Below the pieces are notes generated by a model. The model saw only the letters and a list, made by a program, of their open reading frames with translations. It was not told the origin of the DNA and made no database searches. Below, in pieces: positions 1 through 64,000 of a stretch of DNA of 64,000 bases. The translations under genes were made by a program, and so were the position numbers. Origin of the DNA: an uncultured Acidobacteriota bacterium (GTDB taxonomy: Bacteria > Actinomycetota > Acidimicrobiia > Spongiisociales > ZC4RG35); contig CAVQFU010000007.1 of the NCBI GenBank assembly GCA_963711895.1, forward strand, positions 547,827 to 611,826, given 5' to 3'. Positions within the stretch are counted from its first letter, which is position 1, and every line of letters begins with the position of its first letter.

Positions 1-14
1 CCGAGCGGCTCAAG

Positions 15-1109
15 ATGAACAACCGCACCGCCACGGCGCTGCTCGTGATGGCCGTGGTCCTGATTGTGATCGGGCTGGGCGCCACGCAGTCTGCTTCTTC
101 CGCGGTCGCAATCGACCAGTCCGAGGACCGGTTCTATTTCTTCAAGAGACAGCTGCTCGGAGTCGGGATCGGGACCGTGGCGCTCCTCGTCACGAGCCGG
201 ATCCCATACCGCGTCTATCGCAGGCTCGCCCTGCCCGGCTTCTTCGTCACCGTGGGGCTGCTCATCGCAGTGCTGGCGGTGGGACCGGTCATCGGTGGCT
301 CGCAGCGTTGGCTGCCGATCGCAGGTTTCAGCTTTCAGCCCTCGGAGGTGGCCAAGGTCGCGATCGTCCTCGTCCTGGCCCATCTCTTCGAGAAGAAGCA
401 CCGGCTCCTCGCTCGATTCGGCCATTTCCTGGTCCCGGTCGTGTTCACGGTGGGCGTACTCGGCGGCCTCGTGATGCTCCAGCCCGACCTCGGTACGACG
501 ATCATCATCGGCGCCGCGGCGATGGCGGTGATCATGGCCAGCGACACTCCGCTTCGGTATGTGCTCGTCCTCACCGTCCTGGTTGTCCTCGCCGCCTGGG
601 TCCTCGCGTTCGGCGACGAGTACAGGGTCGACCGCATCGTCGGGTTCCTCGACCCCTGGGGAAACGCCAGTGGAGAGGGCTATCAGTTGATCCAGGGCTA
701 CTACGCCCTGTCCAACGGCGGTCTCTTCGGGGTGGGACTGGGCGCCAGCCGTGCCCGCTGGTTCTATCTGCCCAATGCCCACACCGACTTCATCTTCGCC
801 ATCATCGGGGAGGAGACGGGTCTCATCGGGGGCCTGACAGTCATCGGTCTCTACATAGTCCTCGCGCTGGCAGGCTGGCTGGTCGCAGTCAGGGCCCCGG
901 ACCGGTTCGGCAGGATGGTGGCGGCAGGTCTCACCGCCTGGCTCACATTTCAGGCCATCGTCAACATCGGGGGCGTCCTCGGCGTCATGCCGATCACCGG
1001 AATCTCGCTCCCGTTCGTCTCATTCGGGAGCACATCCCTGATCGTGTGTATGGCGTCCCTCGGGATCCTCGTCAACATCGCCCAGGCAGGGGTGCAGCCC
1101 AAGACATGA
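15..1109 (+). CDS. ftsW: SEDS-family cell-division protein FtsW
   Basis: Track ORF 15..1109. It is a polytopic membrane protein with the FtsW/RodA signature LPNAHTDFIFAIIGEETGLIGG. It lies directly upstream of murG with an ATGA stop/start overlap. The true start could lie upstream of the window edge. Confidence 0.85.
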   Translation: MNNRTATALLVMAVVLIVIGLGATQSASSAVAIDQSEDRFYFFKRQLLGVGIGTVALLVTSRIPYRVYRRLALPGFFVTVGLLIAVLAVGPVIGGSQRWLPIAGFSFQPSEVAKVAIVLVLAHLFEKKHRLLARFGHFLVPVVFTVGVLGGLVMLQPDLGTTIIIGAAAMAVIMASDTPLRYVLVLTVLVVLAAWVLAFGDEYRVDRIVGFLDPWGNASGEGYQLIQGYYALSNGGLFGVGLGASRARWFYLPNAHTDFIFAIIGEETGLIGGLTVIGLYIVLALAGWLVAVRAPDRFGRMVAAGLTAWLTFQAIVNIGGVLGVMPITGISLPFVSFGSTSLIVCMASLGILVNIAQAGVQPKT

Positions 1110-2179
1110 CCTTTCTCATCGCCGCAGCCGGCACCGGTGGCCACGTGTTCCCTGGGCTGGCCGTCGGCGAGGCTCTGATGGCACGTGGGGCTCCCCAGGA
1201 GTCGATCCTCTATGTCGGCGGCGACCGCCTGGAGAAGTCTGTCTACCCCGACGCGGGGTTTGCGTTCCTCGAGGTCGAGGTGAGAGGGCTGCAACGATCG
1301 ATGACCATGCGGAACCTGAGCCTGCCGCGTGTGGTCTGGCGGGCCCGTGACGCCATCAAGGCCGCCATCGTCGAGAGAGAGGTGAACGTGGTGCTCGGGA
1401 TGGGGGGCTATGTGACCATCCCGGCGGCCCTGGCCGTCCGGAGTTCCGGGTCCGGCCTGCTCATCGCCGAGCAGAACGCGGGCGGGGGTTTGGCCAACCG
1501 TGTCGCCTCGCGCTGGGCAACACGCACCTTCACCTCCTTCCCCCACACGGAGGGCCTGGAGAGAGGGGAATGGGTCGGCAACCCTGTCCGTCGGGCGCTG
1601 TCGAGTTTGAACCGGGAGGGGACCAGACCGGAGGCTCTTGCCCACTACGGCCTCGACCCGGGATACCCCGTGCTCGGGGCGGTCGGCGGCTCGCTGGGTG
1701 CGGGTGTGATCAATGCCGCCGTGGAGGATCTGGTCACGAGCTGGGAATGGAGCCGGATCCAGGTCTTGCATCTCACGGGGGAGGGAAAGGTCAGCACCGA
1801 GGGGAGCCCTTCCGACGCCGTCCACTGGGTGCAGCGGTCGTTCGAGGAGAGGATGGAGCTGTTCTATTCCGCCAGTGATCTGGTTGTGGCCAGGGCCGGT
1901 GGCGGGGTGGCCGAGCTGACCGTGACATCAACTCCATCGATCCTCATCCCGGGCGAGTTCGGCTCGTCGGGTCATCAGGCCGCCAACGCTGCCTTCCTGA
2001 GGGAGGCCGGGGCATCGGAGGTCCTCACCCAGGAGCATCTCGACAGGCTTCCTGTCCTCGTGTCGGAGATCCTGCTGTCGCCGGAGAGGCTCGAAGCGAT
2101 GAGGATTGGCGCCAGGAGCATCGCCAAGCCGGACGCAGCGATGACAATCGCCGAAGCGATGCAGGAGTTGGCGCGATGA
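1106..2179 (+). CDS. murG: MurG, UDP-GlcNAc:lipid I GlcNAc transferase
   Basis: ATG at 1106 inside the long 308..2179 frame; the upstream part of that frame is out-of-frame overlap with ftsW. The N-terminus MTFLIAAAGTGGHVFPGLAV carries the MurG glycine loop. The C-terminal half has a GT28-like pattern (ARAGGGVAELT, SGHQAANA). ATGA overlaps with both neighbouring genes. Confidence 0.9.
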   Translation: MTFLIAAAGTGGHVFPGLAVGEALMARGAPQESILYVGGDRLEKSVYPDAGFAFLEVEVRGLQRSMTMRNLSLPRVVWRARDAIKAAIVEREVNVVLGMGGYVTIPAALAVRSSGSGLLIAEQNAGGGLANRVASRWATRTFTSFPHTEGLERGEWVGNPVRRALSSLNREGTRPEALAHYGLDPGYPVLGAVGGSLGAGVINAAVEDLVTSWEWSRIQVLHLTGEGKVSTEGSPSDAVHWVQRSFEERMELFYSASDLVVARAGGGVAELTVTSTPSILIPGEFGSSGHQAANAAFLREAGASEVLTQEHLDRLPVLVSEILLSPERLEAMRIGARSIAKPDAAMTIAEAMQELAR

Positions 2180-3533
2180 GATTGGACTATCGACGCATCC
2201 ACCTGGTCGGAGCGGGCGGCGCCGGTATGAGCGCGATCGCCAAGGTGCTGGCCGGCATGGGTCATGTGGTGTCAGGATCGGACCAGCGAGGCGGGTCGAC
2301 CCTGGACAGGTTGGAGGACTTCGGCATCGCCACCCACACGGGTCATCACCCGGAGGTGGCCGAGCAGCCGACCTGGTGGTCGCCTCGTCGGCCGTGCCCG
2401 ATCAGGATCCCGAGCTGCTCGCCGCCACGGAGGCCGGGGTGCCGGTGTGGCGTCGCCCCGATCTACTCGCCGCTCTCACCGAGGGGATCACCACCATCGG
2501 GGCCACCGGCACACACGGGAAGACGACGACGACCGCGCTTCTGGTCTCGGCGTTGAAGGCCTTGGGCGAGGATCCGAGCTTCATCGTCGGCGGAGACCTC
2601 GCTGATTGGAACACCAACGGCCATTTCGGCGAGACACCCCTGCTCGTGGTCGAAGCTGATGAGGCATTTCGCACGTTTGAGAGGCTGCGACTCGCCGGAC
2701 TGATCGTGACCAATGTCGAGTCGGAGCACATGGAGCATTTCGGGACCGAATCGGATCTGGAGGAAGCGTTCGTGACCGTGGCCGAGAGCGTCGACGGGCC
2801 TGTGGTCGTCTGCGCCGACGATCCCGGCTCTCGCGAGGTCGGTCGCCGCACCGGGGCCATCACCTACGGCCTGGACCCGGCGTCGGACTGGCGGATCATC
2901 GATCTGACCAGGCACGACGGAGGGACCCGGTTCGAGCTCGTCGGGCCCTCGGCACGCTCCCATGTCAGTCTCGGGCGGCCCGGCACCCATGTAGCACTAA
3001 ATGCAGCAGGTGCGCTCGCCTTGCTCGGGTCGATGGGACGCGATATCGCCGCAGCCGCCCTTGGCCTGGCCTCGTTCCGGGGTGTCGGCCGGCGATGGGA
3101 ACACCGGGGCACGGTCGCGGGTGTCACCCTGGTCGACGATTACGCCCATCATCCCACCGAGGTGCTGGCCACGGTCGAAGTGGGAAGAGACTTGGCGAAG
3201 GGGAGGCTTTGGGCCGTCTTCCAGCCACACCTCTACAGCAGGACGGAGCGATTTCACGAAGAATTCGGCGCCGCGCTCAGCGGGGCGGACGAGGTCGTCA
3301 TTACCGATGTATACGGGTCGCGGGAGGAGCCGGTCCCCGGTGTCACCGGCGCCTTGGTCGTCGAGGCGGCACGTCGGCACGGCGCCAGTGCCCAATACGT
3401 TCCCCACCGGCGCGATCTCGCCGACTTCCTGGCGGAGCGTGTCGCAGAAGGGGACCTGGTGCTGACCATGGGAGCCGGAGACATCACCCTCGTGCCTACA
3501 GAGCTCGCCATCCGCCTGGCGGAGCGATCGTGA
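2176..3533 (+). CDS. murC: MurC, UDP-N-acetylmuramate--L-alanine ligase; frameshifted as assembled (near 2369)
   Basis: The N-terminal Rossmann segment HLVGAGGAGMSAIAKVLAGMGHVVSGSD is in the frame of ORF 2176..2556. The ATP-binding GTHGKTTTT motif and the rest are in ORF 2376..3533. The protein reads continuously (...HHPEVAEQ / DLVVASSAVPDQDPEL...) only if a net -1 indel is assumed near 2369. Confidence 0.85.
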
Positions 3534-4435
3534 CCTCGCTCGATTCACTCATCTCCTCCGGGATGATCCGCCTGGGAGTGCCCCTTGGGCCCTACACCAC
3601 CTACAAGTCGGGTGGTCCCGCCCGTTACCTGGCCGAGATTGCCGACACCGAAGCACTCGACGATCTGATCGCCTCGGGGCTGATCGCCGACATGCCGGTC
3701 CTCGTCCTGGGTCGAGGCTCAAATCTGGTTGTCGCCGATTCCGGGTTCGACGGCCTGGTGATCCGTCTCGGACCATCCTTCGGCGTCGTAGACGTCGACG
3801 GGACCGCGGTGCGCGCCGGCGGCGCCGCGCCACTGGCCCAGGTGGCACGCAGCAGCGTCGACGCCGCCCTGACCGGGCTCGAGTTCTTCATCGGCGTCCC
3901 CGGGTCGGTCGGGGGAGCGGTCCGGCAGAACGCGGGATGCTTCGGGACCGAAACCCGCGACCGTCTCATCCAGGCGTCGATCGTCGATCTGACCGACGGC
4001 AACGGGAGCACCTTTGGCCCGGACGATTTGGACATGTCTTACCGGCACTCGAATGTCACCTCGACCCGGGTGGTGGTGAGCGCAACCTTTCAGGGGTCGC
4101 CCGGTGACAGCGACACCGGCCGTGCCGAACTTCGCCGGATCACACGATGGCGCCGTGACAACCAGCCGGGGGGGACGTTCAACGCCGGCAGCGTCTTCAA
4201 GAACCCGCCTGGGGCTACTGCCGGGGAGATAATCGACTCCCTCGGGCTCAAGGGGATGAGGGCCGGGGATGTGGCCGTGTCGGATAAGCACGCCAATTTC
4301 TTCGTGGCCGGGTCATCCGCCACTTCTGAGGACATCCGGAAGCTGGTGGTCGCGGTCAAAGACCGTGTTTTCGAGGAGACCGGCACCATGCTGGAGTCGG
4401 AGATCCAGTTCGTCGGATTCGATGATGAGAATTGA
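3530..4435 (+). CDS. murB: MurB, UDP-N-acetylenolpyruvoylglucosamine reductase
   Basis: GTG at 3530 in the 3095..4435 frame, forming a GTGA overlap with the murC stop. FAD-binding and MurB motifs are present: VLGRGSNLVV, GGAVRQNAGCFG, SYRHS, GSVFKNP. Confidence 0.85.
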   Translation: MTSLDSLISSGMIRLGVPLGPYTTYKSGGPARYLAEIADTEALDDLIASGLIADMPVLVLGRGSNLVVADSGFDGLVIRLGPSFGVVDVDGTAVRAGGAAPLAQVARSSVDAALTGLEFFIGVPGSVGGAVRQNAGCFGTETRDRLIQASIVDLTDGNGSTFGPDDLDMSYRHSNVTSTRVVVSATFQGSPGDSDTGRAELRRITRWRRDNQPGGTFNAGSVFKNPPGATAGEIIDSLGLKGMRAGDVAVSDKHANFFVAGSSATSEDIRKLVVAVKDRVFEETGTMLESEIQFVGFDDEN

Positions 4436-5165
4436 CCCACGACTAGCCGAGCGACGGCGGGAAGTCGCTGAGGACCGGGCGCGACGCAAGGTCAGCCGCC
4501 TCGTCAAGTTCCTCGTGGCCTTTGGGCTGGCCGGGGCGATCGTTTGGCTCTTTCTGTCGCCTTTGCTCAGCGTCGCCACCGTGACGACATCGGGGATAGC
4601 GGCCAGCTCGGCCCAGGCGGAGATCGTCGAGCAGGGTGTGGTTGCGGGAACTCCACTCATCTTGATTCGCACGGGGAAGGTGGAGAGCGCCCTCGAGTCC
4701 GACCCATGGGTCCGCGAGTCGGTGGTCGAGCTCGATTGGCCCACCGGTGTCGTCGTGCGAGTCCAGGAGAGGATCCCTGTTGCCTGGCTGCAGACCACCG
4801 AGGGATGGGGGCTGTTCGCTGTCGACGGCGTCCAACTCGGCACCGCACCAGACCCCGACCCGGAAATGCCGTGGATCCAATTGGGGGACATCCCCGCCGA
4901 TGAGACCACGTCCTCTCGCGATGTGCTCGGATCGCTCGAATTCGTGGCCACATTGCCCGAAGAGCTGAAGGCCACGGCCAGGGTGCGCACCGAGCCCGGG
5001 GGAGAGATCTGGGCCGAAGTGGCCGGGTTCCAGGTGAGACTCGGGCGGGCGGTCGAGATGTCCGCCAAGGCACTGAGTCTTGCCGCGCTGCTCCGTGAGC
5101 AGCCTGCCGCGGGCTCGACCTTGACCCTCATCGCACCGACACATCCCGCCGTCTCACCACCGTGA
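4422..5165 (+). CDS. ftsQ: FtsQ/DivIB-type cell-division protein
   Basis: ATG ATG at 4422 overlaps the murB end. The product has a basic N-terminus, a single TM helix (LVKFLVAFGLAGAIVWLFLSPLL) and a POTRA-like extracytoplasmic domain. It sits between murB and ftsZ. Confidence 0.75.
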   Translation: MMRIDPRLAERRREVAEDRARRKVSRLVKFLVAFGLAGAIVWLFLSPLLSVATVTTSGIAASSAQAEIVEQGVVAGTPLILIRTGKVESALESDPWVRESVVELDWPTGVVVRVQERIPVAWLQTTEGWGLFAVDGVQLGTAPDPDPEMPWIQLGDIPADETTSSRDVLGSLEFVATLPEELKATARVRTEPGGEIWAEVAGFQVRLGRAVEMSAKALSLAALLREQPAAGSTLTLIAPTHPAVSPP

Positions 5166-5282
5166 GTCGGGAGGTGCCCATGTATAGACGTCTAGTTGAA
5201 GGTTAGGGATTGTGTCTTTACTAACCAGTTCGCGAACGGTAAACCTCTACTTTAGCTTCCGATATCCACTGGAGGAATTGTC
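5166..5282 (+). promoter_or_regulatory. ftsZ upstream untranslated/promoter region
   Basis: 117-nt noncoding gap, visibly lower in GC than its surroundings. A GGAGGA Shine-Dalgarno sits 6 nt before the GTG start of ftsZ. Promoter elements are not resolved. Confidence 0.35.
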
Positions 5283-6332
5283 GTGAACTCGTCGAGCGGC
5301 GGCTACTTGGCCGTCATCAAAGTCGTAGGGATCGGCGGTGGCGGCGTCAACGCCGTCAATCGCATGGTCGAAGCGGGCATACGCGGTGTCGAGTTCATCG
5401 CGTTGAACACCGATGCCCAGGCACTGCTCATGAGCGATGCCGATGTCAAGCTCGACATCGGACGCGAGGTGACCAGGGGTCTGGGCGCCGGCGCCAACCC
5501 GGAGATCGGCCGTGCGGCCGCCGAAGAGCACAAGGCAGAGCTCGAGGATGTCCTCAAGGGCTCCGACATGATCTTCATCACGGCGGGCGAGGGTGGTGGC
5601 ACCGGCACCGGTGGCGCCCCGGTCGTGGCCGAGGTCGCCCGCTCCGTGGGCGCTCTCACCGTTGGTGTGGTCACCAGGCCTTTCGGTTTCGAGGGGAGAC
5701 GTCGGGCGGTTCATGCCGAACAGGGCATCGACGACCTGAAGGATGCGGTCGACACGCTGATCGTGATTCCCAACGACAGACTGCTCGAGGTCGGGGATCC
5801 CGAAGCTCCCATCGCCGAGACCTTCCGGCTGGCCGACGAGGTCCTCATGAGCGGTGTCGCCGGCATCACCGACCTGATCACGACCCCCGGGCTGATCAAT
5901 GTCGACTTCGCCGACGTGCGGACAATCATGTCGGACGCCGGCTCGGCGGTGATGGGCATCGGCCGGGCAACCGGTGAGAACCGCGCCAAGCAGGCCGCCG
6001 AGCGCGCCATCTCCAGCCCGATGTTGGAGACCTCGATGGAAGGGGCCAAGGGTGTGCTCCTCTCCGTGTCGGGCCCATCCTCGATGACTCTTCACGAAGC
6101 GACCGAAGCCGCCCGGGTCGTCGCCGATCACGCGGACACCGAGGCCGACATCATCTTCGGGGCGATCGTCGACGACGATCTCGGTGAGGAGATGAAGGTG
6201 ACCGTGATCGCTGCCGGATTCGAACGGAAACGCCAGGGCAGGCCAGCCACATCACGGCCATCGACCCGTTCCTACTCCGGCTTCGATGAGGGGGACGACG
6301 TCCTCGACATCCCAACCTTCGTTCAGGGATGA
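5283..6332 (+). CDS. ftsZ: FtsZ tubulin-like division GTPase
   Basis: [15 protein letters not shown] and the tubulin signature [13 protein letters not shown], followed by the variable C-terminal linker and a conserved C-terminal peptide ([10 protein letters not shown]). Confidence 0.95.
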
Positions 6333-6952
6333 ACCGGCCCCCCGGTGTCGACGGGGCGGCCTTCACCGATGCAACCGACGGAGACCAGCGCAACGACCTG
6401 ACGGCGCGATCGGCGGTCTCGTCCTGGCTGGGGATCTCACGTGATTGGGCCACCCTCAGGCAGGTCCACGGGGCTTCTCTGACCCGGGCGAAAGCACCAG
6501 GGGAGCTGGACGAGGCGGATGCCATGTGGAGCGACGTGCCCGGCCTCCCAATCGCAGTGTTCACCGCCGACTGCTTCGGTGTCGTGCTCAGGTCCGAGTC
6601 TGCGGTGGGAGTCGCCCACGCCGGATGGCGCGGAGCAGCCAGCAATGTCGTCGTTGTGCTCCGTGAGGAGATGACCCGCAACGGCCATGAGCCCCGGTCC
6701 GCCGCGATCGGGCCCGGAATCGGCCCGTGTTGCTTCGAGGTCGGACCAGAAGTCGCGGCACGCTTCCCTGAGGACGTGACCGAGACCGGGTGGGGCGCCA
6801 CCTCGGTGGACCTGGCCTCGGCACTGAGGAGGCAACTCGACGGGCTGGCGATATGGGTTTCGGGCGTCTGCACCATGCACGAGATGACCTTCTACAGCCA
6901 TCGTCGGAGTCGGACCGCCCTCCGCAACGCCACCATCGCCTGGGTGCCATGA
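6329..6952 (+). CDS. pgeF: PgeF/YfiH family (DUF152, laccase-domain) peptidoglycan editing factor
   Basis: ATGA overlap with ftsZ. Family motifs are [32 protein letters not shown] and a terminal CT....FYSHRR. This is the conserved position after ftsZ in Gram-positive bacteria. Confidence 0.8.
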
Positions 6953-7611
6953 GTTACGAAGACGTCGTCACGCGGATGACCGCGGCGGCGGAACGCGTCG
7001 GCCGGGATGCATCCTCAATCACCCTGGTGGCGGTGTCGAAGGCGAAATCGGTGACCGAGATCGAGACGATCTACGAATTGGGCCATCGCGACTTCGGCGA
7101 GAACCGGGCGCAGGAAATGGCGGAGAAGGCAGCGAGGCTGCCTGATGACATCCGCTGGCATTTCGTGGGTGGTTTGCAGACGAACAAGGCCCGGCTCATC
7201 CGGCCCATCACCCATCTACTCCATTCGATGGACAGGGCGTCACTCGCCGGGGCGTGGGCGAAGGGAAGTGGTGTGCCCCCACCCGTTCTGTTGCAGGTCA
7301 ACACCGGGCACGAGCTTCAGAAATCGGGAGTGGAGCCAGGCGACGCCCGATCCACGCTCGGCGAGGTCCTGTCTCTCGGGCTGAAGGTCCGCGGGTTGAT
7401 GGCGATCCCCCCGGTCACCGAAGACCCCGAGGCCCAGCGCCCTCATTTCGCCATGTTGCAAGAGATGCGATCCGAGCTGGCCGGCGAGTACCCCGAGATA
7501 GTCGAGCTCTCCATGGGGATGACCGACGACTTCGAGGTGGCGATCGAGGAAGGCTCCTCAATTATCCGCGTAGGACGGGCTATCTTTGGTGAACGCACCC
7601 TGACGGAGTGA
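6949..7611 (+). CDS. yggS: YggS/YlmE PLP-homeostasis protein
   Basis: ATG at 6949 (ATGA overlap with the previous gene) in the 6790..7611 frame. Motifs are LVAVSKAKS (PLP lysine), FGENRAQE, WHFVGGLQTNK and SMGMTDDF..AIEEGS..IRVGRAIFG. Confidence 0.85.
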   Translation: MSYEDVVTRMTAAAERVGRDASSITLVAVSKAKSVTEIETIYELGHRDFGENRAQEMAEKAARLPDDIRWHFVGGLQTNKARLIRPITHLLHSMDRASLAGAWAKGSGVPPPVLLQVNTGHELQKSGVEPGDARSTLGEVLSLGLKVRGLMAIPPVTEDPEAQRPHFAMLQEMRSELAGEYPEIVELSMGMTDDFEVAIEEGSSIIRVGRAIFGERTLTE

Positions 7612-7612
7612 T

Positions 7613-8146
7613 ATGTCGTCACTGTTCTCCAAAGCTCTCGTTTACCTGGGATTGGTCGACGAGGACCAGATGGATTCCGAGACAGCCGATCGCCCGGCGT
7701 CCGGCCCCATCGAAGAGCCGGCGCGGCGTGTCGAGCCGCGGCGGGTGGAGCCATTCCCGCCCAGCCGCCGGGTGGAGCCGCCACCCACGGCCCGTGCCGC
7801 CACCAGACCCCAGGGCCGTGACGGCTCCGAAACCGTCGGAGTGGTGAGAGCTGTCGAGACGCAGTCCGATGTGATCCTGGTCGAGGAGTTCGGCGACGCC
7901 CGGATACTGGCCGATCGCATCCGCGACCGGGTGCCAGTTGTCCTCGATATGCGCCGGGCGGACCACGACTTGGTTCGTCGGGTGGTCGACTTCTCCTCCG
8001 GCCTGATCTACGCCCTCGACGGCTCGATGCGAAAAGTGGGCGATGGGCTCGTGGTCGTCCTTCCGCCGCGAGTCACCTTGAGTCGGGAAGAGAAGCGGCG
8101 CCTGTCCGCGCTGGGGGCCTACGAGCTCGACGACATCGACGACTGA
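7613..8146 (+). CDS. sepF: SepF, FtsZ-interacting division protein
   Basis: N-terminal amphipathic MSSLFSKALVYLGLV, a Pro/Arg-rich linker, and the conserved C-terminal SepF domain (VILVEEFGDARILADRIRDRVPVVLDM...DFSSGLIYALDG). Confidence 0.85.
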   Translation: MSSLFSKALVYLGLVDEDQMDSETADRPASGPIEEPARRVEPRRVEPFPPSRRVEPPPTARAATRPQGRDGSETVGVVRAVETQSDVILVEEFGDARILADRIRDRVPVVLDMRRADHDLVRRVVDFSSGLIYALDGSMRKVGDGLVVVLPPRVTLSREEKRRLSALGAYELDDIDD

Positions 8147-8149
8147 CTT

Positions 8150-8419
8150 GTGAACATCGGCGGCGTCCTGCTCCTGATCCTCCAGATCTACTTCTACGCC
8201 GTCCTGGCGTGGGTGATCCTGTCCTGGATCCCGACTTCCTCGGAGCACCCGCTCGGCAAGGTCAATGTCTTCCTCGATCGGGTCATCTACCCCGTGATCC
8301 TCCCGCTTCGCCGGGTCATCCCTCCGCTTCGTCTCGGCGGTGGGATGCTCGATCTCTCCCCGATAGTGCTCCTCATCGGGATCCAGTTGCTCATGGGTTT
8401 GGTGCGGGGGATCTTCTGA
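8150..8419 (+). CDS. yggT: YggT/YlmG family membrane protein
   Basis: 89-aa two-TM protein (ILQIYFYAVLAWVILSWIP...DLSPIVLLIGIQLL) in the canonical position between sepF and divIVA. GTG start. Confidence 0.8.
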   Translation: MNIGGVLLLILQIYFYAVLAWVILSWIPTSSEHPLGKVNVFLDRVIYPVILPLRRVIPPLRLGGGMLDLSPIVLLIGIQLLMGLVRGIF

Positions 8420-8478
8420 TCCTTGGAGCCGGGCGGCTTCGTTCGTATCCTCACTCCAGAACCAAGGGGTAGATAACA

Positions 8479-9249
8479 ATGGCGATAACACCTGCCGATA
8501 TCGAGAAGAAGACCTTCTCCACCGCGTTGCGGGGTTACGACCTCGACGAGGTCGATGATTTCCTGGACGAGATGGTGGTTGCCGTCCGTGAGCTCGAGGA
8601 GGAGTTGGCCCGCGCCAAGGAGCGGGTAGCGCAGCTCGAGAACGACCCGGAGGCAATGGCCGCACTCGCGGCCGCGCCACCCCCACCCGGGCCCGACGAG
8701 TCGGCGGTCGGACGCGCCCTCATCGCTGCCCAGGCGGCGGCGGACAGGATGCTGGAGGATGCACAAAGCGAAGCGGACAAGATCGTGGGGGACGCCAGGT
8801 CGGAAGCAGACAGCTTCGCACAGGAGCGGGACCGGAAGAAGGCCGAGGTCGATGCCGAGATGGCGGAGATGACGGGTCTCGTTGCCGGTGTCCGCAACCA
8901 GCTCGCGGTTCTCGCCACCACCGTTGCCGACAAGCTCGACGAGATGGATGCGGTTGTGTCCGGCGCCCACAGCAAGGGCTCGACGGAACCCGAGACCGAC
9001 ACCGGGACGGTCGACACCGAGCACGACACGGCCGAAGAGGACTTGGAGGTTGTCGAGACGGACCATGCCGAGGATCAGATCGTCGACGATCACGAGGTCG
9101 GGGAACAGGATGTCGAGGATGGCGATGGTTCGGAGTCGGATGAGGAAGCCGGCCTCGAAGTCGACTTAGAGGATCTCGAATCCGAGGGCGACGAAGCCGG
9201 CTCCTCGGAGATCGAAGGTGGGGACGGCGAGGAGAACCAGGAGATCTGA
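8479..9249 (+). CDS. divIVA: DivIVA/Wag31 polar-growth scaffold
   Basis: Canonical N-terminus MAITPADIEKKTFSTALRGYDLDEVDDFLDEM, then coiled coil, then a long acidic low-complexity tail. Confidence 0.85.
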   Translation: MAITPADIEKKTFSTALRGYDLDEVDDFLDEMVVAVRELEEELARAKERVAQLENDPEAMAALAAAPPPPGPDESAVGRALIAAQAAADRMLEDAQSEADKIVGDARSEADSFAQERDRKKAEVDAEMAEMTGLVAGVRNQLAVLATTVADKLDEMDAVVSGAHSKGSTEPETDTGTVDTEHDTAEEDLEVVETDHAEDQIVDDHEVGEQDVEDGDGSESDEEAGLEVDLEDLESEGDEAGSSEIEGGDGEENQEI

Positions 9250-9456
9250 TCGGGGCCCCGCCCGGCGACCTCGGCTTCTCCTATCGGGCCCGTCGGCCCG
9301 ACGAGATCGTGATCTCACGATATGGCGTGCCGGTGACCACGCTCCGAGGGGAGACTGCCCAACGATTCATGAGCCGCCTTGGCGACAGCGATCCACAACA
9401 GCTCATGGCCCGCTTCACCGGTAACTACAAGCGGGGCATCGAGCGTCGCTGGCCGG

Positions 9457-12400
9457 TCAAGCAGGGCGGACCAGCAGGGACACGGTCCGCCGATCGATGT
9501 CGAACGACTCGCCCTGGTCGTCGACTGCCTCTTCGATGGAAACCGCGAGCACTTCGGCGCTTATCTCGCCGGCGTGGGTGGAGATGGCGGAGCGAATCAA
9601 GGGGTCCTGACTCCTCCACACGAGAACGACCCGGTCAGTCACATCCAGACCTGCTTCGCGTCGCAGCCTCTGCACCCGGCTGATCAGTTCCCTGGCTATG
9701 CCCTCGAGGAGCAGCTCATCGGACACGTGGGTGTCGAGAGCCACCGCGAAATCGAGCCCGGCCTCAACGACAGTTTCGTCCCGAGGCGTTCGCTCGATGA
9801 TGAGATCCGCCAGGTCGAGGTCGCGTCCGGCGATCGGAGACCGTGCCGCCTGCGAGGACGGCTTCGAGATCTTCGGGCTTCAGCGCTGAGATGGCATCTG
9901 CGGCTTCGGGCATCTTCGCCCCGAACAACGGTCCGAGCGTGCGAAAGTTGGCTTTGGCCGAGAGGTGCACCAGCGCTCCCTCGTCGGGGGACGTGGCCAC
10001 TTCCTTGACGTTCAGCTCGTCAGCAATCACGTCGGAATGTGTCTCGACTGCCCGGGCTACCGCCGAGTCGCGGGTGAGCACCGTCAGACGCATCAGGGGC
10101 TGACGGACGCGCAGACCTTCTCTCTTACGCAGATTCCGGCCCAGGCGAACCACCTCCCGGACCACCTCCATGGCCGACTCCAGGTCGCGATCGATCAGGA
10201 CGGTCCTGGCTTTGGGGAAGTCGCGGTGATGGACGCTGGGCACCGACTCGGGATCGTGGCGGGCCACCAGGTCTTGATAGAGGTGCTCGGTGATGAAAGG
10301 CAGCACAGGGGCAAGGACTTCGATGAATGTGGTCAGCACCTCGTAGAGGGTGGCGAAGGCAGCGAGCTTGTCGGCGTCGCCTTCGCCCGACTCGCCCCGG
10401 GCCCGCCAGAAGCGACGTCGCGATCGGCGCACGTACCAGTTGGTCAGGTGATCGATGAACCCGAGAGTGGGTGGCACGACGTTGTAGAGGTAGTAACCCT
10501 CCATCTGCGTGTTGACCTCGGACACCAGGCTCTGCAGGACGGACAGGATCCAGCGATCCAGCTCGGGCCGCTCACCTGGTTGCGCGGCCATCTCGAGGTC
10601 GGCAACGGTGATGCCGTCGGCCTCGGCGTAGGTGGTGAAGAAGCTGTAGGTGTTCCACATCGGCAGAAGGACCGTGCGGACCACCTCGGCGACACCGTCG
10701 CTGCTGAAGCGGAGCGGCTCGGCTCGAAGCACCGGCGAGTTGATGAGGAAGGCGCGCAGCGCGTCGGCGCCCATGTGGTCGAAGATCTCCGAGGGGTCCG
10801 GATAGTTCTTCAGGCTCTTGGACATCTTCCGCCCGTCCTCGGCAAGGATCAGCCCGTTGACCACGCAGTTTTCGAAAGCCGGCGCGTCGAAGAGGGCAGT
10901 GGAGAGGACGATGAGCGTGTAGAACCAGCCCCGGGTCTGGTCCAGGCCCTCAGCGATGAATTTCGCGGGGAAGGCCGCCTCGAACCGCTCGGCGTTCTCG
11001 AACGGGTAGTGCAGCATCCCGTAGGGCATCGAGCCCGACTCGAACCATCCGTCGAGGACCTCGGGAACCCGGATCATCGAGCCACCACAGGAGGAGCACG
11101 CCCAGCCGATCTCGTCGATGACATGTTTGTGGAGATCGGCGGGTCGCGCACCGGAAAGACTCTCCAATTCGTCGAGGGAGCCGACGGCGACCGCTTCGTC
11201 ACACCCAGTGCATTCCCAGACCGGGATGCAGGAGCCCCAATATCGGTTGCGGCTGATAGCCCAATCACGAGCATTTGTCAGCCAGTTCCCGAAGCGCCGG
11301 CTTCCCACGTAGTCCGGAACCCAATGGATGGTGTCGTTGATCTCCACCATGCGGTCTTTGATGTCTTCGACCCGGACGAACCAGGTAGGGATCGCCTTGT
11401 AGATCAACGGTGTGCCGGTCCGCTCACAGAATGGATACGAATGTGTTATCCGGTCGGCGTGGACCAGGTTGCCCGAGGCTCGAAGGAGCTCGATGAGGGT
11501 GGCGTCGGCCACCTTGACGTTCTGTCCGGCGACTTCGGGCACCTGGTCGGTGAAGTCTCCCTCGGCATCCACCGGATCGACCAGGGATTCGATCCCTGCC
11601 GCCTTGAGCGCGTAGAAGTCGGCCTCGCCGTATGCGGGGGCCATGTGCACCAGACCTGTCCCCTCGTCGACGGTCACCTCCGGGGAGGAGATGGTGCGGA
11701 ACGCCCCCGCCTCTCTCTCCGCGCTGAAGTAGTCGAAGGGTGGCCGGTACGGGACACCGAGCATCTCGGAGCCCTTGACCTCACCGACCACGTTCGGATC
11801 GTCTCCGAAGACCGTCGTCGCGCGCCCGGTGGCGATCCAATAGTGCTCGTCGCCTTCGATGATGCGGGAATAGGCCATGTCTTTCCCTACGGCCACTGCC
11901 AGGTTTCCGGGAAGGGTCCACGGGGTGGTTGTCCAGATGAGGAGGTAGTCGCCCGCCATGACGGGACCCGCACCTTCGAGCACCTCCAACCTCACGGTTA
12001 TAGATGGGTCCTCGACGTCTCGATAGTCCTTGTTCGCCTCGAAGTTGGACAGCGGGGTCGCCGCCCCCCACGAGTAGGGGAGGACCTTGAAGTCCTTATA
12101 GACGAGTCCCTTGTCCCAGAGCTGTTTGAAGACCCACCAGACCGTCTCCATGAATTCGGGGTCGAGGGTCTTGTAGTCGTTCTCGAAGTCGACCCAACGG
12201 CCGATGCGCTCGGTGAGGACCTCCCAGTTCTCGGTGTTCGCCTGGACGACACTCCGGGCCGCCTCATTGAACCGGTCGACGCCGTATTCGGCTATCGCCT
12301 TCGGACCGGAGATCCCGAGGCGCTTCTCGACCTCCATCTCGATAGGGAGCCCGTGTGTGTCCCAGCCAAACCGTCTCTCGACTCGATATCCGCGCATGGT

Positions 12401-12655
12401 CCAGTACCTGGGCACCATGTCCTTGATGACGCCGGCGAGGAGATTGCCGTAATGCGGGCTCCCGGTGGGAAAGGGTGGCCCGTCGTAGAAGATGTACTCA
12501 TTGTCGGCGGGTCGTCTCAGAACCGATTCCTCGAAGGCCTTGGTCTCACGCCAGAGCTCGAGAATGCCCTTTTCCATGGCGGGTATGTCCACCGCCGGCT
12601 CGACCCGGGTGAAACCGGTGGCCCCGGCCGGCCTGTCTCGTGCGTTAGTCGTCAT
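9457..12655 (-). CDS. ileS: Isoleucyl-tRNA synthetase (type 2); frameshifted as assembled (near 9835)
   Basis: ATG at 12655 inside the 9764..13036 frame. It has a HIGH-type PHYGNLL, KMSKS (RKMSKSLKN) and WAISRNRYWG. The C-terminal approximately 95 aa (ALDTHVSDELLLEGIARELISRVQRLRREAGL) are in ORF 9457..9744. The frames join as ...AGGTVS / IAGRDLDLADLIIERTPRDETVVEAGLDFAVALDTHV if one extra base near 9835 is removed. Confidence 0.9.
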
Positions 12656-12762
12656 GGAAGTCGGAAATGCTAGGGCGCGGCGGCGTGTTGCAAGCTTCGG
12701 CGAAACCCGTCCGATAACGGTCGTTCGTTGGTAGGGTTTCCGCCCTTTAGCAGGGGATTCTC

Positions 12763-13134
12763 GTGGCCAGACAGCTCGCCAAATCAACCGTGGACAAATT
12801 CCGGGCAAGACTGGAAGAGGAGCAGACGCGGCTGCAAGGGCTCGTCGACGACTACGAACAGGAGTTGGAAGAGGCACGACTCTCCGAGAGCTCGTCCGAC
12901 CGCAGCCCTGATCCCGGAAATGCCGAGGCCAGCTCGACCAAATTGGAATACGCCAAGGAGCTCTCGATCGAGCAGAACACACTCGATCTCCTGAGCAAGG
13001 TCGAGCGGGCTCTCGAGAAGATAGAGCAAGGCACATACGGCATATGCGAGAGCTGTGGCAAGGCGATTCCCCTGGCCCGACTCGACGTCCTCACCTACGC
13101 GACGCTCTGCGTCGACTGCGCACGCAAGGCTTGA
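12763..13134 (+). CDS. TraR/DksA-family C4 zinc-finger protein
   Basis: Coiled-coil N-terminal half plus a C-terminal CESCGKAIPLARLDVLTYATLCVDC four-cysteine finger. This is the usual actinobacterial position upstream of lspA. Confidence 0.8.
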   Translation: MARQLAKSTVDKFRARLEEEQTRLQGLVDDYEQELEEARLSESSSDRSPDPGNAEASSTKLEYAKELSIEQNTLDLLSKVERALEKIEQGTYGICESCGKAIPLARLDVLTYATLCVDCARKA

Positions 13135-13592
13135 TCCGAAGGTACGCCCTAGGGGTCGGGTTGGCCGCGCTCGTCGTCGTCCTCGACATGATCACGAAGC
13201 GCTGGGCGTCGATAGAGCTGGTCGACGGGGACATCGTGATCATCCCCAACTTCCTCGTTCTCACCTACACCGAGAACCCCGGCGCCGCCTTCTCCATGTT
13301 CGAGAATGCAGGCCCGTTCTTCGGCATCGCCGCCATCTCTGTCAGCGCCGCCCTGCTCTGGTCTCTCCGACTCGAGCGCCCGTGGATGGAAACGGCGGCC
13401 TACGGGCTGATCATCGGTGGTGCGTTGGGCAATCTCGTCGACAGGGTGTTCCGCGGCCCGGGTCTACTCGACGGGAGGGTCATCGACTGGATCGACCTTT
13501 GGTGGATCCCGACCTTCAACGTGGCCGACATGTCGATCACCATCGCCGTGGGGCTGCTACTGATACATGCGTGGCTGACACGCTCAACTTAG
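13131..13592 (+). CDS. lspA: Lipoprotein signal peptidase (signal peptidase II)
   Basis: In the 13044..13592 frame. The TTG at 13131 overlaps the preceding stop (TTGA), so the exact start is uncertain. Motifs are NPGAAFS, GGALGNLVDR, WPTFNVADMSI. Confidence 0.85.
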   Translation: MIRRYALGVGLAALVVVLDMITKRWASIELVDGDIVIIPNFLVLTYTENPGAAFSMFENAGPFFGIAAISVSAALLWSLRLERPWMETAAYGLIIGGALGNLVDRVFRGPGLLDGRVIDWIDLWWIPTFNVADMSITIAVGLLLIHAWLTRST

Positions 13593-14491
13593 AGGTGCCC
13601 GAGCGCCTCGAGGGACAGAGGGTCGACAAAGTGCTGGCTGACCTGCTCGACGTGAGCCGTGCCCAGGCTCGGGAGCTCCTCGACGCCGGTGTGCTCCTCG
13701 ACGGCTCGCCCGCCCGTCCCAGCGACCGTGTCCACGCCGGGGCGGTGGTCGAGTCGCCGAGGCCCGAGGTGGCCACCGGTCTCGTAGCCGAACCGGTCGA
13801 ATTCGGTGTGATCCATGAGGACCCGCAGTTGATCGTCGTCGACAAGCCCCCCGGTCTCGTGGTTCACCCGGGTTCCGGTCACGAGCGCCCAACCCTGGCT
13901 GCCGGACTGCTTCATCGATACCCGGAGCTGGAGGGGGTGGGGGCGGCCGGGCGCTGGGGCATGATCCACCGGCTCGACCGGGACACATCCGGTGTCCTGT
14001 TGGTGGGTCGCACCGTGGCGTCCTTCGAACGGCTCAGCTCCGACATGGCCGGCCGGCGGATACGACGGTTCTACACGGCACTGGTCCACGGCAGATTCGC
14101 CACCCCTACCGGCACAGTTGACGCCCCGATTGGTCGTGACCCGGACCGGCCCACGAGGCGTGCGGTCGTCCCCGGGGGGAAACCAGCAGTGACCCATTAC
14201 GAGGTCGTCGAGGAATTCGTGGCTTCCGACGTGTCTCTGATAGAGGTGGCGCTGGCCACAGGCCGCACCCACCAGATCAGGGTCCATATGACGGCGATCG
14301 ATCACCCGATCGTCGGGGACAGGGCCTACTCGAGCGTGAACAAGGCGGTCGACAGCCCCCGAATCTTCCTCCATGCCCATCGGCTGGGCCTCGATCACCC
14401 GAGCACCGGGGAGGCGCTGACCTTCACGGCTCCGCTCCCAACCGACCTCGCCGAGGTCCTCGATTTCGTCCGTTCCCCGGAGGAGGGGTAA
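13571..14491 (+). CDS. rluD: RluA-family 23S rRNA pseudouridine synthase (RluD-like)
   Basis: GTG at 13571 in the 13055..14491 frame. S4-like N-domain (RVDKVLADLL), catalytic HRLDRDTSGVLLV, and TGRTHQIRVH. Confidence 0.85.
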   Translation: MADTLNLEVPERLEGQRVDKVLADLLDVSRAQARELLDAGVLLDGSPARPSDRVHAGAVVESPRPEVATGLVAEPVEFGVIHEDPQLIVVDKPPGLVVHPGSGHERPTLAAGLLHRYPELEGVGAAGRWGMIHRLDRDTSGVLLVGRTVASFERLSSDMAGRRIRRFYTALVHGRFATPTGTVDAPIGRDPDRPTRRAVVPGGKPAVTHYEVVEEFVASDVSLIEVALATGRTHQIRVHMTAIDHPIVGDRAYSSVNKAVDSPRIFLHAHRLGLDHPSTGEALTFTAPLPTDLAEVLDFVRSPEEG

Positions 14492-14518
14492 GCCTGTGAG
14501 GGCGATACCGTTCCGGCC

Positions 14519-15346
14519 GTGACCCAGGATCACACCACCACACCGGCCTGTTATCGGCACCCGGACCGGAGCACCCTGCTCAGCTGCAGCCACTGCGGCC
14601 GGCCCATCTGCTCTTCTTGCTCGACGGACGCATCCGTCGGGCAGCGCTGCCCCGAATGCATGAGACAGGAAGGGACGCAGAAGGTGATCCCCACCGGGTC
14701 CCGAAGCCGGCAATCGATGTCTTCGGGCGCCCCCGCCACGATGACCTTCATCGCTGTGGCGGTGATCTTCTATCTGCTCGACGCCCTAGGCATCGTGGAC
14801 GGCCTGGTCCAGCGCTTTGCCCAGATCAACGTCTTGGTCGAGGATGGTGAGTGGTGGCGGATCTTCACCGTGGTCCTGCTCCACGCCTCGATCACCCACA
14901 TCCTCTTCAATATGTGGGCCCTTTGGGCGCTCGGCCCCCAGATCGAGCGGGGAGTGGGCACCTGGCCCTTTGTCAGTCTCTTCCTGGCCTCGGCCGGGAT
15001 GGGTGGTGTTTTCGCCTATTACCTTGGATCGCCAACCGACGTCGCTGTCGGCGCCTCGGGAGCGATTTTCGGGCTCTTCGGCATCTGGCTGAGCTGGGCG
15101 CTGCACCGAAGGAACACCATGCAGGGTAGGGCTCTGCTCGGTCAGCTGATCTTCCTCCTTCTGATCAATGCCGCTATCCCCTTCGTCTTCACAAACGTCT
15201 CCTGGCAGGCCCACCTCGGCGGTCTCATCGCCGGCTTTGTCATAGGTGAGATATGGAGCCGGATTCGCGGCCCCAATGCCGAGGCGATGCGGGCCTGGGT
15301 CGGCTTCGCCGTCGCGGTCCTCGCCGCACTTGCCGTCTCGATCTGA
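14519..15346 (+). CDS. Rhomboid-family intramembrane serine protease with an N-terminal zinc ribbon
   Basis: Cys-rich N-terminus (CYRHP...CSHCGRPICSSC...CPEC), then six TM helices with HASITHILFNMW, catalytic GASGAIFGLFG and AHLGGLIAGF. Confidence 0.8.
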   Translation: MTQDHTTTPACYRHPDRSTLLSCSHCGRPICSSCSTDASVGQRCPECMRQEGTQKVIPTGSRSRQSMSSGAPATMTFIAVAVIFYLLDALGIVDGLVQRFAQINVLVEDGEWWRIFTVVLLHASITHILFNMWALWALGPQIERGVGTWPFVSLFLASAGMGGVFAYYLGSPTDVAVGASGAIFGLFGIWLSWALHRRNTMQGRALLGQLIFLLLINAAIPFVFTNVSWQAHLGGLIAGFVIGEIWSRIRGPNAEAMRAWVGFAVAVLAALAVSI

Positions 15347-15393
15347 GAAGAAGACGCGCTCGCTAGTTCGAGGTTGCCATCCTGGGTCGCACA

Positions 15394-16836
15394 ATGACGG
15401 TCCCCAGGTCCATTCTCTCTCGTGAGCTCCTGCCGGCGTCGGTTGCCATCTTCACGACCGTCGCCATCGTCGCGTTCGAGGGTCTGGCAGTCACCGCAGC
15501 CCTGCCCGATCTCACCGCCGAGCTCGGCCAGGTGCATCTCCTGCCGTGGGTGATCACCGCCTTCCTGCTCGCCTCGGGTGTGTCCACCGCAATCGCCGGG
15601 TCGTTCATCGATTCCGTCGGGACGTCCACCGTCTTCAGGTGGGCGACATTCGCCTTCGCCGCCTCGTCGCTCGCTGCCGCTGCCGCGGGGTCGATGCCGA
15701 TGCTCGTGGCCACGCGTGTGTTCCAGGGCGCCGCCGGTGGGGCAATCATCTCGGTCGGAGTCGGCGCCGTCGCCCTCGTCTATCCCGGCCATCTGGTCGG
15801 ACGGGCCTTTGCCGCCAATTCGAATGTGTGGGGGATCCTGGGCTTCGCCGGCCCTGCGATCGCGGCGGCCTTGCTCCAGGTCGGGTCGTGGCGGTGGATC
15901 TTCCTGCTGATGGTGCCCATCTCCGCCGTCGCACTGATCGCCGGCTGGCGGACCCTGCCCGGCCCGGTGGAGCCCACCCCACTCCACGTCGACTGGATGG
16001 CGGTCGGGTTGCTGGTGGTCACCTTCGGGGCCCTGTTGGCGGCTGTGTCGAACTTCTCTGCATTCTCGGTCATCTTCGCCGCGGTCGCGGGTCTGGCCGG
16101 CGTGATGTTGTGGCGGAGAATGGCCCGCGGTGGATCGAGCCTGCTCGACCCGAGGTTCGTCGGAGATTACCCCTACCGCCAGCTTGCCCTGGTGGTCTCG
16201 CTGACATTGGTCGCCATGATCGGGCTGTCGTCGTATCTGCCCGTCTATGTCCGGGGGGCCCGTGGCGGCACGGCGGCCGCGGCAGCGTGGTCGGTCTTGT
16301 GGCTGACCATCGGATGGACCGCGGCCGCCAACATCTCCGGTCGCATCACCGATCGGGTGAGCGAGCGCGTTGTGCTCCGAGTGTCAGCGATCGGAGGCAT
16401 CCCCGCCGTCGCCGCCGCATGGGCGGCAGTCTCCTTCTCGGCACCGCTGCCGGTGGTTTACGCCTGCTACTTCGCGATGGGAATGTCGGTGGGGGCGGTG
16501 ACCAACTCCGCGTTTCAGATGGTGCGCCTGGCGGTGGCCGACAAGCTGGCCGGCCGGGCGACCTCCGCACACGCGTTCCTGCGCACGGTCGGGATGTCGG
16601 TTGGCGCGGGTCTTGCGGGTGGCGTGATACTGGCCACGGTGGCGGCCTCGGTCGGCGACATCTCCTCGGTCCGGGAGGCGTTGGCAGGCGGCGAGGCGGA
16701 TCTGGCCGGTGCGACTGCAACCGCACTGGCAAGGGGCTTCTCGATCGCTCATGGGGTCAGTCTGGTGGTCATGGCCGTCGCCGCCTGGATCGCCGGAAGA
16801 CTCGCACGCGGGCCATCCCACGGCCCCGCCGGGTGA
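15394..16836 (+). CDS. MFS transporter (14-TM, DHA2/EmrB-like)
   Basis: 480-aa highly hydrophobic ORF with an MFS-type pattern (GSFIDSVGTSTVFRWA, RVFQGAAGGAII). Substrate unknown. Confidence 0.7.
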   Translation: MTVPRSILSRELLPASVAIFTTVAIVAFEGLAVTAALPDLTAELGQVHLLPWVITAFLLASGVSTAIAGSFIDSVGTSTVFRWATFAFAASSLAAAAAGSMPMLVATRVFQGAAGGAIISVGVGAVALVYPGHLVGRAFAANSNVWGILGFAGPAIAAALLQVGSWRWIFLLMVPISAVALIAGWRTLPGPVEPTPLHVDWMAVGLLVVTFGALLAAVSNFSAFSVIFAAVAGLAGVMLWRRMARGGSSLLDPRFVGDYPYRQLALVVSLTLVAMIGLSSYLPVYVRGARGGTAAAAAWSVLWLTIGWTAAANISGRITDRVSERVVLRVSAIGGIPAVAAAWAAVSFSAPLPVVYACYFAMGMSVGAVTNSAFQMVRLAVADKLAGRATSAHAFLRTVGMSVGAGLAGGVILATVAASVGDISSVREALAGGEADLAGATATALARGFSIAHGVSLVVMAVAAWIAGRLARGPSHGPAG

Positions 16837-16856
16837 GCCTCCCTGTGCTACGGTGA

Positions 16857-19800
16857 ATGACAGCCGTGTCATTCGCCCACCTCCACGTTCACACCGAGTA
16901 TTCGATGCTCGACGGGGCGGCCCGGATCAAGGACGTGGTCGCGGCAGCGGCAGCGGACGGCCAGCCGGCGATTGCCATCACCGACCACGGAGTCCTCTAC
17001 GGCGTCGTCGATTTCGTCAAGGAGGCCAAGGCTGCCGGCATCAAGCCCATCGTCGGCATTGAGGCCTATCTGACCGAAGGGTCGAGATTCGACCGGCCGT
17101 TGGGCAACGCCAATCGGCGCTTTCATATGAACCTCTTGGCCGAGAACGAGGTGGGGTACCGCAACCTCCTCCAGCTCTCCTCGCGGGCATTTCTCGAGGG
17201 CTACTACTACAAGCCGAGGATGGACTTCGAGTTGCTCGCCGAGCACTCTGAGGGCCTGATCGCCACCTCAGGCTGTCTCGGCGGGATGGTGGCGCAGCTC
17301 CTCGCTCCCGATTCCATGAGCGAGGAGGGGAACAAGGGCCAGATGCGCGACTTCGACGCCGCCATGGCCGCTGCCGGGAGGTTCCAGGACATCTTCGGGC
17401 GGGACAACTTCTTCATCGAGATCCAGGACCACGGACTTGCCGCACAAAAGGCGATCATGCCCGACCTCCTCGAGATCTCCTCCCGGACCGGGGCACCTCT
17501 ACTCGCCACCAACGACGCCCACTACACCCACCGGACCGAGCACGACGCTCACGACGTTCTGCTGTGCATTCAGACCGGTTCGCTTCGGGCCGACACCAGC
17601 CGGCTTCGATTCGAGGGGAACGAGCATTATCTGAAGACCTCGGATGAGATGCAGCGTCTCTTTCCGGCCGACACCTTTCCCCGCGCCTGTGACAACACTG
17701 TCTCGATCGCCGAGAGGGTGAATGTCGACCTCGACTTCGGCAGGATCCTCCTCCCCAGCTTCCCGGTCCCGTCTGACGAGACAGAGGTCAGTTATCTCCG
17801 GAAGCTGGTCGACCAGGGGGCACGCGACCGGTACGGCCACGATGCCGCCCCCGAGATCTGGGACCGCGTCGAGCACGAGTTGAAGATCATCGAAGAGATG
17901 GGCTTCCCCGCCTATTTCCTCATCGTTTGGGACCTGATCCGCCATGCCCGGGAGAACGGCATCAGGGTCGGTCCCGGCCGCGGGTCGGCGGCAGGCTCGA
18001 TCGTGTCCTACTGCCTGCGCATCACCGACATCGACCCCCTCGCATACGGTCTGATCTTCGAGCGCTTCCTCAACCCCGGACGACGGCAGATGCCCGATAT
18101 CGACATGGACTTCGACGAGCGTTACCGGGCGGAGATGATCAGGTACGCGGCCCAGAAGTACGGGCCGGACCGGGTCGCCCAGATCGTCACCTTCTCCACG
18201 ATCAAGGGCAAGCAGGCGTTACGAGACGCGGCTCGTGTCCTCGGCCATCCCTACGGCGTGGGCGATCGGGTGGCGAAGGCAATGCCCCCAGCCATCCTCG
18301 GTCGGGAGGCGACGCTCCAACAGGTGATGACACCGCCTTCCTCCGATGCCGATTCGACGGCCAAGGACTGGTATGCCAACGCCCAGGGTCTGCGCGACCT
18401 CTACGAAGCCGACCCGGCGGTGCGTGAGACGGTGGACGCCGCCCGCGGGCTGGAAGGGCTGCGTCGGCAGGACTCGATCCATGCCGCAGCCGTCGTCATC
18501 GCCCCCGAACCACTGATCAACGTTGTCCCCATCCAGCAGAAGGGTGAGGGCGCCGAGGTGGTGACCCAGTTCGAGATGTACGGCGTCGAGTCACTGGGTC
18601 TGCTCAAGATGGACTTCCTCGGGCTCCGCAACCTCTCGATAATCGAGCGCTGTCTGGAGCTTGTCGAGGCCGCTAACGGGGAACGGGTGGACATCGACTC
18701 CGTCCCGCTCGACGACCAGAAGACATTCGAACTGCTCCAATCGGGCAACACGATCGGTGTCTTCCAGCTCGAAGGCACCGCGATGCGATCGCTCATCCGT
18801 TCGCTGAAGCCAGACTCGTTCGACGACGTCATTGCCCTGGTCGCCCTGTATCGCCCGGGCCCGATGGGCGCCAACATGCACAACCTGTACGCCGATCGGA
18901 AGAACGGCCGCGCCCCGATCGAGGCGTTGCATCCGGCCCTCACCGACAAGCTGGCGGACACCTATCAGATCATGGTGTACCAGGAGCAGGTCATGTCGGT
19001 CGCCCAGGAGATGGCCGGTTACTCGATGGTCGACGCCGACAACCTGCGCCGGGCCATGGGCAAGAAGATCAAGTCGGTGATGAAGGCCGAGGAGGAGAAG
19101 TTCGTCGCCGGCTGTGTTGCCCAGGGCCACGAGGAGAAGGTGGGGAGGGAGATCTTCGGCCTGATCGAGCACTTCTCGGGTTATGGCTTTAATAAGTCAC
19201 ATAGCAGCGGATACGGCCTCGTCGCCTATCAGACCGCATTCCTGAAGGCGCACCACCCCGCCGAGTACCTGGCTGCGCTGCTCACGGCCACCAAGAAGGA
19301 CAAGGACCGGACCGCGGTCTATCTCAACGAGTGCCGGCAGATGGGGATCGAGGTGCTCGTGCCCGACGTCAATGAGTCGGACTCGGACTTCACCGTCAAG
19401 GATGGCCGGATCCGCTTCGGGCTCTCCGCGGTGCGGAATGTGGGTGAGGGCGTGGTGGAGAAGGTCGTCGAAGCAAGGGCCGATGGCCCCTTCGACTCCT
19501 TCCACGATTTCGTGGACCGTGTCGACGTCTCGGCCCTCAACAAACGCACTGTGGAATCCCTGATCAAGGCCGGCGCCTTCGACGCCACGGGGTACCCGAG
19601 AAAGGGTCTAACGGTCGTATACGAGCAGATCCTCGATGGGACGCTGGAGCGCCGGCGCAACGAGGACATGGGCCAGTTCAGCCTCTTCGCCGGCGAGCCC
19701 GGGGAGGTCTCACACGGCCGGATCGAAGTGCCTGACCTGATCTGGCCCCAGAAGATCAAGCTGGCTTTCGAGAAGGAGATGCTCGGCCTGTACGTCTCCG

Positions 19801-20363
19801 ATCATCCGTTGCTATCGGTCGGCCAGTCTCTGGCGGCGGCCACGACCACGACCATAAGCCAGCTCGATGACCTGGCCGACAAGACGAGCGTGACCGTGGG
19901 CGGGCTGGTGGCGGGGATCACCCGCCGCTGGACCAGGAACGGGGATCCGATGATTTTCTTCCAGCTCGAAGACCTCGAGGGATCGGTCGAGGTCGTCGCC
20001 TTTCCCCGCACCGTCAACGACTACGGGCACGCCATCATCGCCGATGCAGTTGTGATCGTCAGCGGGCATCTCGATCACCGTGGCGACGAGGTGAAGGTCA
20101 TGGCTCGGGAGATCAAAGAGCTCGAGATCCGTGATGACTCCACGGTGCGGCTCAAGACGGCGGCTTCGAGTCTCACTCCGGAGATGGTCGCTCGCCTCAA
20201 GACCATTCTCTCCAATCACCCAGGCCCCGCCCCGGTCTACCTCAACATGACCAGCGAGCAAGGGGTGAAGGTGCTCAAACTGAGCGATGCACACCGCGTC
20301 GAGCCACGGACGGCGCTGTTCGCCGAGTTGAAGGAGCTGTTGGGGCCGAGCGCGATTCTCTAG
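16857..20363 (+). CDS. dnaE: DNA polymerase III alpha subunit
   Basis: 1168-aa intact ORF. PHP domain HLHVHTEYSMLDGAARI, polymerase core (GPGRGSAAGSIVSYCLRITDIDPL, PDIDMDF) and an OB fold near the C-terminus. Confidence 0.95.
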   Translation: MTAVSFAHLHVHTEYSMLDGAARIKDVVAAAAADGQPAIAITDHGVLYGVVDFVKEAKAAGIKPIVGIEAYLTEGSRFDRPLGNANRRFHMNLLAENEVGYRNLLQLSSRAFLEGYYYKPRMDFELLAEHSEGLIATSGCLGGMVAQLLAPDSMSEEGNKGQMRDFDAAMAAAGRFQDIFGRDNFFIEIQDHGLAAQKAIMPDLLEISSRTGAPLLATNDAHYTHRTEHDAHDVLLCIQTGSLRADTSRLRFEGNEHYLKTSDEMQRLFPADTFPRACDNTVSIAERVNVDLDFGRILLPSFPVPSDETEVSYLRKLVDQGARDRYGHDAAPEIWDRVEHELKIIEEMGFPAYFLIVWDLIRHARENGIRVGPGRGSAAGSIVSYCLRITDIDPLAYGLIFERFLNPGRRQMPDIDMDFDERYRAEMIRYAAQKYGPDRVAQIVTFSTIKGKQALRDAARVLGHPYGVGDRVAKAMPPAILGREATLQQVMTPPSSDADSTAKDWYANAQGLRDLYEADPAVRETVDAARGLEGLRRQDSIHAAAVVIAPEPLINVVPIQQKGEGAEVVTQFEMYGVESLGLLKMDFLGLRNLSIIERCLELVEAANGERVDIDSVPLDDQKTFELLQSGNTIGVFQLEGTAMRSLIRSLKPDSFDDVIALVALYRPGPMGANMHNLYADRKNGRAPIEALHPALTDKLADTYQIMVYQEQVMSVAQEMAGYSMVDADNLRRAMGKKIKSVMKAEEEKFVAGCVAQGHEEKVGREIFGLIEHFSGYGFNKSHSSGYGLVAYQTAFLKAHHPAEYLAALLTATKKDKDRTAVYLNECRQMGIEVLVPDVNESDSDFTVKDGRIRFGLSAVRNVGEGVVEKVVEARADGPFDSFHDFVDRVDVSALNKRTVESLIKAGAFDATGYPRKGLTVVYEQILDGTLERRRNEDMGQFSLFAGEPGEVSHGRIEVPDLIWPQKIKLAFEKEMLGLYVSDHPLLSVGQSLAAATTTTISQLDDLADKTSVTVGGLVAGITRRWTRNGDPMIFFQLEDLEGSVEVVAFPRTVNDYGHAIIADAVVIVSGHLDHRGDEVKVMAREIKELEIRDDSTVRLKTAASSLTPEMVARLKTILSNHPGPAPVYLNMTSEQGVKVLKLSDAHRVEPRTALFAELKELLGPSAIL

Positions 20364-21169
20364 GCGCGCGACCGCCAGATCTCCCGCTGAGCGACCTGGG
20401 CAAGAGCACTCGACCGTCCGTGCCTGCGACCGAGGGCGTAGGCGGCAACCGCGGCCGACACGCCCAGTGTGCCCAGGGCACTGAGGGCAACGGCTCTCTT
20501 CGTCTTGCGGGCGAAGATCACGACCGGCCAGCCACGCTCATGGGCCACCGTGTCGAGCTCTGAGTCGGGATTGACCGCGACAGGGTGCCCCACCGCCTCC
20601 ATCATGGGCAGGTCGGACACGGAGTCGGAGTAGGCGTAGCTGCGCTCGAGGTCATACCCCCAATCGGCGACGATCTTCTCGATGGCGTCGACTTTCCCCG
20701 CGCCGTATACGAACGGCCCGTCCAGTTCACCGGTGTAATGGCCTGCCACCACCTTTCCCCTGGTGCCGATGGCCCCTGTCATACCAAGGGACCGCGCCAG
20801 GGGCTCGACGATCTCGTTGGGGGCGGCAGAGACGATCCAGGTGTCCCTTCCTGCTTCGTGATGCAGGTTGATCAGCTTCCGTGACTCCGGGCGGACCCGG
20901 GCCACCAGCTTGGGCAGGACCGCGGCACCCACCATCTCGAGCGCCTGGACCGAGGCCCCGGCGATCCCACCCAAGAAGTCACCCTTGACATCGTCGGTGG
21001 CGTCACCCTTGTCGCCCATCAGCCGGAAACTCAAGGCCGAGAGCGCCCAGCGGCCGATATCAGGGTTCGATGCGAGGCCCTGACGCCAAGCCTCGACACC
21101 CAGGGGGAATGCCGAGGCGCCAGAGATCAGGGTCCGGTCGAGATCGAAGAAGGCGGCCGAGTTAGCCAT
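20360..21169 (-). CDS. HAD-IB family hydrolase (SerB-like phosphatase family)
   Basis: ATG at 21169 in the 20360..21562 frame. HAD motif I FFDLDRTL, motif II VSAAP, motif III/IV GAGKVDA...YSDSVSDLPM. C-terminal hydrophobic tail. 4-nt convergent overlap with dnaE. Confidence 0.75.
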   Translation of the reverse strand: MANSAAFFDLDRTLISGASAFPLGVEAWRQGLASNPDIGRWALSALSFRLMGDKGDATDDVKGDFLGGIAGASVQALEMVGAAVLPKLVARVRPESRKLINLHHEAGRDTWIVSAAPNEIVEPLARSLGMTGAIGTRGKVVAGHYTGELDGPFVYGAGKVDAIEKIVADWGYDLERSYAYSDSVSDLPMMEAVGHPVAVNPDSELDTVAHERGWPVVIFARKTKRAVALSALGTLGVSAAVAAYALGRRHGRSSALAQVAQREIWRSRA

Positions 21170-21173
21170 GTCT

Positions 21174-22208
21174 TCAGGATATGCCCACGTTTGCCCATGG
21201 CAACTCCCTGGAGTCGTCGAGCAGGCGGGCCAGCCCATCGAGGTCGGTCGGAGGGCTCGTAGACCATGGGATAGTGGCGATGTGGGCCCCGTACCGAGAG
21301 GAGAACTCCTCCCGGGTGTCGCGTTGGCGCACCGTCTCCGCGCTCCACCGGGCCAGATTCTGCTCCAGGGCCAGGGAGGTCCCCGGTGGCGCGGTCGCGT
21401 CCGCCCATTCCTCCGGGAGGATTCGATTGAAGACGACGGCCTCCGGGCTCGACGCCAGGCCGGGCAGGTCGCGATAGAACTTGATGGCCTCGCGCACGGG
21501 GGCGGGATCAGAGGTGGTGACGACGAATATCGACGCCGAGCTGAGGACGCGCTCGATCTCACGGCCCCGCTGTGCCACTCCGTCGTAGGTGGTCCTCAGG
21601 TCGAGGAGAAACTCTGCCACGCGCTCCAACAGGTCAGAGCCGAGCACCGAGTCGGCGATCCGGAGGACTGGTTTCGCGGCCAGGTTGTAGAGGGTGCGGC
21701 GCCCAGGGAGCGGGCCACCGGTCAGCCATCTCAGAAGCCGCCCTCCCACGAGATCGGCCATCTGGGCCGGCGCGGCGAAGAAGTCGATGCCTCCACCCGA
21801 CGGCGGGGTGTCGACGATGACGAGGTCCCAGGCCATGGCCTGGACGAATGTGGCCGCCTGATCGGCTGCGGCATAGGACTGCGAAGCCGGGAAATGCTCC
21901 GACGCCGCCTGGAAGAAGTCGTTGTCGGCGAGACGGGTTGCTACCTCGGGGTCGGCGTGCCGCATCGCTACTGCCCGCCACGAGGCGGTGGAGTCCAGCA
22001 TGGCGGCCCAGAGATTGGGTTCCTCGGCGTGCGGCTGGGGCTCATTTCCCAGGTCTTCGACGCCCAAGGCGGTCGCCAGCCGGCGAGCAGGGTCGACAGT
22101 GACCACGAGGGTGCGCAGACCGGTGCGGGCCGCTCTGACTCCGAGGGCTGCTGCGACAGTGGTCTTGCCCACGCCTCCGGCGCCGGTGATGAGCAGGGTG
22201 CGCGTCAT
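21174..22208 (-). CDS. ArsA/Get3-like ATPase (anion-transporting ATPase family)
   Basis: P-loop ITGAGGVGKTTVAAAL, DPARRL, and a switch region VVDTPPSGG. It is paired with an upstream paralogue through an ATGA-type overlap. Confidence 0.75.
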   Translation of the reverse strand: MTRTLLITGAGGVGKTTVAAALGVRAARTGLRTLVVTVDPARRLATALGVEDLGNEPQPHAEEPNLWAAMLDSTASWRAVAMRHADPEVATRLADNDFFQAASEHFPASQSYAAADQAATFVQAMAWDLVIVDTPPSGGGIDFFAAPAQMADLVGGRLLRWLTGGPLPGRRTLYNLAAKPVLRIADSVLGSDLLERVAEFLLDLRTTYDGVAQRGREIERVLSSASIFVVTTSDPAPVREAIKFYRDLPGLASSPEAVVFNRILPEEWADATAPPGTSLALEQNLARWSAETVRQRDTREEFSSRYGAHIATIPWSTSPPTDLDGLARLLDDSRELPWANVGIS

Positions 22209-23050
22209 GTGATCAACTCGAACTCGTCAGCCATCCTCGCCGCCACCTCGCCGGGTGTGAAGAGCCCGTGGAGGTAGGGGAGTAGGTGGTCGGCAGGTTG
22301 TCGATCCAGCCAGACTTGTTGTTCCGACCACAACGCCCGGTGCAGCTTCGCCGCTTCTCCCACCGGCCCCGGCGGCGTTCCCTGGTCGGCCAGCTCGTCC
22401 AGGACGCGGTTTGCGATAACCACCGGGGTGGCCACCACATCCTCCTTCGCCAGCCAGGTGATGGTCTCAGCGGTTTCGGTGGCCGGTAGCTCTTCGGGGA
22501 GGGTGACGAGCATGAGGCTGGTGACGGACTGGTCACGGAGGATCTCCCGCATGATCTCGGCCTGGATCCGGATTCGCCCCGAGGGCACCAGATCGGAGAT
22601 GGTCAACGGTGCTCGGAGGAACGACCCGATCTGGCCGGTGGGTGGGGCATCGGCGATGACGATGTCCCATCGATCCTCCCGAACCTCCCAGATCGCCTTG
22701 CCAACGGTGATGATCTCCCGGATACCCGGGGCGGTGGTGGCCAGGGCGTCGAAGGCGCGGGCAAGCGGGCCGAACCTGGTGAGACCCTTGATGTTGAGCT
22801 GAAGGGCGAGATATTCGAGAAGGGCATCGGAGCGGACCATCTGCATGGCATGGAGCCCCGGTCTCAGCTCTCTCGGCTCGAATTCGAGAGGGCCGGTGCC
22901 GAAGTGTGCAGAGAGGCCTCCCGGCGATCCCATTTCCATGGCCAGGACACGTAGCCCTCGGCGCTGGGCGAGGAGGGCAAGCCCTGCACTCACCGCCGAC
23001 TTGCCCACCCCTCCCTTGCCCGAGACGAGGACGAGACGTTTCTCCAGCAT
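22205..23050 (-). CDS. ArsA/Get3-like ATPase, second subunit-type paralogue
   Basis: P-loop VSGKGGVGKSAVSAGLAL and IADAPPTGQ. It overlaps the downstream paralogue by 4 nt. Confidence 0.75.
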   Translation of the reverse strand: MLEKRLVLVSGKGGVGKSAVSAGLALLAQRRGLRVLAMEMGSPGGLSAHFGTGPLEFEPRELRPGLHAMQMVRSDALLEYLALQLNIKGLTRFGPLARAFDALATTAPGIREIITVGKAIWEVREDRWDIVIADAPPTGQIGSFLRAPLTISDLVPSGRIRIQAEIMREILRDQSVTSLMLVTLPEELPATETAETITWLAKEDVVATPVVIANRVLDELADQGTPPGPVGEAAKLHRALWSEQQVWLDRQPADHLLPYLHGLFTPGEVAARMADEFELIT

Positions 23051-23063
23051 CAGGCGAGCTGGG

Positions 23064-23282
23064 CTAGCCGGACCCGCCGAGCGGTATGCGAAGGACGAGC
23101 TCGCCGTCCTCCACGCTCCAACTGGCGCTCCCGATCAAGGCGTAGTCGGTGTAGTCGGCTTGCGCCCGCTCCACGAAGAGTCTGCGCTCATCACCCGCAA
23201 CCGGGGGTAGTGGCCGCTCTTTCACCGCAGCGGCTCGCTCCTGATAGCGCATCAGCATGGCGTCGACATCGAATTGGGCCAT
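23064..23282 (-). CDS. Hypothetical 72-aa protein, first gene of the ArsA-like operon
   Basis: Track ORF only, with no recognisable motif. Its codon composition looks native. The start codon is abutted by a perfect hairpin and there is no obvious SD. Confidence 0.4.
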   Translation of the reverse strand: MAQFDVDAMLMRYQERAAAVKERPLPPVAGDERRLFVERAQADYTDYALIGSASWSVEDGELVLRIPLGGSG

Positions 23283-23283
23283 T

Positions 23284-23305
23284 GGGCAACGCTAACGCGT
23301 TGCCC
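23284..23305. promoter_or_regulatory. Perfect 9-bp-stem hairpin GGGCAACGC-TAAC-GCGTTGCCC
   Basis: Read directly from the sequence. On the + strand it is followed by TGTTTTA, the form of an intrinsic terminator. On the - strand it ends 1 nt before the ATG at 23282. Confidence 0.5.
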
Positions 23306-23310
23306 TGTTT

Positions 23311-23366
23311 TAGGTTCTAGGTGGTAGGTCGTAGGCCAGAACCTAAGACCTAGAACCTATGACCTA
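23311..23366. repeat. Heptad-spaced dyad array: 4 x TAGGT then 4 x ACCTA
   Basis: TAGGT (last copy TAGG) starts at 23311, 23318, 23325 and 23332. ACCTA starts at 23341, 23348, 23355 and 23362. All pairs are symmetric about 23338/23339. The last ACCTA contains the stop codon of the ThyX-like gene. Confidence 0.6.
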
Positions 23367-24987
23367 TGACGCCGAGGCCCGGCTGCGCCGGGTCTCGGCT
23401 TTGCGCTCGCTCTCCAGCCGTTCCAGATCGACATCGCTGTAGTCGACATAGGTCATGGCGTCGGCGATCAGATGGTGACCGGCAACTTCATCGATGGCTC
23501 GATGCATCTCATGGGCGACACGTCGGTAAGCCGGATGCCCGGCCGCCTGGCTGCGCAGTTCGATGAGATGGAATGCCTGCCTGGGGTTCATCTCCATGAC
23601 GAAGCGCACGTTGAAGGCGAATGGCACGACGTACTGGGCCACATCGGCGCCCAGGTCTTTCCGCAGCTCCTCGTAGAAGTCGATTGATTCGACCATCAGC
23701 CGGTGCCACTCATCGGCGAGGCCCAGTTCCTCGACTTCGGCCGGCAGGTCATAGCCGAGCCGTGTCGTGTACCGCTGCCACTCGAGTGTCATGAGACGAT
23801 GACGCTGGAGGTCGCGGAAAGCCCCGATATCACAGGTGACATCGAAGCGATAGGTGGTTCGCTCCATGGCCCGCCCTGGCTTGTGCCTCCGATTGGCCCG
23901 GTCTCCGACGAGGGAGGCGATGATGCCCGCTCTCTCTGCTTGGGTCATCGACCTGGCGATTCGGAGGAGCTCGGCGTCGGGCAACTCCGAGACGGCATAG
24001 AGGGCGGCGGCGGCGACCTTTGACCTCCGCCTCAGGATCCCAGTCGACGAGTGTCACCGATGGTCCGAGGTCGGTGGGCGACCCCAGACCGGCTGCTCTC
24101 TGCTCGAGGTCGGAACGGACGCCTTCGAAGTATCGGGACCACCGCACCCCGCGGTCTTCCAGGTCGACCCTGGTGAGGAACGAAGGGATGATCTTCCGCA
24201 GCTCGCCGAGCATCATCTCCCCGTATTCCTGCACCTCGCGCAAGGGGTTGGCCCGCATCCTTACCAGTGACATCTCGTAGGCCTGACCGGTGCCGTAGAT
24301 GCCGACGTTGGACAGGGTCGACACCGGGAGCATGCCCCGCACCGTGTCACATGCCTTGGCCCGGATCGTCGCATTCCAAACCATTGCCGAGTCGTCCTCA
24401 GCCCGGGGGTGCAGCTGTTCGAAATGGCCGATCATCCTGGCCACCATGCTCGAGTAGGTATCGAAGACCTGCTCCATGTGGGCGAGGTATCGCTCGGCGT
24501 GAGTGGACCCCGTGATCTCTGGAGGGATGAAGTACCGGTAGCGGTCTCCCAGCCGGACGTCGTAGCGGATGTAGCGAGTCGATTGCTCCAGGTAGGCGGC
24601 GAGCCGGCCCCATTCCAGGACCTTGGTCAGGAGATTGGAGGCCTGCTCGCAGGCGAGATGGGCGCCGCCGAGTTGGGCGACGGAGTCGTCTCCGTAGTCG
24701 AAGAAGATCCGCTGATAGAGCTGCTCGGCCTTGCGGGTTGCCACGAGCGGGTCGTCGTCGAGACCACGGGACATCGCGTCGATGCCGGAGTCCGGATCCG
24801 CCACGAACTCGTCGAGGAAGAGCCGTCGCAAAGACTTGGCCGACCTCGAATAGCGGGCGAAGAGCGCGCCCTTCACCACCTCCGGGAGATTGATCAAGCC
24901 GAACACCGGCAGGTCGAGATTGGTGAAGAAGCGGCTCAGGACCGCCTCCTCCTCGGCGGTGAACTCCTCCTGGTGGTACGTCGTCAC
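23364..24987 (-). CDS. Two-domain ThyX-like (FAD-dependent thymidylate synthase family) protein; frameshifted as assembled (near 24017)
   Basis: The N-terminal 320 aa are in ORF 23830..24987 (LPEVVKGALFARYSRS...) and the C-terminal 200 aa in ORF 23364..23984 (FRDLQRHRLMTLEWQRY, NPRQAFHLIELR). They join as ...DWDPEAEVK / VAAAALYAVSELPDAELL after removal of one base near 24017. An RHR-type ThyX motif is seen only in the C-terminal half. Confidence 0.6.
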
Positions 24988-25043
24988 GGGTCGGCGATTG
25001 TATGCCTGGAAACCGGGCGCACCCGGTTACCGTTTTAGGGGCA

Positions 25044-25322
25044 ATGTCAGTCTTCCTGGTGCGGCTCGGTGTGTTCATTCTCTCTGCGGTGGCGATCGGC
25101 ATCGCCCTGATACCGATCCTCGTACTCATCGACCTGCTCGACGGGGGAACGGGTTGGGGCCTCTGTCCTCAGGGCATCGAGGCCTGCAGCAACCCGTACA
25201 CCACTGCGGCCGAGTTCGGAGTCCTTCTCACTATCGGGCTGTTCCTGTCGGTGTTGGGGATCCGGCTCCTCATGAAGCTGGCGCGCCGTCTCCGCTCCGA
25301 CGACTACCAGGTGAGTCAGTGA
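25044..25322 (+). CDS. Small two-TM membrane protein (hypothetical)
   Basis: ATG at 25044 in the 25002..25322 frame. It has two hydrophobic helices flanking a Cys-containing loop. No family recognised. Confidence 0.45.
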   Translation: MSVFLVRLGVFILSAVAIGIALIPILVLIDLLDGGTGWGLCPQGIEACSNPYTTAAEFGVLLTIGLFLSVLGIRLLMKLARRLRSDDYQVSQ

Positions 25323-26200
25323 GCCGGGGACACCGCTTCGGCCTCGATTGAGGCCTGGTCCGTCTGTTTGGTCACCACGATGAAGATCGCGATGATGATG
25401 AGTGCGGCGCCGGCCCACCCCGCCACCGTGAGCCTCTCACCCAGCACCACCCACGCGGTCGCAACGGCGAATGCGGGCTCCGCTGCCAGAACCACAGCTG
25501 CGGTGGTCGCGCCGACGACGGTCTGAGCCCAGATCTGCAGCACAAAGCATCCGGCACTGGCTCCTATCCCGGTGATCAACAGCGCGCCCCACACCGAGCT
25601 CGGGGGCAGGATGGGGCCCTCGATCAAGAGAGCCGCCGGGAATGCCAGCGCCGAGGTGACTGCCAGCTGAACCGCAGTGAACGGGACCACAGGGTGATAG
25701 CGGGCGAGGCGGGACAGGACCACGATGTGCATCGAGAATGAGAACGCGCAGGCCAGGGTGAGGAGGTCTCCACGCTCGAAGCTGAGACCGTCGGCCCCGG
25801 TGATCAGGATCAGACCGCCGAATGACAGGGCGGCCGCACCCACGCTCCACCAACTCGGTGGCCGTCGGGCGAACAAGGCGGCGAGGAAAGGCGTGATCAC
25901 CACGTACAGGCCGGTGATCAGCGCCGAGTTGCTGGCGCTCGTCTCGGTCAGGCCGGCGGTCTGAAAGGCATAGCCACAGAACAGAGCGAGCCCGGCCAGC
26001 GTGCCGTGCCACCAGATCCGGCGCCCCCGGGGAAGGGCGAAGAGGGAGAGCAGGAGCGCGCCGAGGAGAAAGCGCCATGCCACGAACGTCAAGGGTGGGA
26101 CTTCGGCAACCGCCGATTTGACCACCACAAAGGTCGCGCCGAAGACGAACGACGCCGCCAGCAAGGCGAGGATTGCCCGGCTTCGATTGGACCTGAACAT
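25316..26200 (-). CDS. EamA/DMT-family transporter
   Basis: Ten-TM duplicated EamA architecture (ATFVVVKSAVAEVPPLTFVAWRF; AEPAFAVATAWVVLGERL). ATG at 26200 is preferred; a TTG at 26263 is the alternative start. Confidence 0.8.
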   Translation of the reverse strand: MFRSNRSRAILALLAASFVFGATFVVVKSAVAEVPPLTFVAWRFLLGALLLSLFALPRGRRIWWHGTLAGLALFCGYAFQTAGLTETSASNSALITGLYVVITPFLAALFARRPPSWWSVGAAALSFGGLILITGADGLSFERGDLLTLACAFSFSMHIVVLSRLARYHPVVPFTAVQLAVTSALAFPAALLIEGPILPPSSVWGALLITGIGASAGCFVLQIWAQTVVGATTAAVVLAAEPAFAVATAWVVLGERLTVAGWAGAALIIIAIFIVVTKQTDQASIEAEAVSPAH

Positions 26201-26277
26201 GAGCGGGGGCAGGGTAGGACCAGGGCCCGATCGACTCGCGCCTCGGTCCTGTGCGGTGGTCAATACGATGCCGCCAA

Positions 26278-26973
26278 ATGCCGCTGAGCAGAGCCGACGG
26301 ATCGGTGCCGTCTCGGGCCGAAAAGGGGAAGGCGCGCGCCATCCTCAACCGTCTCCACCGTCGCTATCCGACTATCGGCACGGCCCTCGACTACGAATCA
26401 CCGTTCCAACTACTCGTCGTCACCGTCCTCTCGGCACAGACGACCGATGAGAATGTGAACAAGGTGGCCCCGGTTCTCTTCGAGGCCTATCCGACCATCA
26501 TCGATCTCGCTGAGGCCGATCCCGAAGAGGTGGAGAGGATCGTCTATTCCACCGGGTTCTACCGCCAAAAGACCAAGTCGATCATCAAGTTGGCCCAGGG
26601 AGTCGAGGAGATGTTCGATGGTGAAGTGCCCATGGACCTCGACGAGTTGGTGAAGCTTCCCGGGGTTGGGCGCAAGACCGCCAGCGTGTTGCTCGCCGAG
26701 GCATGGGATGTGCCTGCGATCGCGGTCGACACCCACGTGCGGAGAGTCGCCCGCCGCCTCGGTCTGACGGATCAGTCGGACCCGGTGAAGATCGAACGTG
26801 ACCTCATGGCGCTCTACCCCAAGACAGAGTGGTCCGGTCTCTCGATGCGGATCATCCAGTTCGGGCGTGATGTATGTGATGCGAAACGGCCGTTGTGCGG
26901 GAAATGTGAGCTATTTCCTCTTTGTGATTTCCCCGATCGATTCGCCTTCGCTCACAAGACACCTCGGCGGTGA
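26278..26973 (+). CDS. nth: Endonuclease III
   Basis: LVVTVLSAQTTDENVN, helix-hairpin-helix LVKLPGVGRKTASVLL, catalytic DTHV, and the Fe-S cluster motif CDAKRPLCGKCELFPLC. Confidence 0.9.
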   Translation: MPLSRADGSVPSRAEKGKARAILNRLHRRYPTIGTALDYESPFQLLVVTVLSAQTTDENVNKVAPVLFEAYPTIIDLAEADPEEVERIVYSTGFYRQKTKSIIKLAQGVEEMFDGEVPMDLDELVKLPGVGRKTASVLLAEAWDVPAIAVDTHVRRVARRLGLTDQSDPVKIERDLMALYPKTEWSGLSMRIIQFGRDVCDAKRPLCGKCELFPLCDFPDRFAFAHKTPRR

Positions 26974-28274
26974 CCACCTCCCGAATCGCCAATCGGGCCA
27001 TCCTCCGGCTCGCCATCCCTGCATTGGCGACGCTGGCGATCGACCCACTCCTCACCCTCATCGACACCGCTTTCGTGGCGCGGATCGGGGTCCACGACCT
27101 GGCTGCGCTGGGTGTGGACACCGCCATCCTCGGATTCGTCTTCTTCGGGTTCAACTTCCTCGCCTACGCGACGACGCCACTGGTGGCGCAGGCCCTCGGA
27201 CGGGGGAACGAGGCAGAGGCGCGACGATGGGTGGGCGACGCCCTCATCCTCGCCGTCCTGCTCGGTCTAGTCGCTGCCGCGGTGGTCGAGATCCTCGCCC
27301 CATGGTTCGTCGGCTTGATGGGCGCAAGTGAGGAGGTAGCGGGACCCGCCGTCGCCTATCTCCGGATCCGGGGCATCGCCACGCCCGCCGTGTTGCTGGT
27401 GACCGCGGGGCACGGCGCCTTCCGCGGGTATCAGGACACCCGGACCCCTCTGCGTGTCGCGGTCGGTATCAACGTCATCAACCTCGTGTTTGACCCTCTC
27501 CTGATATTTGTTGTCGGGTTGGGCCTCGAGGGAGCCGCCCTCGGCACCGTGATAGCGCAATGGGCGGGGGCGCTGTGGTTCCTGCAACTGATCCGATCCC
27601 GGGGCATGGCCGACCGACCTGCCGGTCTCAGGAAGGCGCTACCCACCATCCTGGCCCTCGCTCGAAATGGGGTCCTGGTGTCGATCCGGACCGGGTTCCT
27701 TCTTATTGGCCTGACCTTCGCTGCCGCGACTGCGACGAGGCTGGGCGCGGCCGAAATCGCTGCCCACCAGGTCGTGATGCAGGTCTGGCTGCTGGCGGCC
27801 ATGGTCGCCGATGCGTTCGCCATCGCCGGTCAGGCCATGGTCGCCGACACCGTGGGTGGGGGAGATGCGAGCGGAATCGACCATCTGTCCAGCCGACTGC
27901 TGGGGTGGGGGGCGGTCACCGGCGTGTTGCTGCTGGGTGCGTTCGTCCTCGGCGGTCCGGCCCTCGCCGGCCTGGTCGAGGACCCGGCGGTGGCGGCGCT
28001 CACAGTGTCGGCAGCGGCGGTGGCGGGGTGGACCATGCCGATAGGGGCGCCGCTGTTCGTTGCCGACGGCATCTTCTTCGGCCTCCTGGCTTTCGGGACG
28101 ATCATCGTCTCGACCGCGCTCGGCTCAGCGGTCCTGGTAGCCCTCGTCTCGCTTACGCCGTTGGGCGACTCGCTCGACGGGATCTGGTGGGCGATCGGGG
28201 CGATGCTTGGCGCTCGTGGCCTGGTATTCGTCTTCGGTTACAGGCGAGCGGTGCGAACGGCTCTCAGGTCTTGA
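26970..28274 (+). CDS. MATE-family efflux transporter (DinF-like)
   Basis: GTGA overlap with nth. 12-TM protein with the N-terminal pattern AILRLAIPALATLAIDPLLTLIDTAFVARIG typical of MATE transporters. Confidence 0.85.
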   Translation: MTTSRIANRAILRLAIPALATLAIDPLLTLIDTAFVARIGVHDLAALGVDTAILGFVFFGFNFLAYATTPLVAQALGRGNEAEARRWVGDALILAVLLGLVAAAVVEILAPWFVGLMGASEEVAGPAVAYLRIRGIATPAVLLVTAGHGAFRGYQDTRTPLRVAVGINVINLVFDPLLIFVVGLGLEGAALGTVIAQWAGALWFLQLIRSRGMADRPAGLRKALPTILALARNGVLVSIRTGFLLIGLTFAAATATRLGAAEIAAHQVVMQVWLLAAMVADAFAIAGQAMVADTVGGGDASGIDHLSSRLLGWGAVTGVLLLGAFVLGGPALAGLVEDPAVAALTVSAAAVAGWTMPIGAPLFVADGIFFGLLAFGTIIVSTALGSAVLVALVSLTPLGDSLDGIWWAIGAMLGARGLVFVFGYRRAVRTALRS

Positions 28275-29521
28275 CCCCGCGTCTCGGGAAGGAGCAGGGT
28301 GAGGAATGCGGCGATCACCATCCCGACCCCGAGGATCGTGACCGTCTGGGAGAGCCCGAAGCGATCGATGGTGAAGATCCCGAGAATCAGCCCGAGTCCG
28401 GATCCGACCAAGCCGAAGTTCGTCGCTGCCGTATTGGCGCTCGCTCGCAGCCCGGTGGGGAAGAGCTCCGCCCGATGGGAGCCCCCGGCGGGTACGAAGG
28501 CAAAGGTGCCGAAAGACGACACCATCACGGCCACGACGATCAATGGGACCGACGTCGCCCAATAGATGACGAGACCGCCCCCGACGGCGAGCAGCAGGCT
28601 CACCACCGTCGTCCTTCGCCGGCCCAAGCTGTCAGCCAGGTGCCCGCCGACAAAGAAGCCGAGTCCACCGAGCGTCCCCCCGAGGAGGGCGATCACGACG
28701 GTCGATCCGGTGCTCAGCCCGAGGTATTCGATCATCCGCGTCGTGGAGAAGGCCAGGGCGACCGCCGAGAAGGCGGAAACGAGAAAGGCGATGATCACCA
28801 CAATCCAAAAGCGGCGTGCCCATTCCCCGGTGGCCAGCTCCCGCCAGTGTCTGTCCTCGTGGTCTTCGAGAAAGATGTGGCTCTCTGGCACGTTACGAAT
28901 CAGGAAGGGGAGCACGAGGAGGGCGAGGGCGATCATGAGATGGGGGATCCGCCAGCTCTCACCACCTCCGTCTGCCAGCGGGAGCGTCATCAGTGCGAGG
29001 CCACCGCCAAAAGACACTGCAGCCCCGTAGAAGGAGATCGCATATGCGCGGATGTGGGGTGAAACCTGTTCGGCGAGGAGGACGATGGCCAGGCCGCCCA
29101 TGCCTGCGGTCCCGGTGCGCAGGATCGCCTGGGCCGTTCCGAACTGCCAAGCCTCGAACGCGAGTCCCGCCAGCGTGCCACCGACTATCACCAGCGTGAT
29201 AGACCAGAGGAAGGGGCGTCTCCGCCCTTTGTGGTCACCGAGCCACCCGAGAGGGAGCGCGGCAAAAGCGGCCAGCCGGGCGATACCGAGCAGGAGGCTC
29301 ATTTCGCCTTCGGTGAGCCCGAGACCGGCGCGCGTGAACGGGAGCGTCGCCGCTGCCTGGGACTGGGCGAAGCCCTGGATGACTCCGGCAGTCCAGATCA
29401 CGAACACGATTCGGCGATCGCCCGAGGTGAACCTCTCCACCGGGAGCAACGGGCCCAAAACGCGTCGCAGCCACGGTGCCACGAGTCGAGAGTAGAGGGG
29501 CACGCGTGCGATCATCCCCAC
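28238..29521 (-). CDS. MFS transporter
   Basis: 427-aa 12-TM ORF with an MFS loop motif (LGWLGDHKGRRRP). Its end overlaps the MATE gene convergently. Confidence 0.7.
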   Translation of the reverse strand: MGMIARVPLYSRLVAPWLRRVLGPLLPVERFTSGDRRIVFVIWTAGVIQGFAQSQAAATLPFTRAGLGLTEGEMSLLLGIARLAAFAALPLGWLGDHKGRRRPFLWSITLVIVGGTLAGLAFEAWQFGTAQAILRTGTAGMGGLAIVLLAEQVSPHIRAYAISFYGAAVSFGGGLALMTLPLADGGGESWRIPHLMIALALLVLPFLIRNVPESHIFLEDHEDRHWRELATGEWARRFWIVVIIAFLVSAFSAVALAFSTTRMIEYLGLSTGSTVVIALLGGTLGGLGFFVGGHLADSLGRRRTTVVSLLLAVGGGLVIYWATSVPLIVVAVMVSSFGTFAFVPAGGSHRAELFPTGLRASANTAATNFGLVGSGLGLILGIFTIDRFGLSQTVTILGVGMVIAAFLTLLLPETRGQDLRAVRTARL

Positions 29522-29549
29522 ACTTCGGCTAATTCACCGGGGAACCAAA

Positions 29550-30320
29550 GTGTTCGACAACGTCGACTCGGCCGCCTACATCGTCCAGGTCCTGATCGCT
29601 TTCGGGGCGGGGATCATCTCGTTCGTTTCCCCATGCGTGCTACCGCTTCTTCCCGGCTATCTGTCGATGATGTCGGGCTATTCGGCGAGCCAGCTGGAGG
29701 AAGGCGACGTTTCCACCGCCCGATTGACCCGGGTCATCCTCCTCTTCATCGCCGGCTTCACCGTCGTGTTCGTTTCCCTGGGGGCAATCGCCACCGGTCT
29801 TCGCACCTGGCTGGTCCAGAACCTGAACACATTCACCAGGCTGGCCGGGCTGACAGTGATCGTCTTCGGGATCCTCATGGTGGCCATGGCCGTGTCCGAT
29901 CGAGGTCCGCTCGCCACCATTGGCAGGGATCGCAGGATCGACGTCCGGCCCAGCCGTCTCGGGGAGTGGGGACCTCCCGTCATGGGGTTGGCCTTCGGGT
30001 TCGCCTGGACGCCATGCATCGGCCCGGTTCTCACCGTGATCCTCGCCACCGCCTCGCTCCAGGAGACCCTCGGCCAGGGGATGTTGCTGCTACTCGCCTA
30101 TTCCCTGGGGCTGGGAGTGCCCTTCCTCCTCAGCGGGCTCGGTCTGTTCAAGTTGTTCGGGCGTCTCAAGCCTTATCTGCACCAGATCAACATCGCCTCG
30201 GGGGTGCTGCTGACCTTGTTCGGAGTTCTCATGGTGACGGGCAATGTCAGCACGATCTCCAACTGGTTCTCGGACGTGCTGCTCTCGATACCGTTCCTCC
30301 GTGACCTGGCGACTATCTGA
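29550..30320 (+). CDS. ccdA: Cytochrome c biogenesis / thiol-disulfide transporter CcdA (DsbD family)
   Basis: Conserved cysteine motifs FVSPCVLPLLPGYLS and WTPCIGPVL, with six TM helices. Confidence 0.85.
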   Translation: MFDNVDSAAYIVQVLIAFGAGIISFVSPCVLPLLPGYLSMMSGYSASQLEEGDVSTARLTRVILLFIAGFTVVFVSLGAIATGLRTWLVQNLNTFTRLAGLTVIVFGILMVAMAVSDRGPLATIGRDRRIDVRPSRLGEWGPPVMGLAFGFAWTPCIGPVLTVILATASLQETLGQGMLLLLAYSLGLGVPFLLSGLGLFKLFGRLKPYLHQINIASGVLLTLFGVLMVTGNVSTISNWFSDVLLSIPFLRDLATI

Positions 30321-31144
30321 ATGAGCCTCACCGAGCCCCATCTCGCTCCGACGGCACCGGAACTGGTCTGGTTCGGAGGCGCCGACGCGATTCGCTTCCT
30401 CAATGACCTGATCAGCCAGGAGATCGGCGATATGGAGCCCGGGACGGTGCGTCGATCGCTGTTGCTCACCCCGCAGGGCAAGGTCGACCACATCTTCTGG
30501 GTGCTTCGCGGAGCGGATGACATCGGATTGCTGGTCGACGCCGGTCGGGGCGAGGATCTGGTGGCCAAGCTGGGCCGTTATCGGATCCGGGTCGATGTCG
30601 AGATCGAGCCATCCGAGCGCGATCACTGGCTCGTCGTTGGCCCGTACGGTGGCGACGCGGGGCGGTGGATCGGCGATCGTTCAACCCTTGTTGCCGACCT
30701 TTCCTGGTCCAACCTGCAGCGGACGCTGGTAGTGGGGGAGAGGCCGGGCCTTCCCACGTTGGAAGATGACGACTACGAGTTGCTCCGCATCGAAGCGGGG
30801 GAGCCGCTGATGGGAGTGGATGTCACCGACTCGACTATCCCTCAGGAGACCGGTCTCGTGGGCGACACGATCTCATTCGAGAAGGGGTGTTTCCTCGGTC
30901 AGGAGCTGGTGGCGCGTCTCGACAGCAGGGGAGGACGGGTCAACCACCATCTGCGCATCCTGCGCTTCGAGGGATCAGCGGCGGACGTGGGTGCCGAGGT
31001 ACCAAGGATGGCGAGCAGGTGGGGGTGCTCAGCTCCGCGGCCAAGGGCGTCGGTCTGGCCTTGTTACGGCGTGGGGTCGAGCCGGGCGAGATGGTGACAG
31101 TGGGTGAAGGTCGGGCACTGGTGGAAGCAGTGCCCGAAGGCTGA
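30321..31144 (+). CDS. ygfZ: YgfZ/GcvT-like folate-binding protein; frameshifted as assembled (near 31000)
   Basis: ADAIRFLNDLISQEI and the YgfZ signature KGCFLGQE. The C-terminus continues in ORF 30887..31144 (KDGEQVGVLSSAAKGVGLALLRRG...), which requires one missing base near 31000. Confidence 0.75.
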
Positions 31145-31149
31145 CTCGG

Positions 31150-31231
31150 TGCCGGAGGTGGGATTCGAACCCACACGCCCGTTGGGCACGGCATTTTGAG
31201 TGCCGCATGTCTGCCGTTCCATCACTCCGGC
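31150..31231 (-). tRNA. tRNA-Leu (anticodon CAA)
   Basis: The reverse complement folds as a class II tRNA. Acceptor stem GCCGGAG/CTCCGGC, anticodon stem CGGCA/TGCCG with loop CTCAAAA, a 14-nt variable arm, a T-arm GTGGG-TTCGAAT-CCCAC and discriminator A. CCA is not fully encoded. Confidence 0.9.
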
Positions 31232-31354
31232 GGGGTTGCCACATTCTACCGGTCATCGATTGGGTCCTATGAACGTGTCCAGAAAGGCGACGTCAGCCAA
31301 GGAGGTGCGCATGCGCCCTACGAGGAACCGCGAGGAGACCGGATAGCCAGGTCG

Positions 31355-31603
31355 TTAAGCCTCGAGTTCTCCCTCGTTGCTTTGGCGGTTGGTCTCCATT
31401 TGGTATGCGGATTCGAGACTCTCGAGGCGGTCGGTGAGAGGTGCCAGGGCCGTCATCTGTTCCTCGAGGGCGCTAACCAACTCGGTGTCGATTTCACCGT
31501 CGAGTTGAAGCTGTGCCAGCTTCATCGACACCGCCACTAGCGACCTATGGATGTCCTCTAGACCGCGCTGGATCTTGTCTCTGTGTTCCAATGTCTCTGC
31601 CAT
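31355..31603 (-). CDS. Hypothetical 82-aa coiled-coil protein
   Basis: ATG at 31603 is preceded by a strong GGAGGGTG SD. The sequence has a heptad-rich acidic character and lies in a lower-GC islet next to the tRNA. Confidence 0.45.
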   Translation of the reverse strand: MAETLEHRDKIQRGLEDIHRSLVAVSMKLAQLQLDGEIDTELVSALEEQMTALAPLTDRLESLESAYQMETNRQSNEGELEA

Positions 31604-31702
31604 GTTCACCCTCCGGTGTAGCGGGAGACCTCCGATATGCAACGGCTCTCATTCATTCTGGCGCAATAACGCAATTCGGCACCACTCGCATGAGGTCGGC
31701 AC

Positions 31703-32017
31703 ATGTCGATTTGGCTAAGCAAGGCGATACCCTTCGGGGTCTTGAAGCGCATCCATCGAAAGCTGTTTCGGCTGAACGATCAGATCGACTCGATCAGCCG
31801 CGAGTTGCGATTGGTGAACGCCGAGCTCTCCAACCACCGCTCGATCGACGAAGACGCGCAGCGTGATGCCGTCGTAGGCAACTACATCGATCGTGAGGAG
31901 GCCGGGCGAACGGCCGGCGACGTCCGTCGTTTCGAGAGGACCGCTTTCTATCTCCGGGTCCGTCGAGCCAAGCTGGTCAAGACCAGGGACCGGCTGCTCG
32001 CCCGCCTGCCCGACTGA
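31703..32017 (+). CDS. Hypothetical 104-aa basic/coiled-coil protein
   Basis: Track ORF, divergent from the previous small gene. No motif recognised. Confidence 0.4.
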   Translation: MSIWLSKAIPFGVLKRIHRKLFRLNDQIDSISRELRLVNAELSNHRSIDEDAQRDAVVGNYIDREEAGRTAGDVRRFERTAFYLRVRRAKLVKTRDRLLARLPD

Positions 32018-32043
32018 TCGGGTGCGCCGCTACCGTCAGTCTG

Positions 32044-34656
32044 GTGCCCACACTCGCCCTGATCGACGGTAACTCCATCGCCTATCGGGCCTTCTATGCC
32101 CTCCCCGAGGACCTGGCGACGAAGAGCGGGCAGGTGACAAACGCGGTATTCGGATTCACCCGGATGCTGATCAGGCTGCTCAAGGACTACCACCCTGATG
32201 GCATCGCCGTGGCCTGGGATGTGTCCCGTCACACGTTCCGAACCGAGTCCTATCCCGAGTACAAGGCGCAGCGCGAAAAGGCGCCGGATCACTTCCGCAG
32301 CCAGCTGCCACTGATGGACGAGGTGCTGCAGACGCTCGACATCACCCAGCTCCGGCAGGAAGGTTTCGAGGCAGACGACATCATCGCCACCCTCACCAGG
32401 AACGGGGTTGCCGCCGGATGGGAGGTCCTCATCGTCACCGGTGACCGCGATGCGTTCCAGCTGATCGAGGGGCCGGTGAAGGTGGTCTACACCCGCCGCG
32501 GCATCAGTGACATCGTCCTCGCCGACGAGGGTTACGTCGAGGAGAAGTACGGCATCCGGCCCGACCAGTACGTGGAGTACGCCGCCCTCCGTGGCGACAC
32601 GTCGGACAACCTTCCCGGGGTGCCCGGTGTGGGGGAGAAGACTGCCTCACGATTGATCTCCGACCACGGGGATCTCGACAATCTCTTCCTGTCCGTGACC
32701 GAGCTCACGCCGAAGCTGAGGGAGAATCTGTCTGCGCACCGGGAGCAGGTGTTCCTCAACAGGGAACTGATGCGCCTCATCGACGACATGGACCTGGGGG
32801 TCGAGATCGAGGACCTGCGCACCAGGGAATGGGACAGGAATCAGGTCAAGGACCTGTTCGACAGTCTCGAGTTCCACTCGATGTGGAACGACCTGGAGCA
32901 GGCTCTCCCCTCCGCCGCGACGGAGTCCGAGCTGGTCGAGGTCGAGACGTCTCTGGTGACCTCGCCTGATCAGGTCGCCGCCATGGCACAGGAATCCGTG
33001 GTCATCGCGGCCTTGGTGACCGATGGCGGTGAGCCGTTCGGGCTCGCCGTCTCCACCGGGCCAGGGCAGGCGGCGGTGGTGCCGTTCGATTCAGCCGGCC
33101 CACTCCTCGACTCCCTCGAGAACGGGCGGGCCGCCCTCGCCGGTCACGATGTCAAGGATCTGGTGCGAGTGCTGCTCGAGTTGGATCGCGATGTAGATCG
33201 GCTGGCGATGGACACGGCGCTCGCCGCGTACATCGTGAATCCGTCACAACGCACCTATGACCTCGAGGAGCTGGCGGACCGTTTGCTCGGCCTCGAGCTG
33301 GTCTCGCCGGATGACGACGGGGCGGCCCTGGGGACCTTGCCGTTCGATAGCGGGCCCGATCTCGAGACCGAGGGCCGCAGGATCGAAGGCGTGCGGCGGC
33401 TGGTCGAGGTCATGCGCTCCGAGCTGTCGGATCGTGAGGAAGGTGAGCTCTTCGAAGAGTTCGAGCTCCCATTGATCCCCGTCCTCGCCCGCATGGAGCA
33501 CGCAGGCATCGCGGTGGATCGCGCCTATCTCGAGAGCATGGGCGCCGACCTGAGGGAGAAGCTGACCGCCCTCGACGCCCGGATCCAGGAGCTGGCGGGT
33601 GAGCAGTTCAATGTCAACTCGACCGACCAGCTCCGCTACGTCCTCTTCGAGAAGCTGGCGCTCCCGGTCGTCAAGAAGACCTCCACCGGCAAGCCCTCCA
33701 CCGACGCTTCGGTCTTGAAGAAACTGGACCACCCCGTGGTCGAGGCCCTCCTCGAGTACCGGGAGTACGAGAAGCTACGGGGAACCTATGTCGACGGGTA
33801 TTTGCCATTGGTCGACCCCGACGGCCGGATCAGGACCCGGTTCAATCAGATGGCTGCGACGACCGGGCGTTTGTCATCCGATCGTCCCAATCTGCAGAAC
33901 ATCCCGATCCGATCCGAATCGGGTCGCACCATCCGCCGAGCCTTCGTCGCCGGGGAGGGAGCAGAGTTCCTCGTGGCCGACTACTCCCAGATCGAGTTGC
34001 GGGTGCTGGCCCACATGAGTGGGGATCCCTTCCTGGTCGAGGCCTTCCGTGCCGGCTCCGACATCCACACGGCCACCGCGGCCCGGGTCTGGGGCCTGGC
34101 CGAGACCGACGTAACCGCCAACCAGCGCCGCACAGCCAAGATGATCAACTTTGGCCTGCTCTACGGGATGGAGGCATTCGGCCTCGCCGACCGTCTCGGC
34201 ATCGGACGGGATGAGGCGCAGCAGCACATGGACGCCTACTTCTCACAGTTCGTGCAGGTCAGGGAGTTCATGTCGGCTGTAGTCACCCAGGCCCGGAATC
34301 AGGGCTACACGACGACGCTCTTCGGGCGCCGGCGCTACCTGCCCGAGCTGAAGTCGGACAACTTCCGGATCCGCCAGATGGGTGAGCGGATGGCCCTGAA
34401 CGCGCCGGTCCAGGGCACCGCCGCCGACATCATCAAGAAGGCGATGATCGATCTCGACGCCAGCCTGCGGTCCGAAGGGTTGGCTTCCACGCTGATACTC
34501 CAGATCCACGACGAGCTGATCCTGGAGAGCCCACTCGATGAGCTGGAGGTCGCTGAGAAGCTGGTGGTGGGGACTATGGAAGGCGTGGTCGCCCTCGATG
34601 TGCCGCTCGACGTCGATGTGGCCACGGGTCCCGACCTGGCCAGCGTGAAGGGCTGA
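32044..34656 (+). CDS. polA: DNA polymerase I
   Basis: 870-aa intact ORF. 5'-nuclease domain (LIDGNSIAYRAFYAL, GDRDAFQL), polymerase motif A DYSQIELRVLAH, motif B RRTAKMINFGLLYG and motif C QIHDELILE. Confidence 0.95.
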   Translation: MPTLALIDGNSIAYRAFYALPEDLATKSGQVTNAVFGFTRMLIRLLKDYHPDGIAVAWDVSRHTFRTESYPEYKAQREKAPDHFRSQLPLMDEVLQTLDITQLRQEGFEADDIIATLTRNGVAAGWEVLIVTGDRDAFQLIEGPVKVVYTRRGISDIVLADEGYVEEKYGIRPDQYVEYAALRGDTSDNLPGVPGVGEKTASRLISDHGDLDNLFLSVTELTPKLRENLSAHREQVFLNRELMRLIDDMDLGVEIEDLRTREWDRNQVKDLFDSLEFHSMWNDLEQALPSAATESELVEVETSLVTSPDQVAAMAQESVVIAALVTDGGEPFGLAVSTGPGQAAVVPFDSAGPLLDSLENGRAALAGHDVKDLVRVLLELDRDVDRLAMDTALAAYIVNPSQRTYDLEELADRLLGLELVSPDDDGAALGTLPFDSGPDLETEGRRIEGVRRLVEVMRSELSDREEGELFEEFELPLIPVLARMEHAGIAVDRAYLESMGADLREKLTALDARIQELAGEQFNVNSTDQLRYVLFEKLALPVVKKTSTGKPSTDASVLKKLDHPVVEALLEYREYEKLRGTYVDGYLPLVDPDGRIRTRFNQMAATTGRLSSDRPNLQNIPIRSESGRTIRRAFVAGEGAEFLVADYSQIELRVLAHMSGDPFLVEAFRAGSDIHTATAARVWGLAETDVTANQRRTAKMINFGLLYGMEAFGLADRLGIGRDEAQQHMDAYFSQFVQVREFMSAVVTQARNQGYTTTLFGRRRYLPELKSDNFRIRQMGERMALNAPVQGTAADIIKKAMIDLDASLRSEGLASTLILQIHDELILESPLDELEVAEKLVVGTMEGVVALDVPLDVDVATGPDLASVKG

Positions 34657-34767
34657 AATGCACTGCCAGAAGCCAATCCATTGGCGGTTGTGGACAAACC
34701 TGCGTACACTCACCAAGCCTGTGGACCCAGCGTTTGCAGAGTTCCCTTCGGAGGTAACCACTCACAC

Positions 34768-36183
34768 ATGACCAGCGAGCCACAAAACGCGCCCGCGAGC
34801 GCTCCCGAGACGGAGAGCGTTGAGGCGCCCGAGACCACTGAGGCAGAGACGCCGATCTCCGTCGAAGTGGAGGAGTCCACCGAGGCTCCCGAACAAGTCG
34901 AAGTATCCGGCCGCGAAGCCCTCGTCGCCCCCGACCTGAGCGACCTTCCCGATGACATCGCCGACGATTTCGAACGCGCCATCGAGGCGACGGTCCTCGA
35001 GTTCAAGGAGGGCGACATCGTCGAGGGCACAGTCGTCAGCGTCGATGCCGACGGGGCCATGATCGACATCGGTTACAAGTCCGAAGGGCTCATCCCGACA
35101 CGCGAGCTCTCCATACGAAACAACGTGGACCCGAACGACGCGGTCAAGGAGGGGGAGCGGGTCGAAGCCGTCGTGCTCAACAAAGAGGACGACGAGGGCC
35201 GGCTGATCCTTTCCAAGAAGCGGGCCATGTACGAGCGCGCCTGGGGGAGGATCCAGGAAGTCGCCAAGGAAGGCGGCACCGTCGACGGGACAGTCATCGA
35301 AGTCGTCAAGGGCGGTCTGATCGTCGACATCGGCCTCCGCGGATTCCTCCCGGCCTCCCTGGTCGACATGCGGCGTGTACGTGACCTCGACCCCTTCATC
35401 GGCGAGAGCATCACCGCCAAGGTGATCGAGCTAGACCGGGCGCGAAACAATGTCGTCCTCTCCCGCCGGGCATACCTGGAGGAGGCCCAGGCCGAGGAGC
35501 GCAACGCCTTCCTCGACGGCCTCGGCGAAGGAGAGGTCCGCGACGGAGTGATCTCCTCAGTCGTCAACTTCGGAGCATTCGTCGACCTGGGTGGGATGGA
35601 CGGCCTCGTCCATGTCTCCGAGCTGTCGTGGCAGCACGTCAATCATCCCGGCGAGTTGGTCAAGGTCGGAGACAAAGTGCAGGTCAAGGTTCTCGAGGTC
35701 GACCGCGATCGGGAGCGGATCTCACTCTCCATTCGCCAGACCAGTGATGATCCCTGGGATGTGTTCGCCCGCGAACACGAAGTGGGCGACGTCATCGACG
35801 GGATGGTGACCAAGACGGTCCCGTTCGGCGCCTTCGTCTCCGTCGCCGACGGAGTCGAGGGACTGGTGCACGTCTCCGAGATCGCCAGTCATCGAGTCGA
35901 ATCGCCGGAGCTCGAGCTCTCCATCGGCCAGCAGGTCAAGGTGAAGATCACCGAGAAGGAAGACGAGCGCCGCCGCATCTCGCTGTCCATCAAGCAAGCC
36001 TCTCCTGACTGGAAGGAGAGGGAGGCCCAGATGGAAGAGCAGAAGAAGGGTCGCCGCCGGCCCCAGAAGGAGTTCGAACGCGAGTTCGGCCCTACTGAGG
36101 AAGAGCGGCCACCAATGCCGGTCGACGCCTCGCTCGAGGCAATCCTGCAGGAGTTGAAGGAGCGCGGCATCGGCCGTAGGTGA
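34768..36183 (+). CDS. rpsA: 30S ribosomal protein S1
   Basis: ATG at 34768 after a GGAGG SD. Four S1 repeats (GDIVEGTVV, VDGTVIEVVKGGLIVDIG, VRDGVISSVVNFGAFVDLG, VIDGMVTKTVPFGAFVSV). It has an unusually long acidic N-terminal extension. Confidence 0.95.
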   Translation: MTSEPQNAPASAPETESVEAPETTEAETPISVEVEESTEAPEQVEVSGREALVAPDLSDLPDDIADDFERAIEATVLEFKEGDIVEGTVVSVDADGAMIDIGYKSEGLIPTRELSIRNNVDPNDAVKEGERVEAVVLNKEDDEGRLILSKKRAMYERAWGRIQEVAKEGGTVDGTVIEVVKGGLIVDIGLRGFLPASLVDMRRVRDLDPFIGESITAKVIELDRARNNVVLSRRAYLEEAQAEERNAFLDGLGEGEVRDGVISSVVNFGAFVDLGGMDGLVHVSELSWQHVNHPGELVKVGDKVQVKVLEVDRDRERISLSIRQTSDDPWDVFAREHEVGDVIDGMVTKTVPFGAFVSVADGVEGLVHVSEIASHRVESPELELSIGQQVKVKITEKEDERRRISLSIKQASPDWKEREAQMEEQKKGRRRPQKEFEREFGPTEEERPPMPVDASLEAILQELKERGIGRR

Positions 36184-36354
36184 CCTGAGGTCACACCACC
36201 GGTAACCAGGTTCAGCCGCGGCACGCATTTTGCCGCATATGGGGCGACCGAACTATGGAAAGTGTGGGGAAACGCTCAAGACTCTTCCAAAACGGTCCGA
36301 ATCTTTCCTGTGGAATCGGATTTGAAGCACCGGGATGGCGCCTGTCCGTCGGTA

Positions 36355-36372
36355 GCATGCCTCGAGGCATGC
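36355..36372. promoter_or_regulatory. Perfect 18-bp palindrome GCATGCCTCGAGGCATGC upstream of cpaB
   Basis: Read directly. It lies 50 nt upstream of the cpaB ATG in the 238-nt rpsA-cpaB gap. It could be an operator or an RNA hairpin. Confidence 0.3.
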
Positions 36373-36421
36373 GCCCGGCAAGGATCGGCGGCATTCCCAG
36401 GGGACATACGAAGGGGACTCA

Positions 36422-37344
36422 ATGGGTAGGAGAGCCATCGTGTTGCTAGTGGCCTTGATACTGGCCGGGCTAGCAGCTTGGGCGGTCTGGAACTATCTCC
36501 AGAACGTCGAGAACGAAATTGTCGAAGGCCAGGAGATCGTCGAGGTCTACCGCGCCGGTGAAGCCATTGCAGAAGGCACGGATGGAGCGATCCTCCTTTC
36601 CGACTTCAACAGCGGCGGCGCAGCTGATCACACTGAGCGAGGACCAGGCCGAGGACGTGCCCGCAGGGCGCCATCACGACTGCCGAGCAGCTGAATCAGG
36701 TGCTCACCGATCGTGTCGCCGCCGGCCCGATCGCAGCCGGATCGATCCTCAACGAATCGCAGTGGGCTGCGATCACGGTCAACGTGGTCCCGCTCGCCGA
36801 AGAGATCCCATCTGGCAAGCAGGCCATGACCATCTCGACAGACAACATCAGGGGCATCAACGGGTTCGTCGAGCCCGGCGACCGGGTCAACATGATCATC
36901 ACGATCGACATCCCCGAAGATCTGCTCCCCGATGAGTTGAGTGGCATCGCGCAGCCTGCCGCCCCAGTGGAAGGCGCACCTGCCGGTGAGGCGACGGTGG
37001 CAGCAGTCACCTATACCCGGTTTGTCCTTCAGGGACTCCCGGTCATGGCCACCGGTCGCGACATCCGCCCCGAAGAGGGTGCTCCCGAGACGGTCGAGGT
37101 CGATCCGGAGACCACCGGCGACACCACGCCCGAAGGAGAGCCTGTCGAGGAAGAACTCGGCAACGACACCACCTTCACATTGGAGGTGTCGCCCGAGCAG
37201 GCAGAGCGGATCGCCTACGCCACCGAGAACGGCTCGATCTGGCTGACACTGGTGCCAGGCGACTTCGTGGAAGTCGAGACCACCGGTGTGACAACTCTCA
37301 ACTTGTTCGGCGGGAATCTGCTGGACGACATCTTCGGAAACTGA
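36422..37344 (+). CDS. cpaB: Flp pilus assembly protein CpaB/RcpC; two frameshifts as assembled (near 36620 and 36670)
   Basis: N-terminal TM anchor (IVLLVALILAGLAAWAV) in ORF 36422..36694, the middle segment AQLITLSEDQAEDVPAG in the 36519 frame, and the SAF/RcpC-type remainder in ORF 36700..37344. Each junction implies one extra base. Confidence 0.8.
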
Positions 37345-37357
37345 CAGAGGTTCGACG

Positions 37358-38539
37358 ATGACGATGGCTGAGCACAATTTGTTGGTCGTGGACAAGGACG
37401 ATGATTTCGTCTCCGCGGCCAAGGAGCTCTTCGAGGGCCGGCTCCCGGTTGCTCGCTCCATAGAGGAGGCGAGTCAGACCGCGGAGTCCGGTGAACTGAG
37501 GATGCTCCTGCTCGGTCCGTCGTTCTCGAACGACGAGTCTCTCGAGCAGATCCGGAGCCTGCACAACCAGGACCCGGCCCTCATCCTGATGATGGTCGCG
37601 GAGACGGTCACGGCTGACCTCCTCCGCGGTGCGATGCGAGCCGGCGTCTCCGACGTGATCGAAGCGCCGCTCGACGAGACCAAGATCGAGGCTGCGATCG
37701 AGCAATTCGGCCACGACGTGCTCAAACGCCGTAGCGCCGCCAAGCCGACGACGGAGCCGGTTCGCACCGACAAGGGCGCGATCGTCACCATCACGTCCGC
37801 CAAGGGTGGGAGTGGCAAGACCGTTGTCGCCACCAATGTGGCCCTCCTCCTCAACAGAATCCCGGACAAGAAGGTGGTCCTGGTCGACGCCGACCTGCAA
37901 TTCGGCGATGTCTGCCTGTTGCTACAGCTCGAGCCGAGGTTCACCATGGTGAACGCAGCCCACGAGCTTCATCATCTCGATGCCGAGATGCTCGACTCCC
38001 TGCTCACCGAGCACCCCAGCGGCCTCAAGGTCCTCGCCGCTCCACTCGAGCCGGCATTCGCAGACGACATCACCACCGCCGGCCTGATGCAGATGCTCGA
38101 CTTGCTGCAGGAGAGCTACGACTACGTCGTGGTCGACACCGCCTCGATGCTCGACGAGCTGATCCTTTCGCTGATCGAGAAGGCGGACCATGTCCTGATG
38201 GTCGTCGACATGGACCTTCCCTCGGTGAAGAACGCCAAGCTCGCCCTGGAGACATTGCGTCTCCTCAAGTTTTCGACCCAGAACGTCCAGCTGGTCATGA
38301 ACAGGAACAACTCGAAGGCCAAGTTGGACAACAAGGAAATCGAAAGCGCCCTGAAGATGGAGATCTCGGCTGCCGTCCCCTCGGATGCCGCAGTCCCGAC
38401 TTCTGTCAACGAAGGGCGCCCCATCGTCGAAGCCGATCCCAAAGGCAAAGTCGCCAAGGGTTTCGAGAGTGTCGCCGAACTGATCGCCGGAAAAATCCCC
38501 GAGAGCACGTCCAAGAGCGGGCTCTTCGGCAGGAAATAG
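37358..38539 (+). CDS. cpaE: CpaE/TadZ: receiver-like domain fused to a MinD/ParA-type ATPase
   Basis: Intact 393-aa ORF. N-terminal REC-like fold (LLVVDKDDDF...) and a deviant Walker A ITSAKGGSGKTVVATNVA, with VVVDT. Confidence 0.8.
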   Translation: MTMAEHNLLVVDKDDDFVSAAKELFEGRLPVARSIEEASQTAESGELRMLLLGPSFSNDESLEQIRSLHNQDPALILMMVAETVTADLLRGAMRAGVSDVIEAPLDETKIEAAIEQFGHDVLKRRSAAKPTTEPVRTDKGAIVTITSAKGGSGKTVVATNVALLLNRIPDKKVVLVDADLQFGDVCLLLQLEPRFTMVNAAHELHHLDAEMLDSLLTEHPSGLKVLAAPLEPAFADDITTAGLMQMLDLLQESYDYVVVDTASMLDELILSLIEKADHVLMVVDMDLPSVKNAKLALETLRLLKFSTQNVQLVMNRNNSKAKLDNKEIESALKMEISAAVPSDAAVPTSVNEGRPIVEADPKGKVAKGFESVAELIAGKIPESTSKSGLFGRK

Positions 38540-38555
38540 TGGAAGGTAGATAAAC

Positions 38556-39914
38556 GTGCCATCGCTTTCTGAAAGAGTCGCAGCTGCAAGGCAGACAGAG
38601 ACGCAAGAAGTCGGCAGCAACCGCTCGGACGCCCTTGGCGAGCTGCGCGGTCGTCTCCATTTCAAGGTCGTCGAAGAGCTGGGCCCGACCCTGTACGACC
38701 GTCAGATGTCGGACGCCGAGCTGCGTCTTCGCGTCCTCGAGATGCTGGAATGGGCTGTCGACCAGGAGCAGGGGCTCCCGCTCACCTCAGCCGATCGTCG
38801 CGCCCTGCTCAACGAGATCGCATCAGATGTTCTCGGCTACGGCCCGATTGACCCGCTTCTCAATGACCCGGACATCACCGAGGTGATGGCCAACGGCCCG
38901 TACGACATCTACTACGAGAAGAAGGGCAAGATCATCCTCTCCGACGTCAAGTTCGTCGACGAGGTGCATCTGCGCCGCATCATCGACAAGATCGTGGGCC
39001 AGATCGGCCGCCGCGTCGACGAAGCCACGCCCATGGTCGACGCCCGTCTCCCCGACGGCTCCCGTGTCAATGCCGTCATCCACCCTCTGGCGATCGGCGG
39101 GCCGTTCCTGACCATCCGAAAGTTCGCGGTCGACCCCTATCAGGAGGCCGACCTGATCAACTTCGAGACCATCACGCAGCGCGTGGCCGACTTCTCCAGG
39201 GCTTGTGTCCGTGGCCGGCTCAATGTCCTGATCTCCGGTGGTACCGGCTCCGGCAAGACGACCACCCTCAACGTGATGTCCTCATACATCCCCAACGATG
39301 AGCGAATCGTCACGGTCGAGGACGCCGCCGAGCTCCAACTCCACCAGGAGCACGTGTTAACGCTCGAGTCCCGCCCGGCCAACATCGAGGGTAAGGGCGC
39401 CGTGCAAATCCGCGACCTGGTCCGGAACACGCTGCGTATGCGTCCCGACCGGATCGTCGTCGGTGAGGTTCGCGGTGCCGAGGCGCTGGACATGCTCCAG
39501 GCAATGAACACCGGTCACGACGGTTCACTGACCACAGTCCACTCGAACAGCCCGAGGGACACCCTTTCCCGTATCGAGACCATGGTCCTAATGGCAGGGT
39601 TCGATCTCCCGGTGCGAGCCATACGTGAGCAGATCGCCGCCGCTGTCGACCTGATCATCCACGTGTCCCGTCTCAAGGACGGAACCCGGCGTGTCACCCA
39701 CGTCACCGAGGTGGAAGGCATGGAGGGCGAGATAATCACCCTCCAGGACATCTTCCTCTTCGACTTCGGGATGGGCGTCGACGAAGAAGGCATCTTCAAG
39801 GGGCGTCTCAAGGCCACGGGAATCCGTCCCAGCTTCTCCCAGGATCTCGAGAACCAGGGCATCAGGCTCCCGGCCGACCTGTTCGATCCCGAGCCGTTCG
39901 CGAGAGGCCGATAA
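38556..39914 (+). CDS. cpaF: CpaF/TadA pilus-assembly secretion ATPase
   Basis: Intact 452-aa ORF. Walker [15 protein letters not shown], Asp box, Walker [11 protein letters not shown], His box [14 protein letters not shown]...MNTGHDGS. Confidence 0.9.
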
Positions 39915-39916
39915 AT

Positions 39917-41869
39917 TTGAGACGACTTTCTGCTCTAGTTGCGGCGCTCGTCCTTGGGCTGAGCACGGCTGCCGTCGCGCAGACCACCGCTCCCGAGATC
40001 GAGATCAAGGACATCAACGGGTCGAGATACGCCGAAGGCGGCCAGACCCAGATGGTGGTCGAGTTCCGCAACCTCCCCGAGGCCCCGGACCCGGCTCAGC
40101 TCTCGATCACTGTCGACGGTCAGCCCGTCTCCGACCTCGAAGTGGCGCCGCTCGGCGAGACGAGCGTTCCAGTGGGTGTGGTTCTGGTCATCGACACCTC
40201 GGGCTCGATGCTTGGTGCGCCGATGGATGCCGCCAAGTCCGCGGCCAACAGTTTCATCGACCAGAAGCGACCTGAGGACACGATCGCGATCGTCAGCTTC
40301 GCCGACACCGCCGTTGTCCAGACCGGTTTCACCGCGAACGTCGATGTCCTCCACGAGAAGATCAACGCTCTTGTCGCCGATGGCGAGACCGCGTTCAACG
40401 ATGGGGTGATTCTCGGGATGTCGCTCTTCGAAGGCGTCGCCGAGAACCAGCTCAACAACATGATCGTGCTCAGCGATGGCGAAGACACCATCTCGACCGC
40501 CACTCCGGAGGAGGCGATCGCAGCCGTCGAGGCCGGCGACGCCCGCGTCTTCGGTGTGGCCCTCGAATCGCCCGATTTCAACCCCGATGCGGTCGCAGCC
40601 GTTGCCGCCGCCGGTGGTGGTCTCTTCCTCTCGACGCCCGATCCTGCACAGTTGTCAGGGCTCTACAGCCAGATCGGCCGCGAGATCAGCAACACGCTGG
40701 TCGCCCGGTTCGTTTCACCGGTGGCGGCACCCGGGGAAGCCGAGTTCGCCGTCAGCTATCCGGGCGGCTTGACTTCGACGGTCGCGGTTCCGGTGTCCGG
40801 CTATGCCACGACCACGACAGTTGCCCCCACGACGACCACGATCCCGGTGCCGATCACTGGCAGCGTCGTCGAGAGCAACTCTCCGATGAGCATCACCAAC
40901 CTGGCGCTGATCGCTGCAGCTGGGATCGGCCTCACCGCCTTTCTCTTCATCGTCATCCTGTTCGGGCGTGACGACGATCAGGGCGGCGGGCGCTTCGCCA
41001 AGCGTCTCCAGGCCTACGGCCGACGTTCCCGCACAGGCGAGACAGAGAAGAAGCCTTTCCTGCAGAGGATCCCCGTCCTCAACCGGTTCAGCCAGGCCGC
41101 CGAGGAGGAAGTTCGAAAGCGCGGGTTGCTCTCCGGGGTCAACGCCGCCCTGGAGCAGGCCAACATCCCGATGTCACCCGGAGAGGCCATCCTCGCCATG
41201 TTCGGGCTCTCTGCGGTTGGTGGCGTCTTCTTGGCCATCTTCAGCTCGCCCTCTGGCCGGGCTGATCACATTCGGCGTGCTCGTCCTGTTCTTCGTGATG
41301 CATGATGAGGTACGCCGGCGGTCGGGAGCGGAAGAGGTTCGAAAAGCAGTTGCCGGACACTCTGACCCTCCTCTCCACGTCATTGCGGGCCGGCTACTCC
41401 CTGCTCCAGGCCATCGAGGCGGTGGCCTCTGAGGCCCCGGACCCGACTGCACGTGAGTTCAGCCGAGCAGTCGTCGAGGCCCGGCTGGGGCGGTCGGTGC
41501 CGGAGGCACTCGACGGAATCGTCGTGCGGACCAGCTCCAAGGACTTCGAGTGGGCCACCATGGCCATCGAGATCCAGCGTGAGGTCGGCGGCAACCTGGC
41601 CGAGGTGTTGCAGACCGTTGCGGACACCATGATGGCCCGCAACCGGCTCAAGGGCGAGATCAAGGCGCTGACCGCAGAAGGCCGCATCTCGGCCATCGTG
41701 CTCGGCTCCCTGCCTTTCGCCCTGGCCGGCTTCCTCTGGTTCAACAACCGCGAATACCTGCAGCCCTTGCTCGATGCGACATCTGGGAAGAGTCGCCATC
41801 GTCGCTGGGCTCGTCCTCATGGCCGGTGGAATTTTCTGGCTCCGAAAGATTGTGAACATCGAAGTATGA
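39917..41869 (+). CDS. tadB: Secreted vWA domain fused to TadB (T2SS-F family) platform protein; three frameshifts as assembled (near 41249, 41301, 41782)
   Basis: Signal peptide (LVLGLSTAAVAQ), vWA domain with MIDAS DTSGSM, Thr-rich linker and a TM helix. The TadB core follows (KRFEKQLPDTLTLLSTSLRAGYSLLQA, REVGGNL), ending in the canonical LGRVAIVAGLVLMAGGIFWLRKIVNIEV. The pieces lie in ORFs 39917..41305, 40968..41432 and 41302..42261 and in a fourth frame. Confidence 0.7.
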
Positions 41870-42808
41870 ACATCACAGCACTAGACGGTCAGTTGCTTGC
41901 CGTGGTCACGGTCTCGGCGCTGGTCTTTTTCGTCATCGTTTGGGTCGGTCTCGGGGTGACCCGGGCACGCGAGGACATGAACCAACAGACTCGCCGTTTA
42001 CGGGCGTGCCACGGCCGGGACGGTACGCGACGACGAGCTGGCCAAGCCGCTGGCTCAGCGGACCATCGGGCCGATCGTGCTCAAGATCTCGGGTTTCCTC
42101 CGCCGCTTCACCCCGGTCGGGTACCTGGAGAAGAAACAGCACAAGATCGTGCTCGCCGGAAATCCGGGCAACCTCGACGCCCCCTCCTTCATCGTCATCA
42201 AGCTGCTGACGACCATCGCCGGTCTGTTCGCAGGCTTCTTCCTGATCGATTACGGAAGTGACAGCCTGCAGCGCATCGTCCTCTTCGCCCTGCCGATCGT
42301 GCTCGGATTCTTCGGGCCCGACGCCTGGCTGCAGCGCAAGATCGACGATCGAACAAAGAGCATGCTCAGGGCCCTTCCCGACGTTCTCGACCTCCTGGTG
42401 ATCTCGGTGGAGGCCGGTCTCGGGTTCGACTCGGCGCTGTCCCGTGTCGTGGCGACGGTTCCGGGCCCGCTCTCGGAGGAGTTCTTCCGGATGCTCCAGG
42501 AGACTCGGGTCGGCGTCAGCCGTCGCGATGCGATGCGACACCTCATGGACCGGACCGACCTCGACGAGCTTCGTTCCTTCATCCTGGCGATGATCCAGGC
42601 TGAGGCCTTCGGTGTGACCATCGCAAGGGTGCTCAGGGTCCAGGCCGACGAGATGCGGGTCAAGCGGCGTCAGCGGGCCCAGGAGAAGGCATTTGCCGCA
42701 CCGGTCAAGCTGGTGTTCCCCTTGGTGTTCTGCATCTTCCCGGCGTTGTTCATCGTGCTCCTGGGTCCGGCCGCGATCTCGATCGCCGGCGCCTTCTCCT
42801 CGACCTGA
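41866..42808 (+). CDS. tadC: TadC (T2SS-F family) platform protein; one frameshift as assembled (near 41988)
   Basis: ATGA overlap with the reconstructed tadB stop. The N-terminal TM helix is in the 41302 frame and the rest in ORF 42077..42808 (LPDVLDLLVISVEAGLGFDSAL, MIQAEAFGVTIARVL). Confidence 0.8.
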
Positions 42809-44157
42809 TGACCCCGGCGTCGCCGGGGCCGTCCCAGCGGCGCTTCTCCCTGGCCCATCTCGTCCTCCTGGTGCCATTGGTGGCACTGGTGATCGACGCC
42901 TGGGCACCGATCCGGGACAACTCGTTCCTGTGGCACATCAGGGCCGGCGAGCTCCAGGCGAATGCGGGTGAGGTCCTGGTCGCCGACCCCTTCTCATTCA
43001 CGATGCTGGGGGAGCGGTGGCTCACGCAGAGCTGGCTCGCCGAGCTGCTCTACGGCTGGGGGGAGTCGAACTGGGGTCTTGGCTTCGTGCCACCGATGAT
43101 GCTTCTCCTCAGCTCGATCACCTTTCTCGGCATCGGCATCGTGTCGTACCGACGGTCGAGGAGCGAGTGGTCGACGGCGATAATCGTCGCTCTCACCACG
43201 CTGCTCATGATCTCGTTCCTGGTGCCGAGGCCGGTGTTGTTCTCCTTCGCCCTATTCGCCCTGGTGGTCGTGGCCTGGGATCGCCCGGCGACACGGTGGA
43301 CGCTCCCGTTCCTGTTCTGGATCTGGGCCTCGGTCCACGGGAGCTTTGCCATCGGACTGGCATACGTTGGCCTCACCATCATCATGGAGAGAGACTGGAA
43401 GGCGCTCCCCACTGCGATCGTGGCCGGCTTGAGCACATTCCTCACCGCCCATGGTCTCGGGGTTCTCGAGTTCCTGTTCGACTTCTCGGAAGCGGGGCCT
43501 GCCCTCGCCCTGCTCTCGGAGTGGAGACGCCCGGAGCTGACTCTCAGTCGTCTTCGCTCCGTTCCTGATCGGGATCGGACTGATCGTCATCGGTGCCTTC
43601 CGGGGAAAGGTGACACCGAAGCACCTCATCATCCTGGTGCCCTTCTTGCTGCTTGCCCTCAGCGCCACCAGAGCCGTCCCGCCGGCCTGGATCGCACTGG
43701 TCCCCCTCATGGGCACGGCATTGGCCGGTCTCGCCGTCGGAGCCCGGCAGCGGTTCTCGATGACTGCCGCCGTCGGTATTCGGTCTGGTCGTCCTCGTCA
43801 TCCCGTGGTTCATCATCGTCGGATGGCTCCATCGACGATGAGCGATTCCCGGTCGCCGCGGCGAAGGAGTTGGCCGATGTGCCGACCTTCCACGACGACA
43901 GTGCAGGCGGCTACCTGATCTGGTCCGAGGGCCCGGAACGTCTGGTCTACATCGACGACCGGGCCGAGCTCTACGGAGACCGGATGCTCGAGTACGTCGA
44001 GGTGCGAGACCTCGAGCGAGATTGGGAGCCCGTGTTCGAACGTGATGGGATCGAGCAGGTTCTGCTCAAGGCCGACGAGGAGCTGCTCGGCGAGCTGGCG
44101 TCGGCGGGCTGGACGACTACCTATGAAGACGGTGTGTATGTCGTCATGCGGCCCTGA
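42808..44157 (+). CDS. Polytopic membrane protein of unknown function with a soluble C-terminal domain; three frameshifts as assembled (near 43540, 43778, 43832)
   Basis: 1-nt overlap with the tadC stop. It has about 10 predicted TM helices. The central garbage stretch of ORF 42808..44157 is replaced by sensible TM segments in two other frames (LSVVFAPFLIGIGLIVIGAF...; VFGLVVLVIPWFIIVGW). No family recognised with confidence. Confidence 0.5.
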   Translation: MTPASPGPSQRRFSLAHLVLLVPLVALVIDAWAPIRDNSFLWHIRAGELQANAGEVLVADPFSFTMLGERWLTQSWLAELLYGWGESNWGLGFVPPMMLLLSSITFLGIGIVSYRRSRSEWSTAIIVALTTLLMISFLVPRPVLFSFALFALVVVAWDRPATRWTLPFLFWIWASVHGSFAIGLAYVGLTIIMERDWKALPTAIVAGLSTFLTAHGLGVLEFLFDFSEAGPALALLSEWRRPELTLSRLRSVPDRDRTDRHRCLPGKGDTEAPHHPGALLAACPQRHQSRPAGLDRTGPPHGHGIGRSRRRSPAAVLDDCRRRYSVWSSSSSRGSSSSDGSIDDERFPVAAAKELADVPTFHDDSAGGYLIWSEGPERLVYIDDRAELYGDRMLEYVEVRDLERDWEPVFERDGIEQVLLKADEELLGELASAGWTTTYEDGVYVVMRP

Positions 44158-44164
44158 TCCGGGC

Positions 44165-44338
44165 CTACTGCAGGCCGGAGCCGATCTCGCTGAACGCCGA
44201 TGACACCTGGTTGCCGGCGAGCCTTATCGCCAGGATGGCGACGATGGCGATCAGGACTACGAGAAGGGCGTATTCCACCATCGAGGCGCCCTTCTCCTCG
44301 GCAATCCAGCTGAATGTCTTGACCCATAACCGTGACAC
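44165..44338 (-). CDS. flp: Flp/Fap-family type IVb pilin (copy 1)
   Basis: GTG at 44338 after a GGGAGG SD, aligned with the ATG of copies 2 and 3. Flp motif EEKG/ASMVEYALLVVLIAIV. 57 aa. Confidence 0.8.
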   Translation of the reverse strand: MSRLWVKTFSWIAEEKGASMVEYALLVVLIAIVAILAIRLAGNQVSSAFSEIGSGLQ

Positions 44339-44426
44339 GATGCCTCCCTGGTCGTTGGTCGTGTCTTCTGGAGGACCGTACGGGCAGATCACTGGACCGG
44401 GCAATGAGTCGATCGGCCCATGGCGC

Positions 44427-44460
44427 TGAAATAGAAGAAGGACCCGCCAGGCGGGTCCTT
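44427..44460 (-). terminator. Intrinsic terminator after flp copy 2
   Basis: AAGGACCCGCC / GGCGGGTCCTT hairpin followed by CTTCTATTTCA on the - strand. Confidence 0.6.
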
Positions 44461-44482
44461 TCTTCGTTGATCTGAGCTGTGC

Positions 44483-44657
44483 TCAGGGTGAGGCCGGAGC
44501 CGATCTCGCTGAAGGTCGAAGAGACCTCTCTACCGGCGAGACGCACGGCGACGAGAGCGACAATGGCGATCAGGACAACGAGGAGGGCATACTCAACCAT
44601 CGAGGCACCCTTCTCTTCCTGCATCCAGCTCACTACCTTGGTCCACAAAGCAAGCAT
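44483..44657 (-). CDS. flp: Flp-family pilin (copy 2); in-frame stop missing as assembled
   Basis: ATG at 44657 after an AAGGAGGGG SD. MLALWTKVVSWMQEEKGASMVEYALLVVLIAIVALVAVRLAGREVSSTFSEIGSGLT. A TGA lies one base out of frame after GSGLT (GGG run at 44486-44488). Otherwise the frame reads through the terminator into copy 1. Confidence 0.7.
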
Positions 44658-44730
44658 GAAGCCCCTCCTTGGGTCTGCGGTACTGACTTGCAAGTGATAT
44701 ATCGGTGCGATTCCGTCAAAAACCTGAGCG

Positions 44731-44766
44731 GAAATAAAGAAAGGGCCCGCAAGTGCGGGCCCTTTC
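44731..44766 (-). terminator. Intrinsic terminator after flp copy 3
   Basis: GAAAGGGCCCGC-ACTT-GCGGGCCCTTTC hairpin followed by TTTATTTC on the - strand. Confidence 0.6.
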
Positions 44767-44784
44767 TCGTCGAGTCGTTGACTC

Positions 44785-44958
44785 TTAGCCGAGGCCGGAG
44801 CCGATCTCGCTGAAGGTCGAAGAGACCTCTCTACCGGCGAGACGCACGGCGACGAGAGCGACGATGGCGATCAGGACGACGAGGAGGGCATACTCAACCA
44901 TCGAGGCGCCCTTCTCTTCCTGAATCCAGCTCGTCAATTTGGTCCACAGAGCAAACAT
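44785..44958 (-). CDS. flp: Flp-family pilin (copy 3), near-identical to copy 2
   Basis: ATG at 44958 after an AAGGAGGGG SD. MFALWTKLTSWIQEEKGASMVEYALLVVLIAIVALVAVRLAGREVSSTFSEIGSGLG. The mature part is identical to copy 2. Confidence 0.85.
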   Translation of the reverse strand: MFALWTKLTSWIQEEKGASMVEYALLVVLIAIVALVAVRLAGREVSSTFSEIGSGLG

Positions 44959-45049
44959 GGAACCCCTCCTTGGGTTAGTTGCCTTGGCTTGCAATCGGGC
45001 AAGGTAGCCCTACCTACTCCCGGGACCAATGGGTCCCAGGAACTATCGT

Positions 45050-45226
45050 TTACGACCCCGCGTCCACCAGATTCGAACTGATGTCGGAGTATGTGCTGCT
45101 GAGCTCATCCCCGAAGTAGGCCACGGCGGCCAGAGCCGCAATGGCAATGAGGAGGACGAGGAGTGAGTACTCAACAAGAGAAGCACCCTTCTCGTTGCTG
45201 AGAAACCTCATCAACCTGGCGTACAT
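45050..45226 (-). CDS. flp: Flp-family pilin (copy 4, divergent)
   Basis: ATG at 45226 after an AGGGAG SD. MYARLMRFLSNEKGASLVEYSLLVLLIAIAALAAV. Confidence 0.75.
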   Translation of the reverse strand: MYARLMRFLSNEKGASLVEYSLLVLLIAIAALAAVAYFGDELSSTYSDISSNLVDAGS

Positions 45227-45324
45227 TTCTTCTCCCTTGCTCACCCGCATCAGCGTAGGGCCGACGACGGAAAGTGCTCATGGGCCTCAAGGCTCATATG
45301 ACTGTTCGCTTGATGTGTCATCGG

Positions 45325-45963
45325 TTAGCTGGGTCGGGCGATGCCCAGACGTATCGCCTCGATGGCGGCCTGGGTGCGATCGCTGACTGCAAGTTTCTGA
45401 AAGATCGATGCGAGGTGGTTCTTGACCGTCTTCTGGGAGATGTAGAGACGGTCGGCCAACTCGTCTGTCGCTGATACTCCGACGGCGAGCAGTCGAAGGA
45501 TCTCCTTTTCCCGCTCTGTGAGGGAAGCCGCTCCAGGGTCGAGACGGGCCTGCCCATAGGTCTCCAGGAGCTCATCCCGCTCGGTGTCATCCAATGAGAT
45601 CAGGTCTTGACCATCGGCCACCGCCCTTATTGCGGCGGCAAGGGTCACCAACGGCACTCCCTTGGAGAAGAACCCTTTGGCACCGGCGTTCTGGGCGCGC
45701 TCCTTCTGTTCCTCCGAAGCGTGCATCGACACGACGATGGCACTGGTCCGTCTCCCCAGCTCGGAGATGGTGTCGATCCCGTCCCCACCAGGCATCTCGA
45801 TGTCCACGATGGAAACCTCGGCGGGCTGGTTCAGCAGGGCTTCCTCGAGGGCCGGTCCCGACTCCACGACGCCAACTACCCGGGTATCGGGAAGGATGTT
45901 GAGCGCCTGGCTCAGCCCCTCGGCGAACAGTTGATGATCGTCGGCGATCATTACACGAATCAT
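45325..45963 (-). CDS. NarL/LuxR-family response regulator
   Basis: ATG at 45963 (ATGA overlap with the kinase stop). REC domain (IRVMIADDH...IVDIEMPGGDG) and a LuxR HTH (LTEREKEILRLLAVGVS...ISQKTVKNHLASIFQKL). Confidence 0.85.
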   Translation of the reverse strand: MIRVMIADDHQLFAEGLSQALNILPDTRVVGVVESGPALEEALLNQPAEVSIVDIEMPGGDGIDTISELGRRTSAIVVSMHASEEQKERAQNAGAKGFFSKGVPLVTLAAAIRAVADGQDLISLDDTERDELLETYGQARLDPGAASLTEREKEILRLLAVGVSATDELADRLYISQKTVKNHLASIFQKLAVSDRTQAAIEAIRLGIARPS

Positions 45964-47482
45964 CGGTTGCCCCATTCCACAGTCACGGTTGTTCCTCCTC
46001 CGGGAGTTGGTTGAAAGCTGATCTTCGCCCCTATCTTGTCGGCACGTTCCCGCATGCCAGTTAGGCCGAAATGGCCATCGGGCTCGTAGGTCGGGTCGAA
46101 TCCGGTTCCGTCGTCGATCACAGAGCAGACACCGAAGGAGCGATCGATCCTCCCCGACACCAGTATTTGCGATCCCCCTGAGTGATTGTGGGCGTTTCTG
46201 GTGGCCTCGGTGATGATCGAGGTGAGATCGGCGATGACCGCGGGCCGTGGGGGCCGTCTCTCTTCGAGGTCGACGACGACCTGGGGGGCACCGTTCAAGC
46301 CCGACGTCGACTGGAGGAGTCGAGCGGTGAGCGTCGGACCGGGAGCGGTGCGCAAATCGGCAACGGAGGCACGGACATCCTCGACCAGTTTGGTCACGTT
46401 GGTGCGCAAGACCTTGAGGTCGGCGGACAGCTCGGCGTGCTCCGCCTGCTGCATCGCGGCCATGTCCAGCGCCAGTCCCAGCGAAGCGAGCGAAGGGCCG
46501 ATGTCGTCGTGCATCTCCCGTGCGAGACGAATCCGCTCCTCGGCCACTGCCGAACCGACGATGTTCTGGAGCAGCTGGAGGTTGGCGAAAGCGATGCTGA
46601 CGGGCTGAACGAACGCCTCGATGTCGATCAGATCGGGTCTCGAGAGTGATTGCGGCGTGAGGAGCTCCAGACTGCCCACGGACGCGTCGGCGGTCGACAA
46701 CGGGACCTGATAGGGGTGAGGGCTCTCGGGAGGGACCCCCCGGGAGGCGAGGACCACCGGGCCCTCCTCGTCGTCGAGCACCAGTCGCCCGGAAGACCCC
46801 GGGATTCGAGCGAGGATCGCCTCCAGCGTGTCGGCCGCCACCTCGACGGCGTTGAGACGCCCGGCGGAGATGTCCTCCGATAGGCGGATCAGGACACCGT
46901 GGATCTCCTCCAGGTTCTCCAGCTTCTGCGTGGCCGATTCCGTTGCCTCCGCCAGCTCGCCGGCCTGACGATGGGCATCTTCCAGGAGACGCCTAATCAC
47001 TGTCACCAGCAGGACAAAGGCCACGTATAGGCCGATGACGGGCAATGCATCAGGATCGCTGGTCGGCGGAGTCTCCTTGTGAGATGGTCACCAGAGAACA
47101 GGAGCGCCACCGAGAGGAATCCAGTCATCAACCCGGTGCGAAGACCGCCGTAGATCGTGGCAAGGATCGGCGGTCCCATCGACAGCAGGATGTAGGGGCT
47201 GTTTGGCCCTCCGGTCAGGGTGATGGCGGTGATGGTGAGGAAAGCGCCGATCAGGGTGATGGCCTCGGCTCCAAAGCGCCGGCGATACCAGCTCTCGGGA
47301 ACGGCTGCGGTGCCGATCACGTAGATCGTTCCGAGGGCCATCGCCAGGAGAGAGGCACCGTCCGGAGAGCCGACCGCGGAGATCAGATCGAACACTACGG
47401 CGTAGATCAGGACGACGAATTGCCCGATGGTGACACTCCGATGGAGGCGGAATTCCCAGGGGGCCGGGACGGAGACCGTCAT
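45960..47482 (-). CDS. Sensor histidine kinase (HisKA_3 type) with a multi-TM N-terminal domain; one frameshift as assembled (between 47047 and 47085)
   Basis: H-box ERIRLAREMHDDIGPSL and HATPase motifs NAHNHSG, DDGTGF, GLTGMRERA in ORF 45960..47045. The membrane N-domain is in ORF 47003..47596. Start is taken at ATG 47482 and is uncertain, being only 25 nt from the divergent coaE. Confidence 0.75.
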
Positions 47483-47507
47483 AGGGGCAAGGCTACCGTC
47501 GGCGGTG

Positions 47508-48076
47508 ATGAGTTCCTCGGACGGGCGCTGGCTGATCACGGGCGGGATCGGATCCGGTAAGAGTGAGGTTCGCCGGCTACTGGCGGAGCGGGGCATTCAC
47601 ACCGTCGACGCGGACGCGGTGGGTCACCTCGTTCTGGCCGGCGAAGGCTTCGCCCCGGTCGCCGAGCGATGGCCGGACGTCGTCCTCGAAGGCCAGATAG
47701 ACCGCCAGGCGCTGGCCCGGATCGTTTTCGACGACCCGAGAGAGCTCGAAGGTGCTCGAGGCGATCACTCATCCCTTGATCTTCGGCCGAATCGAGGCCG
47801 ATTTGAAGGGATTTTCTGGTGTGGCAGTCGTCGAGATGCCGTTGCTCGAGACCTCGATGGGCTGGCCGATGATCTTGGTGGATGCCGACGACGAGACACG
47901 TCTGCGTCCGGGCCGTGCAGCGGGGCATGGACGAAGCAGATGTCCGACGTCGAATGGCGTCTCAACCCAGCAGGGCAGAGTGGCTCGCGGCCGCCGACCT
48001 GGTGGTGCCCAATCATGGGCCGAGGGCTGTCCTCGACGAGACAGTCGCCAGCCTCTGTCGCTACTTGGTCGGTTGA
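47508..48076 (+). CDS. coaE: Dephospho-CoA kinase; two frameshifts as assembled (47751, near 47908)
   Basis: P-loop ITGGIGSGKS in the 47427 frame, VLEAITHPLIFGRIE...VVEMPLL in ORF 47752..48189, and RAVQRGMDEADVRRRMASQ... in ORF 47882..48076. Confidence 0.8.
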
Positions 48077-48086
48077 CACACGCGGA

Positions 48087-49678
48087 TCAGCCTTCGCTGA
48101 CAGGCAGGCTTCCCCTGGAAACGAGGTCTTGGATTCGTGCCATCCGATCGGGTGCGACGGCCTCAGGATCTTCAGCGCCGATCAGGTAGGTCGGCGCCGC
48201 TGGTACGAATTCCTGACCAAGCGCGGAAGACATGATTGCGCTGATGGCGTTGATCGGATCGGGCAATGTCGGAGCCCCGCACTCGTCCGGGATCTTGTAG
48301 GAGAGCATGACACCAAAACGCTCGCGATGTCGGAGTCCGACCATAGGTCTGGTGTGTCGGCGACTTGCTCGCCGGTGGCGGTTCCGTGGTCGCCTGTGAC
48401 GAGGATTGCGGTGTCATCGTCCAGATTGGCAGTGGTTTCGATGAGTAAGCGGTCCACGCAGCTCATCTGAGCCGAGGTGGCGGCCATACGGGACGCCCTG
48501 TCCTCGAAGATCGACGGGCCGTCTCCGACCGGCTCGCATTTCGCATCCACCATCAGTGGATCGTGTGGGAAGAGGAAATGAGCGAAGACATAATCGTGCG
48601 AATCGTTGTCGCCCACCTCTTCCAACACCTGCTGCAAAGACTTAGCTGTGTTGAAAGTGCCCGTGAGAAAATGGTGACGTCGCTCGGCCCAGTCGTGCAA
48701 CACGGTCGGGGCAAGGAGTCGGGTCAATTGCTCATCGTGCCAAGGGGAGTCGACACATCGATCCACCGTCGGCCCGCAAGTCGTCCCATCCCATCCGGAC
48801 GCGATGTGGGTGTACTCGAATCCAGCTGATTGGAGAGACCCGGAAACAAAATTCTCGCCTCGCAGTATGCGGAACAGGGAAGACCGATTTCCCCAACCCT
48901 TGGTTGGCCCCGCCTCGATAACGCTGTGCATCTGGAGGATGCTGGAGACCGACAGCGCGGTGAACGTGTGCCGGCTCCATGCGTCGGTCTCGACAGTGAG
49001 CCCATTGGCCGTCAGGCCCGATACCAACGGGGCGGGATCGTGTCCAAACCAACTCTCGGCGAGACGCAGGTTCGGGTAGGTGTCCACGATGACGACGACC
49101 ACATCCTCCACAGCACCCGAGGGAGCAGCGCTCACCGGTTGGGCCAGTTCGACCAATGAGTATGGCTCAGCGTCCGCTAAGTGCGCCGTGATGAGTTGAA
49201 GCAAGGGGACCAAACCCAGGGCGACGATCATTGAAGTGGCCAGTACCTTGAACAACAGAGGTGCCTTGGCCTTTCGCCCGACCCAGCCGAACACGACCAG
49301 GGCTACGGCGATACCGATCCCAATGAGGCTGTCCATCTTCTGCCACGACATGAGGAGAAAGATGAGCCCTCCGACTGCTAGGGCGACAGGCATCGTACCT
49401 GTGCTCCGACGAGTCAATAGGAGAAGGACCGCCACGCCGACGGCACCGAGGCCAAGACCCACGATGAGGATCTTCCACGGCGAAGAAAGTTCCGATGCGT
49501 TGACCGTCCAGAACTCGATCGACCGATAGAGCGCGGCAGAGAAGATCACGGCAATCGCCGGCCATTGACGGCGGCTAGTCGCCACATCCGGCGTCCGGTC
49601 AGTTAAGCGCTCCTGTGCCCGGGCGCGGGGTTTGGTCTCGACCACGGTTCCTGTTTCTCGATCTCTCCAGCTTGTCAA
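48087..49678 (-). CDS. Membrane-anchored sulfatase/LtaS-like (alkaline-phosphatase superfamily) protein, paralogue D; one frameshift (near 48325)
   Basis: N-terminal 4-5 TM helices, then VVVVIVDTYPN, FLFPHDP and ILVTGDHG. The C-terminal 75 aa are in ORF 48087..48344. It is a distant paralogue of the 53.5-58.3 kb array. Confidence 0.6.
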
Positions 49679-49764
49679 GTAGAACGGCTGATTGTGTGCC
49701 CAACTTGAGAAAAACCGGGCGTTAGCGGACGGATCTTGTCCCAGGTCACCGGTAGCCTCCGACC

Positions 49765-51772
49765 GTGCCCGATTTCAAGATCGTGTCCGACTTCGCCCCG
49801 GCCGGTGACCAGCCAGAGGCGATTGCAGCCCTGGCCGAGGGGATAGACAGGGGCGACCGATACCAGACCCTCCTCGGGATCACCGGATCCGGTAAGTCGG
49901 CCACCATCGCCTGGACGATCGAGCAGGTGCAGAAACCGACGCTGGTTCTGGCGCCCAACAAGGCGCTGGCAGCCCAGCTCGCCAACGAGTTCCGTCAGTT
50001 CTTCCCCCACAACCGGGTGGAGTACTTCGTCTCCTACTACGACTACTACCAGCCCGAGGCCTATCTGCCCCAGACCGACACCTACATCGAGAAGGACGCC
50101 ACGATCAACGACGAGATCGACCGCCTCCGTCACTCGGCGACGGCAGGTCTGCTGGTCCGGGACGACGTCATCATCGTGGCCTCGGTCTCGGCCATCTACG
50201 GCCTGGGCTCACCGGAGCAGTACATGGGCCAGCTCCTCCGACTGGTCCAGGGGGTCGAGTACCCCATGAAGGATGCGATTCAGCGTCTGGTCAACATCCA
50301 ATACGAGCGCAACGAGGTCAACCTGATCCGCGGCAAGTTCCGGGTGAAGGGCGACACGCTCGAGGTGTTCCCTTCATACGAGGAGACCATCGTCAGGGTG
50401 CAATTCTGGGGCGACGAGGTGGAGCGCATCATCAGGCTGAATCCGGTGACCGGTGAGGTGGTCGAGGAGCTGTCCGAGTTGTTCGTCTTCCCCGCCACTC
50501 ACTACGTCACCGAGCGGGAACGCATGCTGAAGGCGATCACCACGATCGAGGCGGAGCTCAAGAATCGTCTCGCCGAACTGGAGGGCAACGGCAAGATGCT
50601 GGAGGCGCAGCGTCTCCGGATGCGGACCAACTACGACCTGGAGATGATGCGTGAGGTCGGGTTCTGCTCGGGGATCGAGAACTACTCACGTCACCTCGAC
50701 GGGCGTGCCGCAGGGGAGGCGCCCTACACCCTCCTCGACTACTTCCCCAAGAACTACCTCACGATCATCGACGAGTCGCATGTGACCGTGCCCCAGATCG
50801 GCGGACAGTACGAGGGTGATCACTCCCGGAAGGAGGTCCTGGTCGAGCATGGTTTCCGCCTCCCTTCGGCCAAGGACAATCGTCCGCTTCGCTTCGACGA
50901 GTGGCTGGAGAAGGCAAATCAGGTCGTGTTCCTCTCCGCGACGCCGTCGAACTTCGAGATCTCCCACTCGACCCAGGTGGTCGAGCAGATCATCCGTCCC
51001 ACCGGTCTCATCGACCCCGAAGTGATGATTCGTCCCACGAAGGGCCAGATCGACGACCTGCTCCATGAGATCAGAGAGCGTGCCCTCCGGGAGCAGAGGG
51101 TGCTGGTGACCACTCTCACCAAGAAGATGGCCGAGGACCTGACCGACTACCTGCTGGAGATGGGAGTCCGGGCTCGGTACATGCACTCCGAGATCGACAC
51201 TCTGGAGCGGGTGCAGATCATGCGTGAGCTTCGACTCGGCGATTTCGACGTCCTGGTCGGGATCAACCTCCTTCGCGAGGGTCTCGACCTGCCCGAGGTG
51301 TCGCTGGTTGCGATCCTCGACGCCGACAAGGAGGGCTTTCTCCGCTCGGAGACCTCACTGATCCAGATCATCGGTCGGGCGGCTCGAAATGTCGACGGTC
51401 AGGTGGTCATGTACGCCGACAACGTGACCGAATCGATGAAGCGGGCGATCAACGAGACCAACCGCCGGCGCCGGGCGCAGACGGAGTGGAACACGGAGCA
51501 CGGAATCGACCCGCAGACGGTGAGAAAACGAGTGTCCGACATACTCGAATTGGTTCAGTCGGAGGCCCCGAAGGGCGATAGAAGAAGGCGGGAGGTCGAG
51601 CCGCGGAGGCCGATCGATCTCGAGGGTGACGACCTGACCAGGCTCATCATGAGTCTGGAGGACGAGATGCATGAGGCTGCCAAGGAACTGCAGATTCGAA
51701 TATGCCGCGCGTCTTCGCGACGAGGTCAACGAGCTCAGACGCGAGTTACGCGAGGTGGCCGAAGCAGGGTGA
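49765..51772 (+). CDS. uvrB: Excinuclease ABC subunit B; one frameshift as assembled (51694)
   Basis: [18 protein letters not shown], helicase motifs and VTESMKRAI. The C-terminal UVR motif [25 protein letters not shown] is recovered in the next frame after removal of the extra A at 51694. Confidence 0.95.
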
Positions 51773-52013
51773 CCTCGAGTTCGCTGCGTTAGGTAGCGGA
51801 GCGCACACCAGTGGGGGGAAAGGCAAGCAGAAGGCGCGAGGAGCTCTTCTGTCACCTTGTCTCGGCTGTCGGCGGCGTTGAACACCGGTCGATCGGCTCG
51901 CCTTTGGTGCTCCAATCAAACGCGGAGGCCAGGACGAGAGCTGCGACAGTCAACGGAGAAGCCAGGTTGCAGCTCTTGGGAGCGTGCTCGGCCGCAGTCG
52001 ACGAGCACTTGGA

Positions 52014-53112
52014 GTGCGGTTGAGCAGGGCTGCTCAAGGTCTGGAGCCGAGGACCCGCGAACGAATCCCGGGTCTCGATGGGGTCCGTGGCATGGCGGTG
52101 ATCCTCGTCGTTGTCTCGCACGCCGGGATCGGGGTGATGGACTCGGGTGGCAGGGTTGGAGTCACGCTCTTCTTCTCTGGTCCTGTCCGGGGTACCTGAT
52201 AACGCGCCTCCTTGTCGACGAGCACGACCGGACGGGATCGATACGACTCGGTGCCTTCTGAATGGCGGCGAGCTCTGCGACTACTGCCCGCGCTGTTCGT
52301 TTACCTGACGGGGCTCGCCCTCCTGGTGTGGTGGAGGCAGCTGGCACTTCCCGTGTGGGAGATGACCTGGCCCCCCGCCTTGTACGTCGCCAACTACGTG
52401 CAGTTGGCGGGCGGTGAGATGTATGCCCATGCCCATACCTGGAGCCTTGCGGTCGAGGAGCATTTCTATCTGCTCTGGCCGTTGCTCATTCTGGCCGGCG
52501 CAGTTCGTAGGGTGCGCCCACTCGTGATAGGGGTGAGCCTCCTCCTGACCTGGCGGCTGGCGATGGGGGTGATGAATCCGACGTGGGCGTTGATCTCATC
52601 TGACGCGAATGCCTACGCTGCCGGGTTTGGATGCCTTATCGCCGTCCTGGAGGCGCGGGATCGACTCCCGTCATTGCCTCGTTCCAGCGCAACAGTCGCG
52701 ATTTGCTCGCTGCTGCTCCTCAGCATGGTCCCGACCGAGGGTGGTTCTGCGGTGTGGCTACCTCCGGTCTCTGGCCCTCTTGTCGGCAATTGCCATCCTT
52801 GGCGTGCTCAAAGGTGAACATACCTACCTACGATCGAATGTCCTGGGGTGGTTCGGGACCATCTCCTATGCCCTCTATCTGTGGCATTTGCCACTCATGC
52901 GGCTTCCCGGGCTCAGCGAGACGGCGATCCTGCGCCTATGTGCTGCCGTGATCGCCGTCGCAGTCGCCTGGTGCTCCTGGATCCTGGTGGAGCGCCCGAT
53001 CATGCAGGGAAGACTGCGAGCGCGGATGCTGCAGATAGGCAGAGTCGACGAAACGTCGGCGGCGACAGGCAACACGAAGGATGCGTGGCTGTCTGATCTT
53101 CACCGGAACTGA
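52014..53112 (+). CDS. Acyltransferase family 3 (OafA/YrhL-like) membrane protein; about four frameshifts as assembled (52179, 52192, 52259, near 52750)
   Basis: AT3 motifs are spread over three frames: RIPGLDGVRGMAVILVVVSH, TLFF.VLSGYLITRLL, RRALRLLPALFVYL, HTWSLAVEEHFYLLWPLL, ISYALYLWHLPL. The start is uncertain. Confidence 0.7.
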
Positions 53113-53353
53113 GCTCGTTGGACAGCCGACAGAGAGGAGTCCATGACGTTCACGTCGGTGTCCAACCGAGGGCGGCGGTTTCCGGTCGAGCCTTCGGTCA
53201 CTGGTCAGCCGAAGTCTGGACTTTATTTCGTCATGCCTCGGGGATCGTGTAGCCGGTCACAGTGCCCCCCGCGATCCTGATTCCAAAGAACGAGAATCTG
53301 AGCGTGCCCAGAGGGTCACATGGCTCACCGTGGACCCTCGCAGCGCGAGAACA

Positions 53354-53539
53354 TCAGAGCTCGGCGGAGGTCTCCTGAGGCTGTGCCTCGGTGCCACGGA
53401 TCTTCGCCCATGCGGTATTGACGGCCTTTCGGATGTACTGGTAACCCAGACCGGCTACGGCGGCGGCTCCCAGGAGAATCTGGAATAGGGCGCTCCCGGT
53501 TACCGGGTCTAGATATGCGAAAACGAGTCGGGTCATCAT
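53354..53539 (-). CDS. 61-aa single-TM protein translationally coupled to sulfatase-like paralogue A
   Basis: ATGATG overlaps the upstream TGA (AATGATGA). MMTRLVFAYLDPVTGSALFQILLGAAAVAGLGYQYI... No family recognised. Confidence 0.45.
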   Translation of the reverse strand: MMTRLVFAYLDPVTGSALFQILLGAAAVAGLGYQYIRKAVNTAWAKIRGTEAQPQETSAEL

Positions 53540-55155
53540 TGTTCCTTCGTGAGTGTCGATAGAGAGTCGGCAGCGATGTCGGGATCCTTTAGCTCTTCCA
53601 CCGGACCACCGTAAGTGGCGATGAAATACCTCTTGTCCAGGAGGTCCATTGGTGATTCGGTGAGACATCCGATCAGCATTCTGAAGGTGTTCACGAGTTG
53701 GTGATCTTCAGATGGCTGCTGACAGTGGGCCGGAAAGCGAATAGCGCTGAAAATGGAAAATCGCTCCAAAATCTGTTCCGGCCGCGGCTCAGACAGAGGC
53801 GACAAAGGCTGGAATGAGTCAGGTCCGTGGTCGGCAGTGATCACGACCGCCGCCTCGGGGTCGAGATCCGGTATCAACTGCTCGATCGCCCGGTTTGCGC
53901 ATTCGATCTGTGCGACGTAGGCCTGGCGCCTGATAGCCAGCTCTGAGTCCGAGTATTCGCCACGACTGACGTTTCGCCCGTCCAGTAGGGGGGTCGGATG
54001 TGGCTGACATGTCGCGTCGAGGTGCAGCGGTGGGTGGGGGAGGACGAGATGCAGGAACGTGAAGGTGGGCTCTTCGATGTCGCCCTGGAACTCATCCCAG
54101 TTGCTGAGTTGCTCGAGTCTGGCCAAGTTCAGGGCAGTTGTGGGATCGCCGGACCCCGGATAGAGAAACGGGCCCACGGCCGTCCCCGCCAACAAGGCGT
54201 CACCCGTGACATCGATGACTGGTCCCGGCTCACAGCGATCCACCGCCGACCCGCACGTGTTCAACCAATGATCGGTATCGCCATGGATGTAGGTGTACCC
54301 GTTCGACTTGAGGAGTTCGACGAACTCGTTGTCGCCTGAGATGGCATCAGTGAGCATGTCGAGATCCGAATTCGAGATCTCGGACCCTGGCTGGGCCAGA
54401 TACTCCATCTCGAGCATCGATGTGATCGAGAAATGGGTTGATCCGTAGTTGGCGTTCGCGGAATCTGGAACTGTGAAACCCTCATCGGCGAGATAGCTGA
54501 GGAAGTCGGCGTTGTCGTACCCGTAAACGGTCTGCAGAACGTCATTTCGGGCATAGGCATCGAGGACGACGAACACGATGTCGGGGGTTTGCGACATCTC
54601 TCCTACCGGGACGTCTTGATGTGTGCTCACGATCGGATCCGGAGTGGTGAGCCGCGAGTGGGCCATCATGAGCAGGAGGGTGCCAGACAGCGTGACGCCC
54701 ACGGCGAACACAACCACACGGAACAGGCGACGGTCCGCATAGCGCGTCACCGCGGCGAGACACAGGGCGAAGAGCGAGATTGAGGCCAGCCAGTCGGGCA
54801 CTGGCCCAATTCCTGACAAACCACCCCAGTGCCAGAAAAATAGGACGGCAACGGAGGTCCAGGCCAGTGCCTTCCATCCCGACCGGGCCAGTTTTCTCGC
54901 CACGAGGTACACGACGAAAGAAGCGAAGGCAACGGCAAATCCAACAATGGTGGCGCTGCCAACCCCGATCATTGCCTGCTGTGGCCCACTGATCACGGCA
55001 AGGGGAATGTGGAACGACAAAGCGCACAGCTGGAGCAAGACCCAGATCCACGCGGGACCGATCGAATCTGCCGTCGACCTGGCTGATCTGATCTCGAGCG
55101 TCTCTTTGGCGGAGACGACATCCGATGGCCTTGCCCTCGGCTCGGCGATGCTCAT
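53536..55155 (-). CDS. Membrane-anchored sulfatase/LtaS-like protein, paralogue A (intact)
   Basis: ATG at 55155 inside the 917-aa ORF (ATGA overlap with the paralogue B stop). Five TM helices, then TPDIVFVVLDAYARND, DSANANYGSTHFS, FLHLVLPHPPLHLD and VVITADHGPDS. Confidence 0.7.
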   Translation of the reverse strand: MSIAEPRARPSDVVSAKETLEIRSARSTADSIGPAWIWVLLQLCALSFHIPLAVISGPQQAMIGVGSATIVGFAVAFASFVVYLVARKLARSGWKALAWTSVAVLFFWHWGGLSGIGPVPDWLASISLFALCLAAVTRYADRRLFRVVVFAVGVTLSGTLLLMMAHSRLTTPDPIVSTHQDVPVGEMSQTPDIVFVVLDAYARNDVLQTVYGYDNADFLSYLADEGFTVPDSANANYGSTHFSITSMLEMEYLAQPGSEISNSDLDMLTDAISGDNEFVELLKSNGYTYIHGDTDHWLNTCGSAVDRCEPGPVIDVTGDALLAGTAVGPFLYPGSGDPTTALNLARLEQLSNWDEFQGDIEEPTFTFLHLVLPHPPLHLDATCQPHPTPLLDGRNVSRGEYSDSELAIRRQAYVAQIECANRAIEQLIPDLDPEAAVVITADHGPDSFQPLSPLSEPRPEQILERFSIFSAIRFPAHCQQPSEDHQLVNTFRMLIGCLTESPMDLLDKRYFIATYGGPVEELKDPDIAADSLSTLTKEQ

Positions 55156-56758
55156 AGGTTGGCGCCATCCGGGTCGATGATCGGGAGCAAAGGTCCCTGT
55201 AGGTTCGAGGTGCTGTACCTGGGCTCCAACAGAGGTAAGGCATCCGTTTCGTAGACGCACTGCAGAACGATCCGGAAGATGTTGACAGCTTGGATGTTCT
55301 CGTCGTTGGGGTTCTCGCAGCCTTGGGGAAACCGAATCGCGGCGAGCGTCCCCGAACCGCTCTCGCGGCTGCTCCTGTGCCCAGATCCGCGGATCCGGAG
55401 CAAGAGACCCGAAGGAGTCAGGCCCGTGGTCAGAAGCCACCACGATGATGTCATCGTCGTCGACGTGATCCATGAGGCTCATCACGGCCGAGTTGGCACA
55501 GGCAATCTGGTCCACGTAGGCCTCTTTACGGAGGTCAACGACACCTGCTGATGTCGTATCGCCACGCATCGCCTGGCCGCCGAGATTGGGTTGGATCCGT
55601 GGCCGGCAGTTGGCGTCGAGGAACAGTGGCGGATGGGGGATAGCTAGATGCAGATATGTGAAGCTCGGCCCGCTTCCCACAGGCGCTGACACGGTATCCC
55701 AGGCTTCTAGCTGATCGATCCGTTCCAGGTTGAGCGAAGTCGACGGGTCACCCACACCTGGATAAAGGAAGGGACCCACGGGCGTTCGAGTCAGGAGCGC
55801 AAAAGCGGTTTGATCGATCCTGGGTCCGCTCAGGCAGAGGTCGGCAAATTCAGAACATCGGTTCAGCCAGTTGTCCGCAGCACCGTGGATGTACTCGTAG
55901 CCGTCCGCCTTCAGCCGCCGCACTACTGGGTTATCGCCGGAAACCACAGACGCAAGCATCTCCAGGTCGGAGTTGTCGATGGTGCCGTCCGAAAAGTTGA
56001 GGTAATCCATGTTGAGGATCGATGCCATTGACGTGTGGGTCGCCGTGTAATTGGCATTTGCGGAGTCGGCGACCTCGAATCCGGCCTCCTCGAGACCTCC
56101 TATGAACGATTCGTTGTCGTACCCGTACTCCTCCAACAACGTGTCTTGTCGCGGATACGCATCCAGCACGACGAAGACAATGTCCGGTGTCCGCACAGGG
56201 AGGCCCAGTTGTGGTGCCGCGAACAGGCGAGATCGACGTCGAGGGCTCGTTGATTCGATCGGCCGTGTTAAGGAACGCCATTGTCGCAAGGAGGGTCACG
56301 CTGATCGCAAACATTGCTCGACGAAACAGCGGTCTTTCCGCGATCCGCCTGAGTGTTATGCCAACCAAAAGCAGGATCAGGGTGGGAAGGAGCCACGAGA
56401 CCGCCCACCCTTGTGATCCCCAGGCTCCCCATTGCCAAAAGAATACAAGGCATGCTGAGCTCCAAGCGAGGGCAGTCCACTTTGATGCGCTACGACCGAG
56501 AACGAGGAACAGCGCAATTCCCAGCAAGGTCACCAATGCAGCCACTATCAGAGACGAGAATTGGTCGGTAAGAGCGCGTTGGGGCCCGGTGAGCCGGCTC
56601 AGCGGCACGAACGAAGCCAAGGCGCACAATTGGAGCCCTGCCCACCACCACGGAGGGCCCGGTAGAAGCGTGTTGCCAGCTGACGGAGTATCGACTTCGG
56701 TGGTTTCGGTCGAATCGTTCGTGTCGTCGCTAACTGCGACCGTCATCGAAGTGGACAT
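55152..56758 (-). CDS. Membrane-anchored sulfatase/LtaS-like protein, paralogue B; two frameshifts (near 56222, 55352)
   Basis: N-terminal TM domain in ORF 55931..56758, catalytic domain in the upstream half of ORF 53536..56289 (TPDIVFVVLDAYPRQD, DSANANYTATHTS, YLHLAIPHPPLFLD, VVASDHGPDS), and the C-terminal 80 aa in ORF 55152..55454. Confidence 0.7.
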
Positions 56759-56761
56759 GCC

Positions 56762-58329
56762 CTACCCGGTCCCGTCGGGATCGATCAGCTGGATGATCGG
56801 CCCGCCGAAACTGGAAGCTCGATACTCGGGCTCCAACATCGGGAAGCTCGGCACTCGGGTACACACAGTTGAAGACCACACGAAACACGTTCACGAGCTG
56901 CAGGTTGGGATCGAGCGGCGTGGAGCACGACGATGGCAGCTTTACGGCGGTCATCGTCGCAAGCCTTTCGTGAATCTGTTCCTGGGACCAAGTCGCCGGA
57001 TCAGCGTTGAGAAGTCCGTGCGAGTCCGGCCCGTGGTCTGCCGTTATGACCACGATCTCGTCGCCTTCGAGTTGACCGAGGAATGCCAAGACCGTCGAGT
57101 TGGCACACTCGATTTGGTCGATGTATGCATTCTTACGGAGCTCGACTATCTCCGGAGACATGGAAAGGAAGTTGATCAATTGTCCACCCAGGTTGTGGTG
57201 CACGCGTGGTTCGCACTTGGAATCGAGGAACAGCGGGGGATGAGGCAGTCCGAGGTGGAGGTAGGTGAAAGTTGGGCGATCTCCTGCCTCGGCCGACCAC
57301 GAGTCCCAGTTTCGCAACTGATCAATTCGCTGCCGATTGAGCGCAGTGGTCGGGTCGCCCGAGGTTGGATGGAGTAGAGGCCCGACCGGGGTCTGGACAA
57401 TAGGGCGAACGTGGTCTGGTCGATGGCTGGGCCGGGTAAGCAGAGATCCGCGACATCAGAGCAATGGTTCAGCCAGTTGTCCGCGCTGCCGTGCACATAG
57501 GCATATCCAGCTTTCCGGAACGAGTCGACCACGGGGTTGGCGCCCGAAGTCATTGACTCCAGCAGACGTAGGTCTGAGTGCCCGATTTCGCCCCGTGGGC
57601 TATCGAGATAGCCCATGCTGAGCAGCGAGGGCATCGACAGGTGGGTCATGGTGTAGTTCGCGTTTGCGGAGTCGGCCACCTCGAAACCGGATTCCCCGAG
57701 GGTCGATAGGAAGTCGCTGTTGTCGAACGAGAAGTCGTCCTGAAGGACATCAGCGCGCGCATACGAGTCCAGGACCACGAGTACCACGTCCGGGGTGTGC
57801 ATCGGAGTGCCGAGCTCGGGGATTCCCGCCACCTGCAATGACGGTGGAGCTGCGTTGGCTACGTCGACCCCAACGAGCATTAATGCTGTGCCACTCAGAG
57901 TCACGCTGGCAATGAGCGACCGCCCTCCGAAAAAGCCGATGGTCTGCGATTCGGCGCACCGCCATCAGAACAACAACGAGCAGAGCCGTCGAAACCACCC
58001 AGGAGACGAGGGTCCCTCCCGAGGACCAGGCGCCCCACTGCCAGAAAAAGATCAGACAGGTCGATGCCAGGGCGAGGGCTCTCCAGTCAGTCTTCGCGAA
58101 CCGGCTGAAGATCAGAAAGAGAAGAATTCCAACGACGGTGATTGCCGCGCCGACCAACAAGGCAGAGACCGGGTTGGTCAATGCACGTTGTGGGCCCGAG
58201 AGGCGGCTCAGGGGCACGAAGAACGCCAGGGAAGCAAGCTGTAGTCCGGCCCACCACCATGTAGGCCCACTGACCACCAGGGGCTCGGGGGCGCGTGGAA
58301 ACCTGCACTTCTGTCATTGAAAGGGACAT
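56762..58329 (-). CDS. Membrane-anchored sulfatase/LtaS-like protein, paralogue C; four frameshifts (near 58289, 57914, 57390, 56807)
   Basis: The start MSLSMTEV is homologous to MSTSMTV of paralogue B. The pieces lie in ORFs 58087..58368, 57750..58277, 57176..57904 and 56730..57317 (TPDVVLVVLDSYARAD, DSANANYTMTHLS, YLHLGLPHPPLFLD, VVITADHGPDS). The reconstructed end is GGPIIQLIDPDGTG*. Confidence 0.65.
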
Positions 58330-58418
58330 CGACCCACCATCTTCACGGCTCGAGTTCAGTATCGGCAATGATTCGTTCGACCTGATATGAATCGTGACGT
58401 GTCGTGGTTCCCTTGTTG

Positions 58419-59776
58419 ATGGTTCTAACCTTCAATCCGTGGATCAGGCATCACGCAGACGCCGCCGCATCGCTGGAGCGGCCCCTCGTCTACATCGCGC
58501 GATGAGCGCCGACATCCTCCATCCCGGGCACATCAACATCATCGAGGAAGCCCGAGGTAGAGGGTCGGTCGTCGTAGGTCTCCTGACCGACCAGGCGATC
58601 GCCTCATACAAGAGGGTGCCCTTGATGACTTACGACGAGCGACGAGCAGTCGTCGAGCAGATCCGGGGCGTGGAGCTGGTCGTGCCGCAGAGCACGCTCG
58701 ACTACGTGCCGAACCTGACCGAGCTCAAACCCGACTTCGTCGTGCATGGAGACGACTGGAAGGAAGGGGTGCAGGCACCCATCCGACAACTTGTGATCGA
58801 CGCGCTCGAGGCATGGGGCGGCCAATTGATCGAGCCTGCCTACACGCCCGGTATCTCGTCGACACGCGTGCAAAAGACGCTGGTCGAGATCGGCACCACC
58901 CCGGAGATCCGACGTCGCCAGCTCAAACGACTCCTGGCGGTGAAGCCCCTGGTCAGGGTCCTGGAGGCTCACAACGGTTTGTCGGGTCTGATCGTCGAGC
59001 ACGTCTCGATCGAAAATGACGCTGGCCGATCTGAAAGCTTCGACGCGATGTGGCTGTCGAGCCTCACCGATTCGACGGTTAAGGGGCGTCCCGACACCGA
59101 GTACGTCGACTTGACGTCGCGGATGACGACCATCCAGGAGATCCTCGAGGTCACCACCAAACCGATCATCTACGACGGCGACACCGGCGGAATGCCCGAC
59201 CACTTCGCCCTCAAGGTCAAGACACTGGAGCGACTCGGAGTCTCAGCCGTCGTGATCGAGGACAAGGTGGGACCGAAGCGGAACTCGTTGTTCGGTACCG
59301 AGGTCGCGCAGACCCAAGACGATCCGGTGGCGTTCGTGGAGAAGATCTCGATGGGGCAAGGCCGCGCGAGGCCACCGATGACTTCCAGATCTATGCCCGA
59401 ATCGAATCGCTGATCCTCGAGAAGGGCGTGGAGGACACGGTTCAGCGCGGTGAGGTCTACCTTGAGGGTGGTGCCGACGGCCTGTTGATCCACGCCCGGG
59501 ACAAAGACCCCGAGCGCGCTATTCGAGGTCCTTGCTCATTTCCGTGGAAGGACCCCGCTCGTGGTCGTGCCTAGCAGCTACAGCCATGTCTCCGAGGCTG
59601 AGCTCGCGGAGAACGGGGCGAACGTGGTGATCTACGCGAACCACCTTCTGCGGGCCGCATATCCGGCGATGGTGGCGACGGCCGAGTCGATCCTCAGCCA
59701 TGGCCGGGCTCATGAGGCGGATCAAACTGCCTTGCCGATCTCCGCGGCCCTTGAACTCATTCCCGGCAACAGATGA
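58419..59776 (+). CDS. Bifunctional cytidylyltransferase-PEP mutase (Fom1/PntC-Ppm-like); about four frameshifts (near 58500, 59355, 59370, 59521)
   Basis: The N-domain is a CTP-transferase fold with PLVYIA / [14 protein letters not shown] (HxGH). The C-domain is a PEP mutase with [18 protein letters not shown] and the PepM-discriminating motif [10 protein letters not shown]. The tail ([54 protein letters not shown]) is recovered in two further frames. The ATG 58419 start is tentative. Confidence 0.8.
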
Positions 59777-60894
59777 TCGACCCGGTCGAGGCGCTGCGTG
59801 TTCTGACGCAGGCGGGTATCCAGTTCTATGCGGGTGTCCCAGACTCGCTTCTCAAGGATCTGAACTCCTGCATCGCCGATCAGGTGGACGCCTCACAACA
59901 TGTGGTGGCACACAACGAGGGTGGGGCAATTGCCCTCGCTGCCGGCCACTATCTGGCGACGGGGCGGCCCGGGCTGGTCTATATGCAGAACTCGGGGCTG
60001 GGAAACGCGGTCAATCCTCTTATCTCCCTGACTTCATCGGAGGTCTATGGCATCCCCATGGTGTTGATGATCGGGTGGCGGGGCCAACCCGGCCGTCACG
60101 ACGAACCCCAGCACGCTCACCAAGGGCGTGTCACCGAGACGATGCTGGCAACCCTTGACGTGCCGGTATATCCGCTAGCTGGAGAGATGCCGGGTTGGTC
60201 CGATGTGATTGCCGAAGCAGTGGCAGATGCCGAGCGTTCTATGCGACCGACGGCCTTACTGGTGTCGTCGGGCACCTTCGCCCCCTACCAGGTCATAACC
60301 GATCCTCAACGCGATGAGCGACCCCAACGAATGGACACGATGGCGACCATCCTCGATCGCCTTCCCGAGGGGACCTGCTATATCGCCACCACTGGGTACA
60401 CCGCCCGTGCAGCTCGCTGCGCTGCGCGAAACTAGGGGCGAGTCCGGTGAACGCGACTTCCTCGGCGTGGGTTCGATGGGCCACGCCGCGTCGGTGGCGG
60501 TCGGGCTGGCACTGGCCCGAGCAGATGTCCCTGTCGTCTGTCTGGATGGTGATGGCTCGCGATGCATCATGGGGTGATGGCCCTGGTCGGAGGCCGTGGC
60601 TCCCACAATCTCGGACACATATTGCTCAACAATCGGGTTCACGAGTCGGTGGGTGGGCAGCCGACCGCACTGCTCGCGGTGCAGGCTGTGGGAGTTGCCA
60701 AGGCGTGCGGCTACAACGCCGCATTCTCATGCAGATCTCTTGAAGAGCTCGAGGCAGCCCTCGGTTCGACCAGCGATTCGGGTGGGCCATGGTTCATCGA
60801 AGTCGAAATCTCCGTTGGCACGATCGGCGACCTTCCCAGGCCAGATCGGTTCAGCTCTCGTTTGGGACACTTGAGAAATTCGATGCAGGCTTGA
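59773..60894 (+). CDS. ppd: Phosphonopyruvate decarboxylase (ThDP-dependent); two frameshifts (60409, near 60558)
   Basis: ATGA overlap with the mutase. YAGVPDSLLK, HNEGGAIALAAGHYLATG, MQNSGLGN. The ThDP motif GSMGHA...CLDGDGS...LNNRVHESVGGQPT is spread over ORFs 59773..60435, 60314..60577 and 60562..60894. Confidence 0.8.
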
Positions 60895-62012
60895 GCAATC
60901 TCATATTCGGCGAGGGCGCTGCGTCGCAACTGAAGGATCTCCTAGGCCAGTATTCAGAGCCAATTCTGGTCGTGAGTGGGCGTGGCTCTTACCGGCAGTC
61001 GGGTGCAGCGGAGGTGATCAAGGAGGCCCTGGCCCAACGCCGCTGGACGCGATATGAAGTCAGCGAACGACTGCCTGGGGAGTCATCGGTTAATGGGGGA
61101 CTCGCCTCGATCGGATCCAGTCGACCCGTCGCCATCGTGGCCGTTGGAGGTGGGGCGGTCGTGGACACGGCCAAAGTCCTGGCTTTGGCAATCACCAATC
61201 CGGGTCTCAATCCGATCGAAGGGTCATCCGCCTTGGCTGCACGCGGTCGATCTGCTCGCGATGCCAACTACGGCGGGATCCGGATCAGAACGCACTCCGT
61301 ACGCGGTCTACTACATGGGCGCCCAAAAACACTCGGTAGCCCACGCGAGTCTCACTCCTAACCATGCCATTGTCGATCCAACTTTGACTTACTCGATGGG
61401 GCGAGAGCTAACAGCGACTTCGGGGCTTGACGTCATATGCCACGCGGTTGAGTCCGCATGGGCTGTCTCGGCATCCGACGAATCGAGGCAGTCCTCATAT
61501 GTCTCCCTCGGGGAGGTGTGGGATGCTATCGGCCTGGCCGTGCATGCCCCTGACCGAGGGGCCCGTCGAGCCATGGCTCGCGCCAGCACAGACGCAGGAG
61601 CCGCCATCGCTACCGCCAAAACAACGGCATCCCATGCCTTGTCTTACTACCTGTCTGCCGTGCACGCCGTACCGCACGGGCTTGCCGCTGCCCTCACCCT
61701 CGGACCGATGTTGGTGTTCAACTCGGGGATCGACGAAGCCAATGTCACTCCCGGCGCCGACCAGGCCACGGTCAAGGAGGCGATCGAGCGGATTTGCGAC
61801 ATTCTGGGTGCAAACGACCCAAGTGAGGCTCAAGCCCTGATCCAGGCCAAGGTGAGCGATCTCGGTTTTCCCAACCGGCTCTCGAATGTGGGCGTAAGCA
61901 ACCATCAGGAGATCGAAGCGATGGTGGACTCGGTCAATCAGCAGCGCCTCGCCAACAATCCCCGGCGATTCGACCGAGACGAGCTTCGAACCTTCCTCGA
62001 GGAGCTCCTTGA
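60891..62012 (+). CDS. Iron-containing alcohol dehydrogenase (phosphonoacetaldehyde reductase-like, PhpC/FomC type); at least two frameshifts (near 61242, 62005)
   Basis: AVGGGAVVDTAKV, MPTTAGSGSE, LDVICHAVES, HALSYYL...HAVPHGLA. The homologous N-terminus (EKFDAGLSNLIFGEG) begins near 60873 but has no in-frame start codon. The TTG at 60891 (TTGA with the ppd stop) is the first usable start, so another indel is likely. The end is inferred at the TGA 62010-62012, overlapping the next TTG start. Confidence 0.65.
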
Positions 62013-63152
62013 GTCTTCGTCACGCCCTGCGGGAGTCGTCGACGCTCGGGGAACTCGTCTTGCGAGACCCGCACATGCGCCCGGTGGTGTTCTATGCCGA
62101 GGACGCCTTCACCTTCGCTCAGTATGAGGGATACGTCGTCGAGCTCCTGTCGAGGGGAGTCCTCCCGGTGGTCTATGTGACGTCGGATGTGAAAGATCCT
62201 CTCTTTAAGAATGCTCCGGTCGGCCTCGAGGTCAGGTACATCGAAAAGCAGCTGGAGCGCTTCATGTCACAGATCACAGGTTCTCTGATCGTGATGACTA
62301 TGCCGGACCTGGGCAGGTTCCATGTGCCGAAACCCGAGCGTTCCAAGGTTCTCTACGTTTTCCACTCGCTCAACAGCGTCCATACGGCCTATCGAGAACG
62401 GGGCTTTCGACCACTATGACGCTTTTGCTTGCACCGGGCCGCACCATGTCCGCGAGCTGACGGTTCTTAGGGCGGCCGGCGGGGCGAACCCCGCTGAGCT
62501 GGCCGAGATCGGCTACTACAAGCTCGATCGAATAGCCCGCGCCCATGCGGACTGGGTCGGTGTGGGCCGCACCACGCCGGAGGTGTTGCTGGCGCCTTCG
62601 TGGGGCCGGCAGAATCTGTTGGAGGCCCACGGGGAAGTAATCGTCGAGTCGCTATTGGCCTCCGGATTCTCGGTGACGATTCGCCCTCATCCTCAGTTCT
62701 TTCACTCGCTCTACCCGGAAGGCGCCGACGTGATGAGAGGTCTTCAAAGACGGTTTGGTGACCTCGACGATGTGAGGTTCGACCTGTCGGTGCGGAGCGA
62801 AGACACTTTCCACTCATCCGCGCTAATGATCAGTGACTGGTCCGGCGCAGCTTTCGAGTACGCACTGGGCACTGCGAGACCGGTGCTTTTCATTGATACG
62901 CCACCCAAGATCTTCAATCCCGATTGGCGGGATGCGGGACTGCCGGGCTTCGAGGACGAGATGCGCTCCAGGGTTGGCCGAGTTGTCTCCACCACCGAGG
63001 TGTCCGACGTCGGCGATAGCGTTACCAACATGTTGGGCGATCCGAGCCTGGATGGGCAACTGACATCACTGCGCCAACGAGTCGTGTTCAATCCCGGGCA
63101 GAGCGCGGCGGCATGCGCCGATCTGATAGAGAGATTGGTCGAGCGCCTCTGA
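62009..63152 (+). CDS. TagB/TagF-family (CDP-glycerol glycerophosphotransferase-like) phosphotransferase; one frameshift (near 62400)
   Basis: Glyphos_transf-like pattern: FHSLNSVHTAY, FDHYDAFACTGPHH, GYYKLD, VLLAPSWG, RPHP, LMISDWSGAAFEYALGTARPVLFID. Split between ORFs 62009..62419 and 62322..63152. Confidence 0.65.
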
Positions 63153-63198
63153 AGCTCAAGAGGCCGCTGAGTGCGGCCGATTCTCAAGACCTGACCTC

Positions 63199-64000
63199 GT
63201 GACGAAGCTATCCGTTCTCATGCCCGTCTACAACGAGGCCCGCACCTTGCGGACCATCGTTCAACGCGTCCTCGCCTCGCCGGTCGACTGTGAGATCGAA
63301 CTGGTATGCGTCGATGACTGTTCGAGTGACAACTCTCTCGAGATCCTCCGCGAGTTGGCCGCGACACGACGACAGGATCAGGGTCATCGCGCAACCGGTC
63401 AACATGGGCAAAGGGAAGGCCATCCGGACAGCGATCGACAACATGAGCGGGGACATCGGGATCATCCAGGATGCCGACCTCGAATATGACCCGGAGGAAT
63501 ATCCGAAGGTCATTCGCCCGCTGCTCGACGGCAAAGCCGACGCTGTCTACGGCTCGCGCTTCGCCTCCAGCGAGGTGCGGAGGGTCCTCTTCTTCTGGCA
63601 CGCCCTCGGCAATCGGGTCCTGACAATGTTCTCCAACATGGCGAACGACCTGAACCTGACCGACATGGAGACCTGTTACAAGGCGGTCCGGGGCGACGTG
63701 CTGAAGCGACTCCGTTTGACATCGGATCGTTTCGGACTGGAGCCCGAGTTGACCGCCCGGCTGGCGCAATGGGGTGCCCGGATCTACGAGGTCCCGATCA
63801 GCTATCACGGACGGACGTACGCCGAGGGTAAGAACATCGGGTGGCGTGACGGTGTCGAAGCGCTTTGGCTCATCTTCAAGTTCAGATTCCTCGACACGAA
63901 GGCAACCGACGAGACGTCAGTGGTGACGAGGCAATCGTTGGGCCGCGCCACCCGCTTTCGCAAATGGTCGTTGGAGCGATTCGGGGATCATCTCGGTCAG
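63199..64000 (+). CDS. Family-2 glycosyltransferase (polyprenol-phosphate sugar synthase-like), 3' end outside the window; one frameshift (63364)
   Basis: LSVLMPVYNE and VCVDDCSSD in ORF 63199..63489. The sequence IRVIAQPVNMGKGKA, QDADLEYD (DxD), VYGSRF and beyond continue in the next frame, which stays open to the window end. Confidence 0.8.

Follow-up and report, generated by a model that had tools for sequence, protein, structure and literature searches.

A candidate cell-envelope phosphonate decoration locus built on hydroxyethylphosphonate

The 64,000-nucleotide stretch of DNA analysed here (the window) ends in a phosphonate operon, which raises the question of which phosphonate is made and whether it is destined for the cell surface. 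Taken as a whole, the locus is best explained as a system for decorating the cell envelope with phosphonate, based on 2-hydroxyethylphosphonate (HEP), a reading that we consider fairly probable from its gene content.

Operon layout and predicted HEP synthesis

The operon (positions 58419-64000, plus strand) comprises five co-directional genes, and Pfam domains together with motifs read from the sequence confirmed its earlier description as a five-gene phosphonate operon. In order, the genes are:

58419..59776, plus strand: bifunctional cytidylyltransferase-PEP mutase (CyTase-Ppm), Fom1-type (PF01467 and PF13714)
59773..60894, plus strand: phosphonopyruvate decarboxylase (Ppd), ThDP-dependent (TPP_enzyme_N and TPP_enzyme_C)
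60891..62012, plus strand: Fe-ADH, PhpC/FomC-like phosphonoacetaldehyde reductase (Fe-ADH and ADH_Fe_C)
62009..63152, plus strand: TagF-like GT-B transferase of ~380 aa, phosphonate-cluster-associated (weak PF04464)
63199..64000, plus strand: GT2-methyltransferase fusion, N-terminal ~270 aa (PF00535, Glycos_transf_2, E 8.5e-12)

Gene 1 starts at the ATG at 58419. Genes 1 and 2 share 4 nt, as do genes 2 and 3, where the TTG start of Fe-ADH lies in a TTGA shared with the end of Ppd; once one indel is corrected, genes 3 and 4 would share a TTGA too, and 46 nt separate genes 4 and 5. The GC content of the region is on the low side, 0.59-0.62 against 0.62-0.67. None of the five genes is intact as deposited: about ten single-site indels fall in 5.6 kb (four in CyTase-Ppm, two in Ppd, one or two in Fe-ADH, and one each in the TagF-like and GT2 genes).

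The CyTase-Ppm indels were placed near 58500, 59356, 59368 and 59516 by tblastn and three-frame reading. The ORF at 58394-59413 matched the Pfam families CTP_transf_like (E 5e-15) and PEP_mutase (E 1.6e-22), and the mutase C-terminus lay in the ORF at 59561-59776. The CyTase domain carries HPGH and GISST; the corrected mutase, examined for its catalytic residues, has EDK-X5-NS, ARIE and LIHAR, the equivalents of R159 and H190 falling within 59371-59514, which is out of frame as deposited. Outside the shifted stretch, the protein was 91% identical to an intact 441-aa relative (P0002; tblastn), and an intact PEP mutase orthologue cleared the NCBIfam equivalog TIGR02320 (354 bits, cut-off 320). 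Alignment of the CyTase domain with the cytidylyltransferase domain of Fom1 (5X3D) was gapless, at 60-62% identity; the CyTase domain matched TagD (1COZ) with just E 3e-9 and scored far under the TIGR01518 cut-off.

Ppd, with indels near 60412 and 60560 (frames read), was matched over its full length by the intact Ppd proteins of three orthologous loci (L001, L003 and L006; tblastn), and the L003 orthologue cleared TIGR03297 (403.7 bits, cut-off 312.5). Fe-ADH carries one indel at 61227-61248 and probably another, near 62007, which deletes the stop, so that the deposited ORF extends to 62127 (Pfam matches in 60789-62127); the top NCBIfam match of its orthologue was TIGR03405 (Phn_Fe-ADH, E 1.8e-52), under the cut-off. 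These matches bear out the earlier note's assignments of PEP mutase, Ppd and Fe-ADH, and the identity to 5X3D its view of the fusion as Fom1-type.

That Fom1 acts on HEP is reported by Cho et al. 2017, as quoted in PMC6697681. Between uvrB and uvrA, neither six syntenic loci (L001-L006) nor the P0002 contig had a gene for an aminotransferase, radical-SAM enzyme, HppE, MpnS or HepD. Since the orthologous loci lack aminotransferase, radical-SAM and HppE genes and the CyTase domain shares 60% identity with Fom1, the activated species is likely CMP-HEP and not CMP-AEP, as had been suggested before.

The TagF-like transferase and the EptA/LtaS-like genes

The fourth gene had been called TagB/F-like, a label that holds as distant kinship only: the Glyphos_transf match in the ORF at 62322-63152 was weak (E 0.0027; 17.1 bits, under the Pfam cut-off of 22.1). 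Corrected for its single indel (near 62399), the protein aligned end to end with relatives of 380-381 aa and retained 64 of the 65 family-invariant residues. The AF2 model of P0121, which is 80% identical to the window protein, had a pLDDT of 94 and a GT-B fold; its best Foldseek match was the TagF-like capsule polymerase 8QOY, with many other GT-B enzymes scoring nearly equal. In an alignment with Cps3D and TarL, the family motifs APSW, RPHP and (S/T)DWSxxxxEY fall on APTW, RGH and TDYSSxxYD. PF04464 was the sole Pfam family matched among the 34 members that make up our alignment and profile (A1), in 23 of them, and fused relatives exceeded its threshold (42-45 bits). Profile A1 retrieved no TagF from the PDB sequences, and no NCBIfam model matched the protein.

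Among 25 loci from GTDB species representatives, CyTase-Ppm, Ppd and Fe-ADH adjoin a TagF-like gene of ~380 aa in 23. The neighbourhood occurs in three different gene orders, in records labelled Acidimicrobiia, Gaiellaceae, Actinomycetes, 'Acidobacteriota', Terriglobia, Planctomycetota, Myxococcota, Chloroflexi/Chloroflexia and Alphaproteobacteria. This neighbourhood across several phyla, together with the fusion contexts described below, gives strong support by association to the earlier proposal of a CMP-phosphonate donor for the TagF-like enzyme, which we put forward as a testable hypothesis; the literature searched contained no characterisation of the transfer step.

The earlier account of the operon missed its conserved, divergently transcribed partners, EptA/LtaS-like membrane genes of the sulfatase family. 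The genes upstream of the operon include:

48182..49678, minus strand: sulfatase-family membrane protein, more distant paralogue, flanked by coaE and uvrB (PF00884, E 2.8e-8)
51984..53112, plus strand: Acyltransferase_3-family membrane gene in three frames, flanked by uvrB and the sulfatase genes (PF01757)
53536..55155, minus strand: sulfatase-family membrane protein copy A, 539 aa in one frame (tblastn to the L001/L002 orthologues)
55167..56644, minus strand: copy B, tandem paralogue (tblastn frames -1/-2/-3; A2 profile hmmsearch)
56841..58265, minus strand: copy C, tandem paralogue (tblastn frames -3/-1/-3; A2 profile hmmsearch)

Copy A is predicted to have five N-terminal TM helices and an extracytoplasmic alkaline-phosphatase-type domain, an EptA/LtaS/PbgA-like architecture. 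In the alignment of its family D199, T240, H369, H374, D442 and H443 are invariant and the formylglycine motif (C/S)xPxR is absent. The AF2 model of the family (pLDDT 90) had PbgA, EptA and MCR-1 as top Foldseek matches, the phosphonate monoester hydrolases 4UPH and 2W8S also being among the matches. Copy B is broken by about two frameshifts and, as deposited, is joined in frame with copy A in an 886/917-aa ORF (P0241 being the deposited 886-aa call); copy C, with about two frameshifts, is transcribed divergently from the phosphonate operon. The more distant paralogue (28% identity to the cluster sulfatases; A2 profile E 8e-49), whose position is likewise filled in L002, L003 and L018, is a possible accessory member of the system. 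The acyltransferase gene, three successive ORFs of which match PF01757 profile positions 2-52, 73-226 and 247-320, may have an O-acyl tailoring role in the island, its membership of which is uncertain.

Elsewhere, YidC-like, TagF-like and Sulfatase domains are combined in single polypeptides (P0385, P0407 and P0381), and P0379 is a two-domain YidC-like/TagF-like fusion. All three Firmicutes-like fusion contexts that were looked up (P0385, P0381 and P0379) were phosphonate clusters: L028 holds an AEP transaminase, a PntC-type NTP_transf_3 and LicD genes, whose products might instead perform the phosphonyl transfer in that cluster, L029 holds Ppd, and L030 CyTase-Ppm and Ppd. Neither the window nor the actinobacterial loci code for a YidC-like domain. 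On the strength of these fusions, we assign the three tandem EptA/LtaS-like genes (53.5-58.3 kb, minus strand) to the phosphonate system.

Proposed route and a one-step alternative

The GT2 gene, with one indel at ~63365 and its 3' part cut off by the window end, was 76-87% identical to residues 1-270 of the 465-466-aa GT2-methyltransferases of L001, L002, L003 and L006, and its top NCBIfam matches were AglJ, PgfS, ArnC and PpgS. It thus resembles a polyprenyl-phosphate-sugar synthase and is not an obvious primer, which, together with the fused methyltransferase, speaks against the earlier suggestion of a glycopolymer primed by the GT2. The order in L001-L006 is GT2-methyltransferase, a polytopic membrane protein (with or without sulfatase-family genes), then uvrA.

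Judging by family membership, the mutase domain would convert PEP to phosphonopyruvate, Ppd would yield phosphonoacetaldehyde, Fe-ADH would reduce this to HEP, and the N-terminal Fom1-type CyTase domain would form CMP-HEP from CTP and HEP. The cytoplasmic TagF-like enzyme may then use CMP-HEP to place a hydroxyethylphosphonyl group on a hydroxyl of an acceptor bound to the membrane (a glycerolipid, glycolipid or polyprenol-linked glycan), releasing CMP. At the outer face, the EptA/LtaS-like enzymes, with a Thr nucleophile, may pass the phosphonyl head group from this lipid intermediate to a surface glycopolymer, to which the GT2-methyltransferase, as a lipid-phosphate sugar donor synthase, and the polytopic AZOBR_p60025-family membrane protein encoded just past the window may contribute sugars. 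We infer the donor, acceptor and product of the TagF-like family from association and homology. About 17 of the 25 loci have sulfatase-family genes no more than 10 kb from the core, and L009, L013 and L020-L022 have none at that distance, so that such a two-step relay would not be universal.

TagB/F enzymes work on lipid-linked polymers in the cytoplasm, which favours a one-step cytoplasmic model, as do the several loci whose four-gene core has no sulfatase-family gene nearby. The TagF-like enzyme would cap or polymerise HEP on an undecaprenyl-linked glycan that is then exported, and the sulfatase-family proteins would be phosphonate-monoester/phosphodiester hydrolases, consistently with the 4UPH and 2W8S matches, or remodelling/anchoring enzymes, and not HEP transferases. 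We judge this combination rather unlikely, since TagF-like and sulfatase-family domains are covalently fused via a YidC-like membrane domain, many lineages have more than one sulfatase-family paralogue flanking the operon, the full-length architecture and best structural matches are those of EptA/MCR-1/PbgA-type transferases and lipid-binding proteins, and the conserved cluster in L001-L006 shows no ABC or Wzx exporter.

Frame breaks and relation to known phosphonate pathways

Were the frameshifts real, the operon would be a recently inactivated pseudogene array in a lineage that no longer makes phosphonate. The density of indels, with further ones in the sulfatase and acyltransferase genes next to the operon, agrees with this, as does the lower GC content, expected of a dispensable surface island; the indels are concentrated at 47-64 kb, with few in homopolymers, whereas all 19 Pfam-positive ORFs tested in 1-44 kb were whole. 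However, outside the island the essential coaE is split over three frames and a histidine kinase is also split, and related ENA 'contig_N' and MFD MAG long-read assemblies have similar breaks elsewhere, including in uvrA and uvrB. In-frame stop substitutions and large deletions are both absent, and relaxed selection is not seen, either in the invariant residues of the TagF-like protein or in the mutase, with its catalytic motifs and its close identity to an intact relative. Because the essential coaE is broken too and 64 of 65 invariant residues are retained, the indels are probably consensus errors of long-read metagenome assembly; gene decay is a quite improbable explanation.

A diffusible small-molecule phosphonate, fosfomycin-like or otherwise HEP-derived, with cytidylylation as a transient handle, as in fosfomycin biosynthesis, whose first three proteins (Fom1, Fom2 and FomC) are those of this locus (PMC6697681; PMC8158854), and with the TagF-like and GT2 genes drawn from an unrelated neighbouring glycan pathway, is very improbable, since genes for Fom3-type B12 radical-SAM, HppE, FomD, MpnS, HepD, peptide ligase and exporter are absent from the syntenic loci, translation of the TagF-like gene is coupled to that of Fe-ADH, the gene remaining beside the core despite gene-order changes across phyla, and all other conserved neighbours are membrane or glycan enzymes.

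In the envelope decoration system that we favour, the proposed use of CMP-HEP by the TagF-like enzyme parallels that of CDP-glycerol by TagB/TagF. This kind of system is not new, since phosphonoglycans that carry HEP have been described from actinomycetes (Yu et al. 2014; see PMC8942020 and PMC13576164, which cite it). We regard the locus as a probable variant of known phosphonoglycan/phosphonolipid tailoring clusters, with a transfer step that is a hypothesis open to test, and whose putative attaching enzymes, TagF-like and EptA-like, recur beside phosphonate genes in many phyla.

The phosphonate operon and its interrupted reading frames

All five domain sets of the co-directional genes that the earlier note had described from position 58419 to the end of the window were recovered by Pfam (Glyphos_transf weakly), and sequence reading confirmed the ATG at 58419 as the start of the first gene. 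These genes encode a cytidylyltransferase-PEP mutase fusion (CyTase-Ppm), a phosphonopyruvate decarboxylase (Ppd), an Fe-ADH, a TagF-like GT-B transferase and a GT2, the last being clipped by the window end. The proposed coupling by overlaps held for genes 1/2 and 2/3, which share a 4-nt stop/start overlap, while the TTGA overlap of genes 3/4 appeared only after correction of one indel. Alignment to intact relatives revealed about ten frame changes across the five genes, and further split genes were found outside the operon.

58419 to window end, plus strand: CTP_transf_like and PEP_mutase, TPP_enzyme_N/TPP_enzyme_C, Fe-ADH/ADH_Fe_C, weak Glyphos_transf and Glycos_transf_2 domains (Pfam)
~58500, 59356, 59368 and 59516, plus strand: four indels in CyTase-Ppm (alignment to intact relatives)
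~60412 and 60560, plus strand: two indels in Ppd (alignment to intact relatives)
~61227-61248 and probably also 62007, plus strand: one or two indels in the Fe-ADH gene, the one at 62007 abolishing its stop (alignment to intact relatives)
~62399, plus strand: one indel in the TagF-like gene (alignment to intact relatives)
~63365, plus strand: one indel in the GT2 gene (alignment to intact relatives)
near 47.0 kb, outside the operon: split histidine kinase (Pfam domain completeness)
47.4-48.1 kb, outside the operon: coaE, split over three frames by two breaks
52.0-53.1 kb, outside the operon: split acyltransferase_3 gene (Pfam domain completeness)

The deposited assembly has identical breaks, its called CyTase-Ppm protein (P0001) being a 303-aa fragment on a 617,564-bp NCBI/ENA contig. 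Gene intactness was judged by Pfam domain completeness, GC3 frame segmentation and ORF scoring being too noisy, with boundary errors of up to ~150 nt. Frame-breaking indels were concentrated in the last ~17 kb (47000-64000), where two of the three sulfatase-family genes upstream of the operon were likewise broken, as against about 19 whole genes in 1-44000. Indeed, the 19 Pfam-positive ORFs checked in 1-44 kb had complete domains in a single frame (including FtsW, MurG, MurC, MurB, LspA, RluD, rhomboid, TadB/C, ArsA-like, ThyX, EamA, Nth, MatE and MFS). GC content was lower in the indel-rich 47000-64000 stretch (0.59-0.62 versus 0.62-0.67), several indels lay in GCGCG/CGCG contexts, homopolymers accounting for only a few, and a megablast of the region against plasmids returned no match.

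We read these indels as the result of a locally poorer consensus in a long-read metagenome assembly, because coaE is essential yet broken, because the corrected TagF-like protein retains 64 of 65 family-invariant residues, because the mutase shares 91% identity with an intact relative, and because breaks occur at other sites, uvrA and uvrB included, in sister assemblies (ENA 'contig_N' records, MFD MAGs). A recent genuine inactivation of the window's genes is improbable beside these observations.

Elsewhere, the window starts inside a dcw cell-division/wall cluster (1-6300; FtsW, MurG, MurC and MurB, each in a single frame). At 23364-24987 (minus strand), two neighbouring ORFs (206 aa and 385 aa) each match the C-terminal part of the ThyX (Thy1) profile, and may represent either a tandem duplicate or two domains in an uncommon arrangement. 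A Tad/Flp pilus locus (37358-44693; CpaE-like ATPase with a receiver domain, TadB, TadC and a minus-strand Flp pilin), followed by a LuxR-type two-component pair, lies upstream of the phosphonate island.

The predicted route towards CMP-activated 2-hydroxyethylphosphonate

Direct reading of the window located the mutase motifs EDK-X5-NS and LIHAR together with the Mg/substrate residues (equivalents of the DxD, of R159 and of H190), the latter two falling within the out-of-frame stretch 59371-59514. With these catalytic residues kept, and with an intact 441-aa relative (P0002, 91% identical) scoring 354.4 bits against the TIGR02320 cut-off of 319.55, the assignment as a PEP mutase was borne out. 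The fused cytidylyltransferase domain (PF01467, E 5e-15, HPGH and GISSTR motifs present) showed 60% ungapped identity over 130 residues to the Fom1 domain 5X3D (62% over 138 residues for P0002) and only remote similarity to TagD, consistently with the Fom1-type fusion that had been proposed. A role as a TagD-like CDP-glycerol synthase was rejected, since the domain is 60% identical to Fom1 and far under the TagD equivalog. The Fom1 domain cytidylylates 2-hydroxyethylphosphonate (HEP) according to Cho et al. 2017 (cited from PMC6697681). HEP is also the predicted substrate here, because the window domain is 60% identical to that characterised one, because an Fe-ADH is present and because there is no transaminase (AEPT) that would lead to 2-aminoethylphosphonate (AEP).

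The ThDP-dependent Ppd was likewise confirmed: the orthologue of a syntenic locus (L003) reached 403.7 bits against the TIGR03297 equivalog cut-off of 312.5, and the window copy aligned at full length, to residues 1-374 of the Ppd of another syntenic locus (L006), when two frame changes were allowed. The Fe-ADH gave clear Fe-ADH and ADH_Fe_C Pfam matches, and the best NCBIfam match of its orthologue was the phosphonate-associated TIGR03405 (Phn_Fe-ADH), at 178 bits versus a cut-off of 423.7; it is thus a putative phosphonoacetaldehyde reductase of the PhpC/FomC type, a function suggested by operon context.

In the six syntenic loci (L001-L006) and in the 91%-identical JGI contig carrying P0002, the island lies between uvrB and uvrA. 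It begins with one to three divergently transcribed sulfatase-family genes, continues with CyTase-Ppm, Ppd, Fe-ADH and the TagF-like gene, then sometimes a sulfatase-family gene, a 465-aa GT2-methyltransferase fusion and sometimes another sulfatase-family gene, and ends with a 360-380-aa polytopic membrane protein ahead of uvrA. The order Flp, response regulator, histidine kinase, coaE, uvrB ahead of the island is shared with the P0002 contig, and L002 keeps the order from Flp to uvrB, but without a called coaE.

The earlier note had considered that an AEP transaminase, radical-SAM or HppE gene might lie downstream; up to uvrA none was found in the six loci or the P0002 contig. Their islands contained no aminotransferase, radical-SAM, HppE, MpnS or HepD gene, an Aminotran_5 AEP transaminase was absent from the window as well, and Fom3 (B12 radical-SAM), Fom4/HppE and FomD were all missing both from the window and, as far as uvrA, from the syntenic loci. 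A fosfomycin-type pathway was therefore rejected for lack of its tailoring genes, and a fosfomycin-like fate of HEP is unlikely. By family membership, PEP would be converted to phosphonopyruvate, phosphonoacetaldehyde, HEP and finally CMP-HEP, and because the syntenic islands lack aminotransferase, radical-SAM, HppE, MpnS and HepD genes, HEP activated as CMP-HEP is the best prediction for the product of the cytoplasmic part.

The TagF-like family and its candidate partners at the envelope

Once corrected, the window TagF-like protein aligned end to end with a ~380-aa family (2,617 matches in a protein search), and when 1.84 billion representatives were searched exhaustively with an HMM, 984 members were recovered at E<=1e-30 and, at the looser E<=1e-10, 1,983. 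PF04464 (Glyphos_transf) was the sole Pfam family matched, by 23 of the 34 aligned members at E<=0.01 (best 2e-7). Its gathering threshold of 22.1 bits was reached neither by the window fragment (E 0.0027, 17.1 bits) nor by an 80%-identical relative, P0121 (19.6 bits), and was exceeded by fused relatives (42-45 bits). No NCBIfam model matched the protein, and the 34-member profile found no TagF match among PDB sequences. The AF2 model of P0121 (pLDDT 94) adopts a GT-B fold with two Rossmann-like halves, and its top Foldseek match was 8QOY, a TagF-like capsule polymerase, with epimerases and GT1/GT4 enzymes nearly equal in score. In a Firmicutes-type member, APSW, RPHP and ITDWSxxxYEY align with APTW, RGH and ITDYSSxxYD of Cps3D and TarL, and APSW, RPHP and SDWSGAAFEY are invariant in the 34 members and kept in the window copy. 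The 'TagB/F-like' designation of the earlier note thus stood as regards fold and motifs and failed at the PF04464 threshold, the relationship being very distant; judged from sequence and model, the label is justified at superfamily level, without implying that the protein belongs with the characterised CDP-glycerol enzymes. The cluster contained no tagD/tarI-type gene, the Fom1-type domain being its only cytidylyltransferase. In JGI records, many stand-alone TagF-like proteins (P0121, P0122, P0124 and others) are labelled 'YidC/Oxa1 family membrane protein insertase', in what looks like a label transferred from fusion proteins with a 60KD_IMP domain ahead of the TagF-like domain.

One genome per GTDB species was scanned with narrow patterns made from the two most conserved peptides of the family, which yielded 25 loci, all from MAGs, labelled Acidimicrobiia, Gaiellaceae, Actinomycetes, 'Acidobacteriota', Terriglobia, Planctomycetota, Myxococcota, Chloroflexi/Chloroflexia and Alphaproteobacteria. 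The TagF-like gene adjoined CyTase-Ppm, Ppd and Fe-ADH in 23 of the 25 loci, one exception being at a contig edge, and all 23 have an Fe-ADH in place of an AEP transaminase. Its position varied (downstream of Fe-ADH, upstream of Ppm, or divergent), and 12 pairs of matches across the CyTase-Ppm and TagF-like protein searches sat on contigs of identical size. The association expected from the earlier proposal of a CMP-phosphonate-using TagF-like enzyme was thus upheld, and this adjacency, conserved through rearrangement, is the main support for such a candidate function.

The glycan part of the cluster differs between lineages. In actinobacterial loci, large predicted DUF6020/DUF2079 membrane proteins adjoin the phosphonate core (L012 14641-16311, L016 11336-12964, L011 13774-15300), and L012 further encodes an ABC-2 transporter permease together with RmlA- and RmlB-like sugar-nucleotide enzymes. 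According to NCBIfam, the GT2 of the operon resembles the polyprenyl-phosphate sugar synthases AglJ, PgfS, ArnC and PpgS; the same polypeptide includes a methyltransferase domain as well as a TM helix at its C-terminus, and the next gene encodes a polytopic 'cell surface glycopolymer formation' protein of the AZOBR_p60025 family. The GT2 and its neighbour point to an extracytoplasmic glycosylation, possibly with methylated sugars, while a teichoic-like chain primed by the GT2, as once suggested, is not indicated by a synthase of this type joined to a methyltransferase.

The sulfatase-family genes upstream of the operon encode EptA/LtaS-like membrane proteins.

53536-58265, minus strand: three tandem sulfatase-family paralogues (copies A, B and C)
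48182-49678, minus strand: fourth sulfatase-family paralogue

As deposited, copies A and B form a single fused 886/917-aa ORF (P0241), with no stop between them in that frame. Copy A, in a single reading frame, has five N-terminal TM helices by hydropathy, followed by an extracytoplasmic PF00884 domain with an invariant set of metal ligands and Thr nucleophile (D199, T240, H369, H374 and D442-H443). Its model (pLDDT 90) had PbgA, EptA and MCR-1 as best full-length Foldseek matches. A true, formylglycine-dependent sulfatase was rejected, the motif (C/S)-x-(P/A)-x-R being missing from copy A; a search of copy A against PDB sequences gave no match, and no NCBIfam model matched the sulfatase-family proteins. 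About 17 of the 25 loci, among them those of Planctomycetota and Actinomycetes relatives, carry genes of this kind at most 10 kb from the core.

Moreover, YidC-like (60KD_IMP), TagF-like and Sulfatase domains are joined in single polypeptides (P0385 and P0407, and P0381 in another domain order), and some other family members consist of YidC-like and TagF-like domains only. The three fusions looked up all sit in phosphonate clusters: one with an AEP transaminase, a PntC-type nucleotidyltransferase and two LicD genes (L028), one two genes downstream of a Ppd (L029), and one beside CyTase-Ppm and Ppd within an RgpF-type cell-wall polysaccharide locus (L030). A profile built from the YidC-like part of the fusion proteins found no such domain in the window or in 27 loci. 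In the Firmicutes-like RgpF locus of L030 (10956-12386), as in L031 and L032, CyTase-Ppm is followed by a Radical_SAM + CTP_transf_like fusion (476 aa) and then by Ppd.

Beyond CMP-HEP the scheme is inferred throughout, on the grounds of domain fusion, homology and genomic neighbourhood. The TagF-like enzyme would transfer the hydroxyethylphosphonyl group from CMP-HEP to the hydroxyl of a membrane-bound acceptor, from which EptA/LtaS-like enzymes of the outer face would pass the phosphonyl group to the final glycopolymer through a Thr-linked intermediate. EptA, LtaS, OpgB and GacH move phosphoethanolamine or glycerophosphate from phospholipids, and the proposed outer-face step would parallel this head-group transfer. 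We regard the general model, in which CMP-HEP is made and then moved to the envelope by the TagF-like enzyme, as somewhat favoured, and the specific two-step lipid relay as about half as likely. It is also only tentatively that we propose TagF-like enzymes and EptA-like ectoenzymes, fused to a YidC-like domain in some phyla, as an unrecognised multi-phylum machine installing phosphonates on the envelope via a lipid-linked intermediate made from CMP-HEP or CMP-AEP. Since HEP has a primary hydroxyl of its own, its polymerisation by the TagF-like enzyme is even conceivable, which would give a poly(hydroxyethylphosphonate) resembling a teichoic acid.

Decoration of lipids and glycans is the presumed role of about half of the phosphonate pathways in bacteria, and the steps that follow cytidylylation have been called enigmatic (PMC6697681, PMC8942020). 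HEP is also reported to be one of the major phosphonates bound to polysaccharides in the environment (PMC13576164). Surface phosphonate tailoring via cytidylyl activation is therefore a known class, of which the candidate transfer machinery and its breadth had not been described: in the literature searched, no paper ties a TagF-like/glycerophosphotransferase or EptA-like enzyme mechanistically to CMP-phosphonates, nor describes or assigns the transferase for CMP-HEP or CMP-AEP acceptors. The comparative evidence names concrete candidates for this missing step, in a family that is almost always beside PEP mutase genes and sometimes fused to its proposed EptA-like partner. If true, the model would improve the genome-based prediction of surface-bound phosphonate makers in soils and waters, and would extend the donors known for TagF and EptA enzymes by a new class.

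Comparison with known systems

With TagB, TagF, TarL and Cps3D (8QOY), the TagF-like family has in common the GT-B fold and the APxW, HP and (S/T)D(Y/W)S motifs, and a donor with a CMP leaving group would be chemically analogous to CDP-glycerol; in contrast to these enzymes, the family is associated with PEP mutase genes rather than with tagD or tarI, and sometimes carries YidC-like/sulfatase fusions. The sulfatase-family proteins share with EptA/MCR-1, LtaS, OpgB and GacH the five TM helices and extracytoplasmic PF00884 domain, the metal ligands and the Thr nucleophile, but occur as several tandem paralogues with no sequence-level match to a solved structure or NCBIfam model. Known members of the EptA/LtaS type take a phospho-alcohol from a lipid of the membrane and place it on a glycan or lipid of the cell surface; a phosphonolipid donor, as needed here, is to our knowledge not known for them. 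'Multiple sulfatases' have been noted in Selenomonas AEP clusters, with no mechanism given (Li and Horsman, PMC8942020).

The fosfomycin pathway of Streptomyces wedmorensis (Fom1/Fom2/FomC) has the same first three proteins, and CMP-HEP is the expected activated intermediate in both. However, the fosfomycin cluster proceeds with Fom3 (a B12 radical-SAM methyltransferase), Fom4/HppE and FomD, whereas the core described here, without these genes in the window and syntenic loci, is followed by the TagF-like transferase, the GT2-methyltransferase and membrane proteins; because the latter stand in place of the tailoring genes, CMP-HEP is probably a transfer donor here, unlike the transient handle of the fosfomycin pathway. 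Pnt pathways follow the same logic, from a cytidylyltransferase fused or adjacent to Ppm through a CMP-phosphonate to the cell surface (PntC, LicD; Rice et al. 2019, PMC6697681), and 23.6% of Ppm proteins carry a PF01467 fusion (PMC6697681). There, PntC is an AEP-specific PF12804 enzyme and LicD-like transferases are proposed (PMC6697681), while the window combines HEP as the predicted phosphonate, a PF01467 cytidylyltransferase and TagF-like GT-B and EptA-like candidate transferases; L028 indicates that a TagF-like/sulfatase fusion can accompany the AEP/PntC/LicD set.

Of the ppm loci, 8.5% are HEP neighbourhoods, with known products only in Nitrosopumilus and Stackebrandtia (PMC8942020), and HEP phosphonoglycans are established in two actinomycetes (Yu et al. 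2014, as cited in PMC8942020 and PMC13576164). The Glycomyces and Stackebrandtia systems share the logic proposed here, being actinobacterial HEP pathways of the PhpC branch that place HEP on an extracellular polysaccharide. Their glycans reportedly contain SAM-derived O-methyl sugars, with HEP esterified to hexose and to glycerol. Such O-methyl sugars and glycerol-HEP esters would fit the GT2-methyltransferase fusion and a glycerol-directed, TagF-like transferase.
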